From assembly GCA_050012215.1 (NCBI GenBank), contig JBEKHO010000017.1, positions 13,888-77,887 of the forward strand: a DNA stretch of 64,000 nucleotides. The letters run 5' to 3'. How positions within the stretch are numbered: the first letter of the stretch is position 1; each line of letters starts with the position of its first letter. Positions 1 through 64,000 of the stretch are shown here, piece by piece. The stretch comes from Steroidobacteraceae bacterium (GTDB taxonomy: Bacteria > Pseudomonadota > Gammaproteobacteria > Steroidobacterales > Steroidobacteraceae). The translations under genes and the position numbers were made by a program. The notes under the pieces are model-generated. The model was not told where the DNA came from and did not search any database. It saw nothing but the letters and a program-made list of their open reading frames with translations.

Positions 1-33
1 CGCGTCGCTCTCCAAGGATTGACGCGAACCCGC

Positions 34-663
34 TCAACCGTGCTTTGCGTGGTCCGCCTCCACCTTGGCCACCGCGGGCCGGCTCGCGATCTTCGCCGCG
101 TGCGCGCCGAGCGCCGGCACGCGGGTGAACAGACCTTCTTTCTCCGGAAACCAGGATGCGAGCATGTACAGGTACGGGTCCGCGAGAGAATAATCGGCTC
201 CCAGCACGTACGGATTCAGGCCGCGTCCGACCAACGACAAATGGGCCTCAAAATCCGCCGCCGCCTGGTCGCGAATCGCCCCAGCGTCGGCTTCACCCCG
301 CGAGGAATACCGCGAAGAATAGAAAAAACGCAACGCGGCATCATAGATATTCGCCGACATGAAACTCATCCACTGCAGGAAGCTCGCGTGTCGGCCGGTA
401 CCCGGTGGGGGCGCGAGCTTGGCTCCCGAATTTTGCAGCGACAGGTGGATGATCATGGCCGCGGATTCGAACATGACCGTTCCATCCGGCAGCTCGAGCG
501 CGGGCACCTTTCCGGTGGGGTTGATCTTGCGGAACCGCTCCACATCCACCGTCTCGCTTCCCACCCAGACGCGCTCGTAGGGTACCGCCATCTCTTCCAG
601 CGCGACTTGAACGACGAACGAGCCGGAACCGGGGCGGCCGTGCAACTTGAACGCTTTTTGCAT
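34..663 (-). CDS. glutathione S-transferase family protein
   Basis: 209-aa ORF with an N-terminal thioredoxin-like GST pattern (KLHGRPGSGSFVVQVALEE...) and a helical C-terminal half. Length is typical of cytosolic GSTs. Confidence 0.75.
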   Translation of the reverse strand: MQKAFKLHGRPGSGSFVVQVALEEMAVPYERVWVGSETVDVERFRKINPTGKVPALELPDGTVMFESAAMIIHLSLQNSGAKLAPPPGTGRHASFLQWMSFMSANIYDAALRFFYSSRYSSRGEADAGAIRDQAAADFEAHLSLVGRGLNPYVLGADYSLADPYLYMLASWFPEKEGLFTRVPALGAHAAKIASRPAVAKVEADHAKHG

Positions 664-987
664 GTGTGGATTGTCACCGAGTTGCCGCGCCCGTGCAATC
701 GTGCACTAAGATACCTGGATGAAATTTGCCGTGCCGGGCGCGACCTTGATCATGCCAGGCGCTGATGCATACCCAAGAAAGATTCCGCGACGTTCTGTTC
801 ACACGGCGGGACGTCGACGCACACGCCGAGCGGCGTTACCACCCAGGAGAGCCTTGATGCTTGACATATCACGCTTCGAATTGCTGAATCGAGCAGCGCG
901 TCTCGGCACGATCGACGGGATACTATGGACCGACGCCCGGCAGCATGGATGTGACCGTCAGGGCGTCGATTCGAAAAGTCGCGCGCA

Positions 988-3366
988 ATGATGCGCGCGC
1001 ATTCCCTGCGTATCATTCTCGCTGCGCTCGGCGCTTTGGTGCTCGCCGCCGCCTTGGCTGCGTGGCTCACCCTGCGCGCCAGCCTTCCGGTCATCGACGG
1101 CCGAGCCGTACTTCCCGGGCTCACCGCCCCGGTCACCATCGAGCGCGATGCGGCCGGCGTACCCACCATCACCGGTGCCGATCGGGCCGATCTGGCTCGC
1201 GCGCTGGGCTATCTGCACGGCCAAGATCGGTTCTTCGAGATGGACTTGATGCGCCGGGCCGCCGCCGGAGAATTGTCCGCGTTGCTCGGCGCATCGCTGC
1301 TGCCCGAGGATCGGCATCTTAGGGTGCATCGATTTCGCGACGTCGCCGTGCGCGTCATCGCGCGCGCCGACGCGTCCAGCCTGGCGATGATTCAGGCATA
1401 CACCGCCGGCGTAAACGCCGGTCTGCAGTCACTGCGCAGCCGTCCTTTCGAATACTGGCTGCTCGGAAGCCGTCCGCAAGTCTGGCGCGACGAGGACACC
1501 ATCCTATGCGTGCACGCCATGTTTCTGCAGCTCCAGGATTCTTCCGGTCACGGTCAGCTGCAGCGCGGTCTTCTGCGCTCGGCGCTGCCGGAAAGTCTGT
1601 GGAGATTCCTGGAGGCGGATGCGACCGACTGGGAGGCGGCGGTCGACGGCAGCCGCGTCGCTGCGCCCGCCATTCCCGGGGCGGCGGAAGTGGACATGCG
1701 CAAACAGATCGGGTTGCCGGTGCAACCGCCGGAGCGGGTGCTGCGACACCTCGAGCTCGGCAGCAATAACTGGGCGGTCGCGGGATCGCGCACCTCTAAC
1801 GGCGCCGCGATCGTCGCCAACGACATGCATCTGGACTTCAGAGTGCCCATCATTTGGTACCGCGTCAGGTTGCGGCAGACGGGGGATGCGGCGTTCGATG
1901 CCGTCGGGGTGACACTGCCCGGCGCGCCTTCCATCGTCGCGGGAAGCAATGGCCACATCGCCTGGGGCTTCACCAACAGCTACGGCCAATATTCCCGAGT
2001 CATCACGCTGGTGCCGGCGCCTCAGGATCCCAACGGCTATCTGACAGCGGACGGCCCCCACGAGCTGCGCTACGTGGACGAGCCGATCGCCGTCAAAGGC
2101 GGCGCGACCGAGCATCTGAAGGTGGCGTTGACTCAATGGGGACCGGTGATTGGGAAGGATTGGCAGGGGCGGAGGTATGCGTTCGAGTGGACTGCGCAGG
2201 ACCCCGACGCGATCAATCTGCACATGGTTTCACTGGAACGAACCCGATCCACAGCGGATGCCGTGCGGGCCGCGGCGCAGTTTGGAATCCCGGGACAGAA
2301 CATCATGGTCGCGGACAGCGACGGCCACATCGGCTGGGCGCTCGCCGGCCGGCTGCCGCGGCGGGCGGCGCCCGACTCCGACGTTCCGTGGCTCTCCACC
2401 GACGCGTCCGCCGGGTTCGACGGCTGGCTGGATGCAGCGAATCAACCGCACGTGCTCGATCCACCGGACGGTCTGCTCTGGTCCGCCAATGCGCGGGTGG
2501 TCGGCGGCAACGATGCCATCCTCATCGGCGACGATGGTATGGACCGAGGCGCGCGTGCCGCGCAAATCAAGGCGGATCTGTACGCGGCTGGTCGTGCGTT
2601 CACGCCTCTCTCCAGCCTGTCGATCCAATTGGACGACCGCGCGATGTTCCTCGAGCGCTGGCGCACGCTGATGAGCGAAGTCCTCGAGCGCGTGCGCGCG
2701 CAGGGCGGCCACGATCAGGATGCGGCGCACGACGTGCTGGCGCGCTGGAGCGGTCACGCCGCAACCGGCGACCCCGCCTACCGGCTCGTCAATGCGTTTC
2801 GTCTTCAGGTCGAGGCCCGGGCGTTTTACATGCTCGTCGCGCCCGCACGCCGTGTTGCGCCGGATTTCGTGTTCGAGATTCCCGATTCCTTCGAAGGCGC
2901 GCTGTGGCGTTTGGTGCAGGAGCGGCCCGTGAATTTGTTATCGCCGGACTATGCGGATTGGGATGTCTTTTTGGGCGCTGCATTGACAGCGAGCGAGCGC
3001 ATGCCCGCCGGCTGTGCCGAAATGGCCTCCTGTACCTGGGGAACCGTCAACGCGCTGCACGTCGCGCATCCGCTCTCCTCCGCTCTGCCTCTGCTCGCCA
3101 AATTTCTCGACATGCCAACGGTCTCGGTACCCGGCGGACGCCACGATATGCCGCGAATTCAAGGTCCCGACTATGGAGCATCGGAGCGCTTCAGTGTCGC
3201 ACCCGGTCACGAACAGGAAGGATACTTTCAAATGCCGGGCGGCCAGAGCGGTCATCCGTTGTCACCGTTCTATCGTGCGGGGTTCAGCGACTGGGTGCAG
3301 GGCAAGCCGACTCCGCTCCTGCCCGGCCCGACGGCACACTCGGTGACGCTGACCGGCGCGAACTAA
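988..3366 (+). CDS. penicillin acylase family Ntn-hydrolase (possible acyl-homoserine-lactone / beta-lactam acylase), N-terminally membrane anchored
   Basis: 792 aa. Hydrophobic N-terminus (ILAALGALVLAAALAAWL). Family-typical start DAAGVPTI...LGYLHGQDRFFEMD. Internal GSNNWAV matches the autoproteolytic Ser nucleophile site of the beta subunit. Confidence 0.85.
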   Translation: MMRAHSLRIILAALGALVLAAALAAWLTLRASLPVIDGRAVLPGLTAPVTIERDAAGVPTITGADRADLARALGYLHGQDRFFEMDLMRRAAAGELSALLGASLLPEDRHLRVHRFRDVAVRVIARADASSLAMIQAYTAGVNAGLQSLRSRPFEYWLLGSRPQVWRDEDTILCVHAMFLQLQDSSGHGQLQRGLLRSALPESLWRFLEADATDWEAAVDGSRVAAPAIPGAAEVDMRKQIGLPVQPPERVLRHLELGSNNWAVAGSRTSNGAAIVANDMHLDFRVPIIWYRVRLRQTGDAAFDAVGVTLPGAPSIVAGSNGHIAWGFTNSYGQYSRVITLVPAPQDPNGYLTADGPHELRYVDEPIAVKGGATEHLKVALTQWGPVIGKDWQGRRYAFEWTAQDPDAINLHMVSLERTRSTADAVRAAAQFGIPGQNIMVADSDGHIGWALAGRLPRRAAPDSDVPWLSTDASAGFDGWLDAANQPHVLDPPDGLLWSANARVVGGNDAILIGDDGMDRGARAAQIKADLYAAGRAFTPLSSLSIQLDDRAMFLERWRTLMSEVLERVRAQGGHDQDAAHDVLARWSGHAATGDPAYRLVNAFRLQVEARAFYMLVAPARRVAPDFVFEIPDSFEGALWRLVQERPVNLLSPDYADWDVFLGAALTASERMPAGCAEMASCTWGTVNALHVAHPLSSALPLLAKFLDMPTVSVPGGRHDMPRIQGPDYGASERFSVAPGHEQEGYFQMPGGQSGHPLSPFYRAGFSDWVQGKPTPLLPGPTAHSVTLTGAN

Positions 3367-3418
3367 AGTTGACGTGCTCGCCTCGCGCCCGCGGCGCGAC
3401 GCCGCTGACCATCTCCGC

Positions 3419-4078
3419 TTAAGGTTGCTTGGCCGATCCGAGCGACTTCGCCGTGCCTGCCCCTACGCAACCCCGCCCCTCGGCGCAGATCTGATTGACC
3501 GGGCAGACCATCGGACTGCCGCTGACGCAGCCGCGCGCGTCGGCGCCGGCCGAGTGAGGCGCGCAGCGCTCGCGTCCGTTGCAGGCTTTCTGATCGTCGC
3601 AATCCGCATCCGTCATGCAGCTCATGGTGCCCGCGTCGCGATCCAAGGTGGCGAGCTCGCCCTGTCGCGCAATTTCTCCCGACAACGTCGTGTCGAGCAG
3701 CAATTGCTGCGGCTCCCGGCCCGCCGACAAATCGACGTCCGCCGCAACGACCTCCCACGGCGGCGACAACGGGCTTGCGGCGCGGTAAAACAGGCTGAAG
3801 CGCTGCACGTTGCGCGGGTCGATGGCTTCGTTCAAGGTCAAGGGAATGACGCGGGTCGAATCGCGCGGCCACGCCTCTCCGTGAGTGAGCGCGACTCGCC
3901 TCACGGCCTTGCCGGCCTCGTAGATGCGCAGCTCCAGATAACTTCCCGCCGTGAGATCTGCCACACCCGTCACGATGCGCACCTGGATGTGCGAGACGGG
4001 CACCGCAAAGGATGCGGCCGAGCCCAACGCAAAAATGAGGGCGAGGGCGCACTTGATCGACGGCAGGCGTAATTTCAC
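3419..4078 (-). CDS. secreted protein: PLAT/LH2-like beta-sandwich followed by an 8-Cys module
   Basis: GTG at 4078 is preceded by an AGGGGA RBS. Signal peptide VKLRLPSIKCALALIFALGSAASFA. Body pattern IQVRIVTGVADLTAGSYLELRIY...W-x-V resembles PLAT. The C-terminus has 8 Cys (DADCDDQKACNGRERC...). The upstream ATG at 4138 is a possible alternative start. Confidence 0.6.
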   Translation of the reverse strand: MKLRLPSIKCALALIFALGSAASFAVPVSHIQVRIVTGVADLTAGSYLELRIYEAGKAVRRVALTHGEAWPRDSTRVIPLTLNEAIDPRNVQRFSLFYRAASPLSPPWEVVAADVDLSAGREPQQLLLDTTLSGEIARQGELATLDRDAGTMSCMTDADCDDQKACNGRERCAPHSAGADARGCVSGSPMVCPVNQICAEGRGCVGAGTAKSLGSAKQP

Positions 4079-4260
4079 GGGGCATCCCCTAGCGCGAATG
4101 TGATTTTGAAGATGATCGATGATAGCCCATCCCGCCATGCTTGCCGCAAGCGCCGGCGCGCCGCCCGACTTAACTTATCGTGTCAGGGGTCTTTCTAATT
4201 GCTCCGCAACAGGCGTACCCTTGAAATTATTGTCAAGCACCCGATCGCAGGAGGTGTCCC

Positions 4261-4527
4261 ATGAACAACTGGATTGCACTCGCCGCGGCATGCTGTCTGG
4301 CCGGCTGCGCATCGATGAACAACGCCCCCGCCCGCAACGACGCAGCGCCGCTTGCTGCAACGCGCGCAGGCTGCGTGAATCAGACCGGAAGCCGGATTTC
4401 CCAGGCCGGAACGGCCTGCACTGGCCCGGGACGTTCGTACTCGCAAGCCGACATCGCGAACACCGGCCAGACCACCGCCGCCGGCGCGCTCGGGTTGCTG
4501 GATCCTTCGGTCACCGTTCACCACTAA
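4261..4527 (+). CDS. small lipoprotein, unknown function
   Basis: AGGAGG RBS lies upstream. Lipobox is present (MNNWIALAAACCLAGC|AS). 88 aa. Confidence 0.6.
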   Translation: MNNWIALAAACCLAGCASMNNAPARNDAAPLAATRAGCVNQTGSRISQAGTACTGPGRSYSQADIANTGQTTAAGALGLLDPSVTVHH

Positions 4528-4544
4528 GCCGAACGCCCGCGCTG

Positions 4545-6689
4545 CTACGGCACTGCGTCCGCGAGACCCCGCTCCTTCAGCATGGCGTCGACCTTGGGCG
4601 CACGGCCACGCCATGCGGCATACATTTCTGCGAGGTCCTCGGTATTGCCTCGGGATAGGACCATATGGCGGAAGCGATCGCCGTTTGCGCGGGTCAGTCC
4701 GCCGTTTTCCTCGAACCATTGATAGGCGTCGTCCGCCAGCATTTGCGTCCAGAGGTAGGCGTAGTAGCCGGCGGAATATCCGCCCGCCCAGATGTGGCTG
4801 AAATAGGTCGAGCGATAGCGCGGCGGGACCGCCTCGAGATCGGGGTGAGTCTTGGTCAATGCCTCTTTCTGGAACACATCCGGGTCTTGCAACGGGGCGC
4901 TGGCCGGCAACATATGCCATTGCATGTCGAGCTCAGCCGCCGCCAGCAGCTCGGTCATCCGGTAGCCTGCGTTGAAATTTTTCGCGCGCTCGATCTTGTC
5001 GCTGAGCTCCTTCGGCATGACATCACCCGTTTTGTAGTGACGCGCATAGTGCTCGAAAATCTCCGGGTACGTCGCCCAGTGCTCGTTGAACTGCGAAGGA
5101 AATTCGACGAAATCCCGCGCCGTAGCCGTACCCGAGAGGCTGGGATACTGCGTGTCCGCCAGCATGCCGTGCAGTGCGTGTCCGAACTCGTGGAACATGG
5201 TCGTCACGTCGTCGAAGCTGATGAGCGCGGGCTCGCCCGGCGCAGGCTTCGGGAGATTGGCCACGTTGTAAATGACGGGACGGGCACCGAGCAGGTGCGA
5301 CTGGGTGGCAAAAGTCGACATCCACGCGCCACCATTCTTGTTGTCCCGCTTGAAGTAATCGCAATAGAACAGCGCGAGCGGTTTCCCATCGGTGTCCGAG
5401 ACCTCGAAGACGCGCACCTCGGGCTGGTACACCGGAATGCCTTTGAGCTCCTTGAAGGTGATCCCGTAGAGGCGGGTGGCCGCATAGAAGACGCCATTCA
5501 CGAGCACGTTGCCAAGCTCGAAATAGGGCTTCACTTGCGCATCGTTCAGCGCGTACTTCGCCCGGCGCACCTGCTCGCTGTAGAAGTCCCAGTCCCAGGC
5601 CTCGAGCGCGAAATGTTCTGCGCTCGAATCGATCACGGCCTGGATGTCCTTGCCCTCCCGCTCCGCCCGGGCGGTCGCCAGCGGCACGAGCGCATCCATG
5701 AATTGGAGCGCCATCTCGGGGGTCTTCGCCATTTGGTCCTTGAGCGTCCAGGACGCATGGTTCGGAAAACCAAGCAACTGCGCACGCTGGGCTCGAAGCT
5801 GGGCGAGCCGCGACACGATCGTCCGAGTATCGTTCGCATCGCCCCGCTCGGTGCGGTTCCAGGAATTCTCGAAGATCGCCTGACGCGTCGAGCGCTCGCT
5901 CAAATAGGAAAGAGCGGGCTGTTGCGTGGTGTTCTGCAGCGCGAGTACGTAGCCCTGCGAGTGTTTGGCCTGCGCGGCCAGCGCGGCGGCAGCCAGTTGT
6001 GCGTCGCTCATGCCGGCGAGCGCCGCCGGCGCCGCAGTCGCGTACGCGCCCGCCGCGTTGGCGGCCAACAGCCGCTTGGAGAAGGTATCCGATAGCGTGG
6101 AGGCCTCCCCGTTCAGTTTCTTGAGCTTTTCCTTGTCCGACTCGGAGAGTGTCGCGCCGGCGCGCACGAACTCGTCATAGGTGACCTGAACCAGCCGCTT
6201 CGATTCCGCATCGAGGCCGCTGGTCTCGCGCTTCTCGTGGACTGCGGATACGCGTGCGAACAACTTCGCATTCAGATAGATGGCGTCATATTGCGCGGCC
6301 AGCTTCGGCGCCAGCGCAGTCTTCGCTGCCTGCAGCGTCGGATCGGTATTGGCACCGGTCACGCCATGAAACGCCTGGATGGCACGGCCGAGCAGCGCAC
6401 CGCTCTTCTCCAAGGGAACCAGGGTGTTCTCGAAGGTCGGTGCGGCGGCATTCTCCGCGATCGCCCGCACCTCGGCGAGCTGTTGCGCCATCCCCGCTTC
6501 AATGGCCGGTTGATAATCCTCGTCCTTGATTTTGTCGAACGGCGGCGCATGAAAGGGCAGCGAACTCTGCGCGTAGAACGGATTGCCCGGTCCAAAGCCT
6601 GTCTTGGCCTCCGTCGCCCCATCGGCGGGTGAGACCGCCGCGGTCAATGCCGCTCCCGCCGCCAGCAGCGCGAATAAATTCTTCCGCAT
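4545..6689 (-). CDS. dcp: M3 family peptidyl-dipeptidase (Dcp-like), secreted
   Basis: 714 aa with a signal peptide (MRKNLFALLAAGAALTAAVSPADG) and the zinc motif HEFGHALH in an M3 context (FHEFGHALHGML...EFPSQ). Confidence 0.85.
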   Translation of the reverse strand: MRKNLFALLAAGAALTAAVSPADGATEAKTGFGPGNPFYAQSSLPFHAPPFDKIKDEDYQPAIEAGMAQQLAEVRAIAENAAAPTFENTLVPLEKSGALLGRAIQAFHGVTGANTDPTLQAAKTALAPKLAAQYDAIYLNAKLFARVSAVHEKRETSGLDAESKRLVQVTYDEFVRAGATLSESDKEKLKKLNGEASTLSDTFSKRLLAANAAGAYATAAPAALAGMSDAQLAAAALAAQAKHSQGYVLALQNTTQQPALSYLSERSTRQAIFENSWNRTERGDANDTRTIVSRLAQLRAQRAQLLGFPNHASWTLKDQMAKTPEMALQFMDALVPLATARAEREGKDIQAVIDSSAEHFALEAWDWDFYSEQVRRAKYALNDAQVKPYFELGNVLVNGVFYAATRLYGITFKELKGIPVYQPEVRVFEVSDTDGKPLALFYCDYFKRDNKNGGAWMSTFATQSHLLGARPVIYNVANLPKPAPGEPALISFDDVTTMFHEFGHALHGMLADTQYPSLSGTATARDFVEFPSQFNEHWATYPEIFEHYARHYKTGDVMPKELSDKIERAKNFNAGYRMTELLAAAELDMQWHMLPASAPLQDPDVFQKEALTKTHPDLEAVPPRYRSTYFSHIWAGGYSAGYYAYLWTQMLADDAYQWFEENGGLTRANGDRFRHMVLSRGNTEDLAEMYAAWRGRAPKVDAMLKERGLADAVP

Positions 6690-6711
6690 GTCGAGACTCC
6701 CGTGTGCATTC

Positions 6712-8010
6712 CTATTGCTCGTGCTTGTAGACCGTGCCTTCCTTCATGACGAAGCTGACGTGTTCCAGGACCTGGATGTCAGCCAGAGGGTCGCCTTTCA
6801 CCGCCACGATGTCGGCCGATTTGCCCGCGGCGATCGACCCGAAAAGCTCCGAATGGCCGATGAGATCCGCCGCATTGACCGTCGCGGATTGAATCGCCTG
6901 CATGGGAGTCATGCCATATTTGACCATGAACGCGAATTGCCGCGCGTTCACGCCGTGCGGGCAGACGCCGGCGTCCGTGCCGAAGGTCATCTTGACGCCC
7001 GCACGGACGGCCTTGGTGAAGTTGCGGCGCTGAAGGGCGCCGAGGTCGCGGTCGTGGGCGAGGAAATCGGCCGGCGTGTCCGGCGCGGATTGAATGCACT
7101 CCTCATCGTAGATATCCATGTCCAGATACGTACCGTGCTGTTTCGCGAGAGCGATGCCCTCGTCGTCGATGAGCGTGGCATGCTCCACGGACGCGACGCC
7201 CGCACGGATCGCATTCTTGATGCCTTCGGCAGCATGGGCGTGCGCGGCGACGCGGAGTCCGAAATTGCCTGCCTCTTCCACCGCCGCACGCAGCTCCTCG
7301 GGAGTGAATTCGATGGACTTTGGGTTGCTCCCGTGCGTGAGCACGGCGCCCGTTGAAAGCACCTTGATGTGATCCGCGCCCCGGTGCGCAAGTTCCCGGA
7401 TCTTCTGGCGAACCTCCCAGGGACCGTTCGCCACACCGTAATGCATGTCCCAGGGCAATTGAATATCGGGAGGCAGGCCGGTCATATCGCCGGCACCCTG
7501 ACTGATGGTGACATAGGCTCCCGCGACGTACATCCTCGGACCGATGAACATTCCGTTCGCAATGGCGTCGCGCATTGCCACGTCGTTGAAGGCGCGGTAC
7601 ACGCCCACGTCCCGCACCGTGGTGAAACCGGCGAGCAGGGTGACCCGCGCGTTCGGAATGGCCGCGTAGGCGGTCTCCACCGCTGAGCGCTTCAGAACGT
7701 CGAGAGGCTCCGAATACGCGAGGTCGGCGAGGTGCGTGTGGCAATCCACCAGCCCCGGCAACACGGTCATGTTGGATAAATCGATGACCTCTGCACCCTG
7801 CGGAATCGGCACATCGGGCCCGACCGCTTCGATCACCTTGCCCCGGACCAGAATGAGCTGATCGGCCACGCTCTTGCCGGCCACCACATCGATGAAGTGC
7901 CCGGCGCGAATGGCGATCACCGGGAGGGGATCGGGAGCCGGTGCGGCGCGGGACGCGGCGGCGAAGATCGCCAGCGCAAAAAACCACGAAAACAGGCTGA
8001 TTTTGCTCAC
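6712..8010 (-). CDS. amidohydrolase family metallo-hydrolase, secreted
   Basis: GTG at 8010 has a GAGGGAG RBS. Signal peptide VSKISLFSWFFALAIFAAASRAAPA. HxH metal motif LPGLVDCHTHL. Later AAHAH and HATLID motifs are typical of the COG1228-type amidohydrolase fold. Confidence 0.8.
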   Translation of the reverse strand: MSKISLFSWFFALAIFAAASRAAPAPDPLPVIAIRAGHFIDVVAGKSVADQLILVRGKVIEAVGPDVPIPQGAEVIDLSNMTVLPGLVDCHTHLADLAYSEPLDVLKRSAVETAYAAIPNARVTLLAGFTTVRDVGVYRAFNDVAMRDAIANGMFIGPRMYVAGAYVTISQGAGDMTGLPPDIQLPWDMHYGVANGPWEVRQKIRELAHRGADHIKVLSTGAVLTHGSNPKSIEFTPEELRAAVEEAGNFGLRVAAHAHAAEGIKNAIRAGVASVEHATLIDDEGIALAKQHGTYLDMDIYDEECIQSAPDTPADFLAHDRDLGALQRRNFTKAVRAGVKMTFGTDAGVCPHGVNARQFAFMVKYGMTPMQAIQSATVNAADLIGHSELFGSIAAGKSADIVAVKGDPLADIQVLEHVSFVMKEGTVYKHEQ

Positions 8011-8117
8011 GATGCTCCCTCGTCCGACGACCGTCGCGCATGATACGCCCACTCCCCCCTTGATATCGACGGCGCTTCGCCTCAGGCTTCCTCTGAGCGG
8101 CATACGGGAGTTTCAGC

Positions 8118-9527
8118 ATGAGAATCCGAGCTTCGATGAAGGCAGCGGCGATTTCGGCCATGCTCGCCCCGGTCGTCTGCGCAGCGGCCCCCGACGAAGT
8201 CGCGTTCCGCGATCTTTATCGAGAACTCGTCGAGATCAACACGACGCGCTCGGTCGGCAGCTGTACCCAGGCTGCTGAGGCCGTGCGCGCTCGACTCCTG
8301 GCAGCGGGAATTCCCGAGGCTGACACCCGCATCCTTGCCCCGCCGGACCGCCCCGGCGACGGCGCACTGATCGCGGTGATCCACGGCCGCGATGCAAAGT
8401 CCAAACCGATCCTGCTCCTCGCTCACATCGATGTCGTGGAAGCGAAGCGCTCCGAATGGGAGCGCGATCCGTTCAAGCTCGTGGAGGAAAATGGGTGGTT
8501 CTACGCGCGTGGCGCGAGCGACGACAAGGCGATGGCGGCGGTGTTTGCGGACAGCCTGATCCGCTACCACCAGGAGGGATTCCGCCCAAGGCGCGGCCTG
8601 AAGCTTGCGCTCACCTGCGGCGAGGAAACGCCCGATGTGTTCAACAGCGTGAAGTGGCTTCTCGATACCCAGCCTGAGGTCCTGGACGCTGCATTCGCGC
8701 TCAACGAGGGCGCAGGAGGCGAGCTCGGCAAGGACGACAAGCCGGTCGCCTTGCAGATCCAAGCCGGCGAGAAGGTGTACCAGGATTTCTCGCTGGACAC
8801 CGCCGATGTGGGTGGACACAGCTCGCGTCCCACGAAGAACAATCCCATCGTGCGCCTTGCCGGCGGCCTCGCTCGTCTTGGCACCCATGATTTCCCGGTC
8901 GCGCTGAACGAGGCGACGCGCGCCTACTTCGAGGCCCAGGCGAAGCTGTCGCCTGCCGACATCGCCTCCGACATGCGGGCGGTGCTCGCGAACCCGGCGG
9001 ACGAGGCCGCCGTGGAGCGCTTATGGGCGGTGAACCCCGGCTGGAACGGGATGCTGCGCACGACCTGCGTGGCCACCGAGATCGCCGGCGGGCATGCACC
9101 TAACGCGCTTCCGCAACACGCGCATGCCAACGTCAACTGCCGGATATTGCCGAATGTGCCGATTGCCGACGTTCAGGCCGAGATCGTGAGAGTACTGGCC
9201 GACGACAAGATCACTGTCGCGCCGGTGGGAGAGCCGGGGATGCAGTCGCCCCCGCCGCCCCTCTCCGCCCGCATCATGAATCCCGTGCATGCGGTCGCCG
9301 GGCACATCTGGCCCGGCGTCGCGATCGTACCCACGATGGCGACGGGCGCCACCGATGGGCGGTTCCTGAACGCGCACGGTACGCCAACCTACGGCCTCTC
9401 GGGCATGTTCCACGATGCCGAGGGCTCGCGCGCGCACGGCTTGAACGAGCGCATCCGCGTAGTGTCGCTGACGAACGGCCGGCGATTTCTCTACGAAATC
9501 GTCAAGCTGTACGCGAACCAACCCTAG
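8118..9527 (+). CDS. M20 family metallopeptidase, secreted
   Basis: 469 aa with a signal peptide (MKAAAISAMLAPVVCAAAP). M20 motifs LLLAHIDVV and RGASDDKAM are present, with a dimerisation-domain-sized insert. Confidence 0.8.
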   Translation: MRIRASMKAAAISAMLAPVVCAAAPDEVAFRDLYRELVEINTTRSVGSCTQAAEAVRARLLAAGIPEADTRILAPPDRPGDGALIAVIHGRDAKSKPILLLAHIDVVEAKRSEWERDPFKLVEENGWFYARGASDDKAMAAVFADSLIRYHQEGFRPRRGLKLALTCGEETPDVFNSVKWLLDTQPEVLDAAFALNEGAGGELGKDDKPVALQIQAGEKVYQDFSLDTADVGGHSSRPTKNNPIVRLAGGLARLGTHDFPVALNEATRAYFEAQAKLSPADIASDMRAVLANPADEAAVERLWAVNPGWNGMLRTTCVATEIAGGHAPNALPQHAHANVNCRILPNVPIADVQAEIVRVLADDKITVAPVGEPGMQSPPPPLSARIMNPVHAVAGHIWPGVAIVPTMATGATDGRFLNAHGTPTYGLSGMFHDAEGSRAHGLNERIRVVSLTNGRRFLYEIVKLYANQP

Positions 9528-9539
9528 GCACCGGCGCTG

Positions 9540-11696
<2,157 letters not shown>

Positions 11697-11998
11697 CTCG
11701 AGGTTCCATCACAGGGTTGAACGGGGGCGCAGAGTTTGCCACGGCAGGGCGGCCGTGTCGAAAAATTGTCAATCTTATCGCTGCTTTCGCGAAGCCGGGG
11801 CGGGCCGGCAGAATGGCTGCGAAAATCATGTCAAAGTCTTAATGCCGCCTTATCGCCCGTCCTGCAGGCCCCGGCCCGCGCGCATGGCCTCACGAACCGC
11901 CTGAAGTGCCTCCCGCGGTCAACGCGCTACCGGGGCCGGCCGTTGATTGTCGAGCCCGGGCCTCGATCCCGGGGCGTCGCCGACACTTTAGGAGACCC

Positions 11999-13594
11999 GT
12001 GGACCCGCACCTCCCATCGACCGCCCCGCCCCCGTCCCAGGCCCTCATCCTGGTCGGGGCGGCGCTCGCCGTGGCCTGGATGCTGCTCGCCGGCGGTTGC
12101 GCGAATCCCGGGCCGAAAACGCCGGCGCACGCGACGGCCGCGTCGCTGCCGGTGTTCCACCGTCAGGACCTGCTGTGGCTCGAACGCGTCAGCTTCGGTA
12201 TCGACGCCGAAAGCGTGGGCGCATTGCATCGCCTCGGGCGCGAGCGCTATCTGGACCGGCAACTGCGCGGCCCGCAGGCTCCCTTTCCCGCCCCGCTCGG
12301 CGCCGAACTTGCGAACCTGGTCGCCGCGCGCCCCGATCCGGAGCGCGTGCTCGCTGATCTGTCCGCCGAATACAAGCGGATCAACGCCATGCCGGATGGG
12401 GCCGACAAGGAGCAGGCCAGAAAGGCATTGAATGATGAGGGCAACAAGCTCGCCAACCAGGCAATCCGCGAGGAGCTGTTACGGGCGGTCTATGCGCCGT
12501 CCCAGCTCGACGAACAGATGGTCTGGTTCTGGCTCAATCACTTCAGCGTCCATCAATACAAGGCCAATCTTCGCTGGCTCGTCGGCGACTACGTCGACCG
12601 GGCGATCCGGCCGCATGCGCTCGGCCATTTCAAGGACTTGGTGCTCGCCACGCTCGAGCATCCCGCCATGCTGCAATATCTGGACAACAATCAAAACGCC
12701 GTCGGACACATCAACGAGAATTACGCCCGCGAACTCATGGAGCTGCATACGTTGGGGGTGCATGGCGGCTACACGCAACAGGACGTGCAGCAACTCGCTC
12801 GCGTGCTCACCGGCGTCGGGATCAGCGCAGTAGATCCGCCGAAGCTCAAGCGCGAGTGGCAGAATCTGTATCGGCGCGATGGCGCATTCGAGTTCAACCC
12901 GGCGCGCCACGATTTCGGCGATAAGCTCCTGCTCGGCCGAACCATCAAGGGCCGCGGCTTCGACGAAGTGGACGAGGCCGTCGGCTTGATCGTGAGGCAG
13001 CCCGCCTGTGCCCGCTTCATCTCCCGCGAGCTCGCGCGCTACTTCGTCGCCGACGATCCACCCGCGCGCCTGGTGGATCGCATGACGCAGACTTTCATGC
13101 GCTCGGACGGCGACATTGCGCAAGTGCTGCGCGAGATGTTGCTCGCACCCGAGCTCGACGCGGCGCTCGGCGGCAAGTTCAAAGACCCCATGCGCTTCGT
13201 GGTCTCCTCGGTGCGTTTTGCCTACGACGGACGCACGATCAGCAATACCCGGCCGATGCTGAACTGGCTGAACGGCCTCGGGGAGGCGCCTTTCGGCCGG
13301 GCGACTCCCGATGGGTACCCGTTGACCGAACTCGCCTGGGCGAGTTCCGGTCAGATGAGCCGCAGGTTCGAGATCGCGCGCGCGATCGGCTCCGGCAGCG
13401 CCGGCCTGTTCGACGGGGAGGACGGCACCTCGCCCGGCGGCGCGGGCGGATTTCCGCAACTCTCCAACCGACTGTACTATGAGGCCGTTGAGCCGTTTCT
13501 CGGCGCGGGCGCAAGAGACGCCCTGGCGCGCGCCAACTCGCAGCAGGAGTGGAACACTTTTCTGCTGGCCTCGCCCGATTTCAACTACGAGTGA
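11999..13594 (+). CDS. DUF1800 domain protein (lipoprotein signal)
   Basis: GTG at 11999 lies 5 nt after an AGGAG RBS. Lipobox MLLAGGC. Family-typical motifs WFWLNHFSV and MELHTLGVHGGYTQQDVQQLARVLTG. ORF track start 11906 is a possible alternative. Confidence 0.8.
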   Translation: MDPHLPSTAPPPSQALILVGAALAVAWMLLAGGCANPGPKTPAHATAASLPVFHRQDLLWLERVSFGIDAESVGALHRLGRERYLDRQLRGPQAPFPAPLGAELANLVAARPDPERVLADLSAEYKRINAMPDGADKEQARKALNDEGNKLANQAIREELLRAVYAPSQLDEQMVWFWLNHFSVHQYKANLRWLVGDYVDRAIRPHALGHFKDLVLATLEHPAMLQYLDNNQNAVGHINENYARELMELHTLGVHGGYTQQDVQQLARVLTGVGISAVDPPKLKREWQNLYRRDGAFEFNPARHDFGDKLLLGRTIKGRGFDEVDEAVGLIVRQPACARFISRELARYFVADDPPARLVDRMTQTFMRSDGDIAQVLREMLLAPELDAALGGKFKDPMRFVVSSVRFAYDGRTISNTRPMLNWLNGLGEAPFGRATPDGYPLTELAWASSGQMSRRFEIARAIGSGSAGLFDGEDGTSPGGAGGFPQLSNRLYYEAVEPFLGAGARDALARANSQQEWNTFLLASPDFNYE

Positions 13595-13607
13595 GAGGAG
13601 CGATTCG

Positions 13608-14813
13608 ATGAAACGTCGTCACGCATTGCAATGGGGCTTTGCGGCGCTCCTCGGTGCCGCGTCCGGCCCGGCCCGCCTGTTCGCCGCGCCGGCGAGCGGT
13701 CCGCGGTTCCTGCTCGTGTTCTTGCGGGGCGGCTACGATTCCACGAATTTCTTGATCCCGTACTCGAGCGACTTCTATTACGAATCCCGCCCGAACATCG
13801 CCATCGCCCGTCCCGATTCCGCCTCGACCACGGGCGCGCTCGCCTTGAATGCCGACTGGGCGCTCGCCCCCGCCGTACGGGAAACCATCGGCGCCCTGTA
13901 TCTGCAGCGGCAGGCGGCATTCATCCCCTTCGCGGGCACGGATGATCTGTCGCGCAGCCATTTCGAGACTCAGGACAGCATCGAGTTGGGACAACCGTCC
14001 GCAAGCGCACGCAATTACCGCTCCGGGTTTCTCGGCCGCTTGGCGCAGACGCTCGGCGGCACCGCCCCGGAGCCCGACCCCATCGCCTTCACGGACGCGT
14101 TGCCGCTCGCCTTCGAGGGAGCCTCCACGGTGCCGAACCTGTCGCTCAAGAACATCGGCAAACCGCCGTTCGACGAGCGCCAGGCGCGAATCCTGAACGA
14201 CATGTACGCCGGCCACCATCTCGAGACGGCAGTGCGCGACGGTTTGGATCTTCGTCAGGAAGTCGCCCAAAAGATCGCGCAGGAGATGCTCTCGGCGAGC
14301 CGCAGTGCCGTCAACACCAAGGGGTTCGAGCTCGAAGCCGAACGCATGGCACGGCTCATGCGCGACAAGTATCGGGTTGGCTTCGTCGACGTCGGCGGCT
14401 GGGACACCCACGTCGGCGAGGGTGCTTCCCAGGGTCCGCTTGCCGCAAACCTCGCGAGTCTCGGCCGCGGCCTGCAGGTGTTTGCTCAGACACTCGGCAC
14501 CGAATGGAACAACACCGTCGTCGTCGTGGTCTCTGAATTCGGCCGCACGTTCCGTGAGAACGGCAACCGTGGTACCGATCACGGGCACGGCTCGGTGTAT
14601 TGGGTGCTCGGCGGATCCGTCCGGGGAGGCACCGTGGCGGGCGAGCAGCGCCCCGTCAACCGCGCCAACCTGCTGCAGGATCGGGATTTTCCGGTCTTGA
14701 ACGACTATCGGGCGGTGCTCGGCGGCCTGTTCCGATCGATGTGGGGCCTTTCGGCCGTACAATGCGATGCGGTGTTCGCGCAGGTTCGACCGCTGGATCT
14801 CAAGCTCGTTTAG
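13608..14813 (+). CDS. DUF1501 domain protein (sulfatase/alkaline-phosphatase-like fold), Tat-type signal
   Basis: ATG at 13608 follows a GAGGAG RBS. N-terminus is MKRRHALQWGFAALLGAASG. Motifs GGWDTH, SEFGRT and GTDHGHG are typical of DUF1501. It immediately follows DUF1800, which is the usual pairing. Confidence 0.85.
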   Translation: MKRRHALQWGFAALLGAASGPARLFAAPASGPRFLLVFLRGGYDSTNFLIPYSSDFYYESRPNIAIARPDSASTTGALALNADWALAPAVRETIGALYLQRQAAFIPFAGTDDLSRSHFETQDSIELGQPSASARNYRSGFLGRLAQTLGGTAPEPDPIAFTDALPLAFEGASTVPNLSLKNIGKPPFDERQARILNDMYAGHHLETAVRDGLDLRQEVAQKIAQEMLSASRSAVNTKGFELEAERMARLMRDKYRVGFVDVGGWDTHVGEGASQGPLAANLASLGRGLQVFAQTLGTEWNNTVVVVVSEFGRTFRENGNRGTDHGHGSVYWVLGGSVRGGTVAGEQRPVNRANLLQDRDFPVLNDYRAVLGGLFRSMWGLSAVQCDAVFAQVRPLDLKLV

Positions 14814-14825
14814 CAGAGGAATGCC

Positions 14826-15185
14826 ATGTACGACATGCGAGTTGCTGCGATTGCCCTGGGGGTGATGTTTTGCGCCGGTGGCAATGCGCTTGCGGGCGAT
14901 GGCGTCACCGTCAAGGTGTTGAACGACACGCCCGACGCCCTCACCGTGACCATATACGATCGCAATGCCCAGCCGCCGCAAGCGGTTGTGAGCGGCGAGG
15001 TCATCAATGGAAATGCCTCGGTATCCGTGTCCGTCACCCCGGACGCGTCCGGCCGCGGGCATCTCACCTGGACCGCCACGACGGGCGACCGCGACATGCG
15101 CCGATGCGGCCACAAAGACAAGCCGGGCGTCAACGACGGAGACACGATTCGCGTGCACGCGAATCGCCGCTGCCCGAGTTCGTAG
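14826..15185 (+). CDS. small secreted protein, unknown function
   Basis: 119 aa starting 12 nt after the DUF1501 stop. Signal peptide MRVAAIALGVMFCAGGNALAG. Beta-rich mature part with 2 Cys near the C-terminus. Confidence 0.55.
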   Translation: MYDMRVAAIALGVMFCAGGNALAGDGVTVKVLNDTPDALTVTIYDRNAQPPQAVVSGEVINGNASVSVSVTPDASGRGHLTWTATTGDRDMRRCGHKDKPGVNDGDTIRVHANRRCPSS

Positions 15186-15200
15186 AACGCTGTCTGGCGT

Positions 15201-16754
15201 TCAGGATGCGGTGTTGAACTCCTCGCTGTGCACGGCCGGGAGCGGCGTCTGATTCGCGCCGGCATCCGCATGACTCGACGACAGGCGCTTCATCAACGGC
15301 AGCATCGCGATGGCAATCGCCGTGCAAAGCACGCCGGCGAATCCAAGCTTGTTGAATAAACTGGTATAGATGTTCAACGACTCCACCGGATCCTTGAGTC
15401 CCTCCGGAATGTGCGCGAAGTTCGCGACCACGCTGCCGAGATATTGCGAGAGGCCGGACGCCACGTAGTACGCTCCCATCATGAAACCGCCCATCCGCGC
15501 GGGGACATAGCGCGCAATCATGGCGAGCCCCAGGCCGCTGACGAGCAGCTCGCCGAGCGAATAGAGCCCATATCCCCACACCATGATCCAGGACGACACC
15601 CTGCCATCCACCGCCCAGCGCGCACCCACGCCGTAGATGAAGAAACCGATCGCCACGGCCGCGAAGCCCCAGGCAAACTTCGCGGCAATCGATGCGTCCT
15701 TGCCCGCGCGGCCGAGCGAGTTGTAGATGAACACCAGCACGGGGCTCAGCACGACGATCCAGATCGAATTGAGATTTTGATACTGCTCCGGAATCCAGGT
15801 GAACAGGTGCCAGCCGAACAGGCTGAAATCGAGGTTCACGTTGTTCTGCGCGAACAAATTCAGCGAGGTCGACATCTGCTGATAGAAAATGAAGAAGAAT
15901 ATGGTCTGCACCACCAGAACCAGCGCCGCGATGAGGCCAGCGCGCTCGTCGCGGTGGCTCACGCGGATCAGGTGGACGAAGACGGCAAGGATGACCGCGC
16001 CCGCCGTGTACACGCACACCCGGGCCACCGCCTCGCTCTGCAGGATGACCACGGAAAGGAGCACCATGCCGAGGCTGCCCAACAGAACGCCGGCGAGCCG
16101 TTTCGGCGCGGGACGCGCGTCGTCCGCCGGAGAGCCGATGTGTGCCAGCGCGCGGCTCATGAGCGTGTAATTGAGGAGACCAAGAACCAGTCCTATCGAG
16201 CACACGCCGAACGCCGTGTGCCAGCCGGCGGAATCGCCGTAGTGCTCGCCGACGTAATCGCGTATCCATGGGGTCAAGGTCATCGATATCATGGAGCCGA
16301 TGTTCACGGCCATGTAGTACATGGTGAAGGCGCTGTCGATCTTGGTGTCATCGCCCTCGTAGATCTTGCGCACCAGATTCCCGGAGTTCGCCTTGAACAG
16401 CCCGTTACCGACGATGATCACGCCGAGGGCCGTGTACAAAAAGAATTGGTTGTCGGTCGGCAGCCAAAGAAGCGCGTAGCCGATCGCGAGCACCACCGCG
16501 CCGATCTTCATCGTGCGCCGGGTGCCGATCAATTTATCCCCGATCCAGCCGCCGATCGCCGGCGTCGCATAGATGAGCGCGGCCGCGGCGCCCCAGACGA
16601 GGTTCGCCCGGGTATCGACGAAGCCAAGCTTCTTCATCATGTAGGTGACCATCAGCACCTGCATGCCGTAGAAGCCGAATCGCTCCCACATCTCGATCAA
16701 AAAGACGGTCGTGAAGGAGCGAGTTTGAGAAACCGTTGCGGTCGAGCGAGCCAT
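15201..16754 (-). CDS. POT/PTR2 family proton-dependent di/tripeptide transporter
   Basis: ATG at 16754 (MARSTATV...). PTR2 signature FLIEMWERFGFYGM and a multi-TM profile throughout. The longer ORF-track start (16898) would overlap the upstream GGT gene. Confidence 0.85.
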   Translation of the reverse strand: MARSTATVSQTRSFTTVFLIEMWERFGFYGMQVLMVTYMMKKLGFVDTRANLVWGAAAALIYATPAIGGWIGDKLIGTRRTMKIGAVVLAIGYALLWLPTDNQFFLYTALGVIIVGNGLFKANSGNLVRKIYEGDDTKIDSAFTMYYMAVNIGSMISMTLTPWIRDYVGEHYGDSAGWHTAFGVCSIGLVLGLLNYTLMSRALAHIGSPADDARPAPKRLAGVLLGSLGMVLLSVVILQSEAVARVCVYTAGAVILAVFVHLIRVSHRDERAGLIAALVLVVQTIFFFIFYQQMSTSLNLFAQNNVNLDFSLFGWHLFTWIPEQYQNLNSIWIVVLSPVLVFIYNSLGRAGKDASIAAKFAWGFAAVAIGFFIYGVGARWAVDGRVSSWIMVWGYGLYSLGELLVSGLGLAMIARYVPARMGGFMMGAYYVASGLSQYLGSVVANFAHIPEGLKDPVESLNIYTSLFNKLGFAGVLCTAIAIAMLPLMKRLSSSHADAGANQTPLPAVHSEEFNTAS

Positions 16755-16810
16755 GAGTCCATTACCCCCGGGTGCCGTCGGCGTGGCGGCAGCGTCGGAG
16801 CTTAACAACA

Positions 16811-18574
16811 TCAATAAGCAAGCGCGATTCCGTCCGCGCGCATTTCGCTCGCGGCCGCGTAAACGCGCGCAGAACCCTCGCTCCGATGTTCGATGCACTG
16901 GTATCTGCCGAATCCGCCGTCGGATGCACCGATCGGCCAGCCGCGCTCCGTCAGCCGGCGGCGCGTCTGCTCCGGCACCCCGGACTCCAATCGCAGGACG
17001 CCGCAGGCCCCAAGGCCGGGCTCATCCTCTCCCATGGTTTGAGGCGACCCTTGGTGGTGCCAACGCGGAGCGTCGCCCGCGGCCTGAATATCCAGGCCGT
17101 AGTCGACCCGGTTCACGATGATCTGCGTCTGTCCCTGGGGCTGCATGTCCGCTCCCATGACGCCGAAGGACATCCAAGGACGCGCACCCACTGCCGCAAA
17201 TCCTGGAATGATGGTCTGGAATGGCCGTTTGCCCGGCCGGTATGCGTTCGGGTGACCATCGATGAGCGAGAAAAGCTGACCGCGGCTTTGAAACATGAAG
17301 CCCAAGCCGTCGGCCACCAACCCCGAGCCGAGCCCGCGATAATTGGATTGGATCATCGACACCATCAGGCCGCCTGAGTCGGCGACCGTCAGATAAGTGG
17401 TATCGCCGCGGCTCGGGGCCTCGGCAGGCGCACCGGTGCGCACCCGATCCGGCCGGATGAGCTTCGCGCGCTCGGACGCGTATTCTTTCGAATTCAGCCG
17501 CTCGATCGGAACGCTCGAGAAATCGGGATCCGCGTAGTGACGGGCGCGGTCCTCGTAGGCCAATCGCTTGGCCTCCGCTTGCGTGTGGATCGATTCCGCC
17601 GATTGAAAGCCCATCCCGCGCAAATCGAAATTCTCGAGAATGTTGAGCATCTGCAGGGTCGCCAGGCCCTGCGTGTTGGCGCCCATCGCATAGACATCGA
17701 CACCTCGGTAAGAGCTCACCAGCGGCTCGACCCATTCGCTCCTGTGCGCCTTCAAGTCTTGGAACGACAGCCAACCGCCGATGCGCTTGAAATAAGCGTC
17801 GATGGCGAGCGCGATGGGGCCTTCATAGAAGGCCTCGCGGCCGCCTTCGGCGATCATGCGATAGGTGTGCGCCAGATCGGGGTTGCGGAACAACTCTCCC
17901 TCGCGCGGCGCGTGTCCTTGCGGAGCATACGTGCGCATGGCATTCGCCCACTCCTCCACGCCGGAACTCGCCTCACGGAACACCTCAAGATCCCGCTTCC
18001 AGTGAAAACCGATGACCTGCGGCACCGGTACCCCGCGCTCGCACAGGTCGATGGCCGGCGCGAGAATCTCGGACCATTTCAGCCGGCCGAACCGCTGATG
18101 CATGGTCCACCACGCATCCAGCGCGCCGGGCGTGGATACGGCGATTGCACCGTAGGGCGCGATCAGCCCGTGCGGCGAGCGACTGCGAACCATGTCGAGG
18201 CTCAATGATGTCGGAGAGCGGCCGGATCCGGCGAGACCTGCGAGTTTCGATATCTTCGGATCCCAGATCAACGCATAGCAGTCGCCGCCGATTCCGGATC
18301 CCGTGGGCTCCAAGAATCCGAGACATGCGGCGGCGGCCACTGCGGCGTCGGCGGCGCTGCCGCCACGCTTCAAGATCTCGATCGCGGTCAACGTCGCGTA
18401 GGGATGTGCCGTGCCCGCGGCGCCCGAGCATCCATAGACGGCGGACCTCGACGCGAAACTCGCGCCGGCAGGACGATCGCCCGCGCGCACATCGTAGCGC
18501 TCGTATCGCTGCGCTTCCGCGGACCATTGATCACTGAGGTTTTCCCTGCACGTTATGTTCATTTTACAGTCCAC
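16811..18574 (-). CDS. ggt: gamma-glutamyltransferase family protein (no signal peptide)
   Basis: 587 aa. Family motifs GGSAADAAVA, GIGGDCYAL and the autoprocessing/nucleophile site GDTTYLTVAD. The N-terminus has no hydrophobic leader. Confidence 0.8.
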   Translation of the reverse strand: MDCKMNITCRENLSDQWSAEAQRYERYDVRAGDRPAGASFASRSAVYGCSGAAGTAHPYATLTAIEILKRGGSAADAAVAAAACLGFLEPTGSGIGGDCYALIWDPKISKLAGLAGSGRSPTSLSLDMVRSRSPHGLIAPYGAIAVSTPGALDAWWTMHQRFGRLKWSEILAPAIDLCERGVPVPQVIGFHWKRDLEVFREASSGVEEWANAMRTYAPQGHAPREGELFRNPDLAHTYRMIAEGGREAFYEGPIALAIDAYFKRIGGWLSFQDLKAHRSEWVEPLVSSYRGVDVYAMGANTQGLATLQMLNILENFDLRGMGFQSAESIHTQAEAKRLAYEDRARHYADPDFSSVPIERLNSKEYASERAKLIRPDRVRTGAPAEAPSRGDTTYLTVADSGGLMVSMIQSNYRGLGSGLVADGLGFMFQSRGQLFSLIDGHPNAYRPGKRPFQTIIPGFAAVGARPWMSFGVMGADMQPQGQTQIIVNRVDYGLDIQAAGDAPRWHHQGSPQTMGEDEPGLGACGVLRLESGVPEQTRRRLTERGWPIGASDGGFGRYQCIEHRSEGSARVYAAASEMRADGIALAY

Positions 18575-18720
18575 GATTCAAGCGTTCGATTGAACAATAC
18601 GCAGTCGATTGTGAGCGAAAAACCACGGCTTCGAGCGGCCGCAATAAATGAGTTCGCGCCTCGCCCGGATTGTGTGACGCGGTTAACTTCGCGCCATCCA
18701 CCCAGGGCATAACTTGGACC

Positions 18721-18744
18721 CGAATTCGATGGCTGTCGAATTCG
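18721..18744. promoter_or_regulatory. perfect 9-bp inverted repeat (CGAATTCGA-N6-TCGAATTCG), candidate operator
   Basis: Read directly from the sequence. It lies about 30 nt upstream of the repeat-lipoprotein start codon, in a locally less GC-rich spacer. Confidence 0.3.
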
Positions 18745-18772
18745 CTCCTGATTGTCGCCGGTGGTAATAGAG

Positions 18773-21064
18773 ATGCAAGTTAGTCATCGATCACTTCTCT
18801 TGAGTCTCGCTACGCTCCTGGCGGTATCGGGCTGCGACATCAGTTCACCCTGGGGCAGCAGCAGCAGCGGCACAGCGTACGGTGCCGCGAGCCTCGCAGG
18901 CAATACCGGCGGCACCGGAGGTACCGGCGGCAGCGGTACCGCCACGAGCCCCAAGGGCGGCGTCGGCGGAGAAAGTGGCACCACGGGCACCGACGATACC
19001 GTCATCGCCACTGCTTCGAACTCCAATGTATCGGTCGCCGTGGGCTCGAACCAGACGATCGGCATCACATTCGCCTCGAGCGACGGGCGATCGATCACCG
19101 GATTCGGCATTTCTGGAAGCTTGAGCACGCTACCCGCCGGTTGGAGCGGTCCGCTGGCGTTCACCTGCAAGCTGGTCATGGCCGGCAGCGCGTGCGTGCT
19201 CAACTTGACCTACGCGCCCACGGCCTCCGACTCGGGCTCACTGGTCGTCAACTACGTCTATGTCGACAACGCGAACCTGTCGAAGGCACCCGGGGGTTCG
19301 GTCACGATCTCGTACCAGGCCATTGCCCAGAACAACGTCGTGGCGACCGCCATGCCCAGCGGTCAAATCAATGCACTCTTGGGCGCTGGCACACAATCGG
19401 TGAGCGTGAACTTCACCTCCGACACCAGCAACGCCACGATGGATGCGGCCATCACCAATTTCACGGTGAGCACCGATCTTTCCGCGCTGCCGGCCGGCTG
19501 GTCGAGCACATCGCCGTCCTTCTCCTGCGCCATCGTCACCACCGGCAACGGTTGCCAGCTCATGCTGAGCTATCAACCGGCCGCATCCGCGAGTGGAGTG
19601 CTCACGCTGAACTATGCGTACACGGACGATTCGGGCGCCTCCCGCGTCGGCAGCCTCAACATCCCGTACGCTACGACCTCTTCGAACAACGTCGTAGCGA
19701 CCTCATCGCCCGCCGGGCAGATCAACGCCGTCGAAAAAACCGGCAGCCAGGCCGTCGCCATCGATTTCAACACCGACGACGGACGGGCTGCGAGCGGGCT
19801 CATCGTCACCTCGAATCTGGCCGCGCTGCCGGCGGGCTGGCACAGCGGATCCAACAGCTTTTCCTGCGGCAGCGTGAGCACCGGCAACGGCTGCCATCTC
19901 GGACTCACCTACGCCCCCACGGCGCTCGGCTCAGGGACGCTCACACTCGCTTACGCCTACAATGACGATGCGGGGAATCAACAGACCGGCACCTTGAACG
20001 TTCCCTATGCCGCGACCACCAACGACAACGTGGTCGCGACGCCCTCGCCCGCCGGCCAAATCAACGCCGTGGTCGGACAGGGCTCGCAGAACGTCGCGGT
20101 GGTATTTACGACGGACGACACGCGCCTCGCCACCGCGCTGCAGGTCACCAGCGATTTGACGACACTGCCGGCCGGCTGGTCGAGCGCATCACCCAGCTTC
20201 GCTTGCACCACGGTGAGTACCGGCAGCACGTGCCAGCTCAACCTGTCGTACACGCCGACCGCGTACACGACGCCCGGTACACTGATGGTCGGATACAGCT
20301 ACAAGAACAACGCCAACCAGACAAAGACTGGGACGTTGAGCATCCCCTACCGTGCAATGACCAACGACACCATCGCTGCAAGCCCCAGCCAACCCTCGCT
20401 TGCGGTGATCATCGGCTCGCCCACCGCACCGACGCCGGTGACCATCACTTTCGCCACCGACGACGCCAATCCGGCCATCGGCGTGCCGGTCACCTCGAAC
20501 GCCCTCACCATCACTTCGGGACTCAACCCGCTGCCGCCCGGCTGGAGCGCGACCTCGACCACGTTCAGCTGTCTGACCGTGAGCGATGGGACGGTCTGTC
20601 AGCTGCCGCTGATCTATGCGCCCAGCGCAGTCACGAACGGCGCGCAAACGCTCGCGCTCGGCTACAGCTACGTGAACGACGCGGGATTGGCCAACACGGG
20701 CACCGCCACCGTCAGCTATCGCGCCATGTCGAACAATACGGTCGTTGCGGGAGTCAATCCCGGCTCGCCGCTCAATGTCGCAAGCGGCAGCGTCAACACC
20801 GTCACGGTGAGCTTCACGACGAGCGACGGCAATCCTGCCACGGGACTGTCGGTATCGGGGCTGTCGCTGCCGGCCGGCTGGAGCGGACCAAGCACCTTCA
20901 CCTGTCCCTCGGTCACCGGCAGCGCAGCGAGCTGCCAGCTCACGCTCACTTATGCACCGACCGTTCCGAGTGGCAGCGCCAACCTGGCGCTTGGATTCAG
21001 CTATACCAACAATGCCGGAAACTCAGGATCCGGTGCGGTGACCATCCAGTACAGCGCGAGTTGA
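18773..21064 (+). CDS. lipoprotein composed of six tandem two-cysteine Ig-like (choice-of-anchor-D / HYDIN-like) repeats
   Basis: ATG at 18773 gives MQVSHRSLLLSLATLLAVSGC (lipobox). A Gly/Thr-rich linker follows, then six repeats. Each repeat has NNVVAT-x-P-x-GQINA, LPAGWS, F-[ST]-C ... G-x-[GAST]-C-x-L-x-L-[ST]-Y-x-P. Confidence 0.8.
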   Translation: MQVSHRSLLLSLATLLAVSGCDISSPWGSSSSGTAYGAASLAGNTGGTGGTGGSGTATSPKGGVGGESGTTGTDDTVIATASNSNVSVAVGSNQTIGITFASSDGRSITGFGISGSLSTLPAGWSGPLAFTCKLVMAGSACVLNLTYAPTASDSGSLVVNYVYVDNANLSKAPGGSVTISYQAIAQNNVVATAMPSGQINALLGAGTQSVSVNFTSDTSNATMDAAITNFTVSTDLSALPAGWSSTSPSFSCAIVTTGNGCQLMLSYQPAASASGVLTLNYAYTDDSGASRVGSLNIPYATTSSNNVVATSSPAGQINAVEKTGSQAVAIDFNTDDGRAASGLIVTSNLAALPAGWHSGSNSFSCGSVSTGNGCHLGLTYAPTALGSGTLTLAYAYNDDAGNQQTGTLNVPYAATTNDNVVATPSPAGQINAVVGQGSQNVAVVFTTDDTRLATALQVTSDLTTLPAGWSSASPSFACTTVSTGSTCQLNLSYTPTAYTTPGTLMVGYSYKNNANQTKTGTLSIPYRAMTNDTIAASPSQPSLAVIIGSPTAPTPVTITFATDDANPAIGVPVTSNALTITSGLNPLPPGWSATSTTFSCLTVSDGTVCQLPLIYAPSAVTNGAQTLALGYSYVNDAGLANTGTATVSYRAMSNNTVVAGVNPGSPLNVASGSVNTVTVSFTTSDGNPATGLSVSGLSLPAGWSGPSTFTCPSVTGSAASCQLTLTYAPTVPSGSANLALGFSYTNNAGNSGSGAVTIQYSAS
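18995..21061 (+). repeat. six tandem coding repeats of about 330-370 nt
   Basis: The LP[AP]GW codons recur at 19130, 19487, 19826, 20165, 20531 and 20867. Nucleotide identity is partly retained (e.g. ctgccggccggctggtcgagc at 19487 and 20165). Confidence 0.85.
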
Positions 21065-21094
21065 GACCGGCGCCGGGGGCGGCGACCATCGGGC

Positions 21095-23419
21095 TCAATG
21101 CGGCGCGGGGGCCGGCTTTGCCGCCGCAGCGTGCTCGTGCGGCGCCGCTTCCGTACTGACCGGAATCTCGATATAGCTGTCGTTGTACCAGCGCACCTTG
21201 ATTGGCGTGTTGCCGTCGTCGATCGACTCCTCGCTCACGTCGTTGCCGGTGCCGTAGTTGATCTCCCGATCCGGGCGCTTGCTCACGCGCAGCACGATCA
21301 CCAGACGGCTGCCTGCCTCGAGCCGGCGGCTGGTCATGCGCTCGCCGACGAATGCCAATTTCTGCCGCTCCCCCGCTCTCAGCAGATGGCGGTGCACACG
21401 GTCGGCCGCATAACTCAAACGCAGCTCATCCGCCGGATTGAACAAGCGCACATAATCACCGGCCGCCGTCAACGCATAGGCGGCAATATCGATGTCCATA
21501 TCCATCTTGTTCACTGAAAAATCCAACCGCCCCGACAGCAGGCCATTGAAGTCCGTCGGGGTCTTGAACGAGTTGCTCACGAACGTCACGGAGTTGTGCG
21601 TGACGAGATTTCGTGTGATGAGGTCGCTCGGCGGCAGCCATGCTGCATCGCTGCGGTCCGTGAGGCTCACGGTCTGAGCGACCGCGGCGGCCTTCGCGCT
21701 CTTGCGCCTGATGAGCCGGCGTCCTTCGGCCGCGCCGGCCGCACCGGCGCTCAAATAGAATTTGAGCGATGCGTCGGCCATGGCCCGCAGCGACGACACA
21801 TGGCGCCACTCATTTGCGCCCATGATCTCGAAATTGACCCGGTCTTGGAGTTCGGCCGGGACCGCGCCGCCCTTCATTGCATGGTCGAGCCACTGATATC
21901 GCAGCTCGCGCAAATCGAGAAGCGCAGCCGCGTCCACGTCGTAGCCGCGCACCGAGGCGGACGCCCCGCGCTGCATGGCTTGATCGTCGTACGGTCCGAT
22001 GAGCAAGGTATGGTCCGCACGAGGGTTGTAGCGATGATGCTCCGTGAAATAGTAGAGCGCGGCGGGCTCTGCGGCGGCGAAATAACCGGTCATCGTGAGC
22101 ACGGGAAAGTCGACGCGGGCGAATTGACGCTGATACGGGATCATGCTCTGCCAAAACCGGTCGTAGCTCGGATGGTTCAACCAGCGGATGAAGATCGGGT
22201 TGGGCCGGCCATGGATCGTCCCCAGATCCCGATAGCGCCGTCCGCTTCGATACCATTTCTCGTCGAGCGCGCGCCAAACGGCATCGTCGCCGAAACTTGG
22301 ATCGACCTCCTCCCGGGTGTGGGTGACTTCCAGAGACCAGCGGTACCCCGAATTCTGAAAGACGCTGCCGGACATCGGCATATCGATGCCGGGCGCGGTC
22401 GGATCCGAGACTGCGATGGCCTTGAGCGCGGGCGGCATGCGCCCCGCCGCCGCCCAGGCCGTGAATCCGCTGTACCCCTCGCCGTACATCGCCACCCGCC
22501 CGTCGCTCCAGCCCTGCTTGGCGATCCAGTCGATGAGTGCCCGCGCCACCTCACCGTCGTGCTGATACGGAACGAAAGCGGCGGTTCCTGCCGCTGCGCG
22601 GCGCATGTCCGCGAACACGCCCACGTAGCCATGCGCTGCGCTCTCCTTGGCGGACACCGTAGGTCGATCGATGCCGAGCTCGAGCAGCGCGGGAAGCGCG
22701 GTGGAGGCGCCCTGCGGGCGAATCACGGTTGCGGCGATGCTGCCGCGCCCGGGCACCTTGATGCTGACCTCGCCCTCCGCATAGCGTTTCGCCTCATCCA
22801 CCGAGTTGAGCGGTCCCGCCAAAGGGGCCGATCCGCGGTAGGCCTCGAAGTACGCGTAGGCGGACAGCAGCGTCTCGGCCTCCTGCTGATTGATGATGTC
22901 CTTGGAGCGTTGCTCGTCGAGCAACCGCTGGAAATTCTCCTGAAACTCCTGGGCAGGAGCGGCGAGCCAGCCCGAGAGCATGAAGGCATCATGATCGTTG
23001 AGCTTGGAAAATACCTCTTGATACGCCATGTCGAACGCCTCGGAGAACGGCACGCGCCGTTGCGCCTCGATGGCCTTGGTGCGGACATAGATATCCAGCA
23101 CCCTGCCGCGCCCGACCGGGCGGCCCGAATCCGCGCGCCGGCGGCGCTCGTGCAGGGATTCCCGCGACTCGATCGCAGCGGAATAGTCGGCCGCCGCCAA
23201 TTGCAGCACCGATAGGTTCGCGAGATATCGATCTGGATCGGAGTCCTGATAAACGGGCAGCAGCCGCTCTGCCAGATCGCGCATGACCGCCGGCGTCTTT
23301 GCATCGACGGCCGAGAGCGGGGCGTGGAAGTCGAAGCTCTGAGCACCGCTCAACCGCGGCAACGCGACTGCGAACGCCGACACCAACACGAGACCCGCGA
23401 GGCGGCGGCCGAGCATCAT
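21095..23419 (-). CDS. secreted CocE/NonD (S15 X-Pro dipeptidyl-peptidase) fold protein with substituted catalytic triad and ~210-aa N-terminal helical extension
   Basis: Signal peptide MMLGRRLAGLVLVSAFAVALPRLSGAQS. It aligns by eye with Rhodococcus CocE around GYVGVFADMR...VAMYGEGYSGFTAWAAA...LKAIAV, TMTGYFAAA, LLIGPYDDQ and a C-terminal jelly-roll (FEIMGANEWRH). Confidence 0.8.
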   Translation of the reverse strand: MMLGRRLAGLVLVSAFAVALPRLSGAQSFDFHAPLSAVDAKTPAVMRDLAERLLPVYQDSDPDRYLANLSVLQLAAADYSAAIESRESLHERRRRADSGRPVGRGRVLDIYVRTKAIEAQRRVPFSEAFDMAYQEVFSKLNDHDAFMLSGWLAAPAQEFQENFQRLLDEQRSKDIINQQEAETLLSAYAYFEAYRGSAPLAGPLNSVDEAKRYAEGEVSIKVPGRGSIAATVIRPQGASTALPALLELGIDRPTVSAKESAAHGYVGVFADMRRAAAGTAAFVPYQHDGEVARALIDWIAKQGWSDGRVAMYGEGYSGFTAWAAAGRMPPALKAIAVSDPTAPGIDMPMSGSVFQNSGYRWSLEVTHTREEVDPSFGDDAVWRALDEKWYRSGRRYRDLGTIHGRPNPIFIRWLNHPSYDRFWQSMIPYQRQFARVDFPVLTMTGYFAAAEPAALYYFTEHHRYNPRADHTLLIGPYDDQAMQRGASASVRGYDVDAAALLDLRELRYQWLDHAMKGGAVPAELQDRVNFEIMGANEWRHVSSLRAMADASLKFYLSAGAAGAAEGRRLIRRKSAKAAAVAQTVSLTDRSDAAWLPPSDLITRNLVTHNSVTFVSNSFKTPTDFNGLLSGRLDFSVNKMDMDIDIAAYALTAAGDYVRLFNPADELRLSYAADRVHRHLLRAGERQKLAFVGERMTSRRLEAGSRLVIVLRVSKRPDREINYGTGNDVSEESIDDGNTPIKVRWYNDSYIEIPVSTEAAPHEHAAAAKPAPAPH

Positions 23420-25278
23420 CGGCGTCCCCGCGGCGTGCGCTTCCCGCCGGCGCCGGGCTGGGACGAAGCGGCTGGAACCGCCGGCGCGCGCGCCATCGCG
23501 TCGGGCCGCCCGGACTTGACGAGGTGAAGGACCGTCGAGAACAACGGGTGCGCCTCGCCCGGGCCGCCGATGTGAATGACACCCGTGTCCTTCAATTCCC
23601 CGTCGAACACGCTCGAGATGATCTCGAGCACGTCATCGTCGAGCGACCCGAACGTGCCGTCGATCAGCACCCAGGGCGGCGACTGAATCAGGATGCGCGC
23701 GAACACCAGGCACAGCTGCTCGTCCTGACTCAGCACCCGATCCCACCGATGGGTCTCATCGAGCATCAGCGCCAACCGCTCCACGCCCAGCCGGTAGAGC
23801 GCCCGCGTGTAGGAGTTGCCGCTGAAGCTCTCCGGCTTCAATGGATAGGCGAGCACCTCGCGCAGCGTGCCGCGCGGAAGATACGGCGTGCCGCGCGGCA
23901 GGTAAAAGATCTGTTCCCCGCGCGGGCGCGTGATTTCTCCGGAGCCCCACGGCCAAAGCCCCGCGAGCGCCCGGAACAACTGCGTCTTGCCGGTTCCCGG
24001 TGCGCCCAGAATGAGCACGCGTGCGCCCGCACCGATCACCGCTTGCGTCTCCTTGAGCCGGTCGGCATTGGCCTCCGAAACGATTTCCAGATTGGAGATC
24101 GCGATGACCCCGGGCTCGCCTTCCGTATAGGTGATCCGGCTTTCGAAACCTTGCGGCTCGTGCAGCGACACGAGCGCATGACGGAAGGTTGCGACGCGGA
24201 ACAACGTGGCGCGCCAATCGGCGATCGAGCTGAAGTTGTCGATGAACCAGCGGAGCGAGGACTGCGCCTGCGTGAACGCGCCGGCCGCCATCATCAAACC
24301 GCCGAACGAAATCTTGCCCATGAAGTACAGCGGCGCCGCCACCAGGATCGGAGCGACGTTCGTGATCCAGCCGAAGCCGGCGGTCACCCAGGTGAGATGG
24401 GTATGACCCCAGATGATGCGGCGGGTGGCGGCGAGCACGTCGCCCAGGTTGCGCTCCATGCGGCGCTTTTCATCCCCTTCGCCCTGTGCCAGCGCGATGG
24501 CATCCACGTGCTCGTTTGCCCGGACCAGCGAGAAGCGAAAATCCGCCTCACGCGCGTACCGCTCGGCGTTGCGATTCACCAGCCCCCGGCCCACCCAGTA
24601 GCTCATCAACGAACCGGCGCTCGCATAGATGATGGCTGCCCAGACCATGAAGCCGGGAATGGCGTAATCCTGATCTCCAATGCGGAAGCTGAATGCGCTC
24701 GACAGCCCCCACAGGACGCCTGCAAACGTGCCGAACAGGATCGACGACTGAAGCAGCCCGATTCCCAGATCGGCGGACAGCTGCGTGAGATGGCGCGCAT
24801 CTTCGTGCATCCGCTGGTCCGGGTTGACACCGATCGCTCCGGCGTTCGCCAGCCAGAATGCGCGCCGCGGCTTCATCCAATCGTCGATCAGACTGTGCAC
24901 CAATCCTTCGCGGAGCTTCAACTCGAGGGTCTCGTTGAGCCAACGCTGCACGACATTCAAGATCAGCAGGCAGCAGGCGATCAGAAAAAAAACACCGAGC
25001 TGGTAGAGAAACTCGCGCAAATCGCGTCGTGATAGAGCGTCGAAGAAGGGCTTGTTCCAGCGATTGAGGCGGATTTGGCCGTACGATGTGGCAGCCACGA
25101 TGAGCACGGTCACGATCATCAGCACCATGAGCGGCTTGCCGGCGCGTGAGGCAAAGATCGCGCGCGTCAGCATGCGGACCTGGGCCGTGAGGCCGGTCGG
25201 CGCCGTGTCGGCCTCCGAATCGGAGCGGGGGACGTTGGAAGAGCGATCAGTCACGGTGCCGGGCGCCTCGCCACACAT
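23416..25278 (-). CDS. ABC half-transporter of the SbmA/BacA/ABCD (ABC_membrane_2) type with degenerate nucleotide-binding domain
   Basis: 620 aa. The TMD begins ...LNRWNKPFFDALSRRDLREF, as in YddA/ABCD-type proteins. Walker A is GAPGTGKT. Q-loop, signature, Walker B and H-loop positions deviate (see findings). ATGA overlap with the downstream CocE-like gene. Confidence 0.8.
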   Translation of the reverse strand: MCGEAPGTVTDRSSNVPRSDSEADTAPTGLTAQVRMLTRAIFASRAGKPLMVLMIVTVLIVAATSYGQIRLNRWNKPFFDALSRRDLREFLYQLGVFFLIACCLLILNVVQRWLNETLELKLREGLVHSLIDDWMKPRRAFWLANAGAIGVNPDQRMHEDARHLTQLSADLGIGLLQSSILFGTFAGVLWGLSSAFSFRIGDQDYAIPGFMVWAAIIYASAGSLMSYWVGRGLVNRNAERYAREADFRFSLVRANEHVDAIALAQGEGDEKRRMERNLGDVLAATRRIIWGHTHLTWVTAGFGWITNVAPILVAAPLYFMGKISFGGLMMAAGAFTQAQSSLRWFIDNFSSIADWRATLFRVATFRHALVSLHEPQGFESRITYTEGEPGVIAISNLEIVSEANADRLKETQAVIGAGARVLILGAPGTGKTQLFRALAGLWPWGSGEITRPRGEQIFYLPRGTPYLPRGTLREVLAYPLKPESFSGNSYTRALYRLGVERLALMLDETHRWDRVLSQDEQLCLVFARILIQSPPWVLIDGTFGSLDDDVLEIISSVFDGELKDTGVIHIGGPGEAHPLFSTVLHLVKSGRPDAMARAPAVPAASSQPGAGGKRTPRGRR

Positions 25279-25300
25279 CGATGGACCAGGATACCAGTCC

Positions 25301-28288
25301 TCAGTACGCGATGCAGAGAACCTCGGCGGGAGTCGAAGGCACGGCCACCGAGTCGCCGTCGATCCGCGCCGGCGCTCCGCCGACTCTCGCCTCGCGCAGC
25401 GCAGCTGCGAGCGGTGGCTTCACGATGATCCGGCAGTCCACGCCGGAGGCAATATCGAAGCGCACCGTGCGAGCGTCGATCCGCCGCACGGTATAGCTGA
25501 GCGCGCCATAAAGTGTCGGCATCGCACGCACATGCACGCCGTCGCCCTCGATCCATTCCGGTGCCACTCCCGCCGCCAATACCAGCGCGCGGTCGGCTTC
25601 CCGCTCGTAAGCGAACAGGCTCCGAATCGCGAGAACGTACTCGGCAGAAATCCAGGTGTGCGGGAGATCGCCGACGTGCGCGGGCGCCTTGCGATCGCGC
25701 CACGCGATTTCCGGCCATTGATTCCAGGCCCGCGGACGCCTGTCGGCCAGGAAGAAGCGCAACAATTCGAGCGCCGCGCTGCGGTGCCCGAGCCGGACCA
25801 GCGCTCCGATGATGCGGATCTCGTAGGGAGTGTAGTTGGGCGAGGTTGCGTCATCGGAGCGCTTGGAGCGCCAATCCGCAAGATACTTGTCGAAGGTACG
25901 CTCGACGGCCGCTCGATCGAGACCTTGCGGTACATCCAACAGGTAAATTGCATTCGCGGTGGCCGTGGGATCGAAATCCGCCCACTCGACGCTACCGGGA
26001 ACAAAGTCGAGGTTGTGGGCCGCGCGGGTCGCCGCGACCGAGGCGAACAATCCCGTCCCCACCCGCTCGGCGAGCATCTGCGAGCGCCGCGCGAGATCAT
26101 CGGCGCGCCGGGCGTCCACACGTCCGCCATCCGCCGCGAGAATTCGAGCGAGGTCTGCCGCGTCGGTGAGGCCGCGAAGCGCCCAAAAGTCGTCCCAGTA
26201 CGAATGAACCGGCTGCGCGAGATAGCCTTCGTGGCTCACGGAAATCGGCAGCAGCCCGTCGCCTTCCAAGAGGCCGTCAATGCACTGCACCGCCTTCTGG
26301 ATGAAAGGCCACGCCTCGTCGAGAAACTGCCGATCACCGGTGAACCGGTAATAATCGGCGATCAATGCGAGAAGCTGACCGTGGCTGTCGTGCTCCACCA
26401 GCCAATCGGGGCCCTCCCGGTCCACGCAGCACGGTACGAAGCCATCGTCGCGCTGATGCGGCGCGTACCAGCGGATGAACTCGAGCACCTCGCGTGCATG
26501 TCCCATTCGAAGCAGCGCCGCGCTCATCATGGCCCCATCTCGAATCCACGAGCGCGTATATCGCCTCGGACCCGGCTGCAGCGCGGGCCCCGATCGGGTG
26601 ATCAAGATATGCGCCGTCGCAGTGAGCGCCGCGTCGATGGCCTCGCCCGCCCAACCGCTCCCCGACCACTGATCCGTGCGCATCCGCGACTTCCAGTCGA
26701 ATGCCGGCAGGCCCGCCGGGCTGGCCTGTGCGGCGGGCCGCGAGCGCAGGGTCCGATCGCAGGAGGCGCCCGGCTGCAATGCGAGGTCGAATTCGAATGC
26801 GCCCGTCGCAAAGCCGAAGTCGTCGCGTATCGACCCGGCCGTCGGCAGTGCGCCGACGCGAAGCCTCGAGGCGACGAATCCGTCGTCGAACGACAGTGCG
26901 CCGAAGCGGACGCTCCCATCGGCCCTCACGGCGAGGCTTCTGTTCACCCGCAGCACCCCCTCTTGCCATTCAAGATCGTGAACGCGGCTGACCCCGCCCA
27001 CATCGCGAAAACTTTGCCAGGGAGGCGTGACCTGGAACGGACGCACAATGACGTACAGGGCTGCCTCCAACGGCGCCCCGGTTCTGTTGTCGACGCGATA
27101 GCGCACCCGCACCTCGCCATCCTCGGCGGCTTGCGCGATCACGGTGAGGCGCCATTGTTCGGTCTCCCACAGCACCGCGGGGACGGGCACCCAGCGATCC
27201 TCGAGCGCGGGGCACGGCTCGAAATCCGCCCAGGTGAAAAGCCTCGGACCGATTCGCAACATGGGCTCGAGCGAGAACGACGCTTCGGCCACTTCCACCA
27301 TGCCATCGCTGTTCATCAGCGCGCACTCGGTTCCGTTCGATCGGCCGATCGGCGTCCATTCGCTTTGCTCGCGATGCAACCAGCGCGGATGCCAACCTCG
27401 CTCCTCGCCTTTCGCGACCGCATACCAAAACGCCTCGATGGAGCGCGAGAACTCGAACGGTTGAACGCGCAGTGTCGCACCTGCGCAAGGACTCGACAGC
27501 TCCAGGCGCAGGAATCGCGTCTTGAGGTCCGGTAGATATACGTAGCTGCGCGCACCTCCCGCCTGCGCGGCGACGTGCACGACTTCCCACCGCTTGCTGG
27601 TGTTCGATGCGCAAATTCGGAATCCCGTGGACGGCGCGCCGTCAGGCCAGTCGATGATGAGGCCGCCGATCCGGCGCGGCAGCGCGCAATCGACCACGAT
27701 CCAAGGCCGCCGATCGCCGGGATCGGGTTTCCAGCCCTGCCCGGTAAGCGCCGCATCGGCCCCAAATCCGGGCCGCTCGCTGGAAGCGCTCGCCGTCGGC
27801 GCCCGGTCCGGTGTCAAATCCTCGATCTCGAGATCCGCGATCCAGAGCGAGCCGCGGCCACCCTCACCGGCCACGATGGCGATTTCGACGAATCCCAGTT
27901 CCGTGAGCGCACTGCCGCTCGCGGGACCCCAGGCAAACTCGATCTCGCGGCTCTCGATGGTCCACCGTCGCCAGCGTGCGGGTGGACTCTGGTTTTTGGC
28001 GACGTGACGCCAAACGTTGCGGCCCGTGGCGTCGAGCAGCTTTATCTCGAGATCATTGGGCGGCCCGTGTCCGCGCACGCGCAGGTGCACGGCGTACTCG
28101 TTCGGCATGGGGCGGGGGCAGCTGCGCCTCGCGACCGCAAACCCCTTGCCGCCCTTGAAATCGAAATTGAGACGTAGCGCCGAGGTCTTTCCGGAGGGAA
28201 CGACGGACACCTCGAGGGTGGCGTTGCCGGACACGGTCGGCTGCCACGCCGACAACGGAATCGGGTCGCGCGCGCGCGCCGGCGACAT
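25301..28288 (-). CDS. large leaderless protein: N-terminal beta-sandwich + F5/8 type C (discoidin) domain + (alpha/alpha)6 glycoside-hydrolase-like (GH15-like) region
   Basis: 995 aa. Discoidin-like segment PWIVVDCALPRRIGGLIIDW...KTRFLRLEL. Later RYTRSWIRDGAMMSAALLRMG and SYWDDFWALRG resemble six-hairpin glycosidases. No signal peptide. The start overlaps the GGDEF stop by 1 nt (TGATG). Confidence 0.6.
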   Translation of the reverse strand: MSPARARDPIPLSAWQPTVSGNATLEVSVVPSGKTSALRLNFDFKGGKGFAVARRSCPRPMPNEYAVHLRVRGHGPPNDLEIKLLDATGRNVWRHVAKNQSPPARWRRWTIESREIEFAWGPASGSALTELGFVEIAIVAGEGGRGSLWIADLEIEDLTPDRAPTASASSERPGFGADAALTGQGWKPDPGDRRPWIVVDCALPRRIGGLIIDWPDGAPSTGFRICASNTSKRWEVVHVAAQAGGARSYVYLPDLKTRFLRLELSSPCAGATLRVQPFEFSRSIEAFWYAVAKGEERGWHPRWLHREQSEWTPIGRSNGTECALMNSDGMVEVAEASFSLEPMLRIGPRLFTWADFEPCPALEDRWVPVPAVLWETEQWRLTVIAQAAEDGEVRVRYRVDNRTGAPLEAALYVIVRPFQVTPPWQSFRDVGGVSRVHDLEWQEGVLRVNRSLAVRADGSVRFGALSFDDGFVASRLRVGALPTAGSIRDDFGFATGAFEFDLALQPGASCDRTLRSRPAAQASPAGLPAFDWKSRMRTDQWSGSGWAGEAIDAALTATAHILITRSGPALQPGPRRYTRSWIRDGAMMSAALLRMGHAREVLEFIRWYAPHQRDDGFVPCCVDREGPDWLVEHDSHGQLLALIADYYRFTGDRQFLDEAWPFIQKAVQCIDGLLEGDGLLPISVSHEGYLAQPVHSYWDDFWALRGLTDAADLARILAADGGRVDARRADDLARRSQMLAERVGTGLFASVAATRAAHNLDFVPGSVEWADFDPTATANAIYLLDVPQGLDRAAVERTFDKYLADWRSKRSDDATSPNYTPYEIRIIGALVRLGHRSAALELLRFFLADRRPRAWNQWPEIAWRDRKAPAHVGDLPHTWISAEYVLAIRSLFAYEREADRALVLAAGVAPEWIEGDGVHVRAMPTLYGALSYTVRRIDARTVRFDIASGVDCRIIVKPPLAAALREARVGGAPARIDGDSVAVPSTPAEVLCIAY

Positions 28289-30237
28289 CAGGCGGCGGCG
28301 CCCATGTCCACCAGCCGGACCCGCTCGTCGGCCGCGGCGGACTCGAACTCCTCGCAGATCACGGTCAAATCATCCTTGTCCTGCGCGACCACCGCACTGA
28401 TCAAGCAGGCGCGATTCCGGCCGCGGCGCTTCGCCTCGTAAAGCGCCTTGTCGGTGAGGCTGATCGCGCTGTCGAGCGAGATCTCCGTATCCGCCCCCGG
28501 CATCGGAAAGCACGCGTAGCCGATCGAAATCGTGCACCGGATGGCCTGGCCGTTCCAGAGCACCGGATCGCGGCGCACCGCCTGAAGGAGCCTCTCGACC
28601 GTCCGGTCCGCCTGTTCGGGCGTGATCGGATCGAGCACGGCCAGGAATTCCTCACCGCCCCAGCGCACCAGCTTATCGGTCTCGCGCAACGCCGCGGACA
28701 GACGGTGGCTCACGGTGGCGAGCACGGCGTCTCCGGCCGGATGTCCCAACGTATCGTTGATCCGCTTGAAATGGTCCAGATCCGCGAGCAGCACGCAACC
28801 TCCGACCGGCCGGCCGCCGTCGACGCTCAGTACGTGCTCGTTAAAATAACGGCGATTGCGCAGGCCCGTCAATGCATCGCGTTCGCTGTTGAAGCGCAGA
28901 CGATCGTTCGCGCGCCGCACGCGTGCGAACGCCCAGGCGAGCGCCGCACAGATGAAGGTCACGAAGCCCGCCGCTGCCATGATCAGTTGTTGTTTCAGCC
29001 GTTGGCCACGCATTTCCGAGGCTTTGAGTGCGTTGTCCCGCCGCAGCAGCTCGAGCTCGCGGGCGCGCCTCTCGTCGTCGAACTTGGCCGAGAGCTCGAG
29101 GAATGCGCGTTGGCGCGTGCCGGTCATGATTTTCTCGCCCACTGCATCGTATTGATGATAGGCCTGAATCGCCATCATCAGATAGCCTGCGTGTTCGAGC
29201 GCGTCGGCGTACTCGCGCAGATCCTCCTTGGCGTCGAGGAGATTGTCGCCCTTGACCGCGTTGTCTATCGAGGCTTCGGCGAGCTTCTCACCCTCCTTGA
29301 TGTTGCCGAGACCGATGTATGCCAATCCCTCGTTGAACAGCACGATGCTCTCGTCGCCGCTGCCGCGCATCTGGGACACCAATGGCAGCGACTGTTTCGA
29401 GTACTTGAGAGACTCGGCGTAGTCGCGCGTCTTGAGATAGGAATCGCCGAGATTCAGGTAGGCATGTGCGAGCCACTTGGTGCTGTCCGAGCGCGTGGCA
29501 TGCTCGAGCGCCGCAAGACTGGCGCGCCGCTCCGCCGGCCGGTCACCCTGACGGTCCGCGATGTCCGATGCGCGCACTTCCACCTCGGTCAGCGCCGCCT
29601 CATCGCCGATCGCGGACGCCAGGCGTCGCGCGCTCTCGAGCTGGTCGGACGCGCGATCGTAGTTGCCGGTATCTGTGTAGATGAGCGTGAGCCAGAGCAT
29701 CGCATGGATGCTGCGCTGATCGTCGTGCATGTCGCGGGCCAGGTCCAGGGACTCTTCGAGAAACGGCAGTGCCGCCTCAGCCTGTCCCAGGGTCCGCAAG
29801 GTATTGCCCCGAAGTATCGACACACGATAGCGCTCCGCGTCGGAGTCGATGGCCGTCATGTCGATCTGGTTGAGTTCCTCGCGAGCCGCCGCGGATTGCG
29901 CGTGCTCGTAGTGGGAATAGGCGCGCACGTAATGCTCGGCCAGAACGGCCGACTGATCCCCGTCCTCCGCGATCGCCTTCAACCGTGCAATCGTCGCATC
30001 GACATCCGCATCACGGCGGGTGTCGGCGTAGACCATCGCGCGGACCTCCAGGAACTGCACTTCGGAGGCGCGCCCTTTCGCGAGGGACGGCGAGTCGATG
30101 ATTTTCTCCGCGCGCGCGGGATCCGACCAATCGAGCATCTCGATTCGATCAGAAAAGGACAGATCTGCCGCCCCCACAGTCGTGGTGGCAGTCCATGCCA
30201 ACAGCCCCATCAAGGCCCATTTTCTAGAAAGGCGCAT
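28288..30237 (-). CDS. diguanylate cyclase with periplasmic TPR sensor region (signal peptide, TM, GGDEF)
   Basis: ATG at 30237 lies 5 nt after an AGGTGG RBS (a GTG at 30246 is also possible). TPR-like repeats, a coiled coil, one TM (LIMAAAGFVTFICAALAWAF), an active-site RWGGEEF and an I-site RETD five residues upstream. Confidence 0.85.
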   Translation of the reverse strand: MRLSRKWALMGLLAWTATTTVGAADLSFSDRIEMLDWSDPARAEKIIDSPSLAKGRASEVQFLEVRAMVYADTRRDADVDATIARLKAIAEDGDQSAVLAEHYVRAYSHYEHAQSAAAREELNQIDMTAIDSDAERYRVSILRGNTLRTLGQAEAALPFLEESLDLARDMHDDQRSIHAMLWLTLIYTDTGNYDRASDQLESARRLASAIGDEAALTEVEVRASDIADRQGDRPAERRASLAALEHATRSDSTKWLAHAYLNLGDSYLKTRDYAESLKYSKQSLPLVSQMRGSGDESIVLFNEGLAYIGLGNIKEGEKLAEASIDNAVKGDNLLDAKEDLREYADALEHAGYLMMAIQAYHQYDAVGEKIMTGTRQRAFLELSAKFDDERRARELELLRRDNALKASEMRGQRLKQQLIMAAAGFVTFICAALAWAFARVRRANDRLRFNSERDALTGLRNRRYFNEHVLSVDGGRPVGGCVLLADLDHFKRINDTLGHPAGDAVLATVSHRLSAALRETDKLVRWGGEEFLAVLDPITPEQADRTVERLLQAVRRDPVLWNGQAIRCTISIGYACFPMPGADTEISLDSAISLTDKALYEAKRRGRNRACLISAVVAQDKDDLTVICEEFESAAADERVRLVDMGAAA

Positions 30238-30352
30238 ACCCGCCACCTAGCACTGCATCGCAGCATCCTCGTATAGCCAATCTGATCATGGGGTTGTCTC
30301 AGGTGGCGTGACGGAGGTCATCTCGTGAGCTTTTGTTGGCCGAATTTGCAAG

Positions 30353-32215
30353 CTATTGGCCGGGGATGTGATTCGAGTCCTCATGGCCCGATTCGGCGGT
30401 GGAGCCCCCGGTGGTCGCCCCCCAGGCGGACGCTCCTTCGGCCGCCAGAGCGGCATGCAGGCGCTCGCGAACTTCGCGGGTATGAATCGGCAGCACGATC
30501 ACGAGGCCGGGCCCTGCCGCCTCCAGCAGGGCCCGGGCTGCGCTCTCTTCGTCGGCCTGCCGTTCGATGCGATCGCCGGGAACGCCGGCGGCCAAGAGGG
30601 CGCTCTCGAGGAGCGTGGGCACCTCGCCGAGCGAGCGACCCCGCAGCATGAGAGGCAGTTCCTTGATCATCACGCGGTCGGGGTCGAAGCGGGCGGCCGT
30701 GCGGGCGAGCTCGGCGATCGCCTGGTCGTCCCGATTGCCGGCCTGCCCCAGCAGCAACGACATGCGCCCCGCATGAAGAGACCGAGCCGCAGCGAGCAGC
30801 TGCTCCAGGCCGTGCGGATTGTGCGCATAGTCGATGAGCACGGTCGCTCCCCGGAAATCCCAGCGCTCGAGCCGACCGGGATTATCCTCGGGACGGCGGC
30901 CGAAATGCTGCGCGGCGCGCCGAATGTCGGGCACCGGCAGTTCCAGGACGGCGGCCGTCAAAGTGGCGGCGGCGAGATTCGCGACGTTGTAGCGCGCGGC
31001 GCCTCCCCAGGTCAGGGGCAGCGTCGACAGGTCTCCGATCTCGTGGTCCTCGCCCCGATGGTGAAGCAGCACAAGGCGGCCGCGCACGCCGCAGGTGCTG
31101 CCGTCGCGCCGTCGCAATGCCTCGAGCGCAGGATGCGCATGGTCCATGGCGAACAACGCACGGCGGGCGTGAGCCGCGTGCGGCAACCGATCGGCGGCCG
31201 CCATCAGGGTGTGATCGTCGGCGTTCAGCACCAGCGTGCCGTCCCGGCTTACGGTACGCGCCACGACCAATTTCGTTTCCGCCAGATCGTCCGCGTTTTC
31301 GATGCCGTATTCGCCGAAGTGATCCGCGCTGACATTGGTGACCACGGCCGCGTCCGCCCGGTTGACCGCGAGCCCGCGCCGCAGGATGCCCCCGCGTGCG
31401 GTTTCCAGCACTGCCAGCGCGACATCGGCGCGTCGCAGCACCACCCGTGCCCCCGCCGGTCCCGAATAGTCGCCAAGCGCCACGGCACGGCCGGCGACGA
31501 ACACCCCCTCGGTGCAACTGTATCCGGGCACGGCTCCCGCAGCCGCCGCTATCGATGCGAGCAATCGTACGGTCGTCGTCTTGCCATTGCTGCCCGTCAC
31601 GAGCGCGGTGGGAATGTCGTGCAAGGCGCTCCAGGGTACGGTATCGACGGAGGGCGGCGCCGCGCGCGGCCAACAGAGGCTTCCCGTTCCGGCGCCGATG
31701 GAAATCTCCTCGTCGTCCTCGAACAGCGGGAGCTTGTGCCGGGAGGCGGCCGCGCGCAGCTTCACCAGTGCGTGATTACGCTCAGCCGCCGCGCGCGCGG
31801 CGAGCACGGCAGTGGGGTCGCTGCCAAGATTTTGTGCGCGATCGAAGACGGTGACGCCGGCTTCGGCCGCCGCGCTCTCCCAGGCCCATTCGGATAGCTC
31901 GGTGGCGGTCAATTGCGCGTCGGGCGGCGCGCGAAAAACCAGGAAGGTGCTGTCACCGGCGCGATCGACCACCGGCGCGGGGTCGGGCCAGCCGAGCGCT
32001 TTCGACACATCCCGAACGCTCGCGGCCCAGCGCTCGAGCGCGCGCGGCTCCGTGGCGGCCGCTCCGATCGGTGTGAGCGTCACGGCGGGGCCGTCGAAGT
32101 AGCGGCTGGGTCCGGTCAGGCGCCGCGAGTCGATGAAGCCGTGGTTCGGTTCCGGCTCGGCGGGCTGCTCGGGCTCGGCGGCCCGCTCAGGCTTTGCCTG
32201 GGATTCCTCGGCCAT
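30353..32215 (-). CDS. cyanophycin-synthetase paralog lacking the ATP-grasp domain (N-like region + Mur-ligase domain)
   Basis: ATG at 32215 lies 1 nt after the cphA stop. Mur-ligase P-loop VTGSNGKTTTVRLL. C-terminal Mur-ligase domain (IDYAHNPHGL). No ATP-grasp segment is recognisable between the N-terminal region and the P-loop. Confidence 0.7.
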   Translation of the reverse strand: MAEESQAKPERAAEPEQPAEPEPNHGFIDSRRLTGPSRYFDGPAVTLTPIGAAATEPRALERWAASVRDVSKALGWPDPAPVVDRAGDSTFLVFRAPPDAQLTATELSEWAWESAAAEAGVTVFDRAQNLGSDPTAVLAARAAAERNHALVKLRAAASRHKLPLFEDDEEISIGAGTGSLCWPRAAPPSVDTVPWSALHDIPTALVTGSNGKTTTVRLLASIAAAAGAVPGYSCTEGVFVAGRAVALGDYSGPAGARVVLRRADVALAVLETARGGILRRGLAVNRADAAVVTNVSADHFGEYGIENADDLAETKLVVARTVSRDGTLVLNADDHTLMAAADRLPHAAHARRALFAMDHAHPALEALRRRDGSTCGVRGRLVLLHHRGEDHEIGDLSTLPLTWGGAARYNVANLAAATLTAAVLELPVPDIRRAAQHFGRRPEDNPGRLERWDFRGATVLIDYAHNPHGLEQLLAAARSLHAGRMSLLLGQAGNRDDQAIAELARTAARFDPDRVMIKELPLMLRGRSLGEVPTLLESALLAAGVPGDRIERQADEESAARALLEAAGPGLVIVLPIHTREVRERLHAALAAEGASAWGATTGGSTAESGHEDSNHIPGQ

Positions 32216-32216
32216 C

Positions 32217-35054
32217 TCAATCAGCCGCCTCCCCGACGAATCGAAGACCTCGCTCCTCGCGCACGAACCCCTGCGCCTCGAGCGATGCATCGCCGGAACC
32301 CGCCCCCGATGCAGCCTCCTCGCCGATGATGAGCGCCGGCCGGCTGGCGGGGCGGGAGGGCCCGGATGCTGCCGGCGAATGCGCTGGCGCTACCGGGTTC
32401 CCGCTCGCGTCCGGCTTGAACTTGATGATCTGTTTCCAGGAGCGGATCAATGCATCCGCGAACACGAGCAACAAATCCCCGGGCCGGCCCATGGCGAGTG
32501 CCGCAGCGATGGCCTCTTGCTCATCAGGAATCACCTCGATCGCGGTTTCTGCGACTCCCTGCGCTCGCAGCGCCTCCGCGATCATGGTCGGCACCTCGGC
32601 CTCCGCGCGCCCGCGCAGACCGTCGTCGCGCCGGCAAATGTAGTGATCGAACCGCCCGGCGACCTTCAAGGCGATGGCGCGAATGTCTTCGTCGCGGCGG
32701 TCGCCGGGCCCCGCAACGACCACGATCCGGCGCCCGCGAACATCGAGGCGCGCGGCGAGATCTGCCATTGCGCCCACCGCGTGGGCATTGTGCGCATAGT
32801 CGAAAATCACCTTGAACGGGTGCTCGTCGTAGACGTTCATCCGACCCGGAGCCTGGAAGAAAGTGCTGTCGAAGGTGCGCAGCGCCTGCCGGATCGCGTC
32901 GAGCTTGATGTCGAGCGAGAATGCGAGCGCCGCCGCGAACATGGCATTCTGCACGTTGTGCATCGCGCGCCCCTCGAGCGTCGCCGGAATCAGATGCGTC
33001 CACATGAGCGGAATGTGCCGGCCCTTGTCGTACAAGGTGATCATCTGCCCGTTGACGCCTGCCTCGAGGCCGCAGGCGCGGCCGCCGGCCCGGATGTGTT
33101 CGCGCACCACCACATGATTGGGATTGATCGTCACGTAGCAGAGGTGCTTCGCATCGGTGTGCGCCGACATCCGGATGGTGTGCTCGTCATCGGCATTCAG
33201 CACCGCACAGTCCCGCGCCACTTCAACCACGATGCGCTTGACCTCGGCGAGCTGCTCCAGGGTATCCACGCCCTTCATGCCCAGATGGTCGGATTGCACG
33301 TTGAGCACCGCCGCAACGTCCGCGAAGGGCACCCCCATGCCGGCACGCACGAGCCCGCCACGGGCAACCTCGAGCACGGCGAGGTCGATGCTCGGGTCAG
33401 CGAGCACCATGCGCGTCGCCACCGGGCCGGTCATGTCGCCTTCGACGCTTCGCTGACCGTCGATGTACACGCCATCGGTCGTCGTCAGTCCGGGCGTGAA
33501 GCCCGCCATTTTGGCGATGTGGGCCAGCATGCGCGCGGTGGTGGTCTTGCCATTGGTGCCGGTGATGCACGCGATCGGCACCCTAGAGGGCGCACCTTGA
33601 GGAAACAACATGTCGATCACAGGGCCCGCCGCATCGCGCGGCGTGCCCTCGCTCGGCGCCACGTGCATGCGAAAACCGGGCGCCGCATTCACCTCGCAAA
33701 TTCCGCCGCCCACGGTCTTGTAGCTCTCCGCGATATCGGGGCACAGAAAATCCACACCGCCCACATCGAGCCCGATGGCGGTTACCGCTCGGACCGCCAT
33801 GTCGCGATTGTCGGGATGGATGATGTCGGTCACGTCGGTGGCGGTGCCGCCGGTCGACAGATTGGCGGTGCTTCGCAGCGGAACCACTTGATCCGCGGGA
33901 ATTCTGGAGTCCGCCGTCAACCCCTGGCGCGCCAGCATCATCTCGGCCTGTGCATCGAGCTCCAGACGGGTCATCACCTTCTCGTGCCCGATGCCGCGCC
34001 GCGAATCTTGATTGACGATGTCGACCAGCTCGCGGATGGTGTGCGTTCCGTCACCGACCACGCGGCCCGGTGTGCGGCGAGTCGCGGCGATGAGCTCACC
34101 GGCGACGACCAGCAGACGATGGTCTTCGCCCTGCAGATAGCTCTCCACGATGACCGAATTGGAATGCTCGGCCGCGGCGAGGAAACCGGCGCGCACTTCT
34201 TCGGCGTTTTTCAGGCCGATGGAGATTCCACGTCCGTGGTTGCCGTCGTAGGGTTTCGTGACGACCGGATAGCCGAGGCGCTCTGCGGCTCGCACCGCCC
34301 GATCGGCCGAGCGCACCAGCTCCTGCCGCGGTACCGGCAGGCCGCAGTTCGCCAGAATCTTGTTGGTCTCCTCCTTGTCCTGGGCGAGCTCGACCGCGAT
34401 GTGGCTGGTGCGGCTCGTGACGGTCGCCTGGATGCGCTGCTGGTACTTGCCGTGACCCAACTGAATGAGGCTCTGCTCATTCAGGCGCAGCCAGGGAATG
34501 TTGCGTTCCTCCGCAGCCTTCACCAGAGACGCCGTCGAGGGACCGAGCGCGCGCCGCTGCGCATAGCGAATGTACTCGTCGCGCTTCTCCTTCCAGTTCC
34601 AGTCCGCGGGAAGCGCGCCGTTCGTGCGAAGGGCTTGGGGCAGCAGCGAGCAAAGCAATTCGATCCCCAGTTCGCCCGCTGCGATCCCCTCATCGCGCTG
34701 CGCGTATTCGTACACGACCGTGTAAACCCCGCGCACGTCGGTGCTGCGCGTCTTGCCGAACGACACATCCTCGCCGGCGATGTTCTGCAGCTCGATCGCC
34801 ACGTGCTCGAGCACGTGGCCGAGCCAGGTGCCCTCGCCTTCGCGCAAGCGCCTGATGAGCCCGCCCGGTTCCCGATAGGAGCATCCGTGCTCCACGAGCG
34901 TCGGCAGTGCCTCCACCAGGCCGTCGACGAATTGGCCGCCCAACCGGCCGCTGGGCCACTCCTCGAGCGCTCCCAGATCGAGCAACAGCTTGATCACCGG
35001 GAAGTGCGCGTACATCGATGGACCCACGTAGACGTTGCGTTCGAGGATGCGCAT
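32217..35054 (-). CDS. cphA: cyanophycin synthetase
   Basis: 945 aa. N-domain MRILERNVYVGPSMYAHFPVIKL. ATP-grasp (VVTKPYDGNHGRGI...). Mur-ligase P-loop ITGTNGKTTTARML and DYAHNAHA. GGGAAGGGA RBS. C-terminal Pro/Ser/Ala-rich tail. Confidence 0.9.
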   Translation of the reverse strand: MRILERNVYVGPSMYAHFPVIKLLLDLGALEEWPSGRLGGQFVDGLVEALPTLVEHGCSYREPGGLIRRLREGEGTWLGHVLEHVAIELQNIAGEDVSFGKTRSTDVRGVYTVVYEYAQRDEGIAAGELGIELLCSLLPQALRTNGALPADWNWKEKRDEYIRYAQRRALGPSTASLVKAAEERNIPWLRLNEQSLIQLGHGKYQQRIQATVTSRTSHIAVELAQDKEETNKILANCGLPVPRQELVRSADRAVRAAERLGYPVVTKPYDGNHGRGISIGLKNAEEVRAGFLAAAEHSNSVIVESYLQGEDHRLLVVAGELIAATRRTPGRVVGDGTHTIRELVDIVNQDSRRGIGHEKVMTRLELDAQAEMMLARQGLTADSRIPADQVVPLRSTANLSTGGTATDVTDIIHPDNRDMAVRAVTAIGLDVGGVDFLCPDIAESYKTVGGGICEVNAAPGFRMHVAPSEGTPRDAAGPVIDMLFPQGAPSRVPIACITGTNGKTTTARMLAHIAKMAGFTPGLTTTDGVYIDGQRSVEGDMTGPVATRMVLADPSIDLAVLEVARGGLVRAGMGVPFADVAAVLNVQSDHLGMKGVDTLEQLAEVKRIVVEVARDCAVLNADDEHTIRMSAHTDAKHLCYVTINPNHVVVREHIRAGGRACGLEAGVNGQMITLYDKGRHIPLMWTHLIPATLEGRAMHNVQNAMFAAALAFSLDIKLDAIRQALRTFDSTFFQAPGRMNVYDEHPFKVIFDYAHNAHAVGAMADLAARLDVRGRRIVVVAGPGDRRDEDIRAIALKVAGRFDHYICRRDDGLRGRAEAEVPTMIAEALRAQGVAETAIEVIPDEQEAIAAALAMGRPGDLLLVFADALIRSWKQIIKFKPDASGNPVAPAHSPAASGPSRPASRPALIIGEEAASGAGSGDASLEAQGFVREERGLRFVGEAAD

Positions 35055-35070
35055 CGATATCCCTTCCCTG

Positions 35071-35979
35071 CTAGCGTTTGGTTTGGACCAGTGTACCGGC
35101 GTCCGCCTGTCGAGAGTGCAAATTGAAGGTGGCGCCCTTGGTGAGAATATGCATTTTCACGCCCAAAAGGCACACGGGCCGGCCTTCGGGCACGTTGTCC
35201 ATGGAGGAAAACTGCACTTCGGCCGCATCGACCACGGTGATGGCGCCCGACCCCTCCACGTGCACCGTGTTGTCGGGTTCGATGAAAGCCGCAGTGTCCT
35301 CGTCGAGACCGATACCGACGGCGAACGGGTTGTAGGCAAGCGCGGTGAGCAACCGGCCGAGACGGTCGCGCTGCCGGAAGTGCTGGTCGATGATGAATCG
35401 ATTGGTGAGCCCGAGACCCGGCGCCAGTCGGACGGAACCGGCCACGGGAGTGCTGCCCTCGTCGCCAAAGGCAATCATGTGCTCGCAAAGGAACGCGGCA
35501 CCGGCGCTGGTGCCGGCGACCGGAACGCCGCCCGCGTTCAACAGCCGGACGGCCTTCGCCACCGGTGTGCCGCCGATCAAGGTTGAAAGCCTGAGCTGAT
35601 TGCCGCCGGTGAAGAAAACTCCGGTCGCGCGCTGGAGCCGCTCGAGCCGGCCCGCTTCTTCGGCATCGCGCCGGGTGTCGAAATCGAGCGAGACGACGCT
35701 GCGCGCACCCATGTCGCCAAAAATGCGTTCGTACCGCGGCCCCGTATCGCTCACCAAGCTGGCGGTCGGGATGACGGCAATGTTTGCCTCACCGGCGCCC
35801 GCCAGTTCAACGAAGCGGCGCAGGATTTGCGGAGAGCTTTCCTTATCCTCGGCTCCGCCGATCGGAATGATCCACCCGCGCCGGCCGCCCTCTACCACCT
35901 TACTTGCACACATTCCTTCACCACCCCCAACTTTTGGACCGCGATCATGCCACGCGGCATGGGGGTTGGCCGACATCAT
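35071..35979 (-). CDS. cphE: cyanophycinase (S51 peptidase)
   Basis: Motifs IIPIGGAEDK, FFTGGNQLRL and AGTSAGAA (Ser nucleophile context) are typical of cyanophycinase. The gene ends 16 nt upstream of cphA. Start is uncertain (35979 or internal ATG 35913). Confidence 0.85.
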   Translation of the reverse strand: MMSANPHAAWHDRGPKVGGGEGMCASKVVEGGRRGWIIPIGGAEDKESSPQILRRFVELAGAGEANIAVIPTASLVSDTGPRYERIFGDMGARSVVSLDFDTRRDAEEAGRLERLQRATGVFFTGGNQLRLSTLIGGTPVAKAVRLLNAGGVPVAGTSAGAAFLCEHMIAFGDEGSTPVAGSVRLAPGLGLTNRFIIDQHFRQRDRLGRLLTALAYNPFAVGIGLDEDTAAFIEPDNTVHVEGSGAITVVDAAEVQFSSMDNVPEGRPVCLLGVKMHILTKGATFNLHSRQADAGTLVQTKR

Positions 35980-36054
35980 TGTTGCGTTCGGACGGGCCCG
36001 GGAGGGGGGCGCCCTCCTACACGAGACGCCGCCGCAAGGAGCCGGCCGTCCTCT

Positions 36055-36060
36055 TATAAT
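36055..36060 (+). promoter_or_regulatory. candidate -10 hexamer (TATAAT) for the cytochrome c gene
   Basis: Perfect TATAAT 56 nt upstream of the ATG at 36116, in an otherwise GC-rich spacer. The -35 region is poor (CCGCAA). Confidence 0.3.
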
Positions 36061-36115
36061 TCCTCAATTCCCGCCAATAAGGACGGGTTTTAACCGACAT
36101 GGAGGCCATATCCCT

Positions 36116-36460
36116 ATGAAGCTCATCCCGCTGACCCTGTTTCTAGTGTCGGCAACCGGCTTGGCGACCGGCGCGGCATTCGCCGACGAGCCCGTCGGGT
36201 TCCAAAACGGGATGAAACTTCTGACCAAGTACAATTGCCAGGCGTGCCACTCGGCGGATAAAACCATGACCGGGCCGTCATTGCACGATGTCGCGAAGAA
36301 ATATGCGAGCGATCCGCACGCCCGCTCCGTGCTGAGTGAAAGCATCTTAAATGGCAGCTCCGGCGCGTGGGATAGCGCAGCGCCCATGCCGCCCACCAAG
36401 GTACCTGACTCCGACTTGAGGCCGCTGGTCGATTGGATACTGTCGCTCAGCCAGTATTAG
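36116..36460 (+). CDS. class I cytochrome c (c551/c552-like)
   Basis: 114 aa. Signal peptide MKLIPLTLFLVSATGLATGAAFA. Haem motif CQACH. Distal Met context GSSGAWDSAAPMPP as in c551. The long ORF-track version (35600) is antisense to cphE and was not used. Confidence 0.85.
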   Translation: MKLIPLTLFLVSATGLATGAAFADEPVGFQNGMKLLTKYNCQACHSADKTMTGPSLHDVAKKYASDPHARSVLSESILNGSSGAWDSAAPMPPTKVPDSDLRPLVDWILSLSQY

Positions 36461-36467
36461 CGGTAGC

Positions 36468-36529
36468 CATTAGATAACTATAATTTACTTTCTAAATATT
36501 ATTTAAACAATTGAAATTAATGTTTTTTC
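36468..36529. other. ~60-bp strongly AT-rich island in a GC-rich genome
   Basis: ttagataactataatttactttctaaatattatttaaacaattgaaattaatgtttttt. Contains TATAAT (36479-36484) and TTGAAA (36511-36516). Lies between the cytochrome c stop and the antiporter start. Confidence 0.7.
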
Positions 36530-36624
36530 CAGGTCGCCGGGAATCGTCGTGCCGTCCGTGTCCGTGCCTCGCGCCGATATACACTCGGGTATTGCTGGGA
36601 TAGCATAAAACTGCCGGCGCACCG

Positions 36625-38232
36625 ATGCTGCAAGATCTCGAAGTACTCATCCTGATGTTGTTCGTGATTGCCGGGGCTGCAGTCGCGGCCAATCGCCTGA
36701 AGATTCCGCCCGCGATCGTGCTGGTGATAACCGGGTTGATCCTCGCCGTTCTGCCGGGCCTGCCCAGCGTCGATGTGGCGCCCGACCTGATCCTGCTGCT
36801 GGTGCTGCCTCCCATCATCTACTCCTCGGCGGTCGCCATGAGCTGGTGCGACTTCCGCTTCAATTTGCGGCCGATATCCCTGCTCGCGGTTGGCTGCGTG
36901 TTGTTCACGACGACGTCCGTTGCCGCCGCCACGCACTGGATGCTGGGACTATCCTGGCAAGCGGGCTTCCTGCTCGGTGCCATCGTATCGCCGCCCGACG
37001 CGGTGGCACCGCTTGCCATCGCGCGACGCCTGGAGGTTCCGCGGCGGCTGATCATCATTCTCGAGGGCGAAGGCCTCACCAACGACGCAACCGCCCTGGT
37101 GCTTTATCGGTTCGCGGTAGCCGCCGTGAGCGTCGGCTCGTTCTCCTTATCGCACGCCGTCGGCACGTTCGCGTGCATCGTGGTCGGCGAGGTTCTGTGG
37201 GGCTTGGCGGTTGGTTGGGGGATGCTGCGCCTGCGTCGCTGGGTGCGCGATCCGCGCATCGAAATCATACTGTCCGTATTGACGCCGTTCGTCGCCTACT
37301 GGCCGCCCCAGCATCTCGGCGGCTCGGGCGTGCTTGCGACCATCTGCACGGGTCTGTACATCAGTTGGAACGGATTGCGCTTGATCAGCGCCGCGACCCG
37401 GCTGCAGGGCATTTTCTTTTGGGACTTCCTGATCTACGTCATCGAAGGGATGATCTTTCTGCTGACGGGACTGCAGGCGCGCACCCTGATCGAGCGCATT
37501 GCCGGCCACTCCTTCAGAGAACTCGCGCTCTCCGCCGCGGTGACCAGCCTCGTGGTCATTGCCACGCGCTTCATCTGGATGTATCCGGCAACCTACATCC
37601 CGCGCTGGATCCCCTCGATCAGGCGCAAGGATCCGGCGCCGCCGTGGCAGTGGCCGTTTGCGCTGGCCTTCACCGGGGTGCGCGGGCTCGTCTCGCTGGC
37701 GGCAGCACTCGCCATTCCGCTGACGATCGAGAACGGGAATCCGTTTCCGTACCGCGATCTCATTTTGTTCCTGACCTTCGTAGTCATCTTGGTGACCTTG
37801 ATCGGCCAGGGGCTCGCATTGCCGGCCGTCATTCGGGCGCTGGGACTCGCCAATCAGGGGCGCCGTGAGCGCCGGCAGGACCGGGATCAGGAATTCGAGG
37901 CAAGGCGGACGGCGATCGAGTCCACGCTCGAGCGGTTGGATGAGGTGGCGGCCGAGCGGCACATTCCGGAGGATGTATCGAAGGGGCTGCGCGCGCACCT
38001 CAAGGGGCGACTTCGCCAGGTGAGCGATCGCAGCGATGGCGATGACGAGCACCGCGGGAGGAGCCGCCTCGTCGACGACATGGAGCTCAAGTTGCTGGGC
38101 GCGGAGCGCGAGACCGTCAACGACCTCTACCAGGACGGCAAACTGACGGCCGAAGCGCGCCTGCGCATCGAGCGTGAGCTCGATCTGCGCGAAGCCCGGA
38201 TTTACAGTCAGATCGCGGAGATCGAACCGTGA
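36625..38232 (+). CDS. CPA1 family Na+/H+ antiporter with cytoplasmic C-terminal tail
   Basis: 535 aa with about 12 TM segments. Motifs LPPIIYSSA and AIVSPPDAVA are typical of NhaP/CPA1. Charged coiled C-terminal ~130 aa. Confidence 0.85.
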   Translation: MLQDLEVLILMLFVIAGAAVAANRLKIPPAIVLVITGLILAVLPGLPSVDVAPDLILLLVLPPIIYSSAVAMSWCDFRFNLRPISLLAVGCVLFTTTSVAAATHWMLGLSWQAGFLLGAIVSPPDAVAPLAIARRLEVPRRLIIILEGEGLTNDATALVLYRFAVAAVSVGSFSLSHAVGTFACIVVGEVLWGLAVGWGMLRLRRWVRDPRIEIILSVLTPFVAYWPPQHLGGSGVLATICTGLYISWNGLRLISAATRLQGIFFWDFLIYVIEGMIFLLTGLQARTLIERIAGHSFRELALSAAVTSLVVIATRFIWMYPATYIPRWIPSIRRKDPAPPWQWPFALAFTGVRGLVSLAAALAIPLTIENGNPFPYRDLILFLTFVVILVTLIGQGLALPAVIRALGLANQGRRERRQDRDQEFEARRTAIESTLERLDEVAAERHIPEDVSKGLRAHLKGRLRQVSDRSDGDDEHRGRSRLVDDMELKLLGAERETVNDLYQDGKLTAEARLRIERELDLREARIYSQIAEIEP

Positions 38233-38903
38233 GGATCCTGGTCGTCGAAGACGACGACAAGATCGCCTCGTTTCTCGCCAAAGGCCTGAAACAAAGCGGC
38301 TTTTCGGTCGACACGGCTTGCGACGGAGAGGAGGGCCTGTCGCTGTGCCGAACGGTCAATTACGATTCGATCGTCCTCGACATCATGCTGCCAAAACTCG
38401 ACGGATTGTCGGTGCTGCGCGCGATCCGCCGGGAGAAGAAGCTGGTGCCGGTGCTGCTTCTGAGCGCCAAGGCGAGCGTGGACAATCGGGTGACCGGACT
38501 GCAAGCAGGCGCGGATGACTACCTCACCAAGCCGTTCGCGTTCTCCGAACTGCTCGCCCGGCTGCAAGCCCTCATCCGACGGGCGACGCACGTGGCGGAG
38601 CCCACGACGCTCGCGATCGGCGACTTGTCGATGAATCTGCTCACCCGCGAGGTCTTCAGGGCCGGGCAGAAGATCGAGCTGCAGGGCCGGGAGTTTGCGC
38701 TGCTCGAGCTCCTCATGCGGCATCCGGGGCGGCCGATCACCAAGACGATGATATTGGAGCATGTCTGGGATTACAGCTTCGATCCGCAAACCAACGTGGT
38801 GGACGTGCTGGCGCATCGGTTGCGCTCGAAGCTCGAGAAAGGCTTTCCCTCGAAGATCGTGCACACCATCCGCGGCGTGGGATATGTCATCAAGCCTCCC
38901 TAG
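38229..38903 (+). CDS. OmpR/PhoB-type response regulator
   Basis: GTG start overlaps the antiporter stop (GTGA). Receiver [13 protein letters not shown]...[10 protein letters not shown] plus a winged-helix C-terminus ([10 protein letters not shown]). Confidence 0.9.
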
Positions 38904-40314
38904 CACCGGCTGGCGCAACATCGGCGGCTGGCGCAGCAACGGCGCCTGGCGCAGCGTGACGTTGCGCTTGAGTCTCTGGTATGCGCTGCTGTTTACCGCG
39001 AGCGCGGGAGTGCTGTTCGGCCTTTCGTATTTTTTGCTGGGCGCCGCTCTCGAACGCAAGGATCACGAGGTGATCGAAACCCGCCTCCGAGCCTGTGCCG
39101 CGATTTACGACGGCGGCGGCGTCGGGGCGCTGCAGGAATTCGTCCAGCGCAGCCGGGATACCGACAAAGCCAATGGGTTTTTCGTCAGGGTCGCAAACCC
39201 CTCGGGCAACGCCTTGCTGCTCGATGTACCTCAGGATTGGGTGCAGTTCGATCCCGCCGCCTTGAGCCCCGGCGGCGATCCGGCGCATCTCGTCTGGCTC
39301 AAAATTCCCAGGGACCAGGAAACGGATGTCACCGTCGCGTCGGCGCGCTTGGCCGACGGCTCGACGGTGGAAGTGGGGCGCAAGACCAACAACCGCGAGG
39401 CCATACTGCAGCCGTTCCGCCTGAACTTCCTCGCGGTGATGACGCCTGCCCTGTTGCTCGGCGTGATCGGCGGCGCTTTGTTTGCGCATCGTGCCACCAA
39501 ACCCGTGCGCCAGGTCGTCGCCACCGCCCGTTCCATCATCGACACGGGCGATCTCTCGGCACGCGTCGAGGCCACCTCCGAACAGGGCGGTCTCGAGGAA
39601 TTGGCGCGCCAATTCAATCGCGTGCTCGACAGAAACCAGGCGCTGATCCAAGGCATGCGCGAGGCATTGGACAACGTGGCGCACGATCTGCGCACGCCGC
39701 TCGCGCGGCTTCGAAGCATAGCGGAGGCGGCGGTGCAGACGACCTCGGACCCCGCCGCCGAGGAAGCGCTCGCCGACTGCGTCGAGGAGGCCGATCAGGT
39801 CCTCACCATGCTGACCGCGCTGATGGACATCACGGAAGCCGAATCGGGTGTCATGCACCTCAACCTGGAGGCCAGGTCGGTATCCGAATTGCTCGACGAT
39901 GTGATCGACATCTACCAACTGGTCGCGGAGGAAAAGCGCATCGCCGTCACGGCGGACCTCGAGCCGCCCTGCACCGCCTCGGTGGATCGGGTGCGCATGC
40001 GCCAGGTGTTCGCCAATCTTCTCGACAATGCGCTGAAATACACCGCGGAAGGCGGCACCGTGCGCATCTCCTGCGGCAGCGACGCGGAGCGCGTGATCGT
40101 CGTCGTCGCCGACACGGGCATGGGCATATCGGTGGAGGAGCAGGGTCGCATCTGGGGGCGCCTATATCGCGGCGACAAGAGCCGCTCGCAGCGTGGGCTG
40201 GGACTGGGATTGAGTCTGGTGAAGGCAATCGTCGAGGCGCACGGGGGCGATGTGTCGGTGCAGAGCAAAATCGGACAGGGATCCACCTTCACCGTCTCGT
40301 TGCCGGCAAACTGA
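38884..40314 (+). CDS. sensor histidine kinase (two TM, HAMP, HisKA, HATPase)
   Basis: ATG at 38884 overlaps the regulator gene by 20 nt. H-box [10 protein letters not shown]-box [11 protein letters not shown]-boxes DTGMGI and GLGLGLSLV. Confidence 0.9.
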
Positions 40315-40337
40315 CGAGGCGCGGCGGCGGCCCCGCC

Positions 40338-41033
40338 TCACCTCGGGTCGTTGGGGCCTGGGATCACCGCGGCGAGTTCGGTCGCGGCGACCCACCCCTC
40401 CCGTCCCTGCGAATCGCGAATCAGCTCGAAGCCTGCGTGCCGCTCGAGCACCCGCACCGCAGCCGCCGCCGGAACTTGGAACAGTGCATCGGCGCCTGCG
40501 ACGGGCGAGACGCTGGCCGGCGCCGCTCGCAATGCGATGGACTCGGACAGCACGGCCGAAGTCGCGGCCGCGTTGAAGGCGCTCGCTCCCACCGCGGCGA
40601 TGCCGAGCACCGTGCCGGCGAGCAACAATCCGCGAAAACGGGGACTGAATCGAAGCGCGAGCACACAGCCCCCGCCCAGCGCGAGACCGGTGATGCCGAC
40701 CCAGTAGAGCGTGTTCGGATCGGCGAATCTACCGTTCTCGCCGAGCCAGCCGCTGCTCTCCGGCAGTCCCGCGGACTCCCGAACGCGATGCAGATTCCAG
40801 CGCAGATCCGCATCCGTCGGGTCGAGCACGCGAGCCCGCTCATAATCGAGCACCGCGAGGGGCGCATTACCCGAGCGCGCGTACGCATTGGCCGAGTTGT
40901 ATAGTTGGGCCGCGGTATTACCGGCCGATATCGGCAAAACGGGTGGTGCCGGGCCTTGAGCCCTCAAGTCACCGCCGTGAATGCCGAGCACCATCACTGC
41001 CGCAAGTGATCCGGTGAGTCGCCTGATGCTCAT
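40338..41033 (-). CDS. BatE-like protein (TPR + TM + SH3-like C-terminus)
   Basis: 231 aa with a signal peptide and a TPR-like segment (AQLYNSANAYARSGNAPLAVLDYERARVLDP). C-terminal SH3-like VRVLERHAGFELIRDSQGREGWVA. ATGA overlap with batD. Confidence 0.7.
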   Translation of the reverse strand: MSIRRLTGSLAAVMVLGIHGGDLRAQGPAPPVLPISAGNTAAQLYNSANAYARSGNAPLAVLDYERARVLDPTDADLRWNLHRVRESAGLPESSGWLGENGRFADPNTLYWVGITGLALGGGCVLALRFSPRFRGLLLAGTVLGIAAVGASAFNAAATSAVLSESIALRAAPASVSPVAGADALFQVPAAAAVRVLERHAGFELIRDSQGREGWVAATELAAVIPGPNDPR

Positions 41034-42889
41034 GGCGATGTCCCATCATCCAAGTTACGCAGCACGATCTGTTTCCATTGACGGAAGTCCAGCGGCGTCA
41101 GTTTCAGATTCGAATAGGCGGCCTCGTCCGCGACCAGAAAGGTGCGCGCGATTTCATGGTCCGATCCCAATCTGGAGACGACTTCCTCGGTGGTCACTTC
41201 GGGGAGGGTGAGATTCCAGCGAGATGCCAGCACCGCGCCAAGCGCACGGCGCGCTGCCGCGAAGAAAGACTGCACGTTGCCCGCCGCCGCCCATGCGTTC
41301 ATTTCCTCCCCGAGCGATTCGCTCGACGGCAGCATGAAAGGCTCCACGCGGACTGCCCGGTTTTGGCGCTCGTCCCGGCGCAGCCAGAACCAGGCCGTCG
41401 ACAGCCCGATCAAGATCAGGGGCGGTAACGCCCAGTACGCGGGTTGGAAGTAGAAGGGCATCAGGGATCTTGTCCGGCCACTGCCCTCGTCCGGATGATC
41501 GGGCCGCCATGCCTGCAGCGCTTGCGGGCCGGCGAGGTTCGGTGCGGCACCGGAGGGGGCCGCCCCGGCGCCGCTCGCCAGCGGCACGCCTCCCGCTGCC
41601 GGCGTGATCGCCACGGTCAGAGGTTCCGTATGCGCTTCCTCATAACGCCGGGTGACCGGATCGAACCAGCTGAAATGCACTTCGGGAACGGGTCGAGTTC
41701 CCGGCTCGAGCGACATCAGGGGCTGCTCGAATACCTTCTCACCGCGATAGCCGATTTCGTCCTCGGGTTTGAAATTCGCGGTCGGTGTATAGGTCTTCCA
41801 GCCGTCGGCATCGTGCAGCATGGGGGAGGAGACGCGTTGGAAATCTCCTTCCCCCGACACCCGCATTCGCAGTGTGATCGGATCACCCTCGGCCGCCTTG
41901 TCTTGCGAGATCTCACTCGAGACCGCGAACTTCCCCACCGCGCCGCTGAACTCCGCCGGACGGCCCTCGGTCGGCAGAGGCAGCACGGTGAAGGTTTCCG
42001 GAGCGCTCGAGACCGTCACGTCGCGCTGCGTAGAGGCACCGAAAAAACTTTGAAAGGCGGGATCATTGAACAGGTCCTCGAAACCGGACCCGCTGAAGAA
42101 TCCGCCGTCCGGGCGACCGGGAGCGCGGACGCGCACGGTAAGCGGTGTATCCATGGTCAACGAAAGCGTGCCCGGTTTGACCGCTACCAGGGCCGTGTGC
42201 CAGGTGAACACGATGAACGGTTTGCCGTCGACGGTTTCCTCGGTACGGGACGGATTTTCCGGCAACTTGCTCAAGGTGAACGCATCGCCGTTGAGGGTCG
42301 GCGGCCCGTTGAGCGAGGCGACCATTCCGTCGCGGGCCCCGACCTGAATGTCGACCGGCACCATCTCGCCCACATACAACTCGTGCTTGGACAGCCGCAG
42401 GCGGACAAAGGCAGCACCCGAGGCCCCCTGCCGCGTGGAGTCGGCCGGCAAGGAAGAAGATGGCTGCGCCGGAGTGCCTTGGACAGATCCGCCGGGCGCT
42501 TGGCCATTAGGGACCGATCCCGCGCCACGGGTCACGGTCAACACCACCGGCTCGGCGCCCGGCAAGGCGCTCGGGATGCTGAACACCCCGGCCTGCTGTG
42601 CGATCACCTGATAGGTCACCGTGGTTCTGGCGCTCGTGACTCCGTTGATGATCTGCACCTGTTGGGATTGTCCGACGGCTAGAAACTCCAGGCCCGGCAC
42701 CATGGGCGGAGTAATGGCGGGCATTTCGCTGCCGATCGAGGTAATCGTCAATTGTGCGCTGTCGCCCAGGGCGATGGTCGACGGCTCGATGCTCTGTAAC
42801 GCGGTGCCCGCCGGCGCCGCACACGCCAGCGCTCCCATCAGCACCAGGCCAATCATGGCGAACCACGCATTCAGCCCATACCGCTTCAC
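41030..42889 (-). CDS. batD: BatD family protein (oxygen-tolerance family)
   Basis: GTG at 42889 has an AAGGA RBS. Signal peptide, long beta-rich periplasmic region, C-terminal TM (YWALPPLILIGLSTAWFWL) and a cytoplasmic tail. Position is after the VWA genes. Confidence 0.75.
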   Translation of the reverse strand: MKRYGLNAWFAMIGLVLMGALACAAPAGTALQSIEPSTIALGDSAQLTITSIGSEMPAITPPMVPGLEFLAVGQSQQVQIINGVTSARTTVTYQVIAQQAGVFSIPSALPGAEPVVLTVTRGAGSVPNGQAPGGSVQGTPAQPSSSLPADSTRQGASGAAFVRLRLSKHELYVGEMVPVDIQVGARDGMVASLNGPPTLNGDAFTLSKLPENPSRTEETVDGKPFIVFTWHTALVAVKPGTLSLTMDTPLTVRVRAPGRPDGGFFSGSGFEDLFNDPAFQSFFGASTQRDVTVSSAPETFTVLPLPTEGRPAEFSGAVGKFAVSSEISQDKAAEGDPITLRMRVSGEGDFQRVSSPMLHDADGWKTYTPTANFKPEDEIGYRGEKVFEQPLMSLEPGTRPVPEVHFSWFDPVTRRYEEAHTEPLTVAITPAAGGVPLASGAGAAPSGAAPNLAGPQALQAWRPDHPDEGSGRTRSLMPFYFQPAYWALPPLILIGLSTAWFWLRRDERQNRAVRVEPFMLPSSESLGEEMNAWAAAGNVQSFFAAARRALGAVLASRWNLTLPEVTTEEVVSRLGSDHEIARTFLVADEAAYSNLKLTPLDFRQWKQIVLRNLDDGTSP

Positions 42890-42893
42890 GATT

Positions 42894-44915
42894 TCACCAG
42901 TCCTTCGAAGGCTGTTGCGGCCGCGCATCCGCTGCGGAGTTTCCGGCAGACGGCGCGGAGGGGGAATTCGTCGGGGCGCGACGCTCTTCGTCCTTCACCG
43001 AATCGAGCAACTCGCGGGCTTCCTCCGCACTCATCTGCCCAGGTATACGCTGCTCGTCCGCGTGCTCCGTGCCGTCGCGGTTTTGTGAGGTTTGCGTGTT
43101 GCCGCCGGCTGCGCTAACGGGCCCTTGTCGCGGCTGTTGAGACTCGCGTTGCTGGTCCTGGCGAGCGTCCTGTGGCTCGCGACCTTGGTCCTGCTGCGGC
43201 TGGCTTTGATCTGCAGCGCTCGGCTGATCCTTGTTCGCACTCCGATTTTGCGAACTGCCCGATGAGGCTTGCGATTGATCTTTCGATTCCCCTTGGTTTT
43301 GATTTTGGTTTTGATTTTGGTTTTGGGATTGCCCCTGCTGAGGCTGGCTTTGCTTAGGCTGACTTTGCTGTTGCTTCTTGAGCTGCTCCAGTTTCCTGTT
43401 CACGAGGTCACGGTTGAATTTACTGTCGGCATCGTCGGCGCGCAGCTGCAGAGCGGCCTGGTAAGCCTTCACCGCCCCTGTCCAAGTCTCCATGGTCTTA
43501 GCTAAGTCGCTCTTCTCCGTTTTCTGCCCTTCTCGATACAGGGTGTTGCCGAGGTTGTAAAACGCATCCTGCTGCTCGGCCAGGCGTTCAGCGGACCCGG
43601 ATTTCGCGGCATCGAGCGAGGACTGAAAATGTTTCGCGGCGACGGGATAATCGCCCGCCTTGTAAGCGGCAGTGCCCGCGTCGAATTTCAACACGGGCTG
43701 CGACGGATCCCGAGCCGCAGCCTGCGCATAGTCGCGCTGCGCCTTGGAAAAATCCCCTCTCTGATAGGCTGATGCCGCGGTAGCAGGCGAGGCCTGCGCC
43801 GGATGCGCGGTCGCGAACCACAGAAGTGCAGTCGCGGCGCAGGACGCCGTCGTGGCGCCGGATGCGGAACGCTGCGAGGACCTCGAGGCGATCACTGCCT
43901 CGCGTGGCGATGGCGCGCGGCGCCGGGTGCCGACCAGCAGACTCGACAACAGGCAGCCCAGAGACAGGGTCAGCGGCCATTGATATCGCTCGATGTACAC
44001 CTTCTCGGTGCGAAACTCCAAATCGTGCTTGGCAAGCGGCGCCAGCGCTTGGGCGTAAATCAGCTCCAGTCCCTGGTTCTGCGCGCCCAGAGGGGCATAG
44101 GTACCGCCGGTGGCTCGAGCCAGCGCTTTGAGCGCGGGCTCGTCCAGTCGCGAGCGCACGAAGCGTCCTTCGTTATCTTTCAGGAACCCGCCGCCCTGAT
44201 CGGCGGGCAGCGGAATCAGATCCCCATTGGCGGAACCGACGCCGACGGTGTAGATCTTCAATCCGTCCTGCAGGAAGGCCGCCTTGGCCGTGCCCAGCGC
44301 GTCGCCCTCGAGGTCCTCGCCGTCCGTCACCAGAATCAGGACCTTGTCGCTACCCGCACGACTGTGCAGCGCGGACTGCGCAGCTCGTATGGCGCTGCTG
44401 ATATCGGTTCCACCGCGCGGGATGACGTGCGTGTCGAGCGCGGCCAGAGACTCGTGAAACGCGCCATAATCGAGCGTCAGCGGACACTGCAGGAAAGCGC
44501 TGCCCGCGAACGCCACGAGCCCCACGGCATCCCCGTCCAAGCGCCCGACGAAATCGTCGATCGCCAATTTGGCGCGCACGAGACGATCGGGTTTCACATC
44601 CGGCGTCAGCATGCTTCGCGAGGTGTCGACGGCGAAGATGATGTCGTTGCCGCGCCGCTTCAGCTGTTCCCAGCGAAAGCCCGCCTGCGGCTCGGCGAGC
44701 GCCACGAACAGCAGCGCCACCGCGGCGATGAACAGGCCTCGCTTCAGACGACGGCGCGAAGCAGATATGGAGCGTGTCAGCTCCAGCCTCAGGTGAGCGG
44801 ATACGAACACCTCGAGCGCCTTGCGCTGACGTGCATCGTATCTAAGCCACGTCAAAAGCGCAGCGAGGCAGGCCACGAATCCCACGGCAAGCCAGCCGGG
44901 ATGAGCAAAGATCAC
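42894..44915 (-). CDS. batB: VWA domain protein fused to TPR region (BatB/BatC-like) with Q/N/S-rich tail
   Basis: GTG at 44915 overlaps the batA stop (GTGA). MIDAS FAVDTSRSM, then TM, TPR-like repeats (AYQRGDFSKAQRDYAQAA..., AYKAGDYPVAAKHF), then a low-complexity Gln-rich tail. Confidence 0.8.
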   Translation of the reverse strand: MIFAHPGWLAVGFVACLAALLTWLRYDARQRKALEVFVSAHLRLELTRSISASRRRLKRGLFIAAVALLFVALAEPQAGFRWEQLKRRGNDIIFAVDTSRSMLTPDVKPDRLVRAKLAIDDFVGRLDGDAVGLVAFAGSAFLQCPLTLDYGAFHESLAALDTHVIPRGGTDISSAIRAAQSALHSRAGSDKVLILVTDGEDLEGDALGTAKAAFLQDGLKIYTVGVGSANGDLIPLPADQGGGFLKDNEGRFVRSRLDEPALKALARATGGTYAPLGAQNQGLELIYAQALAPLAKHDLEFRTEKVYIERYQWPLTLSLGCLLSSLLVGTRRRAPSPREAVIASRSSQRSASGATTASCAATALLWFATAHPAQASPATAASAYQRGDFSKAQRDYAQAAARDPSQPVLKFDAGTAAYKAGDYPVAAKHFQSSLDAAKSGSAERLAEQQDAFYNLGNTLYREGQKTEKSDLAKTMETWTGAVKAYQAALQLRADDADSKFNRDLVNRKLEQLKKQQQSQPKQSQPQQGQSQNQNQNQNQNQGESKDQSQASSGSSQNRSANKDQPSAADQSQPQQDQGREPQDARQDQQRESQQPRQGPVSAAGGNTQTSQNRDGTEHADEQRIPGQMSAEEARELLDSVKDEERRAPTNSPSAPSAGNSAADARPQQPSKDW
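43293..43328 (-). repeat. short tandem repeat encoding (QN)n inside the batB/C tail
   Basis: Plus strand reads ggttttgattttggttttgattttggttttggg. The 12-nt unit GGTTTTGATTTT is repeated and translates on the minus strand to QNQNQNQNQNQ. Confidence 0.8.
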
Positions 44916-45910
44916 GGAAGCCTCCGGAAGCGGGTGTGCTCCAGTCCGAAACCGAGCCCCAGCAACGCGAGCGCCGGAAACAACGCCCATCGATACAACT
45001 CTTCGTAGCGCTCGAACCGATGCGCGACCTGCGCGCTCTTCTCGAGGCGATTGATCTGCTCGTAGATCTCTTTGAGCGAGTCCGTATCCGTCGCGCGATA
45101 GAACGACCCTGCGGTCAGCGAGGCTATCGATTGCAGCGTTTTCTCATCCACATCGACCTTGGCCATCACCAGCCGGGTATTGCCGAAGTTGTCCCGGACG
45201 GGAATCGGCGCCTCACCGCGAACGCCGACGGCGATGGTATAGACCTTGACGCCGAGCGTCTTCGCGGCCTCGGCGGCGGCCAGCGGCGAGATCCGCCCCG
45301 AGTTGTTCATTCCATCGGTGAGCAGGATGACGATCTTGGATTTGGCGTGTGAGTCGCGCAGCCGGTTCACCGCGGTCGCGATGGCCGAGCCGATGGCCGT
45401 ACCGTCATCGACGCCGCCCACCGCGACCCGATCGAGATTCTGCCGCAGCCAATCGTGATCGAGCGTCAGCGGGCTGACCAGGTACGGTGCACCCGCGAAT
45501 GCGACCACGCCGATGCGGTCGTCGGGACGCTCGTCGATGAATCTCGACACCACGGATTTGACCACGTCGATGCGGTTGACGCGCTCGCCGTTGATTCTGA
45601 AGTCCATCGCCTGCATGGAACCCGACACATCGAGACCCAACATGATGTCGATGCCGTTCGCGGTAACCTCGGTGCGTCCATGTGCCAACTGGGGGCGAGC
45701 CAGCCCGACGATCAGGAATGCGGCGCCGAGCACCGGCAACAGCCACAGCCATCGGCCGATTCGGCTCCTGGCGTCCCGCGCAACGGCGCGCGCCAATCCC
45801 ACACTCGAATATTGGACGGCAGCGACCTGCCCTTTGCGCCCGCGCCAAAGCAACACGAGCGGCAGCAGCGCCAGCAGCCACAACCACTCAGGTTGAAGGA
45901 AGTGAAACAC
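44912..45910 (-). CDS. batA: VWA domain protein BatA
   Basis: 332 aa. N-terminal MFHFLQPEWLWLLALLPLVLLW, MIDAS LGLDVSGSM, C-terminal TM. Confidence 0.85.
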   Translation of the reverse strand: MFHFLQPEWLWLLALLPLVLLWRGRKGQVAAVQYSSVGLARAVARDARSRIGRWLWLLPVLGAAFLIVGLARPQLAHGRTEVTANGIDIMLGLDVSGSMQAMDFRINGERVNRIDVVKSVVSRFIDERPDDRIGVVAFAGAPYLVSPLTLDHDWLRQNLDRVAVGGVDDGTAIGSAIATAVNRLRDSHAKSKIVILLTDGMNNSGRISPLAAAEAAKTLGVKVYTIAVGVRGEAPIPVRDNFGNTRLVMAKVDVDEKTLQSIASLTAGSFYRATDTDSLKEIYEQINRLEKSAQVAHRFERYEELYRWALFPALALLGLGFGLEHTRFRRLP

Positions 45911-46565
45911 GGGGCTTGCCCGAAGCGCTTGGGGTGGGCCGGCCGGCCGGCGCCGCGCCCTCGCTTACAGCCTCGGCCTGGTGGTCGCTCGAGGCTGACT
46001 GGATGAAACGGCGCGCGCTTTCGAGCATCGCGGTCATCTGGCCGATATCCAGATTCCAGCCGCCGAACTTGGCGAGATCGCACGACTGCAGGAAGTCACC
46101 GAGCAGCTCGCGGTGCGCCGCGAGTCCCGGGGCCGCGGAAACCACGAGGTCATGAAGGAATTCGTGAGTCGTGCGATGCGCCGCCATCACCTGGAAGCGT
46201 TGTTCGATGTATTCGCGCACGATGGCGGACACCTCGATGGAGAAGTCGCGCGCGCGTCCCGGCTGCATCAGGGTGCGCGCCGCCTCCAGTCGATCGAGGG
46301 CCACCTCGAGGTCGGACTTCTCCGGTGCTTTGCGCCGGCGCTTGATCCATCTCCACAGGGCGTAAGCCGACAACGCCAAGATGACTCCCCCGCCGACCAA
46401 GGCCCAAACGGTCCAAGCCGAGGCAACGGGCTTCGGTCCGCGGATATCGCGGATATCGTCGGCCGGCGCCGCATTCGCGGTGATCGCAAAAAGCATGCAA
46501 CCAACCATGGCGGCGCCAAGCTGCGCCGTTCGGGCAGTAAAGCACCCCAGCAACCGCGCGTTCAC
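45888..46565 (-). CDS. DUF4381 domain protein
   Basis: GTG start overlaps the DUF58 stop (GTGA). Signal/TM, DIRDIRGP motif followed by a TM and a RRRK stop-transfer. Position between DUF58 and batA is typical. Confidence 0.7.
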   Translation of the reverse strand: MNARLLGCFTARTAQLGAAMVGCMLFAITANAAPADDIRDIRGPKPVASAWTVWALVGGGVILALSAYALWRWIKRRRKAPEKSDLEVALDRLEAARTLMQPGRARDFSIEVSAIVREYIEQRFQVMAAHRTTHEFLHDLVVSAAPGLAAHRELLGDFLQSCDLAKFGGWNLDIGQMTAMLESARRFIQSASSDHQAEAVSEGAAPAGRPTPSASGKPRVSLPST

Positions 46566-47473
46566 AGCCGCCTTCTCTCGCGCGACCTGAAAAAACGCTG
46601 CAGTGCCGGCAAATAGGGCGCATCGGTGCTGAGTTCCAACGTATCGACGCCCTCCGAGCGAATGTCGGCGATCAGGCGCTGCGCGCGCTTCGTCGACTCC
46701 TCGCCGAAACGGCGCCGTATCGCCGCACTTCCGGTATCGATTTCGATCACCTCGCCGGACTCCGCATCCTCGAGCGCCAACACACCCAGATCGGGGAGCG
46801 TCCTTTCGCGTGGATCCTCGATGTGTACGGCGACGAGATCATGCCGGCGATTGGTCTGTTTCAAGGCCCTGCGCAACGGCGGCCGGGTCGCGGATTCGGG
46901 CCCGTTCGACTGGAAATCCGATATCAGAAACACCACCGCCCGCCGGTGCAGGAGTTGGCCGGCAACCTCCAGCGCCTTGACCGTATCGGTGCCCCGACCC
47001 TCGGCGGTGTGATAGAGAATCTCGCGCACCACGCGCAGCACGTGACGCCGCCCCTTTTTGGGAGGTATGTATTCCTCGACGCGATCGGTGTAGAGGAGCA
47101 GCCCCACCTTGTCGCTGTTGCGGATGGCGGACAGCGCCAGGAGGCTCGCCACCTCGCCCGCCAGGTCGCGCTTGCTCTGGCCTCCGGAACCGAAGTTGCC
47201 GGAGGCACTGATGTCCACCACGAGCAGTATGTTGAGCTCGCGCTCTTCGGTGTACTTCTTGACGAAGGGTCTTCCGGCACGCGCGGTCACGTTCCAGTCG
47301 ATCGACCGCACTTCGTCGCCGGGCACGTACTCGCGCACTTCGTCGAAGTCCATGCCGCGCCCTTTGAAGACCGAATGGTACTCGCCGATCAAGCTGTCGT
47401 TGACCAGCCGCCGGGTGCGTATCTCGAGCTGCCGCATCCGGCTCAGGATGGTTTTCACGGAAGCCGTGGGCAT
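46562..47473 (-). CDS. DUF58 domain protein (VWA-like, MoxR partner)
   Basis: 303 aa. Motifs GEYHSVFKGRGMDFDEVREYVPGD..R.IDWNVTAR are characteristic of DUF58. Confidence 0.85.
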   Translation of the reverse strand: MPTASVKTILSRMRQLEIRTRRLVNDSLIGEYHSVFKGRGMDFDEVREYVPGDEVRSIDWNVTARAGRPFVKKYTEERELNILLVVDISASGNFGSGGQSKRDLAGEVASLLALSAIRNSDKVGLLLYTDRVEEYIPPKKGRRHVLRVVREILYHTAEGRGTDTVKALEVAGQLLHRRAVVFLISDFQSNGPESATRPPLRRALKQTNRRHDLVAVHIEDPRERTLPDLGVLALEDAESGEVIEIDTGSAAIRRRFGEESTKRAQRLIADIRSEGVDTLELSTDAPYLPALQRFFRSRERRRL

Positions 47474-47500
47474 CGGCCTATGCTCCAGTACCGATGGCGA

Positions 47501-48580
47501 TCAGGGGACGGGAAGTTGATCGAGGATCTTGCGGATCACATCCTCGGCGGTGACGTTCTCGGCTTCCGCCTCGTAGCTCACCATGACGCGATGTCGCAGA
47601 ACGTCGAGCGCGATGGTCTTCACGTCCTGGGGAGTGACGAAATGCCGCCCGCTCAAAAAAGCCACCGCGCGCGCCGCGAGGCACAGGTTGATGGTGGCAC
47701 GCGGTGATGCGCCGTTCTGTATGTAGCCGTTCAAGTTGAACGACGCGGCCACGGGCGGCCGTGTGGCGAGCACCATATCGACGATGTAGTCCCGAATCTT
47801 GTCGTCGATATGGATGGCATTGACGACATGGCGCGCTCTCATGATCTGGTCGGCCGACACGATTCGGCGCACCGAAAGCGCGGGTTCCGAGGTTGCCATC
47901 GCGTCCAGGATGGCCCGCTCCTCGGCGCGATTGGGATAGCTGACGACGACCTTCATCATGAACCGGTCGATCTGCGCCTCGGGAAGCGGATACGTGCCTT
48001 CCTGTTCCAATGGATTTTGCGTGGCCAGGACGAGAAACGGATTGGGAAGCGGATAGGTCTCTTCGCCGATCGTGACCTGGTGTTCCTGCATCGCCTCGAG
48101 CAGAGCGCTCTGCACCTTGGCGGGTGCGCGATTGATTTCGTCCGCCAGGATCAGGTTGCTGAATATCGGACCGTGCTTGGTGCGGAATCCGCCGTCCTGC
48201 GGACTGTAGATCATGGTGCCCACGATGTCGGCGGGCAGCATGTCGGGGGTGAACTGCAGGCGCTTGAACTCCAGCGCCACCGTGCTCGCCAGCGTCTTCA
48301 AGGACAGGGTCTTCGCAAGACCGGGCACACCCTCGAGCAGCACGTGTCCATTGGTCAGAAGGGCGATGAGAAGCCGGTCCACGAGGTGCTTCTGCCCGAC
48401 GATGACCCGGGATATTTCGTGCCGCAGAGGCTTCGTCCACGCCGAATGCTCCTGCACGGTGTCGCGCAGCGCGCGGAAGGCATCGTTGGACTCCTCCGGC
48501 ACGCTCGATGCCGGAGCGACAGGTCTGTAGCGGGCGTCATTGACGCGCTTTTCAGCGCCGGCGGGCAGATCGGAACTCAT
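47501..48580 (-). CDS. moxR: MoxR family AAA+ ATPase
   Basis: ATG at 48580. Walker A EGVPGLAKT, Walker B ILADEINRA, sensor region ATQNPLEQEGTYPLPEAQIDRF. Confidence 0.9.
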   Translation of the reverse strand: MSSDLPAGAEKRVNDARYRPVAPASSVPEESNDAFRALRDTVQEHSAWTKPLRHEISRVIVGQKHLVDRLLIALLTNGHVLLEGVPGLAKTLSLKTLASTVALEFKRLQFTPDMLPADIVGTMIYSPQDGGFRTKHGPIFSNLILADEINRAPAKVQSALLEAMQEHQVTIGEETYPLPNPFLVLATQNPLEQEGTYPLPEAQIDRFMMKVVVSYPNRAEERAILDAMATSEPALSVRRIVSADQIMRARHVVNAIHIDDKIRDYIVDMVLATRPPVAASFNLNGYIQNGASPRATINLCLAARAVAFLSGRHFVTPQDVKTIALDVLRHRVMVSYEAEAENVTAEDVIRKILDQLPVP

Positions 48581-48642
48581 ATCGGCGGTCCTTCGGGTTG
48601 CGTGCTGCGCGTAGTACACCCGAGCCGGATGGCTCGAACCTT

Positions 48643-48686
48643 TCCGCAAAATTACAAAAATGAAAGGTGGCGCCTGATCGGGCGCC
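48643..48686 (-). terminator. candidate intrinsic terminator downstream of the MFS gene
   Basis: On the minus strand: GGCGCC-CGATCA-GGCGCC hairpin followed by ACCTTTCATTTTTGTAATTTTG. It starts 10 nt after the MFS stop codon. The stem is only 6 bp. Confidence 0.4.
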
Positions 48687-48695
48687 GTCTCGCCC

Positions 48696-50048
48696 CTAGG
48701 CCGCAGCCACCGCGGCCTGCGCCAAGGCGGCATCGTAGGTTCGCGAGTCGACCTTGAGATAAACCAACCGCTCCTCCGACACCACCACAGCCTCGGCCAC
48801 TCCGGGTACTCGACGCAACCCTGCCACGAGCGCCGCGGCGTCGAAGGATCGATCGTCGGCGATACGGATGAAGCGGGTGGTCAGGTAGCTCGGCTGTTTC
48901 ATGGTGGCGGCCAACAGGAGCCAGAGTATGCACAGCCCGAGAGAGGCGACGAAGACCGCGTTGCCGCCGAGCTTCTCGAGAATCGAGCCGCCGACGATGC
49001 CGCCCACGAAAATACCGAGAAATTGCGAAGTCGAGAAGATGCCGGCGGCCGTCCCCTTGGCGGCGGGCGGTGCGGTCTTGGTGACCAGCGAAGGCAGGGT
49101 TGCTTCCATCACGTTGAAGCCCGCGAAAAACAAGGTGATGGCAGCGATCACCACGAACGCGCCTGTCCCGGCGAGGAACAGGCATTGGCTCAACGCCAGC
49201 GCTGCAACCGATACGATGAAAACGGTCTTCATGCGCCGATACTTCTCGGCGACGATGATGGCCGGCACCAGTATCGCCACGGAGCACAGCAGCACCGGCA
49301 GATAGACTATCCACTGATGGTGGCTGTCGATGTGCAGACTCGAGCGGAGCAACGCCGGTACGCGTAAAAAGCTCGCGGTGAGCATCGCGTGCAGCGCGAA
49401 AACGCCGAAGTCCAGCCGCCGAAGCTCCGGCTCTGCGGCAATCGATTTCAGCAGCGAAGGCACGGTCTCGGCATCCCGATGCACGGCCAGCACCAGAGGC
49501 CTCGGCACCACGAAGGCCGTGATCCAGATTCCGACGAGTGCCAACCCGACCATGGACCAAAAGATTCCGGGCACACCGATGAGGCCGGCGAGCAGGGGGC
49601 CGGTGATCAGCGCGAACATGAATGCGCCACCGATGCTGACCCCGACGACCGCCATCGCCTGGGTGCGTCTGTCCTCCGCGGTCAGATCCGCCACCAGCGC
49701 CAGAATGACCGAGCCGACGGCGCCGCTTCCCTGCAGCACGCGCCCCACGATGACGCCGTCGATCGTAGAGGAGAGCGCCGCCACCGCACTGCCTGCGCCG
49801 AACAATATGAGCCCCAGCACGATCATCGGCTTGCGCCCCACCCGATCGGAGAGCAGCCCGAACGGTATCTGCAAAAGCCCCTGGCTCAACCCGTAAATGC
49901 CGAGCGCCAGCCCGATTTTGAACGGCGTCGCGCCGGATAATTGCCGCGCATAGTCGGCAAATACCGGGTAGATCATGAAGAGGCCCAAAAGCCTCACCGA
50001 AAAGACGGCGGCTAACGAGCCGACCGCACGCAACTCCTGCTTTTCCAT
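48696..50048 (-). CDS. yajR: MFS transporter, YajR-like, with C-terminal YAM-type cytoplasmic domain
   Basis: ATG at 50048. Long colinear similarity by eye to E. coli YajR (IGIYGL.Q...QIPFGLLSDR.GRKP..., LQGSGA...). A ~65-aa tail follows the last TM (RFIRIADDRSFDAAALVAGLRRVPGVAEAVVV...). Confidence 0.7.
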   Translation of the reverse strand: MEKQELRAVGSLAAVFSVRLLGLFMIYPVFADYARQLSGATPFKIGLALGIYGLSQGLLQIPFGLLSDRVGRKPMIVLGLILFGAGSAVAALSSTIDGVIVGRVLQGSGAVGSVILALVADLTAEDRRTQAMAVVGVSIGGAFMFALITGPLLAGLIGVPGIFWSMVGLALVGIWITAFVVPRPLVLAVHRDAETVPSLLKSIAAEPELRRLDFGVFALHAMLTASFLRVPALLRSSLHIDSHHQWIVYLPVLLCSVAILVPAIIVAEKYRRMKTVFIVSVAALALSQCLFLAGTGAFVVIAAITLFFAGFNVMEATLPSLVTKTAPPAAKGTAAGIFSTSQFLGIFVGGIVGGSILEKLGGNAVFVASLGLCILWLLLAATMKQPSYLTTRFIRIADDRSFDAAALVAGLRRVPGVAEAVVVSEERLVYLKVDSRTYDAALAQAAVAAA

Positions 50049-50221
50049 AGTCAAACAGCCGATGGCTCTCAATCGCATCCGAAGCGGATCGACGCATACT
50101 ACAAGAAGGGGCGGGCGGTACGCCTACCTTTGGCACGACCGCAGTCACATCCGGATTTATGCGTAGTTCGGCGGCCGTTGTTCGTATTGGAAACAGAGCG
50201 CCCGGACTTCATAAAGAGAGC

Positions 50222-50464
50222 ATGGAACCGTCGATGAAATTTCCCCAGGGCCCACAGGGAATAAGCGTCGATGATGTCGCCAAACTGGCTCATTCGTTCC
50301 ATGTCAGCCGGGAGGTCGTACTCGATCTGTACGATGCGCAATATCGGCGCTTGGCGCAGAGCGCCCGAATCCGTCAATACGTCGATCTGCTGGCCTTCAA
50401 GAACACCCGCCTCGCGCTGCATGAGATTGCCGCGCCCCATCGGATGTCGCTTCGACCTGAATGA
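50222..50464 (+). CDS. DUF3562-like small protein
   Basis: Core ISVDDVAKLAHSFHVSREVVLDLYDAQYRRLAQSARIRQYVDLLAFKNTR resembles DUF3562 proteins as I recall them. Start is uncertain (50159, 50222 or 50234). Confidence 0.5.
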   Translation: MEPSMKFPQGPQGISVDDVAKLAHSFHVSREVVLDLYDAQYRRLAQSARIRQYVDLLAFKNTRLALHEIAAPHRMSLRPE

Positions 50465-50541
50465 CGTCGGTCGCTAGTTAGTGTAACTTGGCGGGCTGCA
50501 ATCCCGCGCCGCCCCGCCCTCACTTGGCACCCCACACCCCA

Positions 50542-51618
50542 ATGTCGTCACCCGTGCCATCCCTCGAGACGCAGAACGCAACCGGTGGAGGAGCGGCGGC
50601 TCGCTCGTCGAAGACCGTGCGAATCGCCTTGTTGATACTCGCCCTTCTCCTCATCGGGTTGGCCGTCATCTGGTGGTTGGGCCGCCGTCATGTCGCGACC
50701 GAGCTTGCCCTGTACGGCAACGTCGATCTTCGTCAGGTGGATCTGCCCTTCAACGGCAGCGAACGCATTGCCGCCGTGCTGGTCCAGGAAGGCGATCACG
50801 TCAAGAAAGAGCAACTGCTCGCGCGTTTGGAAACGAGCCGGCTCGCGCCGCAGGTGGCCAAGGCCGAAGCCGACCTGGCCGCGCAGCAGCAAGCGGTGGA
50901 TCGGTTGCATCACGGCAATCGGCCGGAGGAGATCGCGCAGGCTCGCGCCAACGTGCAGGCCGCCGCCGCCGACGCCGGAAACGCCGACGCGCAATGGGCG
51001 CGGCTCCGCACTCTCTCCGAGAGCTCTACGGGCCGCGGGGTGAGCCGCCAGGACATGGATTCCGCCAAGGCTGCCGTCGACACTGCCGAAGCCCGTCTGG
51101 AGGTAAATCGCAAGGCATTGGCGCTCGAGCTCGCCGGTCCGCGCAAGGAGGACATCGCTCAGGGCGAGGCGCAGCTGCGTGCCGATGAGGCAGAGCTCGC
51201 CCTGGTCCGTCAGCAGCTCGAGGACGCCGATCTCAAGGCGCCCCTCGATGCGGTCGTGCGCTCGCGCATCGTCGAGCCCGGCGACATCTCCTCGCCTCAG
51301 AAGGCGGCCTTCACGCTCGCCATCACCGATCCGAAATGGGTGCGGGCCTATGTGGCCGAAACGGATCTGGGCGCCGTGCGCGAGGGCCTGAAAGCCTCGG
51401 TCTCGGTGGATGCGTTTGGCGGCCGCGATTTCCCAGCCTGGATCGGATTCATATCCTCCGTGGCGGAATTCACGCCGAAATCGGTCGAGACGACGGAGCT
51501 GCGCTCGAGCCTCGTGTACGAGATCCGCGTATTCGTCAATGACCCCCGCGATGAGCTCCGTCTGGGAATGCCGGCAACCGTACACATCCCCCTCGGGCAG
51601 GGTCGCCGCAGCCAATGA
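50542..51618 (+). CDS. ybhG: HlyD-family membrane fusion protein (YbhG-like)
   Basis: ATG at 50542. N-terminal TM, coiled-coil hairpin (QVAKAEADLAAQQQAV...), beta-barrel C-terminus (LRLGMPATVHI). ATGA overlap with the ATPase gene. Confidence 0.85.
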   Translation: MSSPVPSLETQNATGGGAAARSSKTVRIALLILALLLIGLAVIWWLGRRHVATELALYGNVDLRQVDLPFNGSERIAAVLVQEGDHVKKEQLLARLETSRLAPQVAKAEADLAAQQQAVDRLHHGNRPEEIAQARANVQAAAADAGNADAQWARLRTLSESSTGRGVSRQDMDSAKAAVDTAEARLEVNRKALALELAGPRKEDIAQGEAQLRADEAELALVRQQLEDADLKAPLDAVVRSRIVEPGDISSPQKAAFTLAITDPKWVRAYVAETDLGAVREGLKASVSVDAFGGRDFPAWIGFISSVAEFTPKSVETTELRSSLVYEIRVFVNDPRDELRLGMPATVHIPLGQGRRSQ

Positions 51619-53387
51619 GCAGCGCGGCTCGCGGTACGCCGGCCGTGATCGCACAGACTCTGCGCAAGGCGTTTACGCGCGAGCATGACGCCCCGGTGTG
51701 CGCCCTCGACGGCGTATCGCTCGAAGCGCTTCATGGGGAGCTCACCGCGTTGGTGGGCCCGGACGGGGCCGGCAAAACCACCCTGATGCGCTTGGCTGCG
51801 GGGCTGCTGCGTGCCGATACGGGCTCGCTTCAGGTGCTCGGTATCGATGTGGCGGCGGATCCGCAGAAGGTTCAGGACCGCATCAGCTACATGCCGCAGC
51901 GCTTCGGCCTTTACGAGGATCTAACGGTCGCGGAAAACCTGGATCTGTACGCGGACCTGCACGGCGTGAGCGCGGCGGAGCGGGCACAGCGCTATCCGGA
52001 GCTCATGGAGATGACCGCGCTTGGGGCCTTCACCACGCGTCTTGCAGGACTGCTGTCGGGCGGCATGAAACAGAAGCTCGGCTTGGCCTGCACGCTGGTC
52101 CGCTCGCCGGATCTGCTGCTGCTCGACGAACCGACCGTCGGGGTCGATCCCTTGTCCCGGCGCGAACTGTGGGACATCGTGCGGCGCCTGGTCGCCGATC
52201 GGGGACTGACGGTCCTGCTCAGCACCGCCTATCTCGATGAGGCGGAGCGATGCAGTCGCGTGATCATGCTGCATGAGGGTCACGTGCTCTCCCAGGGCTT
52301 GCCGCAGCAGGTGGCCGACAAGGCAGCCGGGCGCAGTTTCGTCGCCACTCCTGCGGCGGGCCAGTCGGCGCGCAGCCTCCAGGCACGGCTCCTCGACCGG
52401 CCGGACATCGTCGATGCGGTGCCCGATGGAGGACGCGTGCGCTTCGTGCGTGCTGCCACCGGCGCTGCGGTCGATGAGACGATGCCGGATCTGAACGCCC
52501 GGCCCGTCGCGCCCCGGTTCGAGGACGGCTTCATGATCCTGCTGCGAGAGCACTCCCCTCGCGAGCGCGTAAGCACCATCGCCGTCGCGCACCCTCTCGC
52601 GGTGCGCGATGAAGCGGCCGTCGTGCGGGTGCATCAGCTGGTGAAGCGATTCGGCACCTTCACGGCGGTTGATCGCATCGACTTCGAAGTGAACCGCGGC
52701 CAGATCTTCGGGCTCCTCGGACCCAATGGGGCCGGCAAGACGACCACGTTTCGCATGCTCTGCGGTTTGCTCACCCCGAGCGGCGGAGAACTGCGCGTAG
52801 CGGGCGCCGACGTGCGCGACGCACCGGCCTCAGCGCGCGCGCGACTCGGGTACGTCGCGCAAAAGTTCTCGCTCTATGGCCCCTTGAGCGTGACCGAGAA
52901 CCTGGAGTTCTTCGCGAGCGCATACGGCCTGCGCGGCGAGCGCAAGCGCGAACGCATCGGCTGGGCGATGGCGCAGTTCGAGCTGGGCGCGCACGCGAGC
53001 GCCACCAGCGCGCAACTTCCCGGCGGCTACAAACAGCGCCTCGCCATGGCCGCGGCGTTGCTGCACGAGCCCGAGATCCTGTTCCTCGATGAGCCGACCA
53101 GCGGCGCCGACCCTCTGGCGCGTCGCGCTTTCTGGCGCCGCATCACCGCGCTCGCCGAGCAGGGCGTGACCATCATCGTCACCACCCATTTCATGCAAGA
53201 GGCGGAATACTGCGACCGCGTTGCGATCATGGATTCCGGCCGGATTCTGGCACAGGGTTCGCCGGCGCAGGTGCGCGAGTTGGCGCGCACCGACGCGAGG
53301 CCCGAGCCGAGCATGGATGATGCCTTCATCGCCGTCGTCGAGCGGTCCCGCGAACGGCCGAACGCACCCGTCGCGAGGTCCGCATGA
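51615..53387 (+). CDS. ybhF: ABC transporter ATP-binding protein with two fused NBDs (YbhF-like)
   Basis: 590 aa. Two Walker A motifs (GPDGAGKTT, GPNGAGKTT). Two signatures (LSGGMKQK, LPGGYKQR). Two Walker B motifs (LLLDEPT, LFLDEPT). Confidence 0.9.
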   Translation: MSSAARGTPAVIAQTLRKAFTREHDAPVCALDGVSLEALHGELTALVGPDGAGKTTLMRLAAGLLRADTGSLQVLGIDVAADPQKVQDRISYMPQRFGLYEDLTVAENLDLYADLHGVSAAERAQRYPELMEMTALGAFTTRLAGLLSGGMKQKLGLACTLVRSPDLLLLDEPTVGVDPLSRRELWDIVRRLVADRGLTVLLSTAYLDEAERCSRVIMLHEGHVLSQGLPQQVADKAAGRSFVATPAAGQSARSLQARLLDRPDIVDAVPDGGRVRFVRAATGAAVDETMPDLNARPVAPRFEDGFMILLREHSPRERVSTIAVAHPLAVRDEAAVVRVHQLVKRFGTFTAVDRIDFEVNRGQIFGLLGPNGAGKTTTFRMLCGLLTPSGGELRVAGADVRDAPASARARLGYVAQKFSLYGPLSVTENLEFFASAYGLRGERKRERIGWAMAQFELGAHASATSAQLPGGYKQRLAMAAALLHEPEILFLDEPTSGADPLARRAFWRRITALAEQGVTIIVTTHFMQEAEYCDRVAIMDSGRILAQGSPAQVRELARTDARPEPSMDDAFIAVVERSRERPNAPVARSA

Positions 53388-54508
53388 CCCAGGGCAGGAA
53401 ACTTCAGCGCATCCGAGCGCTGGTTTGGAAGGAAACCCGCCAAATCGTGCGCGACCCCTCCAGCGTCGCCATCGGCGCGGTGCTGCCACTGATCCTCATC
53501 CTGTTGTTCGGTTACGGGCTGTCGCTCGACGTCAAGAATGTGCCCGTCGCCGTCGTGATCGAATATCCCGCTGCCGAGGCGATCGAGCTCGCGGCCGGGT
53601 TTCAGCTCTCGCCCTACTTCAAACCGGTGATGCTCCGATCCATGCCACCGGCGCAGCAGATGCTGCTCGAGCATCGAGTGGACGGCATCGTGCGCATCTC
53701 CGCGGATTTCTCCCGCCGCATCGCCGCCGGTGACGCCGCTGTGCAGCTGATCGTCCACGGCGGCGATGCCAACCGGGCACGAATCATCGAGGGGTACGTC
53801 CAGGGTATCGTTGCGGTCTGGTCGTCGCGGCTGGCGGCTCAAGGACAGCCGGGCGCGAGCCCGCCGGCCGGGGTGCAGACGCGCCTTTGGTTCAACGAAG
53901 CCGATGACAGCCGGTATTTTCTGGTCCCCGGTTTGATCGTCCTGGTGATGACACTGATCGGCGGCTTGTTGACGGCCATGGTCATGGCCCGTGAATGGGA
54001 GCGCGGCACCCTCGAGTCGCTGTTCGTCACGCCGGTGCGCAGCGATGAGATCCTGCTCGGCAAGACCATCCCGTATTTCGTGCTCTCGTTGTTCGGTTTC
54101 GCGCTTTGCGTGCTGTCTGCGAAGTTCCTGTTCCACGTGCCCCTGCGCGGCTCGATGTGGGTGCTGCTCGGCGCATCCATGCTGTATGTGCTCATCGCGC
54201 TCGGCATCGGATTGCTGATCTCGTCCTGGGTCAAGAATCAGCTGGTCGCGAGCCAGCTCACCATGCTGATCACCTTCATGCCCGCCTTCATGTTATCGGG
54301 CTTCCTGTTCGATCTGCGCAGCATGCCGACCGTGGTGCGATTGATCACCTACGTGCTTCCCGCACGCTACTACGTCGCGCTGCTGCAGAGCGTGTTTCTG
54401 GCCGGCGACGTATGGTCGGTCATCGTGCCGAACACGCTCGTGCTCGCGCTGATGGCCGCGGCGCTGGCGCTCGGCAGCCGCGCGGTCATGCACAAGACCC
54501 TGGCATGA
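53384..54508 (+). CDS. ybhS: ABC-2 type permease (YbhS-like)
   Basis: 374 aa. N-terminus KETRQIVRDPSS, a large periplasmic loop, then 5 further TMs. 4-nt overlaps on both sides. Confidence 0.85.
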   Translation: MTQGRKLQRIRALVWKETRQIVRDPSSVAIGAVLPLILILLFGYGLSLDVKNVPVAVVIEYPAAEAIELAAGFQLSPYFKPVMLRSMPPAQQMLLEHRVDGIVRISADFSRRIAAGDAAVQLIVHGGDANRARIIEGYVQGIVAVWSSRLAAQGQPGASPPAGVQTRLWFNEADDSRYFLVPGLIVLVMTLIGGLLTAMVMAREWERGTLESLFVTPVRSDEILLGKTIPYFVLSLFGFALCVLSAKFLFHVPLRGSMWVLLGASMLYVLIALGIGLLISSWVKNQLVASQLTMLITFMPAFMLSGFLFDLRSMPTVVRLITYVLPARYYVALLQSVFLAGDVWSVIVPNTLVLALMAAALALGSRAVMHKTLA

Positions 54509-55632
54509 ATCGCGTGCTGGAAAGCCTGCTGCGCATCCTCGCCTTGACACGCAAGGAATTGCTCGCGGTGCTGAAGGATCGGCGCAGCCGGCTGAGTCTT
54601 CTCATACCGCCGGTGGTGCAGGCGCTGATCTTCGGATATGCGGCCACCTATGACCTCAACCACGTCACTTACGCGGCGCTCGATCGGGACCATACCGCCG
54701 CTTCCCGGCAGCTGCTTGCCGGGCTCGACGGATCGGGCGTCTTCGAGCGCGTCGCGGACGTGCAACGAGCGAGCGACGTCAAATCGTTGATCGACGCGCG
54801 CCGCGTGCTGCTGGTGGTGCAGATCGATCCCGAGTTCGAACGGCATCTGCTCTCCGGCGGGAGCGCCGACGTACAGGTGATCGCCGATGGACGCAACTCC
54901 AACACCGCGGGCACCGCGCTCGGCTACCTCACGGGCATCGTCCAGCAATTCAACGCCGTTTGGAGCGGCGACCATGGTTCGCCGTTTCAGCCGGTGCAGA
55001 TCGTCACCCGCGCCTGGTATAACCCGAACCTCGAGACTCGTTGGTTCATGATTCCCGGCATGATCGGCACGCTGACGCTGATCCAGACCATGATGCTCAC
55101 CGCCATGTCGGTCGCGCGCGAGCGCGAGCAGGGAACTTTCGATCAGTTGCTGGTGACGCCCTTTCGCCCCTTCGAGATCATGGCGGGCAAGGCGCTGCCC
55201 TCCATGGTAGTCGGCACGATCCAGGCCGGCGGGGTGCTGCTGGTCGCCCAGCTCTGGTTCCGCATCCCATTTGTCGGTTCCTACGCGACGCTCTTTGCGG
55301 GCCTGCTCCTGTTTCTGCTCGCCGCCGTGGGCATCGGTCTGCTGATCTCCGCCGTGGCCGCCACGATGCAGCAGGCGATGCTCTATTCCATGCTGTTGAT
55401 CATGCCGTTCTCGCTGCTTTCGGGTCTCACCACCCCGATCAGCAGCATGCCGGCCGCCGTACAATACCTGACCGCGATCAACCCGCTGCGCTACGCGATC
55501 GACATCACGCGGCGTGTCTACCTGGAGGGAACGGGGCTCGAACTGTTGATCCCCGATCTGTGGCCGCTCGCGCTGATCGCGGCGCTCACCCTGACGGCGG
55601 CTTCCTGGATGTTCAGTCACCGCATGCAATGA
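54505..55632 (+). CDS. ybhR: ABC-2 type permease (YbhR-like)
   Basis: ATG at 54505 (ATGA overlap). N-terminus RKELLAVLKDRRS. Same topology as the preceding permease. Confidence 0.85.
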   Translation: MNRVLESLLRILALTRKELLAVLKDRRSRLSLLIPPVVQALIFGYAATYDLNHVTYAALDRDHTAASRQLLAGLDGSGVFERVADVQRASDVKSLIDARRVLLVVQIDPEFERHLLSGGSADVQVIADGRNSNTAGTALGYLTGIVQQFNAVWSGDHGSPFQPVQIVTRAWYNPNLETRWFMIPGMIGTLTLIQTMMLTAMSVAREREQGTFDQLLVTPFRPFEIMAGKALPSMVVGTIQAGGVLLVAQLWFRIPFVGSYATLFAGLLLFLLAAVGIGLLISAVAATMQQAMLYSMLLIMPFSLLSGLTTPISSMPAAVQYLTAINPLRYAIDITRRVYLEGTGLELLIPDLWPLALIAALTLTAASWMFSHRMQ

Positions 55633-57134
55633 TCGCCGTGAGCAACCCGCACCGCCATACCCGAACCGCCCCGCTGAGTGTCGTCTTGATGGCGTTGCTC
55701 CTCGCGTCGTGCACCGTCGGACCGAACTTCGTTGCGCCCAAACCGCAGACCCCCGAACATTGGTCGGCTCCGGTTGCCGCCGACACATCCGCGCCGACGG
55801 GCAGCCTGCACGAGCAGCCCGCGCAGCTCGGCGCCTGGTGGAATGTGTTTCAGGACCCGGTGCTCAGCTCGCTGATCGAGCGAGGGCTCAACGCCAATCT
55901 GGACTTGCGTGCCGCGGTGTTGCGGGTCGAGGAGGCACGCACCCAGCGCGCGATCGCAGCGGCAGGCTACTGGCCTTCCATCACCGCCGACGCGTCCTAC
56001 AGCCGACAACGGTTGAGTGAGACCACACCCACCGGCTCGCTGTTCAACTCGATCGGCAACGTTCGACTGCCCGGCGGAGCCGGCATCAGCATCCCCAATC
56101 CCTACAATCAGTTTCAGTTGAGCGCCGACGCCAGCTGGGAACTGGATCTGTTTGGCCGCGTGCGCCGCTCGGTGGAGGCCGCGGACGCCTCCGTTCAAGT
56201 CTCGGTGGAGGATCAGCGATTGGTCCGTGTCTCCGTGCTTGCCGATGTGGCGCAAAGCTATACCGAGCTTCGCGGCGCGCAGGCGCGGCTTCGAGTAGCC
56301 AGGGAGAACCTCGCCACCATCGAGGAGCTGCTCGACCTGACGCGGCAGCGGCGTGCGGCGGGACTGACCACCCACATCGACGTGAGCAATGCGACCGCTG
56401 AGGCGACCGCGACCCGCGCCGAGCTGCCCTCCTTCGAGCTTCAAATCACCCAGAACATCAATCAGCTGAGCAAGCTCCTCGCTCGCGAACCCGAGGCGCT
56501 GCGCGGCGAACTCGGGACGCCCGCACCCGTACCTTCCGTGCCCCGAGATGTCTCCATCGGACTGCCCGCCGAGCTGGCGCGCCGCCGGCCAGATATCCGC
56601 GAGGCCGAGGCGAACCTGCACGCCGCCACCGCACAGATCGGCGTCGCCGTGGCGGACCTCTTTCCCCGGCTTACGCTGTCCGCAATGGGGGGCTTTCAAT
56701 CCGAGACCACGGACAATCTGCTGAGCTGGGCCAGCCGCTTTGGCTCGTTCGGACCCGCCCTCGATCTGCCCGTGCTCGATCGCGGGCGCTGGAAGACGGT
56801 GCGCCTGTACAACGTACGGGCCCGGGAATCCGCCCTCGCCTATCAGCGCACGGTGTTGAACGCCTTGCACGAAGTCGAGAACTCGGCGGCCGCGTATCAC
56901 GCGGACCTGGAGCGGCGCACCTGGCTCGATGCGACGGTCGCAGAGAATCGTGACGCATTGATGCTGTCGCGTCAGCGCTATGAGAACGGGGTCATCACCT
57001 TCATCGACGTACTGGATGTCGAGCGCACGCTGCAGCAGAACGAGCTCTCGCTCGCCGACAGCACCACCGCGGCCAGCGCGGATCTCGTGGGGCTGTACCG
57101 CGCGCTCGGCGGGGGCTGGGAGCCGCCTCCCTAG
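55629..57134 (+). CDS. NodT/OprM-family outer membrane factor lipoprotein
   Basis: ATG at 55629 (ATGA overlap). Lipobox LLLASC followed by TVGPNF. Typical OMF repeats (DLRAAVLRVEEAR..., PDIREAEANLHAA...) and ending LYRALGGGW. Confidence 0.9.
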   Translation: MIAVSNPHRHTRTAPLSVVLMALLLASCTVGPNFVAPKPQTPEHWSAPVAADTSAPTGSLHEQPAQLGAWWNVFQDPVLSSLIERGLNANLDLRAAVLRVEEARTQRAIAAAGYWPSITADASYSRQRLSETTPTGSLFNSIGNVRLPGGAGISIPNPYNQFQLSADASWELDLFGRVRRSVEAADASVQVSVEDQRLVRVSVLADVAQSYTELRGAQARLRVARENLATIEELLDLTRQRRAAGLTTHIDVSNATAEATATRAELPSFELQITQNINQLSKLLAREPEALRGELGTPAPVPSVPRDVSIGLPAELARRRPDIREAEANLHAATAQIGVAVADLFPRLTLSAMGGFQSETTDNLLSWASRFGSFGPALDLPVLDRGRWKTVRLYNVRARESALAYQRTVLNALHEVENSAAAYHADLERRTWLDATVAENRDALMLSRQRYENGVITFIDVLDVERTLQQNELSLADSTTAASADLVGLYRALGGGWEPPP

Positions 57135-58582
57135 CCTGACCCTGCGCGAACTTGCTGCGCCCAATCGGAGGCCGTCGTATCGACCCGAATGACGCAGGCT
57201 TCTTCCTCGGGTGTCAGCGTCTCCATCCGATCGAGCTGCGTCTCGAGCACGGCGACATCGGCATCCGAGGGATCGAGGGCCGAGCGAGCACCGATGCGGC
57301 GGATCAGTTCAGCCTTGGTTGCCATGCACGCAATGATCGAGAAACCGACCTGCCGACGAGCCGCCAGCGCGCGAAATGCCTGCCGATCGGCCAGATTCAG
57401 GAAACTCGCATCGACGATGGTGCAGAGGCCGGCGGCCAGCGAGGTTTCCGCGCAGTCCGCCAAATGCCGATACACCCGTTCACGCGCCTCGGCAGCATAG
57501 AGGTCCGCGGTCCCCGAGCCCAGGCGCTTGCGCTCCAGATCCGAGCGCATTCGAATGGCGCCGAGCATCGACACGAGACGCGCGCTCAACCAGGATTTCC
57601 CGGACCCGGACGCGCCATGCATGATGTAGAGGGTCGGCCTCGGCGGAGAGGTAAATTCCATCGCCGTGCGCGTCCGGGCGAGGAACCGGTCGGTGAGAGC
57701 GCGCGCATCCGCCGGCCGTTGCTCGGCGCTGAGCGCGTCGACCATGGCGCGGACCAAGGCCCGATACACCGCATGGAAGGTGAGCGTCTGCACCCCGGCA
57801 TAATCACCGCTGGCTTCCAAGTAGCTGCTCAGCAGTTGCGATGCCAGATCCTTGCGCTGGTAACTGCTGAGATCCATATAAAGAAATGCGATATCGCTCA
57901 TCACGTCGATGAAGCGCAGGTTGGGATCGAATTCCAGACAATCGAAGGGTGTGAGACGGCCCTCCCAGCGCACGATGTTCGAGGCATGCAGATCGCCGTG
58001 ACACTCGCGCACGAAGCCGCGCGCCTGCCGCTCGGCGAACACCGGCAACAGATCGTGCAGTTCGTCGTGCGTCCAGTCGCTCAGATGCCCGAGCTCCGGC
58101 ACTTTCGTGCTCGCGGGGAGGTGCGCGATGAGCGTTGCCAGATTGCCGAGCACCGATTGGCGCAGATGCCGCTGGTAGTCGAACTCGCCGGCCGCGGCGG
58201 CTAGCGCCGCACTCTCGTGGAATTGCGCCAAGCGCTCAGCCAGCGCCGCGATCTCGGCGTTGCTCACGTCCTCCCGTCCGAGCAATGAAGGCAACTCCTC
58301 GGACGCGTCGAACTGGCGCATTTTCACGGCATAGTCGACGATGGGTCCGGAGCCCCCGACGCGCAAACCCTGCGCGTCACGGGTCACCGTCACTACATCC
58401 AGGTACAGGTCCGGAGCCAGGCGCCTGTTGAGCCTGACCTCCTCCTGACAAAGCATGTGGCGATGCGACAAGCTCGTCATGTCCAGAAATTCGAGTTTGA
58501 CGGGCTTTTTCAACTTGTAGCTGAAATCGCCCGTGAGGATCACCCAGGAGACATGCGTCTCATGCAACCGGATCTCGCCCAC
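57131..58582 (-). CDS. bifunctional aminoglycoside-phosphotransferase-like kinase / P-loop (AAA_33-type) ATP-binding protein
   Basis: 483 aa with a GTG start. N-terminal half ETHVSWVILTGDFSYKLKKPV...HGDLHASNIV (APH/protein-kinase-like catalytic loop). C-terminal half has Walker A HGASGSGKSWLS. Confidence 0.8.
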   Translation of the reverse strand: MGEIRLHETHVSWVILTGDFSYKLKKPVKLEFLDMTSLSHRHMLCQEEVRLNRRLAPDLYLDVVTVTRDAQGLRVGGSGPIVDYAVKMRQFDASEELPSLLGREDVSNAEIAALAERLAQFHESAALAAAAGEFDYQRHLRQSVLGNLATLIAHLPASTKVPELGHLSDWTHDELHDLLPVFAERQARGFVRECHGDLHASNIVRWEGRLTPFDCLEFDPNLRFIDVMSDIAFLYMDLSSYQRKDLASQLLSSYLEASGDYAGVQTLTFHAVYRALVRAMVDALSAEQRPADARALTDRFLARTRTAMEFTSPPRPTLYIMHGASGSGKSWLSARLVSMLGAIRMRSDLERKRLGSGTADLYAAEARERVYRHLADCAETSLAAGLCTIVDASFLNLADRQAFRALAARRQVGFSIIACMATKAELIRRIGARSALDPSDADVAVLETQLDRMETLTPEEEACVIRVDTTASDWAQQVRAGSG

Positions 58583-58642
58583 CGGGTGTGGGTACGCGGA
58601 CGGCCGAAGGAGTTGTTGAATATCGATAGTCGGCGCCGCCGA

Positions 58643-59062
58643 TTACCGGCTTCCATGTCCTGGAAAGTATTCGCGCACTTTGACGGTGATCTGCGGATCG
58701 GTCATTTTGTCCGCCGTTTCCACCCCGGCAACTCGCCCGCCGAGCTTATGCTTGTCGAGACGCTTCTTGAGTTCCCCCTTGGCCTCCCCCGGACCGAATA
58801 TCACCAAGGCATCCACGTCGCCGAGCGCAGCGATCACCGCATCGTAGTAGCCGTCGAGCTTTCCCGTAAAAGACCTTTGACGCCGGTCGTCCGCGGGCAC
58901 TTGACGCGCCTCGTAGGGACCTTTCAGGGGGGAGTCGCCCTCCCGCTCCGGGTGTTTTTCTACGTGTGACTCGAGATGGGTCGTTCGCACCTCCTCGGTG
59001 GGCCCGAGCAACACGATCACCGCATTTCGATGATCGATCCAAACGCCGCCTTTACCGCTCAT
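58643..59062 (-). CDS. small eRF1/Pelota-like (host-attachment-protein / baeRF-like) protein
   Basis: ATG at 59062, 139 aa. Matches host-attachment-protein-like proteins in N-terminal strand VWIDHRNAVIVLL, basic middle region, and YYDAVIAALGDVDALVIFGPGEAKGELKKRL...ETADKMTDPQI. The assignment is by eye only. Confidence 0.45.
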   Translation of the reverse strand: MSGKGGVWIDHRNAVIVLLGPTEEVRTTHLESHVEKHPEREGDSPLKGPYEARQVPADDRRQRSFTGKLDGYYDAVIAALGDVDALVIFGPGEAKGELKKRLDKHKLGGRVAGVETADKMTDPQITVKVREYFPGHGSR

Positions 59063-59245
59063 CGCACTCTCCTTATTGGCGCCAGTATCTTCGGTTTGCC
59101 GGCAACAAGGATAAGGGATTTCGCGTAGGACGCATCCGCCCTTTCGGGGACTGCCGCAGCGCAACCGGTAGAATTCCTGATATCGCCCAGATCACGAAAA
59201 ACGACAATTGCCAAGAAACCCGCACCCAGAGGCTCGCCGGCGGCA

Positions 59246-59578
59246 ATGCAGCCCACCTTGACCCTGACATTTAGACACGTCGCGCGCTCCGCCGCCATGG
59301 AGGCCCATGCCCGGGATGTGGCGTCGAGACTGCAGCGCATCGAGGAGCTCATCAGCCGATGCCACATGACGATGGAGAGCCTCGCGGGCGGTGCGTATGC
59401 GGAGCCCACCTACCTGGTGAAAATCGAATTGACCGTGCCGGGCGCACAGATTCACGCCGACAGCTTGCGCGCCGACAGCAGTGGCCATGCCAGCCTCTAC
59501 CAGGCCATGCGAGAGGCTTACGACAATGCCAGGCGCCAGCTGCATCATTTGCGCAGCGACCGGGCGAGGCCGTCTTGA
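59246..59578 (+). CDS. hpf: HPF/RaiA family ribosome hibernation factor (short form)
   Basis: 110 aa. Colinear with S30EA/HPF proteins: LTLTFRHVARSAAMEAHARDVASRLQRIEELISRCHMTME...YLVKIELTVPGAQIHADS...SLYQAMREAYDNARRQL. Confidence 0.8.
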   Translation: MQPTLTLTFRHVARSAAMEAHARDVASRLQRIEELISRCHMTMESLAGGAYAEPTYLVKIELTVPGAQIHADSLRADSSGHASLYQAMREAYDNARRQLHHLRSDRARPS

Positions 59579-59594
59579 CCCGAAGGAGCTTCAG

Positions 59595-60038
59595 ATGAGA
59601 GCCGATACCGAAATCCGTTCCGACATGGAGTCGCAATTGCTACGCGACGCGAGCATCGCCGACAGCGTGATTGGTGTGATAGTCCGCAGCGGCATCGTGA
59701 CGCTGACCGGCGAGGCGGGACATTACGGCGCCAAATGGGCCGCCGAAGAAGTGGCCAAGCGCGTCGCCGGCGTCCGGGCGATCGCAAACGAAATCCACGT
59801 CAAGCTTCACGAGCACGGAGCGCCGAGCGATACCGACATCGCGGAGGCCGTCGCCAACGCGCTCAGCAACACTCCGGCTTCGGACGGCATTCAATGCGTC
59901 GTGCAGAACGGGATCGTCACCTTGAGCGGCCACGCGCCTGGCGGCGGCGATCAGAGAAGCGCCGTCGAGAATGCCGTGCGCCGCCTGACGGGAGTCAAAG
60001 GCGTCCTGAACTCCATCATGACGGTGACCGCGTCTTAG
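59595..60038 (+). CDS. BON domain protein (two BON domains, no signal peptide)
   Basis: ATG at 59595 follows a GAAGGAG RBS, 17 nt after the hpf stop. Two copies of the pattern V.V.NG.VTLSG....W....A...VAGV..I.N.I.V. Confidence 0.8.
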   Translation: MRADTEIRSDMESQLLRDASIADSVIGVIVRSGIVTLTGEAGHYGAKWAAEEVAKRVAGVRAIANEIHVKLHEHGAPSDTDIAEAVANALSNTPASDGIQCVVQNGIVTLSGHAPGGGDQRSAVENAVRRLTGVKGVLNSIMTVTAS

Positions 60039-60047
60039 ATTTGGCGC

Positions 60048-60563
60048 TCACAGCGTGAGCGAGTAGATGAGCTGATTGGAATCGCTCGGATCGCGCAGCG
60101 ACTTCATGCCCAGTCCCCTTGCGAGCGCTGCCATTGCCGTGTTGCTCGCCAGATCGATCGAATATAACTGCCTGACTCCCTTCGCTTTTGCGGCCTCGAT
60201 GAGGTGCCTCATCAACACCAAGCCGAGTCCCTTGTGCTGCCACTCGTCCGCCACGGTGATGGCGATTTCGCGCACATCCGCCTCGGAATCCTGTGCATAG
60301 CGGCTGACTCCGATCTCCAACTCCCGATCTGCGCGGCGCACCGTGGCAACGAAGGCCATGGTGTGGTTGCCGTCGACATCGCACAGACGTTTCAGCTCGT
60401 CGGGGGGTAATTCGCTCACCCCGCCGAGGAATCGGAAGTGCTTGCTATCCGGGGATAGACGCCGGATGAAGTCCCTCTCCATGTCCACATCGCTCTTGCG
60501 TATGGGCCGGACGGTCACCGTCTCCCCCGCTATCATCGGATAAAGCTCCTCGCTCATGATCAC
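60048..60563 (-). CDS. stand-alone Pat-type GNAT (probable protein lysine acetyltransferase)
   Basis: 171 aa. TVRPIRKSDVDMERDFIRRLSPDSKHFRFLGGVSELPPDELKRLCDVDGNHTMAFVA...ADEWQHKGLGLVLMRHL matches, by eye, the C-terminal GNAT domain of Pat-like acetyltransferases. Confidence 0.65.
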   Translation of the reverse strand: MIMSEELYPMIAGETVTVRPIRKSDVDMERDFIRRLSPDSKHFRFLGGVSELPPDELKRLCDVDGNHTMAFVATVRRADRELEIGVSRYAQDSEADVREIAITVADEWQHKGLGLVLMRHLIEAAKAKGVRQLYSIDLASNTAMAALARGLGMKSLRDPSDSNQLIYSLTL

Positions 60564-60695
60564 AAGACTCCCGGTTGAAGTTCAGCCGACAATAGATCGG
60601 CCGGCCTGTCGCGCGCCATCGTGGAATGCCGAAATCGACGCGCGCGTGCTGCATGACGTAGGATTCGTTCAGCGGGTCAAGCAAGGAGTGTCGGG

Positions 60696-61613
60696 ATGGC
60701 CGGATATAAGTTGAATCGGATTCTCGTCGCGGTCGCCGATCCTTTGTCAGGTTTGAACAAGGCGGTCCGGCGTGCGCGAGCCCTTGCGCACCAGACGGGT
60801 GCCATCGTTGATTTATTCAACGCAATAGCGTCCTCCGTCTCCACCGGCATACTGCACGCCGAGTCAGAGCACTTCACGCGTTTGGAGGCGGAGCAGCATC
60901 GCCGGCTCCTCGAGCGGACGGCGAACCGGTTGCGTCGCGAAGAGATCATCGTCAACACCAAAGTCGAGACCGGATACCCGGTTCACGAGGCGATCCTGCG
61001 TGAGGTGCAACTCACCAAAGCGGATCTTTTGATCATCGAAGCGCGCAAGCACAGTGCCATCGCGCGCTTGCTGCTCACACAGACCGACTTCGAACTGATC
61101 CGGCACTGTCCGATTCCGCTGCTGATAGTCAAAGGGAACACCGCGTGGCGCAAGCCACACATCCTGGCGGCGCTGGACCCATTTCACGTCCACGATAAGC
61201 CGAGCGGATTGGATGACCAGATCGTGGATGCGGCGCGCACCTTTGCCACTCAGGTGGGTGGTTCCGTGCACGCCGCGCACATCTATCGTCCGCTCCTCGG
61301 CTTTGTTCCCGATCTTGCGGGCGCCACCGTGCTCACGACGATGCCGGAAAGCGACAAGAAATATAAGGCCACGGTTCGCCGACGGTTCTACGAGGCCATC
61401 GATCGATACGGTATCGCAAGAAGCAAGACGCATCTGGTGTGCGGCGATCCGGCGCCCGCGCTTGCGGCCGTCGCGCGCTCGATGCGGGCCGGCCTGATCG
61501 TCATCGGAGCAACGTCTCGCTCGGGCCTGAAGAGAGTCTTCATCGGCAACACCGCCGAGCGGGTGCTCGATGGCCTGAAGTGCGACGTCTTGGTCGTAAA
61601 GCCGCGCAGGTGA
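60696..61613 (+). CDS. tandem-domain universal stress protein
   Basis: 305 aa with two UspA domains. The second carries the ATP motif GATSRSGLKRVFIGNTAERV. Confidence 0.85.
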   Translation: MAGYKLNRILVAVADPLSGLNKAVRRARALAHQTGAIVDLFNAIASSVSTGILHAESEHFTRLEAEQHRRLLERTANRLRREEIIVNTKVETGYPVHEAILREVQLTKADLLIIEARKHSAIARLLLTQTDFELIRHCPIPLLIVKGNTAWRKPHILAALDPFHVHDKPSGLDDQIVDAARTFATQVGGSVHAAHIYRPLLGFVPDLAGATVLTTMPESDKKYKATVRRRFYEAIDRYGIARSKTHLVCGDPAPALAAVARSMRAGLIVIGATSRSGLKRVFIGNTAERVLDGLKCDVLVVKPRR

Positions 61614-61635
61614 GCGCGAGGCAACCGATTGTTCG

Positions 61636-62133
61636 CTACGCCGCGGAGGCCTTGAGCGGCGGGCGTTTGGCCGCATCACCGCGCGGTTGCGGCACTCCCC
61701 GAACCAGCAGGACCGGCACCGAAGCGGAGCGCACCACCTCTTCGGCATCGCTCCCCATCGCGACCCGCGCGAGTCCGCGCCGCCCGTGGGTTCCCATGAC
61801 GATCAGCTCCGCGCCCCATTCATTGGCCTGCGCGACGATCAGATCCGCCGCCCTGCCGCCCATCGATTCGAGCATGATGCATTCGGGGGTGATTCCCTCC
61901 GCCTGAACGGCGGCTTTCGCGCGCTCCAAGACGCTGCTTCCGCCCTTGCGCAGAAGCTCGATGACGTCCGTCGCATACACCCCCGAGCCGTAGGCGTAGT
62001 CCAGCACGAACTCGTTGACGAAATGCACCAGGCGAATCTGCCCGCCGACGCATTTCGCAATCTTGACCGCCTCCTTGAGGCCGAGGGCCGAGGTCTCGCT
62101 TCCGTCAACAGGAACCAGTATCTTGCCGTACAT
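61636..62133 (-). CDS. universal stress protein (single domain)
   Basis: ATG at 62133 (MYGKILVPVDGSETS...). ATP motif GTHGRRGLARVAMGSDAEEV. Confidence 0.85.
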   Translation of the reverse strand: MYGKILVPVDGSETSALGLKEAVKIAKCVGGQIRLVHFVNEFVLDYAYGSGVYATDVIELLRKGGSSVLERAKAAVQAEGITPECIMLESMGGRAADLIVAQANEWGAELIVMGTHGRRGLARVAMGSDAEEVVRSASVPVLLVRGVPQPRGDAAKRPPLKASAA

Positions 62134-62166
62134 AGGGTCTTCCTCTCCGTACCGAAATCTTTCCGA

Positions 62167-62189
62167 CGATTCGCCTCGATGGCGAATCG
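62167..62189. promoter_or_regulatory. perfect 9-bp inverted repeat CGATTCGCC-N5-GGCGAATCG, followed on the plus strand by CATTTTTG
   Basis: Read directly from the sequence. It lies 34-56 nt upstream of the minus-strand USP start. It could be an operator, a 5'-UTR hairpin, or a plus-strand terminator-like element. Confidence 0.35.
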
Positions 62190-62332
62190 CATTTTTGCCA
62201 GGCTCATTTTTAACAGCCAAACCGCCGGCTGGCATGTGGGGATTTCCACGAAGCACTGCGGCTACTACTCATTGTGACGCCACCAGTCAAGCCTCAGCTT
62301 TAGACACTGCTGTTTGCCTGGACCCCTCTCCG

Positions 62333-63469
62333 ATGCGTGGGATTCTCCACATTGCCTACAAGCTTTTGGTCAATGACCGCGCCAAATACGCGGCACTGCT
62401 CGTGGGGATCACGTTTGCCGTATTCCTGATGATCGAAATGACCTCCTTGTTTGCCGGCATCTTGATGCGCTCGTCCGCCACGGTCATCAATATCGGTGCC
62501 TCGATCTGGGTGATGGATCCGGCGATTCAGACGGTCGCCAACACCATCCCGCTTCCGGACTACGTGCTCGACGAAGTTCGCAGCGTACCGGGCGTGAAAT
62601 ACGCGGTTCCTCTGTATTCCGGCGCGGCGCTCCTGAAGCTGCAGGATGGCACCTATCAAGCCGCGAACGTGATCGGTCTCGACGATACCAGTCTTTTCGG
62701 ACGGCCGACGCTGCTCAGCGGCAAGATCACGGACATCTTCGCAGAGAACGCATTCATCGCCGTCAAGGATTCCGAATTCTACAAACTGGGCAACCCGAAA
62801 ATCGGCGAGCAGTTCCAACTCAACGACCATCGGGGAGTGATCGTCGGCATCGCCCACGTCGCCTCCAGCGGACTGTTCGGGGTACCCACGCTGTACACGA
62901 CGTACAACCGCGCGCTTCAATACATTCCCAACACCCGCTTCACGATCTCCTACCTGCTGGTGGAGCCCAAATCTCCCGCAGATGTGGCATCGATAAAAGC
63001 CCAAGTCGCCAAAGCGGGATACCTGGCGCTCACCAAGGATGAGTTCACCAGCAAGATCGCTAAATTTTACATGTATCAGACCGGCATCGGCACCAACATG
63101 ATGATCATGACGGTGATCAGCTTCATCATCGGACTATCCATCTCGGGACAGACCTTCTACACATTCGTGATCGAGAATCTGGAGAAGTTCGGCGCCCTCA
63201 AGGCGATCGGCGCCAAGGGACGTGAGCTCATCTGCATGATTCTGTTCCAGGCATCCTTCGTGGCGCTGACGGGCTACGGCTTGGGCGTGGGCCTCTGCAC
63301 CCTCATCATCTGGCTCGCCCGTCTGTACCTGCCCGACTATGCGGCAATCATCACGGGCTGGAACCTGAGCGTCGCCTTTCTCATGGTGGTCGTCATTGCC
63401 GCAAGCTCGAGCTACTTCGGCGTGCGCAAGGTGCTGAAGATCGAACCGTTCGATATTTTCCGGGGATGA
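62333..63469 (+). CDS. devC: DevC/FtsX-like ABC transporter permease
   Basis: ATG at 62333. N-terminus MRGILHIAYKLLVNDRAKYAALLVGITFAVFLM, a large periplasmic domain, then 3 C-terminal TMs, as in DevC-family permeases. Confidence 0.75.
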   Translation: MRGILHIAYKLLVNDRAKYAALLVGITFAVFLMIEMTSLFAGILMRSSATVINIGASIWVMDPAIQTVANTIPLPDYVLDEVRSVPGVKYAVPLYSGAALLKLQDGTYQAANVIGLDDTSLFGRPTLLSGKITDIFAENAFIAVKDSEFYKLGNPKIGEQFQLNDHRGVIVGIAHVASSGLFGVPTLYTTYNRALQYIPNTRFTISYLLVEPKSPADVASIKAQVAKAGYLALTKDEFTSKIAKFYMYQTGIGTNMMIMTVISFIIGLSISGQTFYTFVIENLEKFGALKAIGAKGRELICMILFQASFVALTGYGLGVGLCTLIIWLARLYLPDYAAIITGWNLSVAFLMVVVIAASSSYFGVRKVLKIEPFDIFRG

Positions 63470-64000
63470 CCGTGGCGGCGACAGCCATTCAGGCCGTGGG
63501 GCTCAACAAGTGGTTCGGCGAGGGAGGGGCCCGGACGCACGCCGTACGGGACGTGAACTTCGAGGCGTACTTCGGCGAGGTCCTCTATGTGGTGGGTCCC
63601 TCCGGCAGCGGCAAGACCACCATGCTCAGCATGATCTCGGGAATTCTGCGACCCAACAGCGGTACCGTCAAAATCGAGGACACTGATGTCTGGAGCCTCA
63701 GCAATGACGAGCTCGCCGAATTCCGGCTGCACAAGATCGGCTTCGTGTTCCAGGATTTTCACCTTTTCCCGCGCCTGACCACCGCCGAGAACGTGGCCAT
63801 CCCGCTCATCCTGCAAAAGAAGGACTGGGACGAGGCGCTCAAAGAGGCCGCGGTGGATCTGGAAATCGTCGGCCTGAAGGACAAGACGCAATTGCCGCCG
63901 GTGAAGTTGAGCGGCGGCGAACAGCAGCGCGTGGCGATCGCCCGGGCCATCGTCAGCCGGCCCGACATTCTGATTCTGGACGAGCCTACCGCTTCGCTCG
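63466..64000 (+). CDS. devA: ABC transporter ATP-binding protein (DevA/MacB-NBD-like), 3'-truncated by the window end
   Basis: Not in the ORF track because no stop is reached. ATG at 63466 overlaps the devC stop (ATGA). Walker A GPSGSGKTT, Q-loop, signature LSGGEQQRVAIARA, Walker B ILILDEPT. Confidence 0.85.
   Translation, partial: MTVAATAIQAVGLNKWFGEGGARTHAVRDVNFEAYFGEVLYVVGPSGSGKTTMLSMISGILRPNSGTVKIEDTDVWSLSNDELAEFRLHKIGFVFQDFHLFPRLTTAENVAIPLILQKKDWDEALKEAAVDLEIVGLKDKTQLPPVKLSGGEQQRVAIARAIVSRPDILILDEPTASL

Follow-up and report, generated by a model that had tools for sequence, protein, structure and literature searches.

A Steroidobacteraceae operon as a proposed clade-specific elaboration of a widespread module of a BacA/SbmA-type transporter and a putative cytoplasmic GH94-like glycosidase

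The window analysed here, a 64-kb stretch of DNA from a Steroidobacteraceae bacterium, contains four tightly packed minus-strand ORFs (21095-30246), which raise the question of whether they form one system and, if so, on which cargo it acts. In the order of transcription they encode a TPR-GGDEF diguanylate cyclase (28288..30246, 652 aa from a GTG start), a protein of 995 aa which we call GH995 (25301..28288), a BacA/Rv1819c-type half-transporter (23416..25278, 620 aa) and a secreted CocE/NonD-fold pseudoenzyme (21095..23419, 774 aa). The first-pass annotation had described the genes as closely coupled, and re-reading of the sequence gave the same junctions: a TGATG stop/start overlap between the cyclase and GH995 (28286..28290), in which base 28288 is common to the stop of the one and the start of the other (1-nt overlap), a 22-nt spacer between GH995 and the transporter (25279..25300) and an ATGA stop/start overlap between the transporter and the CocE-like gene (23416..23419). 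The latter overlap is also present in the public gene calls for loci L085-L087. As such tight spacing is ordinary for operons in high-GC genomes, a single transcript for the four genes is likely; a scan for consensus promoters and terminators gave nothing exceeding the expectation from shuffled sequence. The cyclase starts with the GTG at 30246 in the ORF listing and with an ATG at 30237 (649 aa) in the public gene calls; according to which start is taken, 106-115 nt separate it from the cyanophycin gene upstream. The domains assigned at first reading were all recovered: GGDEF (Pfam, 2.5e-37) and TPR families in the cyclase, F5/8 type C in GH995, ABC_membrane_2 (2.7e-35), SbmA_BacA (9.8e-23) and ABC_tran (2.5e-7) in the transporter, and Peptidase_S15/CocE_NonD in the last protein.

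The order cyclase-GH995-ABC-CocE was conserved in 3/3 loci sampled from the CocE-like protein. To this extent the proposed four-gene unit stood, but not as an equal partnership. Among 45 well-flanked GH995 loci (at least 4 kb on either side), 38 had an ABC_membrane_2/BacA-SbmA-type transporter nearby. They belong to several phyla, and the lineages with this pairing include Steroidobacteraceae, Casimicrobiaceae, Chromatiaceae, Nevskiales, Deltaproteobacteria and Verrucomicrobia. GH995 and the transporter are the deep core of the unit. The CocE-like protein is a clade-specific addition, present in the Steroidobacteraceae-like clade only, and the cyclase is a facultative neighbour of the module; its orthologs are 74-95% identical, it has been relocated in L036 and L088, and in L090 it is found in an unrelated context. 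No published description of the four-gene combination was found in the literature searched, in agreement with the first-pass annotation. It is very unlikely, and already disfavoured, that the four genes are no functional unit and lie side by side only because close relatives inherited them together. Local synteny by itself proves little for the cyclase, as the NPCBM-like, GGT and POT genes on the flanks of the operon are likewise syntenic in the same sub-clade. However, the GH995-transporter pair persists across phyla despite changes of order and strand, the stop/start overlaps exist, GH995 proteins divide by leader and transporter (see below), and the CocE-like gene co-varies with a transporter in which the Walker B Glu has become Gly.

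GH995, a multidomain protein of an uncharacterised family, lacks a hydrophobic N-terminus and is leaderless, as had been claimed. It contains an F5/8 type C (CBM32-like discoidin) domain at aa 166-266 (27491..27793, minus strand; Pfam PF00754, 5.2e-10), together with sub-threshold matches to (alpha/alpha)6 glycosidases; for its catalytic part no matching family was found in Pfam, NCBIfam or PDB sequences. At E<=1e-30, GH995 is matched by 866 clusters (50% identity). The family profile matches CBM32 modules (best 2rva, 3e-10), and the best matches of the discoidin domain are chitosan- and glucan-binding CBM32 modules. An AF2 model (pLDDT 82) predicts, from its secondary structure, an (alpha/alpha)6 barrel at aa 547-892 (25613..26650, minus strand). 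In Foldseek searches this model matched GH94 phosphorylases best, and also GH116, GH15-like, SOGP and CGS structures; the similarity to GH94 is remote (Foldseek TM about 0.45-0.55), and hhalign against the neighbouring GH94 profile gave a probability of 48% (E 2e-4, aa 375-914). Residues of the barrel in invariant columns of the leaderless-set alignment are R575, Y577, R579, W581, R583, D584, E632, D634, S683, S685, H686, E687, G688, Y689, W698, D699, E768, D771, D773, Y822, E823, R825, D874 and H877; their equivalents are also invariant in the subfamily with signal peptides. With a fold similar to that of GH94/GH15-type (alpha/alpha)6 enzymes and with invariant acidic and basic pocket residues, the modelled protein looks like an enzyme.

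The relatives of GH995 with signal peptides are found in loci of the order LacI-TonB receptor-GH144-binding protein-permease-permease-GH995. The best matches of this GH144 are XCC2207 and CpSGL, and the binding protein has a match (6e-76) to Lin1841, which binds sophoro-oligosaccharides. A BacA-like transporter was found in 0/80 of these loci. In the set of the window, only 1 of the 77 GH995 proteins had a leader, and its locus (L061) was without the transporter. Compared with representatives from the signal-peptide loci, the loci of this set gave a single match to GH144 (L053) and none to the TonB-dependent receptor or to the Lin1841-like binder. The dichotomy is clean: leaderless GH995 occurs with a BacA-like transporter, whereas signal-peptide GH995 occurs in classic beta-1,2-glucan loci. 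Outside the clade of the window, leaderless GH995 and its transporter adjoin genes for 1,2-beta-oligoglucan phosphorylase, Cgs-type GH94, GH1 and OpgGH. Such genes, among them those for an SOGP-type phosphorylase (Pfam SOGP_N/2nd/4th; best PDB match 5h3z, 3e-174), GH1 and OpgG-OpgH, are present singly or together in 19 of the 27 well-flanked loci that lack a CocE-like gene; in Chromatiaceae, OpgG-OpgH lies directly upstream.

The transporter consists of an ABC_membrane_2/SbmA_BacA membrane domain (about aa 37-370) and a degenerate ATPase (about aa 391-600), and its best PDB match is Rv1819c (6tqe, 4.4e-53). The ATPase retains an intact Walker A (GAPGTGKTQ) and has lost the Gln of the Q-loop; its signature reads LSQDEQ, its Walker B reads LIDG, and Gly takes the place of the His in the H-loop. 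The change of the Walker B Glu to Gly and the loss of the Q-loop and H-loop residues are common to the window clade (24 sequences). Since Walker A is intact, the window transporter may still bind nucleotide, or even hydrolyse it slowly. The ATPase motifs are canonical in Luteolibacter-type loci; Walker A, Walker B and H-loop are fully degraded in Chromatiaceae, Nevskiales and Deltaproteobacteria, and Akkermansiaceae have ATPase-less transporters of about 350 aa adjoining SOGP. The membrane-domain invariants are preserved through all forms, from canonical to ATPase-less, and judging from these sequences the ATPase is dispensable in the GH995-linked lineage. The ATP-independent, SbmA-like transport suggested earlier is plausible because GH995-linked relatives have fully degraded ATPase domains or none. 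To our knowledge, the characterised cargoes of BacA and SbmA include peptides, cobalamin and bleomycin, with no glycan among them. Rv1819c/BacA and SbmA import large hydrophilic cargo, SbmA being proton-driven (PMC8442886, PMC10960864). A large glucan would thus be of a compatible size.

The CocE-like protein has the signal peptide that had been read from the sequence (aa 1-26; a Sec-type leader, MMLGRRLAGLVLVSAFAVALPRLSGAQS), followed by an all-alpha N-domain (about aa 42-212), an alpha/beta-hydrolase domain (about aa 213-480) and a beta-sandwich (about aa 528-755). It scored 131.8 bits against TIGR00976 (cut-off 66.3) and matched CocE in Foldseek (E 1e-28, TM 0.71). The positions of the CocE triad Ser117, Asp259 and His287 are Gly, Ala and Asp in the window protein and, in an alignment of 22 sequences (the window and 21 syntenic orthologs), G(21)/A(1), A(17)/S(4)/D(1) and D(16)/E(5)/T(1), respectively. 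This conserved loss upholds the view of the hydrolase as a pseudoenzyme, and the lost catalytic residues reported for the ATPase were confirmed as well. The gene occurs only downstream of Glu-to-Gly transporters, and always there where the sequence allows; most likely, the periplasmic protein would assist the transporter without catalysis, by binding or delivering its cargo. The cyclase has hydrophobic segments at its N-terminus and at about aa 421-441, a TPR region (about aa 100-370) that is predicted to be periplasmic, and a GGDEF domain (aa 456-612); the GGEEF motif is intact and an RETD I-site is present in the translation.

None of the OpgGH, GH94, SOGP, GH1, GH144 and G6PD genes was found within the 64-kb window, and the sole sugar-related neighbour in its own clade is G6PD (5 loci). 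Peptide and amino-acid genes are abundant near the operon (cyanophycinase, CphA1, CphA2, GGT, a POT transporter, M20 and M3 peptidases, amidases). The first-pass annotation had proposed a peptide or glycopeptide cargo: the dead S15-fold protein would bind the cargo in the periplasm and an SbmA/BacA-like importer, driven by protons, would take it up. The metabolism of cyanophycin or of gamma-glutamyl peptides might be connected with such an uptake. Besides these neighbours, it is in favour of this proposal that several characterised BacA/SbmA cargoes are peptides (PMC8442886), that peptidase family S15 includes the CocE/NonD fold and that the cyclase of L088 directly adjoins cyanophycin genes. 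However, the most conserved partner of the transporter is a glycosidase-fold enzyme and not a peptidase, the peptide-related neighbours vanish beyond close relatives, and distant loci with the GH995-transporter pair hold beta-1,2-glucan enzymes and no peptide genes. The adjacency to cyanophycin genes is missing in L012, L037, L085, L087, L089 and every distant locus, and the suspected link to that polymer is local synteny, confined to close relatives. We consider peptide uptake quite improbable; the neighbours of both leaderless and signal-peptide GH995 make a beta-1,2-glucan-type glycan the more likely cargo.

We favour, with a probability of about one half, the reading that a large cargo of the beta-1,2-glucan type is imported without the use of ATP and would then be cleaved in the cytoplasm by GH995. 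As the GH995-transporter pair lies among beta-1,2-glucan breakdown genes elsewhere, it would most likely import and digest that polymer, and it is the gene neighbourhood that points to this substrate. The same logic could apply to another large hydrophilic glycan or glycoconjugate, for example a beta-glucan of another linkage, a chito- or chitosan-oligosaccharide, or a Steroidobacteraceae-specific substituted periplasmic glucan, with the pseudo-esterase recognising the substituent. This is conceivable but unlikely. Beta-1,2-specific neighbours are missing from the window clade, the discoidin domain resembles chitosan-binding as well as glucan-binding modules, several beta-glycosides are substrates of GH94-fold enzymes, and the GH144 endo-glucanase co-exists with GH995 in the signal-peptide loci, so that GH995 must do something that GH144 does not. 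Yet the catalytic-pocket invariants are identical in the window clade and in members inside beta-1,2-glucan loci, and every specific family neighbour (SOGP, Cgs-type GH94, GH144, Lin1841-like binder, OpgGH) points to beta-1,2-glucan. We also strongly doubt a role in biosynthesis and export, for which Cgs plus Cgt would be the analogue: GH995 would act as transglycosylase or glucan cyclase in the cytoplasm, the transporter would export the product, the pseudoenzyme would handle it outside, and c-di-GMP would turn production on. Polysaccharide production is commonly switched on by c-di-GMP, and a cyclase that makes this signal is more typical of such production than of catabolism; here the GGDEF cyclase is translationally coupled to GH995. 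Cgs-type GH94 and OpgGH are biosynthetic-type genes, and mycobacterial BacA has been reported to transport cobalamin in both directions (PMC10960864). Against export, no glycosyltransferase was found within the module, the SOGP, GH1 and G6PD neighbours are catabolic, signal-peptide GH995 is part of uptake loci (TonB receptor, GH144, binding-protein importer), the cyclase is facultative, and the transporter is of another type than Cgt, which is absent from its PDB sequence matches.

In the favoured import of beta-1,2-glucan, the transporter in the inner membrane would carry its cargo, which may be an oligosaccharide of the beta-1,2-glucan type or else a cyclic or periplasmic glucan, out of the periplasm into the cytoplasm without ATP hydrolysis, probably driven by protons as in SbmA, and leaderless GH995 would cleave or open the imported glycan. 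The earlier idea of a cytoplasmic glycosidase-like enzyme processing imported cargo fits the comparative data well. The analysis shows the structure of the genes, the folds, the lost catalytic residues and the patterns of co-occurrence; from these we infer the substrate, the direction and energy source of transport and what the pseudoenzyme and the cyclase do, as well as the chemistry of GH995, which may be that of a hydrolase or of a phosphorylase. The breakdown to glucose-1-phosphate and glucose would be completed, in other lineages, by GH1 and either the neighbouring 1,2-beta-oligoglucan phosphorylase or the Cgs-type GH94. The operon is best seen as a clade-specific elaboration of this widespread two-gene module, to which the Steroidobacteraceae-like clade would have added a periplasmic CocE-fold pseudoenzyme for binding or delivery of the cargo, and a sub-clade of it also a TPR-GGDEF cyclase in the membrane, as a possible link between sensing in the periplasm and c-di-GMP.

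The four minus-strand ORFs proposed by the first-pass annotation were all found in the ORF listing. They encode a TPR-GGDEF protein, here called the cyclase (28288-30246, starting from a GTG; public gene calls use an ATG at 30237), a leaderless glycosidase-like protein of 995 aa with the working name GH995 (25301-28288), a BacA/SbmA-type half-transporter of 620 aa (23416-25278) and a secreted CocE-like protein of 774 aa (21095-23419). The three junctions described earlier (TGATG, a 22-nt spacer and ATGA) could be read straight from the sequence, and the domain content assigned to the four proteins agreed with Pfam and NCBIfam scans. Judged from the spacing, the four genes are likely to form a single transcript. 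A scan of 20800-30600 for consensus promoters and terminators, which says nothing on transcript structure, gave counts no higher than in shuffled sequences and zero sites in the intergenic regions. The proteins of the window are 100% identical to those of contig CAYPHD010000008.1 (MAG GCA_964410305.1), and the closest relatives are Steroidobacteraceae MAGs. The ORF listing also contained a 997-aa ORF antisense to cphA1 (32133-35126, plus strand), which is almost certainly a shadow ORF of high-GC DNA and not a gene; the four genes too are overlain by many shadow ORFs of this kind.

Homologous loci were sampled from three directions, using GH995 (80 genome loci, analysed by tblastn and ORF clustering), the CocE-like protein and the cyclase. 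An ABC_membrane_2-type transporter was present near GH995 in 38 of the 45 loci with at least 4 kb on both sides. GH995-transporter loci occur in Steroidobacteraceae, Casimicrobiaceae, Chromatiaceae, Nevskiales, Deltaproteobacteria and Verrucomicrobia; the genes differ in order and strand between them and transporter identity goes down to 25-30%, with one transporter type throughout according to Pfam. The CocE-like gene followed the transporter gene in the Steroidobacteraceae-like clade only (21 loci), and the cyclase was found upstream in 9 loci. Look-ups from the CocE-like protein returned the order cyclase-GH995-transporter-CocE in all three cases, cyanophycin genes being upstream in just one of these. 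The sampling therefore resolves the proposed four-gene unit into layers: a deep GH995-transporter core, which upholds part of the proposal, a clade-specific CocE-like protein and a facultative cyclase, the rest being local synteny.

The cyclase carries a TPR region between two hydrophobic segments, as seen in the translation, and a GGDEF domain (128.6 bits in Pfam) with an intact GGEEF motif, preceded at canonical spacing by an RETD I-site. Both the GG(D/E)EF active site and the RxxD I-site of diguanylate cyclases are thus present, and the protein appears to be an active diguanylate cyclase that is anchored in the membrane and senses through a periplasmic TPR region. Sampling from the cyclase did not bear it out as an obligate member of the cluster: it was adjacent in one locus, at 6 kb in one and in an unrelated context in one. 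All four genes are present in L089. In L088 the GH995-transporter-CocE genes are followed by an opposite-strand RND efflux operon and then by the cyclase, directly before cyanophycinase-CphA1-CphA2, and in L090 a 74% identical cyclase stands in an unrelated context. In L036 the cyclase lies downstream of the CocE-like gene and a glucose-6-phosphate dehydrogenase gene. The L088 arrangement possibly reflects an association of its own between cyclase and cyanophycin genes. In L089 an IS605 OrfB/TnpB-type gene on the opposite strand (14937-16097) splits GH995 from the transporter in an otherwise intact cluster.

Directly upstream of the cluster lies a complete minus-strand cyanophycin set (30353-35979), consisting of a cyanophycinase (Peptidase_S51, 35071-35979), a CphA1 of full length (32217-35054) and a CphA2-like protein of which only the Mur-ligase half is present (30353-32290; 620 aa in public gene calls). 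The suggested link to this polymer did not hold as a general feature, cyanophycin genes adjoining the cluster only in the closest relatives and in L086. CphA1 was found in 5 loci bearing a GH995 ORF by ORF clustering and in 6 by tblastn; cyanophycin genes were absent from L012, L037, L085, L087, L089 and all distant loci. A local association is kept open by L088, in which the cyclase abuts the cyanophycin genes. Convergent to the cluster, a plus-strand gene encodes an NPCBM_assoc/ASH/HYDIN-type Ig-like protein of 763-770 aa (18752-21064), followed by a gamma-glutamyltranspeptidase (GGT, 16811-18574) and, in the same block, a POT/PTR2 peptide transporter (15201-16898). This block (15201-21064) is co-conserved with the four genes in a sub-clade (L001, L002, L005, L007, L012, L037, L085 and L086), which may be functional linkage or plain synteny; across the sampled loci the cyanophycin, NPCBM-like, GGT and POT genes are local synteny. 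The left flank of the window (988-15158) contains many peptide and amide hydrolases, with a penicillin amidase (988-3366), an M3 peptidase (4545-6689), an amidohydrolase (6712-8103), an M20 peptidase (8118-9527) and a DUF1800/DUF1501 pair (11906-14813). Within the window's own clade, the sole sugar-metabolism neighbour seen was glucose-6-phosphate dehydrogenase, whose gene directly adjoins GH995 or the CocE-like gene in L010, L018, L036 and L060. A few genes downstream of the cluster, L085 (17209-20268) and L086 (18078-20295) encode a hybrid sensor kinase (about 1,475 aa) whose periplasmic domains are of the Reg_prop/Y_Y_Y type. Domains of this type are known in oligosaccharide-sensing regulators of polysaccharide utilisation loci.

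GH995 has no leader, as had been noted. Its AF2 model (pLDDT 82) predicts two beta domains at the N-terminus, of which the second is a CBM32-like discoidin domain, and then a beta-supersandwich, an (alpha/alpha)6 barrel and a C-terminal beta domain. In a Foldseek search with this model GH94 cellobiose phosphorylases ranked first (E 9e-15, TM 0.45-0.55), and further matches of modest TM were GH116, a GH15-like dextran dextrinase, SOGP and cyclic glucan synthase. The predicted supersandwich, barrel and C-terminal beta-domain fold is shared with the GH94 phosphorylases (Foldseek E 9e-15 to 1e-10), from which GH995 differs by the two additional N-terminal beta domains including a CBM32. The catalytic part is covered by no family in Pfam or NCBIfam (sub-threshold matches only) or among PDB sequences: a single-sequence PDB search gave one weak match (E 0.02), and a profile search of the PDB gave CBM32 modules, a weak MmpH match and nothing else. 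The family comprises at least 866 clusters at 50% identity (E<=1e-30), and homologs, where named at all, are called 'hypothetical' or 'discoidin domain-containing'.

By sequence, GH995 falls outside GH94, GH15/GDE and the SGL clan. The GH94 model gave no match in the Pfam scan, whereas true GH94 neighbours elsewhere score 4e-115 to 2e-144. The models of GH15/GDE-type hydrolases scored below their family cut-offs (GDE_C 16.1 bits vs 21; GH95_cat 16.1 vs 27; TIGR01577 37.9 vs 820.7). Membership of the SGL clan (GH144/162/189/192-194) was considered and dismissed: there was no PF10091 match, against 6e-77 for true GH144 neighbours elsewhere, and the 50 Foldseek matches listed include no structure from this clan. 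Nor does GH995 correspond to the unassigned 'Group 4' of PMC12102758, a different and small group; the GH192-194 families of that study are unrelated, and GH995 is not among the beta-1,2-glucan enzyme families described there or in PMC11842490. In hhalign comparisons with neighbouring GH94 and SOGP profiles the probability was only 42-48%, a remote similarity that we take as support for fold relatedness and not for assigning catalytic residues. In the GH94 alignment (48%), DWND falls in a gap beside the invariant SxSHEGY of GH995, and the QYTH His, phosphate-binding in GH94, meets a non-conserved, non-His position near the invariant E823. With the His unconserved and an invariant Glu close by, the low-confidence alignment hints at a hydrolase rather than a phosphorylase.

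The CocE-like protein carries the Sec leader attributed to it and belongs to the CocE/NonD family by score (TIGR00976 131.8 bits, cut-off 66.3) and by fold. Its AF2 model (pLDDT 75) consists of an all-alpha N-domain, an alpha/beta-hydrolase domain and a beta-sandwich; in Foldseek it aligns with CocE at TM 0.71. The loss of catalytic residues reported for this protein is borne out: Gly, Ala and Asp stand in the places of CocE Ser117, Asp259 and His287. None of the 21 syntenic orthologs has the Ser-Asp-His triad there either, the replacing residues varying somewhat between them, and the protein is therefore a conserved pseudoenzyme. It shares the three-domain fold of the CocE/NonD hydrolases (peptidase S15: cocaine esterase, alpha-amino acid ester hydrolase, PepX), but differs from them by the Sec signal peptide, an extra helical N-domain of 170 aa and the position of its gene, always directly after the transporter gene.

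The SbmA-type label of the transporter is supported by an SbmA_BacA domain (81.5 bits, cut-off 24) and an ABC_membrane_2 membrane domain (122.5 bits, cut-off 24.4) in Pfam, and the best solved homolog is the mycobacterial BacA/Rv1819c (6tqe, E 4.4e-53). The first-pass annotation called the ATPase dead, and the loss of its catalytic residues is confirmed, with replacement of the Q-loop Gln, signature Gly, Walker B Glu and H-loop His. Walker A (GAPGTGKTQ) alone is intact; the signature reads LSQDEQ, with the second Gly replaced, Walker B reads LIDG, the Q-loop has Arg/Gly and the H-loop His is changed to Gly. The same pattern is kept in 24 sequences of the window clade. By its membrane domain the protein is a BacA-type ABC protein whose ATPase domain departs from the ATPase consensus, and if it is homodimeric both ATP sites would be equally crippled. 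Rv1819c and the SbmA/BacA SLiPT proteins are homodimeric importers of large hydrophilic molecules with an exporter fold. The window transporter differs from Rv1819c at the four replaced ATPase positions, the catalytic Glu among them. It differs from SbmA, a secondary transporter of the SLiPT type with no ATPase domain and with proton coupling through a glutamate ladder, in that an ATPase-like domain is still joined.

The transporters linked to GH995 can be arranged by the state of this domain. In Luteolibacter-type loci it is canonical (GPSGTGKSS, LSLGEQQR, LDE and His). A sister group (54-56% identity), without the CocE-like gene, is partly degenerate but keeps the Glu; in the 24 sequences of the window clade the Glu is replaced by Gly, and the CocE-like gene is always there where the sequence allows. 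Walker A, Walker B and the H-loop are fully degraded in Chromatiaceae, Nevskiales and Deltaproteobacteria, ABC_tran being undetectable by Pfam in two of these transporters. In the Akkermansiaceae loci L068, L077 and L079, finally, the transporter has about 350 aa and lies beside a SOGP gene, and no remnant of the ATPase domain was detectable. Membrane-domain invariants are kept in every class (R112, E116, R123, NPDQR152-156, E159, D160, W190, E244, R248 and others); the conserved acidic residues are E116, D154, E159, D160 and E244. The ATPase-less loci would be the end point of the decay series, and the GH995-linked lineage appears to show intermediate steps from an ABC transporter towards an SbmA-like form. 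From this series we infer that the window transporter is ATP-independent.

ATPase-less SbmA-like transporters of Akkermansiaceae/Verrucomicrobia are located at L068:16398-17492, L077:16059-17120, L079:10180-11235 and L076:2263-3549. In the first three the gene directly adjoins the SOGP gene that comes after GH995; in L076 a 428-aa ORF lies upstream of GH995 with three genes between. The position beside SOGP is a possible clue to a natural glycan cargo for SLiPT transporters.

Among well-flanked loci without the CocE-like gene, 19 of 27 had beta-1,2-glucan genes beside GH995 and the transporter. The SOGP-type neighbours, of about 1,120 aa, carry SOGP_N, SOGP_2nd and SOGP_4th (Pfam) and best match the Lachnoclostridium 1,2-beta-oligoglucan phosphorylase in the PDB (5h3z, 3e-174); GH1 beta-glucosidases also occur, and three Chromatiaceae loci have the order OpgG-OpgH-GH1-transporter-GH995-GH94, with OpgG-OpgH directly upstream. 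An SGL, a SOGP or GH94 phosphorylase or a sophoro-oligosaccharide binder, by which a beta-1,2-glucan utilisation locus can be recognised, was found alongside in homologous loci only; tblastn found no SGL, SOGP, GH94, GH1 or other beta-glucan genes elsewhere in the 64-kb window.

An exhaustive representative search showed that more distant GH995 family members mostly have an N-terminal signal peptide, with the same invariant pocket residues as the leaderless members. These were used as queries in a metagenome scan, which gave 80 loci. The repeated order there is LacI, TonB-dependent receptor, GH144, binding protein, two permeases and GH995, with MsmK, GH1 and GH94 also nearby. The GH144 has XCC2207 (4.5e-105) and the Chitinophaga endo-beta-1,2-glucanase as best PDB matches, and the binding protein matches Lin1841, the Listeria sophoro-oligosaccharide binder (6e-76). 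None of the 80 loci contained the BacA-like transporter, the CocE-like gene or the cyclase. Conversely, among the loci sampled with the window GH995, a leader was found in 1 of 77 GH995 proteins, and that locus (L061) has no transporter; representatives of the Lin1841-like binding protein and TonB-dependent receptor, chosen from the signal-peptide loci, gave zero matches in this set, and GH144 matched in one locus (L053). The repeated locus (at about 1-13200 in each of L125, L127, L133, L147, L152 and L154) has the look of a canonical Gram-negative locus for beta-1,2-glucan utilisation, though one not described before. In 7 loci the gene immediately after signal-peptide GH995 encodes 'm13', a 480-670-aa protein without a Pfam match (L093:3857-5581, also L104, L128 and L131-L133), often preceding an MsmK-type ATPase.

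This leader/transporter dichotomy is the strongest argument for the function that we propose: where GH995 is periplasmic its small products enter by a classical binding-protein importer, and where it is cytoplasmic it goes with a transporter of the large-cargo type. The cargo would be a beta-1,2-glucan-type molecule, moved inward by a transporter energised by the proton gradient. GH995 would be the first enzyme to act on the imported glycan, for example by opening cyclic or long chains that are closed to exo-phosphorylases. The CocE-fold pseudoenzyme may bind the cargo in the periplasm and, more speculatively, given its esterase ancestry, contact ester substituents of periplasmic glucans, while the cyclase would couple periplasmic sensing to c-di-GMP.

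The nearest described counterparts are the SGL/SOGP clusters for beta-1,2-glucan utilisation, exemplified by Listeria innocua lin1839-1841, Chitinophaga pinensis SGL and Xanthomonas XCC2207. GH995 homologs lie within clusters of this kind, with GH144, GH94, GH1, SOGP and a Lin1841-like binding protein as partners. Like these clusters, the proposed system would combine uptake with subsequent cytoplasmic phosphorolysis and hydrolysis. It differs in the leaderless GH995, in the absence of SGL, SOGP, GH94 and GH1 from the window, and in that a BacA/SbmA-type transporter takes the place of the binding-protein-dependent ABC importer. With the synthesis-export pair Cgs (ChvB/NdvB) and Cgt (ChvA/NdvA), which acts on beta-1,2-glucan, the proposed cargo type, it shares the pairing of a GH94-fold protein with an exporter-fold ABC-type transporter; unlike that pair it has no glycosyltransferase domain, another transporter family, a degenerate ATPase and catabolic gene contexts. 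Only two kinds of beta-1,2-glucan transporter, a binding-protein ABC importer and the Cgt exporter, are named in a 2025 review (PMC11842490). Our literature search on the gene combination, a BacA/SbmA-glucan link and the XCC2207 cluster returned no description of this system, in line with the earlier view that the combination is undescribed. By analogy, the system may work like a beta-1,2-glucan utilisation cluster in which the BacA/SbmA-type transporter and the enzyme family are new to the beta-1,2-glucan literature searched. Within the SbmA/BacA family it would stand apart by its predicted glycan cargo and by a dedicated cytoplasmic enzyme and periplasmic pseudoenzyme as partners of the transporter.

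Three other explanations keep appreciable weight, because the window holds no other beta-glucan gene, peptide-metabolism genes are abundant around the cluster, and characterised BacA/SbmA cargo (peptides, cobalamin and bleomycin) includes, to our knowledge, no glycans. The cargo could be a different glycan, the beta-1,2-glucan genes being confined to homologous loci. Uptake of peptides or glycopeptides, as first proposed, would suit the surroundings and the known cargo; the genes that recur with GH995 and the transporter outside the window's clade are those of beta-1,2-glucan metabolism. Glucan export, lastly, would agree with control by c-di-GMP, which suits polysaccharide production, and is to be weighed against the catabolic contexts of the homologous loci.

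The joint reading, to which we give a probability of about one in five, is that BacA/SbmA-type transporters physiologically carry glycans (periplasmic or cyclic beta-1,2-glucans of about 3 kDa) and that the GH995-linked lineage is a living conversion of an ABC transporter into a proton-driven SLiPT, from canonical through Glu-less and dead ATPase domains to none. If true, the secreted CocE-fold pseudoenzyme of the window's clade would be the first known case of a periplasmic protein dedicated to delivering cargo to a transporter of this type, and GH995 would be the founding member of a new family of glycoside hydrolases acting on beta-1,2-glucan. The interest of the system lies in carbohydrate enzymology and transporter evolution. 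GH995 is a candidate new enzyme family, consistently found within beta-1,2-glucan loci, that could fill a gap in OPG and cyclic-glucan turnover, and the triad-less CocE-fold protein is a clean case of an enzyme fold recruited into a transport system. The GH995-linked transporters suggest a non-peptide physiological cargo and, with every stage of ATPase decay represented while membrane domain and partner enzyme stay unchanged, offer a concrete system in which to examine whether ABC transporters and proton-driven SbmA-like proteins are linked in evolution, as has been proposed.

What the first reader, a model, noticed from the sequence alone, without database searches (positions are those of the whole stretch)
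21983..22483. CocE/NonD-fold protein with all three catalytic-triad positions substituted (Ser to Gly, Asp to Ala, His to Asp)
Aligned by eye to Rhodococcus cocaine esterase CocE (triad Ser117/Asp259/His287, from memory). CocE GVSYLGVTQW corresponds here to GEGYSGFTAW (codons at 22466-22483), so the nucleophile position is Gly. CocE ITAGWYDGF corresponds to TMTGYFAAA, so the Asp position is Ala (22076-22078). CocE VVGPWSHSN corresponds to LIGPYDDQA, so the His position is Asp (21983-21985). Flanking conservation is strong (GY.V...D.R, FVP, W.DG.V.M.G, LKAIA, the jelly-roll domain), so the alignment is unlikely to be shifted. This predicts a secreted pseudo-hydrolase, or an enzyme with a relocated active site (a Ser sits two residues after the lost nucleophile). 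It also carries a ~210-aa N-terminal helical extension absent from CocE.
Basis: partly seen in the sequence, partly recalled or inferred. Interest (0 to 1): 0.6.

Follow-up and report, generated by a model that had tools for sequence, protein, structure and literature searches.

The report
Dead esterase-fold partner of a transporter
This gene encodes a periplasmic protein with the fold of cocaine esterase that has lost every catalytic residue yet is strongly conserved. It is always encoded directly after, and in one lineage fused to, one type of inner-membrane transporter, so it most likely became that transporter's non-enzymatic outer subunit.

Summary
ORF 21095-23419 (-), 774 aa, matches CocE/NonD / Peptidase_S15 (Pfam 9.6e-27, TIGR00976 3.8e-38, Foldseek TM 0.72 to CocE). 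HMMER and family alignments place Gly315, Ala448 and Asp479 at CocE Ser117, Asp259 and His287.

The loss is clade-wide. In 111 orthologs there is never a Ser or a His at these positions. In 107 more distant relatives with the same N-terminal helical domain, Ser and His are invariant (107/107). The oxyanion Tyr and an RGK..S motif are also lost.

The gene is not decaying. dN/dS is 0.17-0.22 in all three domains, and transcript fragments occur in four peat or wetland metatranscriptomes.

The new result is the link to a transporter. In 23 of 23 testable triad-less loci, a YddA/Rv1819c (SbmA/BacA)-type ABC gene lies directly upstream. In 0 of 60 triad-intact loci does it do so. Here the two genes overlap by ATGA. 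Two diverged sequences (67.5% identical) carry an in-frame ABC-pseudoCocE fusion.

The ABC's ATPase motifs are themselves degenerate. Leaderless GH15-like, GH144 and GH3 genes accompany the pair.

Best reading: a non-catalytic periplasmic partner of this transporter, possibly for glycan import. I found no report of this in the literature.

The parts
21095..23419 (-). Gene for the 774-aa triad-less CocE/NonD-fold protein (P0001)
   Evidence: ORF list and translation. Pfam PF02129 9.6e-27. TIGR00976 3.8e-38. AF2 model pLDDT 79 / pTM 0.80, best Foldseek hits are CocE.
23342..23419 (-). Signal peptide, residues 1-26 (MMLGRRLAGLVLVSAFAVALPRLSGA | QS). Judged by eye, Sec type.
   Evidence: Sequence. 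The N-terminal hydrophobic segment is present in orthologs. In the fused forms the same segment links the cytoplasmic NBD to the CocE-like part.
22778..23338 (-). N-terminal all-helical domain, residues 28-214 (8 helices), with no solved structural relative. It carries most of the clade-specific conserved residues (D48, R52, P55, V56, R86, D109).
   Evidence: AF2 of the domain alone: pLDDT 94.8, pTM 0.90. Foldseek against PDB: best E 0.29, TM <= 0.31. Clade-specific conservation and gain of constraint.
21860..22777 (-). Alpha/beta-hydrolase (Peptidase_S15) domain with cap, residues about 215-520. Its catalytic loops have relaxed.
   Evidence: Pfam match to residues 228-475. Relative loss of constraint at 269-290, 313-323, 434-455 and 478-488.
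21155..21859 (-). C-terminal jelly-roll (PepX_C-like) domain, residues about 521-755
   Evidence: PF08530 is weak (E 0.0063, below cut-off). The region aligns with CocE to residue ~555-580 and is beta-rich in the model. dN/dS 0.11-0.22.
22475..22477 (-). Gly315 at the nucleophile position (CocE Ser117)
22076..22078 (-). Ala448 at the acid position (CocE Asp259)
21983..21985 (-). Asp479 at the His position (CocE His287)
22667..22669 (-). Asp251 at a position that is Tyr in 107/107 triad-intact relatives (presumed oxyanion-hole Tyr, CocE Tyr44 from memory)
   Evidence: Column counts, coordinates
22586..22603 (-). Degenerate R-G-K..S motif: residues 273-278 read RRAAAG, where triad-intact relatives have R-G-K-x-(gap)-S
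   Evidence: Column counts
23416..23419 (-). ATGA stop/start overlap between the ABC gene and this gene
   Evidence: Sequence. The same tight junction occurs in L001, L003 and L004.
23416..25278 (-). Partner gene: 620-aa YddA/Rv1819c (SbmA/BacA)-type TMD-NBD half-transporter with degenerate Q-loop, signature and Walker B
   Evidence: PF06472 2.7e-35, PF05992 9.8e-23, PF00005 only 2.5e-07. Best PDB match is 6TQE, an ABC transporter ATP-binding protein/permease that I take from memory to be Rv1819c, 4.4e-53. Motifs across 22 orthologs.
25301..28288 (-). Upstream operon gene: 995-aa leaderless protein with an F5/8 type C domain and a distant GH15-like (alpha/alpha)6 region
   Evidence: PF00754 5.2e-10. 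TIGR01577 8e-10. Conserved upstream of the pair in 9 loci.
28288..30246 (-). First operon gene: TPR-GGDEF diguanylate cyclase
   Evidence: PF00990 2.5e-37. Conserved in L001, L004, L006, L007 and L035.

Best explanation
The gene encodes a Sec-exported, catalytically dead member of the CocE/NonD (MEROPS S15) fold. It works as a non-enzymatic periplasmic partner of the YddA/Rv1819c-type (SbmA/BacA-like) inner-membrane transporter encoded immediately upstream.

Shown here:
- The Ser-Asp-His triad, the family-invariant Tyr and the RGK..S loop are all replaced.
- The loss defines one clade, within which His is never present and Ser survives in only a few basal members.
- The protein is under purifying selection in all three domains.
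- Relative constraint has moved from the catalytic loops to the N-terminal helical domain.
- Throughout this clade, and only there, the gene follows the ABC gene with a stop/start overlap.
- In one sub-lineage the two are a single polypeptide, with the former signal peptide as the linker.

Inferred: the two proteins form a complex at the periplasmic face of the membrane. The hydrolase-derived cleft and/or jelly-roll domain captures or presents cargo, or alternatively gates or stabilises the transporter. The N-terminal helical domain is the docking surface.

More speculative: the cargo is a large hydrophilic glycan such as beta-1,2-glucan oligosaccharides. It would be degraded in the cytoplasm by the leaderless GH15-like, GH144 and GH3 enzymes encoded beside the pair. 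Because the transporter's ATPase motifs are degenerate, it may not be driven by normal ATP hydrolysis.
For: Loss of catalysis:
- triad columns are S/D/H = 107/95/107 of 107 in intact relatives; the dead clade has 0 His and 2/53 Ser. Tyr251, G274, K275, S278 and G314 are also released.

Still functional:
- 111 full-length orthologs of 59-88% identity.
- dN/dS 0.17-0.22 overall and 0.11-0.31 per domain.
- Metatranscriptome contigs with zero mismatches lie in this gene and in the ABC gene, in 4 runs.

One event:
- The bipartition intact | lost has 100 SH-aLRT support on a tree built with the triad columns masked.

Coupling to the transporter:
- The ABC gene lies directly upstream on the same strand in 23/23 testable triad-less loci and in 0/60 triad-intact loci.
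- ATGA overlap here.
- Identities of the two proteins to the window's copies co-vary, r = 0.96 over 19 loci.
- In-frame fusions occur in L051 (1335 aa) and P0130 (1369 aa), which are 67.5% identical to each other over 1340 aa.
- The pair persists in three different upstream contexts.

Shift of constraint:
- Gain at residues 38-92, loss at 269-290, 313-323, 434-455 and 478-488.
- Clade-specific conserved residues lie mostly in the N-terminal domain, and no new conserved Ser, Cys or His appears.

Glycan context:
- In 7 group-B loci the operon reads GH144 homolog (5GZH endo-beta-1,2-glucanase, 7e-137), GH15 (1e-34), ABC, pseudo-CocE, with a divergent GH3. The GH144-type and GH3 proteins have no signal peptide.
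- In the window, a GH15-like 995-aa leaderless protein lies upstream.
- The genome's second copy of this ABC sits beside a GH3 gene.

Transporter family:
- It imports large hydrophilic cargo without a known binding protein (PMC10960864, PMC13316013).
Against: - No biochemical data exist. Absence of hydrolase activity and a physical complex are both inferred.
- The link between triad loss and the ABC gene is one evolutionary event, not many independent ones, so the 23/0 versus 0/60 count overstates the statistical support.
- I could not inspect the coordinates of the model, so I do not know whether a binding cleft persists.
- The most conserved loops (348-357, 396-419, 670-680, 716-731) are modelled with pLDDT < 50.
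- The fold is not that of any known ABC substrate-binding protein. Type IV ABC importers studied so far need none.
- The glycosidase neighbours differ between sub-groups and are absent in group C (a BatD/VWA context). The 995-aa protein shows no direct sequence similarity to the group-B enzymes.
- A second copy of the ABC in this genome has no CocE-like partner, so the transporter type can work alone.
Confidence: 0.6

Rival explanations
1. It is still an enzyme. It would use a non-canonical or relocated catalytic centre, for example the acidic residues E314, D478 and D479, Ser317, or a bound metal. It would process the cargo in the periplasm before the ABC transporter imports it, much as the protease FusC is thought to act ahead of the ABC transporter FusD.
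For: Strong purifying selection acts on the alpha/beta domain (dN/dS 0.15-0.20). Ser317 is 44/53 and Asp478 is 42/53 in the clade, and E/D at 314 is common. Some proteins classed as pseudoenzymes from sequence have migrated catalytic residues (abstract of PMC10211241, listed). In the Fus system a periplasmic peptidase is encoded with an ABC transporter and no binding protein (PMC6042079).
Against: None of the candidate residues is invariant: position 314 is E19/D12/S8/T3/N3, position 317 has Gly or Ala in 9/53, and position 479 is D/E/S/A/R. No new conserved Ser, Cys or His appears in the clade. Relative constraint falls at all four catalytic loops. The presumed oxyanion Tyr and the RGK..S loop are lost too.
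Confidence: 0.17
2. It is a non-catalytic periplasmic binding or scaffolding protein that is merely co-regulated with the transporter. For example, it could bind a glucan or cell-envelope component without touching the ABC protein.
For: It is exported, dead and conserved. The C-terminal jelly-roll is a fold class often used for carbohydrate binding (general knowledge). A convergent Ig-repeat lipoprotein gene is conserved next to it in 4 loci.
Against: The stop/start overlap is conserved and the adjacency holds in three different gene contexts. Two diverged in-frame fusions tie it physically to the transporter. Divergence of the two proteins is tightly matched (r = 0.96).
Confidence: 0.15
3. 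It is a decaying relic (pseudogene in the making) of an S15 hydrolase, with no function.
For: Many catalytic positions are lost at once. The genome has three canonical S15 paralogs that could cover the enzymatic role.
Against: Full-length open frames occur in more than 100 orthologs down to 41% identity. dN/dS is 0.17-0.22. It is transcribed in situ. Many invariant non-catalytic residues remain.
Confidence: 0.02
4. The triad loss is an alignment artefact and a Ser, Asp and His are in fact in canonical geometry.
For: Identity to CocE is only about 21-26%, and several loops of the model have low confidence.
Against: Three independent alignments agree. The flanking motifs M-x-G-x-[Nu]-Y-x-G-F, T-G-Y-[FY]-[acid] and G-P-[YW]-x-[His] are conserved. 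In 107 relatives they hold S, D and H in exactly these columns. No His lies within the GPYDDQAMQ loop.
Confidence: 0.02

Closest known systems
Rhodococcus cocaine esterase CocE (PDB 1JU3, 3I2J) and the CocE/NonD family (Pfam PF02129 Peptidase_S15, TIGR00976, MEROPS S15), including alpha-amino acid ester hydrolases (1MPX, 2B9V)
   Same: Homologous alpha/beta-hydrolase domain, helical cap and C-terminal jelly-roll. phmmer E 3.5e-20. Foldseek E 3e-30, TM 0.72 on the target. The nucleophile-elbow scaffold G-x-x-Y-x-G, the HP.YD..W motif and GP[YW] are kept.
   Different: No Ser, Asp or His, no family-invariant Tyr (presumed oxyanion-hole), no RGK..S loop. It has a signal peptide and a ~190-aa N-terminal helical domain. 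It is encoded with, or fused to, a membrane transporter. It is probably not an enzyme.
Triad-intact ~750-aa relatives with the same N-terminal helical domain (Bacteroidota, Lysobacteraceae, Acidobacteriota and others; e.g. L019-L085, P0159, P0166), all uncharacterised
   Same: Same three-domain architecture and signal peptide, 25-43% identity.
   Different: They keep S/D/H (107/107 Ser and His) and the Tyr. They are never next to the YddA-type ABC gene (0/60 loci).
DPP6 (DPPX) and DPP10, catalytically dead dipeptidyl-peptidase-like proteins that are auxiliary subunits of Kv4 potassium channels
   Same: A peptidase of the alpha/beta-hydrolase fold lost its nucleophile Ser (Gly in DPP10, Asp in DPP6). 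It survives as an extracytoplasmic accessory subunit of a membrane transport protein, anchored by one N-terminal helix. This matches the fused forms here.
   Different: Different peptidase family (S9B, not S15), eukaryotic, and the partner is an ion channel rather than an ABC-type transporter. There is no homology of the partnership. This is an analogy of mechanism only.
Rv1819c / mycobacterial BacA (PDB 6TQE/6TQF), E. coli YddA, Bradyrhizobium BclA, SbmA/BacA (SLiPT)
   Same: The partner gene belongs to this family: 4.4e-53 to 6TQE, which I take from memory to be Rv1819c; PF06472 and PF05992. Members import large hydrophilic cargo such as cobalamin, bleomycin and peptides (PMC10960864). YddA proteins are of unknown function (PMC13316013).
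   Different: I found no periplasmic partner described for any of them. Here the NBD keeps Walker A but has LPRGTPY for the Q-loop, LSQDEQ for LSGGQ and LIDG for the Walker B plus catalytic Glu.
Pectobacterium Fus ferredoxin-uptake operon (FusC M16 protease plus FusD ABC transporter)
   Same: [quoted passage not shown]
   Different: FusC is an active metalloprotease of another fold. A TonB-dependent receptor is part of that operon. I did not test whether FusD is of the YddA type.
Classical ABC substrate-binding proteins (clusters A-G, Venus-flytrap fold)
   Same: Periplasmic, encoded in the transporter operon, and in some systems fused to the transporter.
   Different: Unrelated fold. Those proteins serve type I/II importers, whereas this partner is a type IV (exporter-fold) transporter.

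Membership tests
CocE/NonD family (Pfam PF02129 Peptidase_S15; NCBIfam TIGR00976) | Profile match above the curated cut-off | tested here: met
   PF02129 scores 94.7 bits against a cut-off of 23. TIGR00976 scores 131.8 bits against a cut-off of 66.3.
CocE/NonD family (Pfam PF02129 Peptidase_S15; NCBIfam TIGR00976) | Three-dimensional fold: alpha/beta-hydrolase core plus cap plus C-terminal jelly-roll | tested here: met
   AF2 model pTM 0.80. The top 29 Foldseek hits are all S15-type structures, with CocE TM 0.69-0.73 over about 600 columns. PF08530 itself is below cut-off (16.9 vs 22.5 bits).
CocE/NonD family as serine hydrolases (MEROPS S15 peptidases and esterases) | Catalytic triad Ser-Asp-His at the nucleophile elbow, after strand beta7 and in the His loop | tested here: not met
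   Gly315, Ala448 and Asp479. The same is true across 111 orthologs.
CocE/NonD family as serine hydrolases (MEROPS S15 peptidases and esterases) | Oxyanion-hole Tyr (CocE Tyr44) and conserved RG(K)..S loop | tested here: not met
   The column is Tyr in 107/107 intact relatives and Asp251 here. R-G-K..S reads R-R-A..G here. Equating this column with CocE Tyr44 rests on my memory of the CocE N-terminus.
CocE/NonD family as serine hydrolases (MEROPS S15 peptidases and esterases) | Hydrolytic activity sensitive to serine-directed inhibitors | not testable with these tools
   Needs purified protein.
Pseudoenzyme (inactive enzyme homolog retained by selection) | Clear homology to an enzyme family, with catalytic residues missing | tested here: met
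Pseudoenzyme (inactive enzyme homolog retained by selection) | Retained under purifying selection and expressed | tested here: met
   dN/dS 0.17-0.22. Orthologs extend down to 41% identity. Exact-match metatranscriptome contigs exist, though DNA carry-over in those libraries cannot be excluded.
Accessory or binding subunit of an ABC-type transporter | Conserved operon linkage with the transporter gene | tested here: met
   23/23 testable loci, with stop/start overlap.
Accessory or binding subunit of an ABC-type transporter | Gene fusion with the transporter in some genomes (Rosetta stone) | tested here: met
   L051 and P0130 are fused in frame and are 67.5% identical to each other.
Accessory or binding subunit of an ABC-type transporter | Known substrate-binding-protein fold | tested here: not met
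   The fold is CocE-like. The N-terminal domain has no PDB match.
Accessory or binding subunit of an ABC-type transporter | Physical complex and ligand binding | not testable with these tools
   Needs pull-down, cryo-EM or ITC. No multimer prediction was available.

The most novel reading that the evidence does not exclude
The pair may be a previously unrecognised two-component uptake machine. One part is a YddA/Rv1819c-type transporter whose ATPase has decayed, a possible living intermediate between ABC transporters and proton-driven SbmA-like carriers. The other part is a dead S15 hydrolase recruited as its periplasmic receptor. Together they would import very large hydrophilic glycans such as linear or cyclic beta-1,2-glucans for cytoplasmic degradation. 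That would be the first substrate-receptor subunit known for a type IV (exporter-fold) ABC importer. It would also be a bacterial counterpart of the DPP6/DPP10-channel partnership.
Probability: 0.25. Interest if true: 0.8.

Novelty: new variant of a known kind. Interest (0 to 1): 0.62.

Why it matters
Dead alpha/beta-hydrolases that work as binding or auxiliary proteins are known in animals, for example neuroligins and DPP6/DPP10. I found no bacterial example from the CocE/NonD family, and no periplasmic partner for any SbmA/BacA/YddA/Rv1819c-type transporter (6 full-text searches).

- The YddA family is widespread and still of unknown function (PMC13316013).
- This clade offers a genetically defined partner, natural fusion proteins suited to structural work, and a candidate substrate class from the neighbouring GH144, GH15 and GH3 genes.
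- It is also a clean natural case of how an enzyme becomes a non-enzyme: His is lost in the whole clade, Ser and Asp are then relaxed, and constraint moves to another domain.
- Annotation pipelines currently name all these proteins 'CocE/NonD family hydrolase', which is probably wrong as a statement of function.

Tried and rejected
1. Relocated nucleophile. I looked for polar residues conserved in the dead clade but not in intact relatives. There is no new conserved Ser, Cys or His. Ser317 and E/D314 are not invariant.
2. Homology between the window's 995-aa upstream protein and the group-B GH144 and GH15 enzymes. BLASTP and phmmer found nothing significant. Only a shared distant match to TIGR01577 links the 995-aa protein to GH15. 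Its PDB sequence search gave only E 0.02.
3. What the N-terminal helical domain resembles. The domain-only AF2 model is excellent, but Foldseek against PDB gave no hit better than E 0.29, with weak TPR/BamD-like rows.
4. Co-transcription across the ABC/CocE junction. Metatranscriptome contigs hit both genes but none spans 23416-23419.
5. Literature. There was no paper on inactive CocE/NonD proteins or on partners of YddA/BacA-type transporters. One search failed on syntax.
6. Whether Gly after the Walker B Asp is natural in Rv1819c. The PDB chain also reads DG, but I suspect an engineered mutant, and the paper I opened did not mention it. I therefore judged degeneracy against the general ABC consensus only.
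7. One locus (L072) scored as 'lost' in the fast alignment. The better alignment shows GPWSHG, so this is an artefact.
Full report
**What is there**

The finding lies in ORF 21095..23419 on the minus strand, which is 774 aa. The protein matches Pfam Peptidase_S15 (PF02129, E 9.6e-27, residues 228-475). It weakly matches PepX_C. It matches NCBIfam TIGR00976 CocE_NonD (3.8e-38, residues 257-748). Its best solved relatives by sequence are the Rhodococcus cocaine esterase entries (E about 3.5e-20). Alpha-amino acid ester hydrolases come far behind. An AlphaFold2 model built on 111 orthologs has mean pLDDT 79 and pTM 0.80. Its top Foldseek matches in the PDB are all CocE (E 3e-30, TM 0.72 normalised to CocE), followed by other S15-type structures. 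The N-terminus MMLGRRLAGLVLVSAFAVALPRLSGA|QS reads as a Sec signal peptide. I judged this by eye; no predictor was available.

**Check of the observation**

HMMER's pairwise alignment to CocE pairs these residues with Ser117, Asp259 and His287, with high posterior probability. I rebuilt CocE residues 61-580 from that output and aligned it with the family. The three CocE residues fall in the same three columns.

The strongest control is internal. Among 107 more distant relatives (24-43% identity) these columns hold Ser 107/107, Asp 95/107 and His 107/107. They are therefore the triad columns, and the alignment is not shifted.

In the 111 close orthologs (59-88% identity), position 315 is Gly 95 / Ala 16. 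Position 448 is A/S/D/T/G/C. Position 479 is D90/E12/G6/N2/T1. There is never Ser or His.

Other active-site positions are gone as well. A Tyr invariant in intact relatives (107/107) is Asp251 here; I take it to be the oxyanion-hole Tyr, CocE Tyr44, from memory. The R-G-K..S loop (102, 107, 95 and 96 of 107) reads R-R-A..G. The Gly before the nucleophile (105/107) is Glu314.

**A clade, not an accident**

An exhaustive HMMER search of 1.84 billion representative proteins found 4650 relatives at E <= 0.001. Representatives above about 41% identity lack the His and nearly all lack the Ser. Those below about 40% keep S/D/H.

I built a tree of 69 proteins from named genomes with the triad columns masked. 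It separates intact from lost by a branch with 100% SH-aLRT support. The one exception (L072) is an alignment artefact. Since CocE and all other S15 groups have the triad, the simplest reading is a single loss.

Within the dead clade the His is never present, while Ser survives in a few basal members (P0124, L015). This suggests that the His went first and the rest then relaxed. The order is inference.

The clade occurs in Steroidobacteraceae and other Gammaproteobacteria, and in Burkholderiales MAGs.

**It is kept by selection and expressed**

Nei-Gojobori dN/dS against five orthologs is 0.17-0.22 overall. Per domain it is 0.13-0.31 (N-terminal), 0.15-0.20 (alpha/beta) and 0.11-0.22 (jelly-roll).

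The sequence occurs in more than 20 peat and soil metagenome runs. Contigs from four peat or wetland metatranscriptomes match this gene and the upstream ABC gene with zero mismatches. None spans the junction, and DNA carry-over cannot be excluded.

The genome (5.6 Mb, 98.6% complete) also has three canonical S15 paralogs with much higher Pfam scores.

**Where the constraint went**

I z-scored per-column conservation within each clade and compared the two. The dead clade shows relative loss at 269-290, 313-323, 434-455 and 478-488, which are the four catalytic loops. It shows relative gain across the N-terminal helical domain, strongest at residues 38-92 (MRDLAERLLPVYQ.SDPDRYLANLS).

Residues conserved at >= 88% in the dead clade but not in intact relatives lie mostly in that domain (F31, P34, D48, R52, P55, V56, R86, D109), plus P662 and R715. 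No new conserved Ser, Cys or His appears. This argues against a relocated catalytic centre, though it cannot exclude one.

**The N-terminal domain**

Modelled alone on 66 sequences, the domain is a confident eight-helix structure (pLDDT 94.8, pTM 0.90). It has no significant structural match in the PDB: best E 0.29, TM <= 0.31, with a few weak TPR/BamD-like rows. It is absent from CocE but present in the triad-intact ~750-aa relatives. It therefore predates the loss of catalysis.

**The transporter link**

The stop codon of the upstream gene (23416..25278, minus strand) overlaps this gene's start as ATGA. That gene encodes a 620-aa TMD-NBD half-transporter. It matches ABC_membrane_2 (2.7e-35) and SbmA_BacA (9.8e-23), but ABC_tran only at 2.5e-07. 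Its best solved relative is PDB 6TQE at 4.4e-53, followed by ABCD transporters. I take 6TQE to be M. tuberculosis Rv1819c from memory.

I fetched 80 loci from named genomes plus 5 from metagenomes and searched them with the window's proteins.
- Every triad-less locus with upstream sequence available has this ABC gene directly upstream on the same strand. That is 23 of 23 loci (21 distinct proteins), with 59-91% identity to the window's ABC.
- None of the 60 triad-intact loci has it within 10 kb.

Because this is one evolutionary transition, the count is not 83 independent trials. Three further observations show that the linkage is maintained.
- It persists across three different upstream contexts.
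- The divergence of the two proteins is tightly correlated (r = 0.96 over 19 loci).
- In L051 (1335 aa) and in representative P0130 (1369 aa) the two genes form one open reading frame. These two sequences are only 67.5% identical to each other over 1340 residues, so the fusion is an inherited feature and not an assembly error.

In the fusions the NBD is followed by the former signal-peptide segment (PIALLLLVALAWPALSRAAAG) and then the CocE-like part. This gives the topology expected if the CocE-like domain sits in the periplasm beside the transporter. That topology is inference.

**The transporter is odd too**

Across 22 orthologs the NBD keeps Walker A (GAPGTGKT). The Q-loop position reads LPRGTPY, the signature reads LSQDEQ in place of LSGGQ, and Walker B plus the catalytic Glu reads LIDG, or DD/ED in some. 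These motif identities rest on the general ABC consensus. A 56%-identical paralog elsewhere in the genome is even more degenerate (GESGRGRT, LSDSDR, LIIIEA). It lies beside a GH3 gene and has no CocE-like partner.

SbmA is thought to have arisen from a YddA-like ABC transporter by loss of the NBD, and YddA proteins have no known function (PMC13316013). Mycobacterial BacA (Rv1819c) moves cobalamin and other large hydrophilic compounds (PMC10960864). I found no accessory protein mentioned for these transporters in the two papers I searched.

**Neighbours and possible cargo**

In the window the operon reads TPR-GGDEF cyclase (28288-30246), then a leaderless 995-aa protein, then the ABC, then the dead CocE. 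The 995-aa protein (25301-28288) has an F5/8 type C domain and a distant GH15-like region (TIGR01577 8e-10). This arrangement recurs in 9 loci.

In a second group of 7 loci the genes before the ABC are different.
- One is a homolog of the GH144 endo-beta-1,2-glucanase (PDB 5GZH, 7e-137).
- One is a GH15 glucoamylase-like protein (1e-34).
- A divergent GH3 beta-glucosidase lies alongside.
The GH144-type and GH3 proteins lack signal peptides.

A third group of 4 loci has an unrelated BatD/VWA context.

The recurring cytoplasmic glycosidases suggest that the pair imports a glycan, with beta-1,2-glucan as the most concrete candidate. This is inference and does not cover every sub-group.

**How it most likely works**

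Shown:
- The protein is exported and dead as a serine hydrolase by every sequence criterion.
- It is selected and expressed.
- It is genetically welded to the transporter.

Inferred (about 0.6): it is a non-catalytic periplasmic subunit of the transporter. The N-terminal helical domain is the likely docking surface. The former substrate cleft and/or jelly-roll is a cargo-binding or gating element.

Less likely: it is an enzyme with an unconventional centre that processes the cargo (about 0.17), or a binding protein that is only co-regulated with the transporter (about 0.15). Decay and alignment error are effectively excluded.

**Comparison with what is known**

By homology it belongs to the CocE/NonD fold family. 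By the defining catalytic features it is not an S15 hydrolase. The current database name 'CocE/NonD family hydrolase' is therefore a fold label, not a function.

By mechanism the nearest analogues are DPP6 and DPP10. These are dead dipeptidyl-peptidase-like auxiliary subunits of Kv4 channels (my own knowledge, not checked here). A looser analogue is the Fus system, where a periplasmic peptidase-fold protein replaces a binding protein beside an ABC transporter (PMC6042079).

**Earlier notes of this scan**

First-reader notes on this genome describe the four-gene operon and the degenerate ATPase. Follow-up notes on two other genomes reach the same partner reading and a glucan-locus reading. I recorded my partner reading in the same request that opened the first set of notes. 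I found the GH144, GH15 and GH3 genes independently of the glucan note. The notes are AI leads and not independent evidence. Only the pointer to FusD came from them.

**Verdict**

The added value is the obligate, sometimes fused, partnership with a YddA/Rv1819c-type transporter, which I did not find described in the literature. I rate it a new variant of a known kind, a pseudoenzyme recruited as an accessory subunit of a membrane transporter. Interest is 0.62.

Noticed in passing
window 23416-25278 (-): The partner ABC half-transporter keeps Walker A (GAPGTGKT) but has LPRGTPY at the Q-loop, LSQDEQ for the LSGGQ signature and LIDG for Walker B plus the catalytic Glu. The pattern is conserved in 22 orthologs. 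This suggests ATP binding without normal hydrolysis, or a shift to another energy source.
   Followed up: partly
own genome contig C35:18783-20627 (L098 8783-10627, -): A second copy of this ABC type (56% identical) has an even more degenerate NBD (GESGRGRT, LSDSDR, LIIIEA). It is divergent from a GH3 beta-glucosidase gene, has no CocE-like gene after it, and a PrkA/DUF444/SpoVR operon follows.
   Followed up: partly
window 25301-28288 (-): A 995-aa protein without a signal peptide combines an F5/8 type C (discoidin) domain with a distant GH15-like (alpha/alpha)6 region (TIGR01577 8e-10; GDE_C and GH95 hits at E about 0.005). Its closest PDB sequence hit is only E 0.02. In L003 its ortholog is split into several short ORFs, which may reflect frameshifts or assembly errors.
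   Followed up: partly
window 18752-21064 (+): A 770-aa probable lipoprotein made of repeated Ig-like modules (weak NPCBM_assoc, HYDIN and ASH hits) is convergent with the dead CocE gene. It is conserved in that position in L001, L004, L006 and L035, followed by a gamma-glutamyltranspeptidase gene (16811-18574) and, in those loci, a PTR2/MFS peptide transporter.
   Followed up: no
window 30353-35054 (-): A cyanophycin synthetase (945 aa, with Cyanophycin_syn, ATP-grasp and Mur ligase domains) is followed by a 645-aa paralog with only the Mur-ligase M and C domains. The same pair lies upstream of the operon in L004 and L006.
   Followed up: no
L011, L014, L015, L017, L018, L022, L084 (about 3000-8200 in each locus): A leaderless homolog of the GH144 endo-beta-1,2-glucanase (5GZH, 7e-137) and a GH15 glucoamylase-like gene lie directly before the ABC/dead-CocE pair, with a divergent leaderless GH3. 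This looks like a cytoplasmic beta-1,2-glucan degradation module that depends on import.
   Followed up: partly
window 22778-23338 (-), residues 28-214: The eight-helix N-terminal domain is predicted with very high confidence (pLDDT 94.8) yet has no structural match in the PDB (best Foldseek E 0.29). It is shared by hundreds of triad-intact S15 relatives, so it is an uncharacterised domain in its own right.
   Followed up: yes
P0001 residues 348-357, 396-419, 670-680, 716-731: Several of the most conserved segments of the whole family (e.g. RWLNHPSYD, YA.DR.HRHLL, KRPDREINYGTG.DVS) are modelled with pLDDT below 50. They may need a ligand, metal or partner to order.
   Followed up: no

Follow-up and report, generated by a model that had tools for sequence, protein, structure and literature searches.

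ATP-driven dimerization of the nucleotide-binding domains (NBDs) is the defining trait of ABC transporters and, to our knowledge, degenerate ABC sites always stand beside one that works. The window analysed here, a stretch of 64,000 nucleotides from a member of the Steroidobacteraceae, encodes an ABC half-transporter that retains the Walker A motif and has lost most of the other residues expected of an ATPase. The transporter gene, its domains and the motifs of the NBD are as follows.

23416..25278, minus strand: type A ABC half-transporter gene, an ORF of 620 aa with the transmembrane domain (TMD) followed by the NBD
24124..25161, minus strand: TMD, type IV ABC exporter fold, residues about 40-385 (PF06472 and AF2 helices)
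23509..24123, minus strand: degenerate NBD, residues about 386-590 (PF00005, AF2); the interval first noted, 23524-24126, covers residues about 385-585
23983-24006, minus strand: Walker A, GAPGTGKT, intact
23881-23901, minus strand: Q-loop, LPRGTPY, Arg for Gln; the one-residue insertion marks type A
23710-23733, minus strand: signature motif, LSQDEQLC (consensus LSGGEQQR), Asp for the second Gly
23656-23670, minus strand: Walker B, VLIDG, Asp retained, Gly for the catalytic Glu
23635-23652, minus strand: D-loop, FGSLDD (consensus SALDE)
23557-23574, minus strand: H-loop, HIGGPG, Gly for the switch His

A GTG located 24 nt downstream may be the true start of the transporter gene.

Motifs and conservation of the NBD

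The original observation was confirmed, and the protein is a half-transporter of the YddA/BclA/Rv1819c type. PF06472 matched residues 37-317 with 122.5 bits (Pfam cut-off 24.4), and the SbmA_BacA model PF05992 scored 81.5 bits, compared with 119-135 bits for canonical relatives. PF00005 was found at residues 412-540 with 31.8 bits (cut-off 25), compared with 64-69 bits for canonical relatives. The top PDB sequence match was Rv1819c (6tqe; HMMER, E 4e-53), and the folds nearest to the AF2 model, which has long helices at 30-371 and an NBD pLDDT of 81-94, were Rv1819c followed by ABCD1/3/4 (Foldseek). Scores for the NCBIfam SbmA equivalog NF008306 (49.8, cut-off 492) and for TIGR00954 (110.6, cut-off 918.9) were well below the cut-offs. 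Homologs of the window protein number in thousands.

An intact Walker A together with a degenerate Q-loop, signature, Walker B Glu and H-loop had been proposed from the sequence, and a different motif register was considered as an explanation and rejected. HMMER alignment to Rv1819c (6tqe) paired LSQDEQLC with LSPGEQQR, LIDGT with FLDGS and IHIGGPG with ISVSHRP, and alignment to plant ABCD1 placed YLPRGTPY on YVPQ-RPY. MAFFT was also used to align 101 full-length sequences that represent clusters at 50 % identity (98 rows were retained for the tree), and this alignment agreed with both and put the substitutions in the canonical columns. The deposited Rv1819c chain also has DG at the Walker B catalytic position, and we take this to be the engineered, hydrolysis-dead E576G variant. 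At seven key NBD positions, the window protein has K/R/S/D/D/G/G, and the canonical K/Q/S/G/D/E/H is present in 62 of the 98 representatives. Going by these residues, the canonical ATPase of the window protein is very probably dead.

The same substitutions are carried by the orthologs and are fixed rather than due to chance. Among 110 sequences with at least 73 % identity to the window protein, GAPGTGKT was found in 103, and the five Walker A variants listed, which account for 110/110, all end in GTGKT. LPRGTPY is present in 102/110 and LSQDEQLC in 94/110. The six commonest Walker B variants (106/110) all terminate in DGT, and the H-loop IGG is retained in nearly all. The mean frequency of the top residue in these orthologs was 0.861 for the NBD (0.878 for the NBD core) and 0.877 for the TMD, and over 55 pairs the median dN/dS of the NBD was 0.13, compared with 0.116 in the TMD. 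The NBD still folds and is under purifying selection equal to that on the membrane domain, as a binding, structural or regulatory domain would be; this is in line with the earlier suggestion that it survives as an appendage of that kind.

The ExsE clade and the second half-transporter of the genome

In a tree built from the TMD only, the window protein falls in a set of 13 representatives (support 97), each of which has no more than three of the seven canonical residues. This set is nested within a clade with support of 100, and among the basal members of the larger clade are P0132, which is fully canonical (KQSGDEH), a near-canonical protein and a partly degenerate one. The clade with degenerate NBDs hence descends from canonical ancestors.

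An 'ExsE' class of SbmA/BacA-like proteins is reportedly to be found in Guefrachi et al. 2015. The class also appears in Smith et al. 2025 (PMC12003926). The ExsE of Sinorhizobium meliloti, which was recognised by its position in the exsH...exsA-exoB-exoZ gene order of the pSymB exo/exs cluster, lies with the window protein in a nine-row subset of the TMD-only tree (support 96), and the two are 51 % identical over 94 % of the length. The window protein almost certainly belongs to the ExsE clade. The motifs of S. meliloti ExsE are GDPRAGKT, IPRAPY, LGDDEQRL, VVIDEA and KIGRTP. Both proteins have the Q-loop Arg and the signature Asp and lack the H-loop His, but the window protein is of type A, with the one-residue Q-loop insertion, and has also lost the catalytic Glu. 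The label 'long-chain fatty acid transport' attached to ExsE derives only from homology to ALDP/PMP70.

The exsE gene of Phyllobacterium zundukense, a distant ortholog, makes S. meliloti ΔbacA partly sensitive to gentamicin again (PMC12003926), which is an indirect hint at function. The N-terminus of this ExsE is 51 % identical to the window protein. As only about 400 residues are deposited in the supplement, its NBD was inferred from that of a close relative (L115), to which the first 399 residues of P. zundukense ExsE are 94.7 % identical. The NBD of L115 has SEPGIDRT, MPRLPY, LSDDEQQS, VVIDEA and HIGRED, and the Walker A Lys is absent.

The clade ranges from soil Steroidobacteraceae to Sinorhizobium, Mesorhizobium, Brucella/Ochrobactrum and Variovorax. 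The 79 clade loci compared comprise 33 of type A and 46 of type B. Arg is found in the Q-loop in 75/79 and Asp in the signature in 72/79, and the Walker B Asp is present in 79/79. The Walker A Lys or Gly has been lost in several members, including those of Phyllobacterium (SEPGIDRT), Brucella (GGTETQRT) and the paralog in the window genome (GESGRGRT). At the position of the catalytic Glu, type A proteins have Gly (16 of 33), Asp (15) or Asn (2), and Glu is retained in 35 of the 46 type B proteins. In type B, Gln was absent from the Q-loop and His from the H-loop everywhere examined. We found no paper on a degenerate NBD in the ExsE class or in SbmA/BacA/YddA proteins in a literature that was mostly open-access, and nothing relevant on homodimers with two degenerate sites in the same body of literature.

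The protein had also been viewed as an intermediate between the Rv1819c type and SbmA, and this view was not upheld. The window protein is in a separate, derived clade, and a TMD tree that included E. coli SbmA and P. zundukense BacA placed both of these nearest to canonical YddA-like proteins. The PF05992 score of the window protein (81 vs 119-135 bits) is also below that of canonical relatives, as are the scores across the ExsE clade. With regard to the glutamate ladder of SbmA, the equivalents of E193 and E276 are conserved family-wide, canonical YddA included. E378 of E. coli SbmA is Asp in the window protein, and the equivalents of E203 and E287 shift between two alignments.

A Pfam search of the whole assembly revealed two PF06472/PF05992 genes only, the window gene and one type B paralog. 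The motifs of the paralog are GESGRGRT, LPR-MSY, LSDSDRQS, IIIEA and YIGRAG, and it is even more degenerate than the window protein, with no Lys in Walker A and no Asp in Walker B. A heterodimer partner with consensus motifs was thus not found among the PF06472/PF05992 genes of the assembly, and this candidate was set aside. Pairing with unrelated PF00664 exporters is unlikely. The proposal that both composite ATP sites are without the canonical catalytic machinery stands by sequence. The kinds of substitution involved (catalytic Glu, H-loop His, signature) are those of TM287/288, TmrAB, TAP and CFTR (PMC7756269). However, heterodimeric exporters always retain one site with consensus motifs to drive the cycle, and the window protein would have none in either dimer.

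The secreted partner and the glycan context

Three further genes belong to the same gene string.

21095..23419, minus strand: partner gene, secreted protein of the CocE/NonD (S15) fold that lacks a catalytic triad; ATGA overlap with the transporter stop
25301..28288, minus strand: upstream gene, leaderless 995-aa protein with a beta-sandwich/discoidin part and an (alpha/alpha)6-barrel part resembling glycoside hydrolases/phosphorylases
28288..30246, minus strand: gene heading the string, encoding a TPR-GGDEF diguanylate cyclase (PF00990, 128.6 bits, and TPR repeats)

The partner protein matched PF02129 (94.7 bits) and TIGR00976 (131.8 bits). In an HMMER alignment to cocaine esterase, Ser is replaced by Gly, Asp by Ala and His by Asp. 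The nucleophile Ser is mostly missing in 29 orthologs of the partner, and the His position is Asp or Glu in the majority of those listed. An S15-like gene was found in 30 of the 33 type A loci and in 0/46 type B loci, a difference that sets the window type apart from the ExsE-type (B) loci. In one locus (L082), the transporter and the S15-like protein are fused in an ORF of 1335 aa with a hydrophobic linker. It is very likely that the type A transporter is functionally coupled to the pseudo-CocE protein.

The 995-aa protein matched PF00754 and, weakly, the GH15-type model TIGR01577. A signal peptide was not found in it, and a PDB sequence search with it gave no match. Its AF2 model (mean pLDDT 80.7) retrieved with Foldseek a GH15-type dextran dextrinase, GH94 phosphorylases, including 1,2-beta-oligoglucan phosphorylase, and GH116. 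A homolog adjoins the transporter in 14 of the 33 type A loci, which are the closest relatives. PF10091 proteins are present in both type A and type B loci, and GH15-like and GH3 genes also occur; the PF10091 protein of L099 matches the C. pinensis endo-beta-1,2-glucanase (5gzh; E 2.5e-142). In the window, one glycosidase-like protein stands where the classical GH144/GH15/GH3 trio would be, and the GH144 gene of the same genome is solitary on contig C24, in uninformative surroundings. As the glycosidases of these loci are leaderless, they are presumably cytoplasmic. The gene context favours an oligosaccharide over a peptide as the cargo.

The association with the GGDEF gene is partly conserved, as a close homolog adjoins the pair in seven other loci (L035, L039, L045, L047, L049, L051 and L058). 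A GGDEF-EAL gene lies near the type B paralog.

Proposed mechanism and alternatives

The best overall explanation, which we hold to be probable with some reserve, is that the window protein is a type A oligosaccharide importer of the ExsE clade that has a pseudo-CocE partner and is not run on ATP hydrolysis. The dimer, either A2 or type A with the type B paralog, would not hydrolyse ATP by the canonical mechanism, and the NBD would be kept as a nucleotide- or phosphate-binding, dimerizing or regulatory module. The transporter would work with the triad-less CocE-fold protein encoded downstream, which is probably a periplasmic binding component. The substrate would be an oligosaccharide, with beta-glucan or beta-1,2-glucan as its probable source, and would be imported for the leaderless, presumably cytoplasmic glycosidases. 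Judged from the gene neighbourhood alone, oligosaccharide import by the type A system is an evenly balanced proposition.

Energy would come from a source other than ATP hydrolysis, and the leading candidate is the proton-motive force. SbmA/BacA proteins have the same TMD fold, are without an NBD and are proton-driven (PMC8442886, PMC13316013), and by analogy a drive of this kind may be tentatively considered for the window protein. Hydrolysis-free transport is the working model for both, and the SLiPT structure of SbmA (7P34) and the window protein share a related TMD fold and PF05992. However, SbmA has neither an NBD nor coupling helices and carries TM0 as an additional domain (PMC8442886), and the window protein has a full NBD (PF00005, AF2). 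The ExsE clade is also no closer to SbmA than are canonical YddA-like proteins, in either the tree or the PF05992 scores, which counts against this model.

Rv1819c (M. tuberculosis BacA; 6TQE/6TQF) and Bradyrhizobium BclA have the same TMD-NBD half-transporter architecture and import hydrophilic compounds despite an exporter fold, an activity that is putative for the window protein. They require ATP hydrolysis (PMC12003926) and have consensus motifs, whereas the window protein natively has Gly in place of the catalytic Glu. In the E. coli YddA-YddB/PqqL and Pectobacterium Fus systems, in which import is associated with a protease, an inner-membrane transporter of the YddA family is likewise found beside a periplasmic hydrolase-fold protein (PMC6793856). 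YddA, however, has consensus ATPase motifs, and its system includes PqqL, an M16 protease, and a TonB-dependent receptor, where the window has a dead S15/CocE-fold partner and a glycan context.

A more specific reading is possible, though we regard it as doubtful. In the ExsE clade, an ABC transporter could have become a secondary, ion-gradient-driven importer for a second time and independently, with the NBD kept. Salt bridges formed in trans by the clade-wide Q-loop Arg and signature Asp would replace the ATP sandwich, and the pseudo-CocE protein would be a new kind of periplasmic substrate-binding partner for a type IV-fold importer of beta-1,2-gluco-oligosaccharides. The pseudo-NBDs would need no hydrolysis to dimerize and open, and nucleotide bound at the surviving P-loop might tune them. 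If this is correct, the uptake system is made of two pseudoenzymes.

The clade is a widespread and little-studied group of full-length half-transporters. No dimer that they could form has a consensus site, and still the NBD is under strong purifying selection. If the favoured explanation is correct, an exporter-fold TMD can function in the absence of ATP hydrolysis with its NBD in place, and the recently proposed transition from ABC to secondary transporter, from which SbmA would originate, becomes testable in tractable organisms, for example with S. meliloti exsE. It would also provide a role for ExsE, a name in use since the 1990s with no function assigned, and would show that a pseudo-hydrolase can be taken on as a partner in transport, and it points to the missing inner-membrane transporter of beta-1,2-glucan oligosaccharides.

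It is unlikely, though worth serious consideration, that transport is driven by ATP binding, with no hydrolysis or only very slow hydrolysis. Nucleotide would close the NBD dimer and switch the TMD, ATP would gate or regulate transport rather than power each cycle, and the reset would be through nucleotide release or slow non-canonical hydrolysis. GTGKT is invariant in the 110 orthologs, as is the Walker B Asp in all 79 clade loci, which suggests that nucleotide still matters and makes an ATP-dependent step possible. The D-loop is retained in part, and the Asp that replaces the catalytic Glu in about half of type A (15/33), together with the Glu kept by most type B proteins (35/46), makes slow non-canonical hydrolysis possible. 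The degenerate sites of heterodimeric ABC exporters also bind ATP tightly (PMC7756269). However, the signature Asp (72/79) would place a negative charge at the gamma-phosphate of the trans-bound ATP and should disfavour an ATP sandwich, and the loss of the Walker A Lys or Gly in Phyllobacterium, Brucella and the paralog indicates that nucleotide binding is dispensable in parts of the clade.

An obligate A/B heterodimer is improbable; in it, the ATP site contributed by type B (Walker A with the Asp-Glu of Walker B) would be partly competent, and the ATPase activity would be weak and asymmetric. All 13 genomes of the genus that have type A also carry type B (a further 2-3 have B only), and one operon, L099, holds both types (B, GH144, GH15, A, S15, M16). 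The homodimer that was originally expected is consequently not a safe assumption, although the two degenerate sites per dimer that went with it apply either way. Most type B proteins retain K, D and E. Against this, the type B protein of the window genome retains neither the Lys of Walker A nor the Asp of Walker B (GESGRGRT, IIIEA), type A contributes LSQDEQLC as the trans signature, the Q-loop Gln and H-loop His are missing from type B throughout, and at the loci covered, the sampled rhizobial genomes have just an ExsE of the B-like kind.

It is more improbable still that transport has been lost and that the pseudo-ABC protein and pseudo-hydrolase form a transmembrane sensor, signalling a periplasmic ligand to, for example, the neighbouring TPR-GGDEF cyclase. 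Catalysis has been lost in both proteins, and this reading would account for the GGDEF gene in the window and the seven other loci and for the GGDEF-EAL gene near the paralog. However, the TMD is conserved as in transporters, with the family-wide NPDQR, REA..R and GE.DE retained, most type A loci are without the GGDEF linkage, the leaderless glycosidases of the operons require an imported substrate, and P. zundukense ExsE alters gentamicin sensitivity in a permease-like manner (PMC12003926).

A decaying gene or assembly artefact, with the NBD drifting after loss of function, would fit the low PF00005 score of 31.8 bits, but has a negligible chance of being correct, as it is ruled out by the conservation in orthologs, where the NBD matches the TMD and the degenerate residues are themselves conserved, and by a dN/dS of about 0.1, and also has against it the intact transporter ORF, the thousands of homologs and the confident AF2 fold of the NBD.

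Degenerate NBD of the window protein

The region originally flagged, 23524-24126, lies within one ORF:
23416-25278, reverse strand: 620-aa ABC half-transporter (the window protein)

Against Pfam, this protein matches ABC_membrane_2 (PF06472; 122.5 bits, residues 37-317), SbmA_BacA (PF05992; 81.5 bits) and, weakly, ABC_tran (PF00005; 31.8 bits, residues 412-540, versus 64-69 bits for canonical relatives). No NCBIfam equivalog came near its own cut-off (TIGR00954, 110.6 against 918.9; the SbmA equivalog NF008306, 49.8 against 492). The closest solved structure by sequence is Rv1819c of M. tuberculosis (6tqe, E 4e-53); plant and human ABCD transporters rank next. Rv1819c, ABCD1, ABCD3 and ABCD4 were also the top Foldseek matches of an AlphaFold2 model built with 84 clade sequences as input (mean pLDDT 77.6; NBD 81-94). 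The window protein is therefore a TMD-NBD half-transporter of the type IV fold. Its start codon is ambiguous (25254-25278). The ATG at 25278 yields MCGEAPGTVTDRSS…, and many orthologs start at the equivalent of a GTG 24 nt downstream (M/VTDRSS…).

The NBD motifs, translated from exact coordinates, are:
23983-24006, reverse strand: Walker A, GAPGTGKT
23881-23901, reverse strand: Q-loop, LPRGTPY
23710-23733, reverse strand: signature, LSQDEQLC
23656-23670, reverse strand: Walker B, VLIDG
23635-23652, reverse strand: D-loop, FGSLDD
23557-23574, reverse strand: H-loop, HIGGPG

The motif register was fixed by HMMER alignments to Rv1819c and ABCD1, and the same register emerges when 101 full-length representatives of 50 % identity clusters are aligned with MAFFT (98 rows retained for the tree). 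Seven columns were scored, namely the Walker A Lys, Q-loop Gln, signature Ser and Gly, Walker B Asp and Glu, and H-loop His. These read KQSGDEH in 62 of the 98 tree rows and KRSDDGG in the window protein. The degenerate motifs of the original prediction are thus confirmed, and the observation is more general than was supposed. The Rv1819c chain as deposited has DG at the Walker B position, which we take to be the engineered hydrolysis-dead E576G variant, whereas in the window protein the same change is native.

Conservation was assessed in 110 near-full-length orthologs at least 73 % identical to the window protein. The mean top-residue frequency is 0.861 for the NBD, 0.878 for the NBD core and 0.877 for the TMD, while the N- and C-termini vary freely. 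The degenerate motifs are themselves fixed, which answers whether orthologs share the substitutions: GAPGTGKT is found in 103, LPRGTPY in 102 and LSQDEQLC in 94 orthologs, DGT closes each of the six most frequent Walker B variants listed, which cover 106 of the 110 orthologs, and the IGG of the H-loop is retained in nearly all. Among 11 same-genus orthologs, the TMD has a median pairwise dN/dS of 0.116, compared with 0.130 for the NBD and 0.104 for its core. An NBD in decay is rejected by these values; the domain is under selection.

The ExsE clade and its two subtypes

HMMER, run exhaustively over 1.84 billion representatives, recovered 1397 proteins at E < 1e-30. The tree was built on the TMD alone, thereby leaving out the trait columns. 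The window protein falls in a set of 13 representatives (branch support 97), each with three or fewer of the seven canonical residues, inside a larger clade (support 100). Among the basal members of that clade are a fully canonical protein (P0132, KQSGDEH), a near-canonical one and another that is partly degenerate. ExsE of S. meliloti 1021 and the window protein share a subset with support of 96. The degenerate-NBD proteins grouping with the window protein thus form a whole derived clade, the ExsE class. The proposal that this protein is an intermediate toward SbmA is rejected, as SbmA and BacA are closest to canonical YddA-like proteins and the ExsE clade is a separate offshoot. Further degenerate-NBD groups occur elsewhere in the YddA-like tree (P0182-P0184, P0238, P0223, P0230, P0252 and P0268), and loss of catalytic residues therefore seems to be recurrent in this family.

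A scan of one genome per species found 80 loci, in Steroidobacteraceae, Nevskiaceae, Casimicrobiaceae, Acetobacteraceae and Methylovirgula, and in cultured Brucella/Ochrobactrum, Sinorhizobium, Mesorhizobium and Phyllobacterium. Searching plasmids gave 51 % identical genes on S. meliloti pSymB and genes 59-60 % identical on Variovorax replicons. In the annotated record, the S. meliloti gene is flanked on one side by exsH, a PAS kinase, a response regulator and a small HTH regulator, and on the other by queE, queD, an ABC transporter, galE (exoB) and exoZ, which is the place of exsE in the published exs cluster. The S. meliloti 1021 ExsE motifs are GDPRAGKT, IPRAPY, LGDDEQRL, VVIDEA and KIGRTP. 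A literature search found no mention of degenerate NBDs in ExsE-class proteins.

Two subtypes were distinguished among 79 loci (33 type A, 46 type B). The window gene is type A; its own-genome paralog and ExsE are type B.

Motifs of the two subtypes
Q-loop: type A, LPRGTPY with a one-residue insertion; type B, LPR-TPY
Signature: type A, LSxDEQL; type B, L[SN][ED]DEQQ
Catalytic position: type A, never Glu (G 16, D 15, N 2; n=33); type B, mostly Glu (35/46)
H-loop: type A, IGG or IGR; type B, IGR

Over both subtypes, the Q-loop Gln is replaced by Arg in 75/79 loci and the signature Gly by Asp in 72/79, and all 79 keep the Walker B Asp. Of these loci, 67 retain the Walker A Lys; those that have lost it include Phyllobacterium (SEPGIDRT) and Brucella (GGTETQRT).

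Candidate dimer partner and CocE-fold partner

When PF06472 and PF05992 were searched against the complete 5.6-Mb assembly, only the window gene and a paralog on a different contig matched, which leaves no partner with consensus motifs. The paralog (GESGRGRT, LPR-MSY, LSDSDRQS, LIIIEA and YIGRAG) has lost even the Lys of Walker A and the Asp of Walker B. Hence every possible dimer has two degenerate composite sites, as predicted for a homodimer. All 13 genomes of the genus with type A also have type B, which occurs alone in 2-3 genomes, and in one locus (L099) both lie in the same operon, making an A/B heterodimer a live possibility.

The gene 3' of the transporter, with an ATGA overlap, is:
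21095-23419, reverse strand: CocE/NonD (S15)-fold protein with a signal peptide

In a HMMER alignment to cocaine esterase, its triad positions are changed (Ser to Gly, Asp to Ala, His to Asp). Among 29 orthologs, the nucleophile Ser is mostly missing and the His position is Asp or Glu in the listed majority. This gene is found in 30/33 type-A loci, directly adjacent and on the same strand in 25, and in 0/46 type-B loci, and its product seems to serve type-A transporters as a dedicated partner. At L082 (5998-10002, forward strand), transporter and partner are fused in a single 1335-aa ORF. The hydrophobic segment at the joint, …AQPIALLLLVALAWPALSRAAAG…, resembles a former signal peptide, implying an NBD(cytoplasm)-TM-CocE(periplasm) topology. 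Another representative, P0122 (1369 aa), is probably organised in the same way. Co-occurrence and fusion together are strong evidence that transporter and CocE-fold protein act jointly, with the CocE-fold domain in the periplasm.

Glycan context and possible function

More distant type-A loci carry genes for a PF10091 protein and a GH15-like protein 5' of the pair, and a divergent GH3 beta-glucosidase. In L099, the PF10091 protein matches the Chitinophaga endo-beta-1,2-glucanase (GH144, 5gzh) at E 2.5e-142 and the GH15-like protein matches glucoamylases. Here (47-9964) a single operon encodes a type-B transporter, the GH144 homolog, the GH15-like protein, a type-A transporter, the pseudo-CocE and an M16 peptidase. 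No other observation hints as clearly at a joint function of types A and B. The same divergent GH3 is found at type-B loci of three genomes, including the own-genome paralog, and one of these additionally has GH144 and GH15. No clear signal peptides were found on the GH144, GH15 and GH3 enzymes of the transporter loci examined.

Upstream of the window gene is:
25301-28288, reverse strand: leaderless 995-aa protein with a discoidin domain, beta-sandwich and (alpha/alpha)6 barrel

Its AlphaFold2 model (mean pLDDT 80.7) resembles a GH15-type dextran dextrinase, GH94 phosphorylases (including 1,2-beta-oligoglucan phosphorylase) and GH116, and a PDB sequence search gave no match. The protein may belong to a glycosidase or phosphorylase family not yet characterised. 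Glycosidases that are leaderless, and so presumably cytoplasmic, next to an inner-membrane permease and a binding-type protein of the periplasm suggest oligosaccharide import.

Phyllobacterium zundukense exsE partly restores gentamicin sensitivity of an S. meliloti delta-bacA mutant and does not restore NCR247 protection (Smith et al., PMC12003926). Residues 1-399 of P. zundukense ExsE (supplement of PMC12003926) are 94.7 % identical to our locus L115, whose NBD lacks the Walker A Lys and scores under the PF00005 cut-off. Should P. zundukense ExsE share this NBD, the gentamicin result would be indirect evidence of permease-like behaviour in a member that lacks any plausible ATP site. Most likely, the window protein carries a hydrolysis-dead yet selected NBD on an ExsE-clade importer that would work with its pseudo-hydrolase partner on an oligosaccharide, energised by something other than ATP hydrolysis; proton drive, as in SbmA, is the leading candidate. 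In a comparison with the SbmA glutamate ladder, the equivalents of E193 and E276 are conserved across the family, canonical YddA included, the E378 position is Asp, and the E203 and E287 equivalents shift between two alignments. Given the strict P-loop conservation in type A, the NBD of this subtype may still have an ATP-binding role, gating or regulatory.

The organism may itself produce a glucan that the transporter loci would recycle (own-genome contig C16, 65203-65826; L128). A nitrogenase component 1-type oxidoreductase gene (PF00148, 394 bits; L129:368-1771, own-genome contig C24) lies a few kb from a stand-alone GH144 gene. The window gene string is headed by a gene for a c-di-GMP enzyme:
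28288-30246, reverse strand: TPR-GGDEF protein

A TPR-GGDEF gene also adjoins the transporter/partner pair in L035, L039, L045, L047, L049, L051 and L058. A HAMP-GGDEF-EAL gene (L040:13515-16346, reverse strand) is close to the type-B paralog, and c-di-GMP enzymes are thus near both paralogs.
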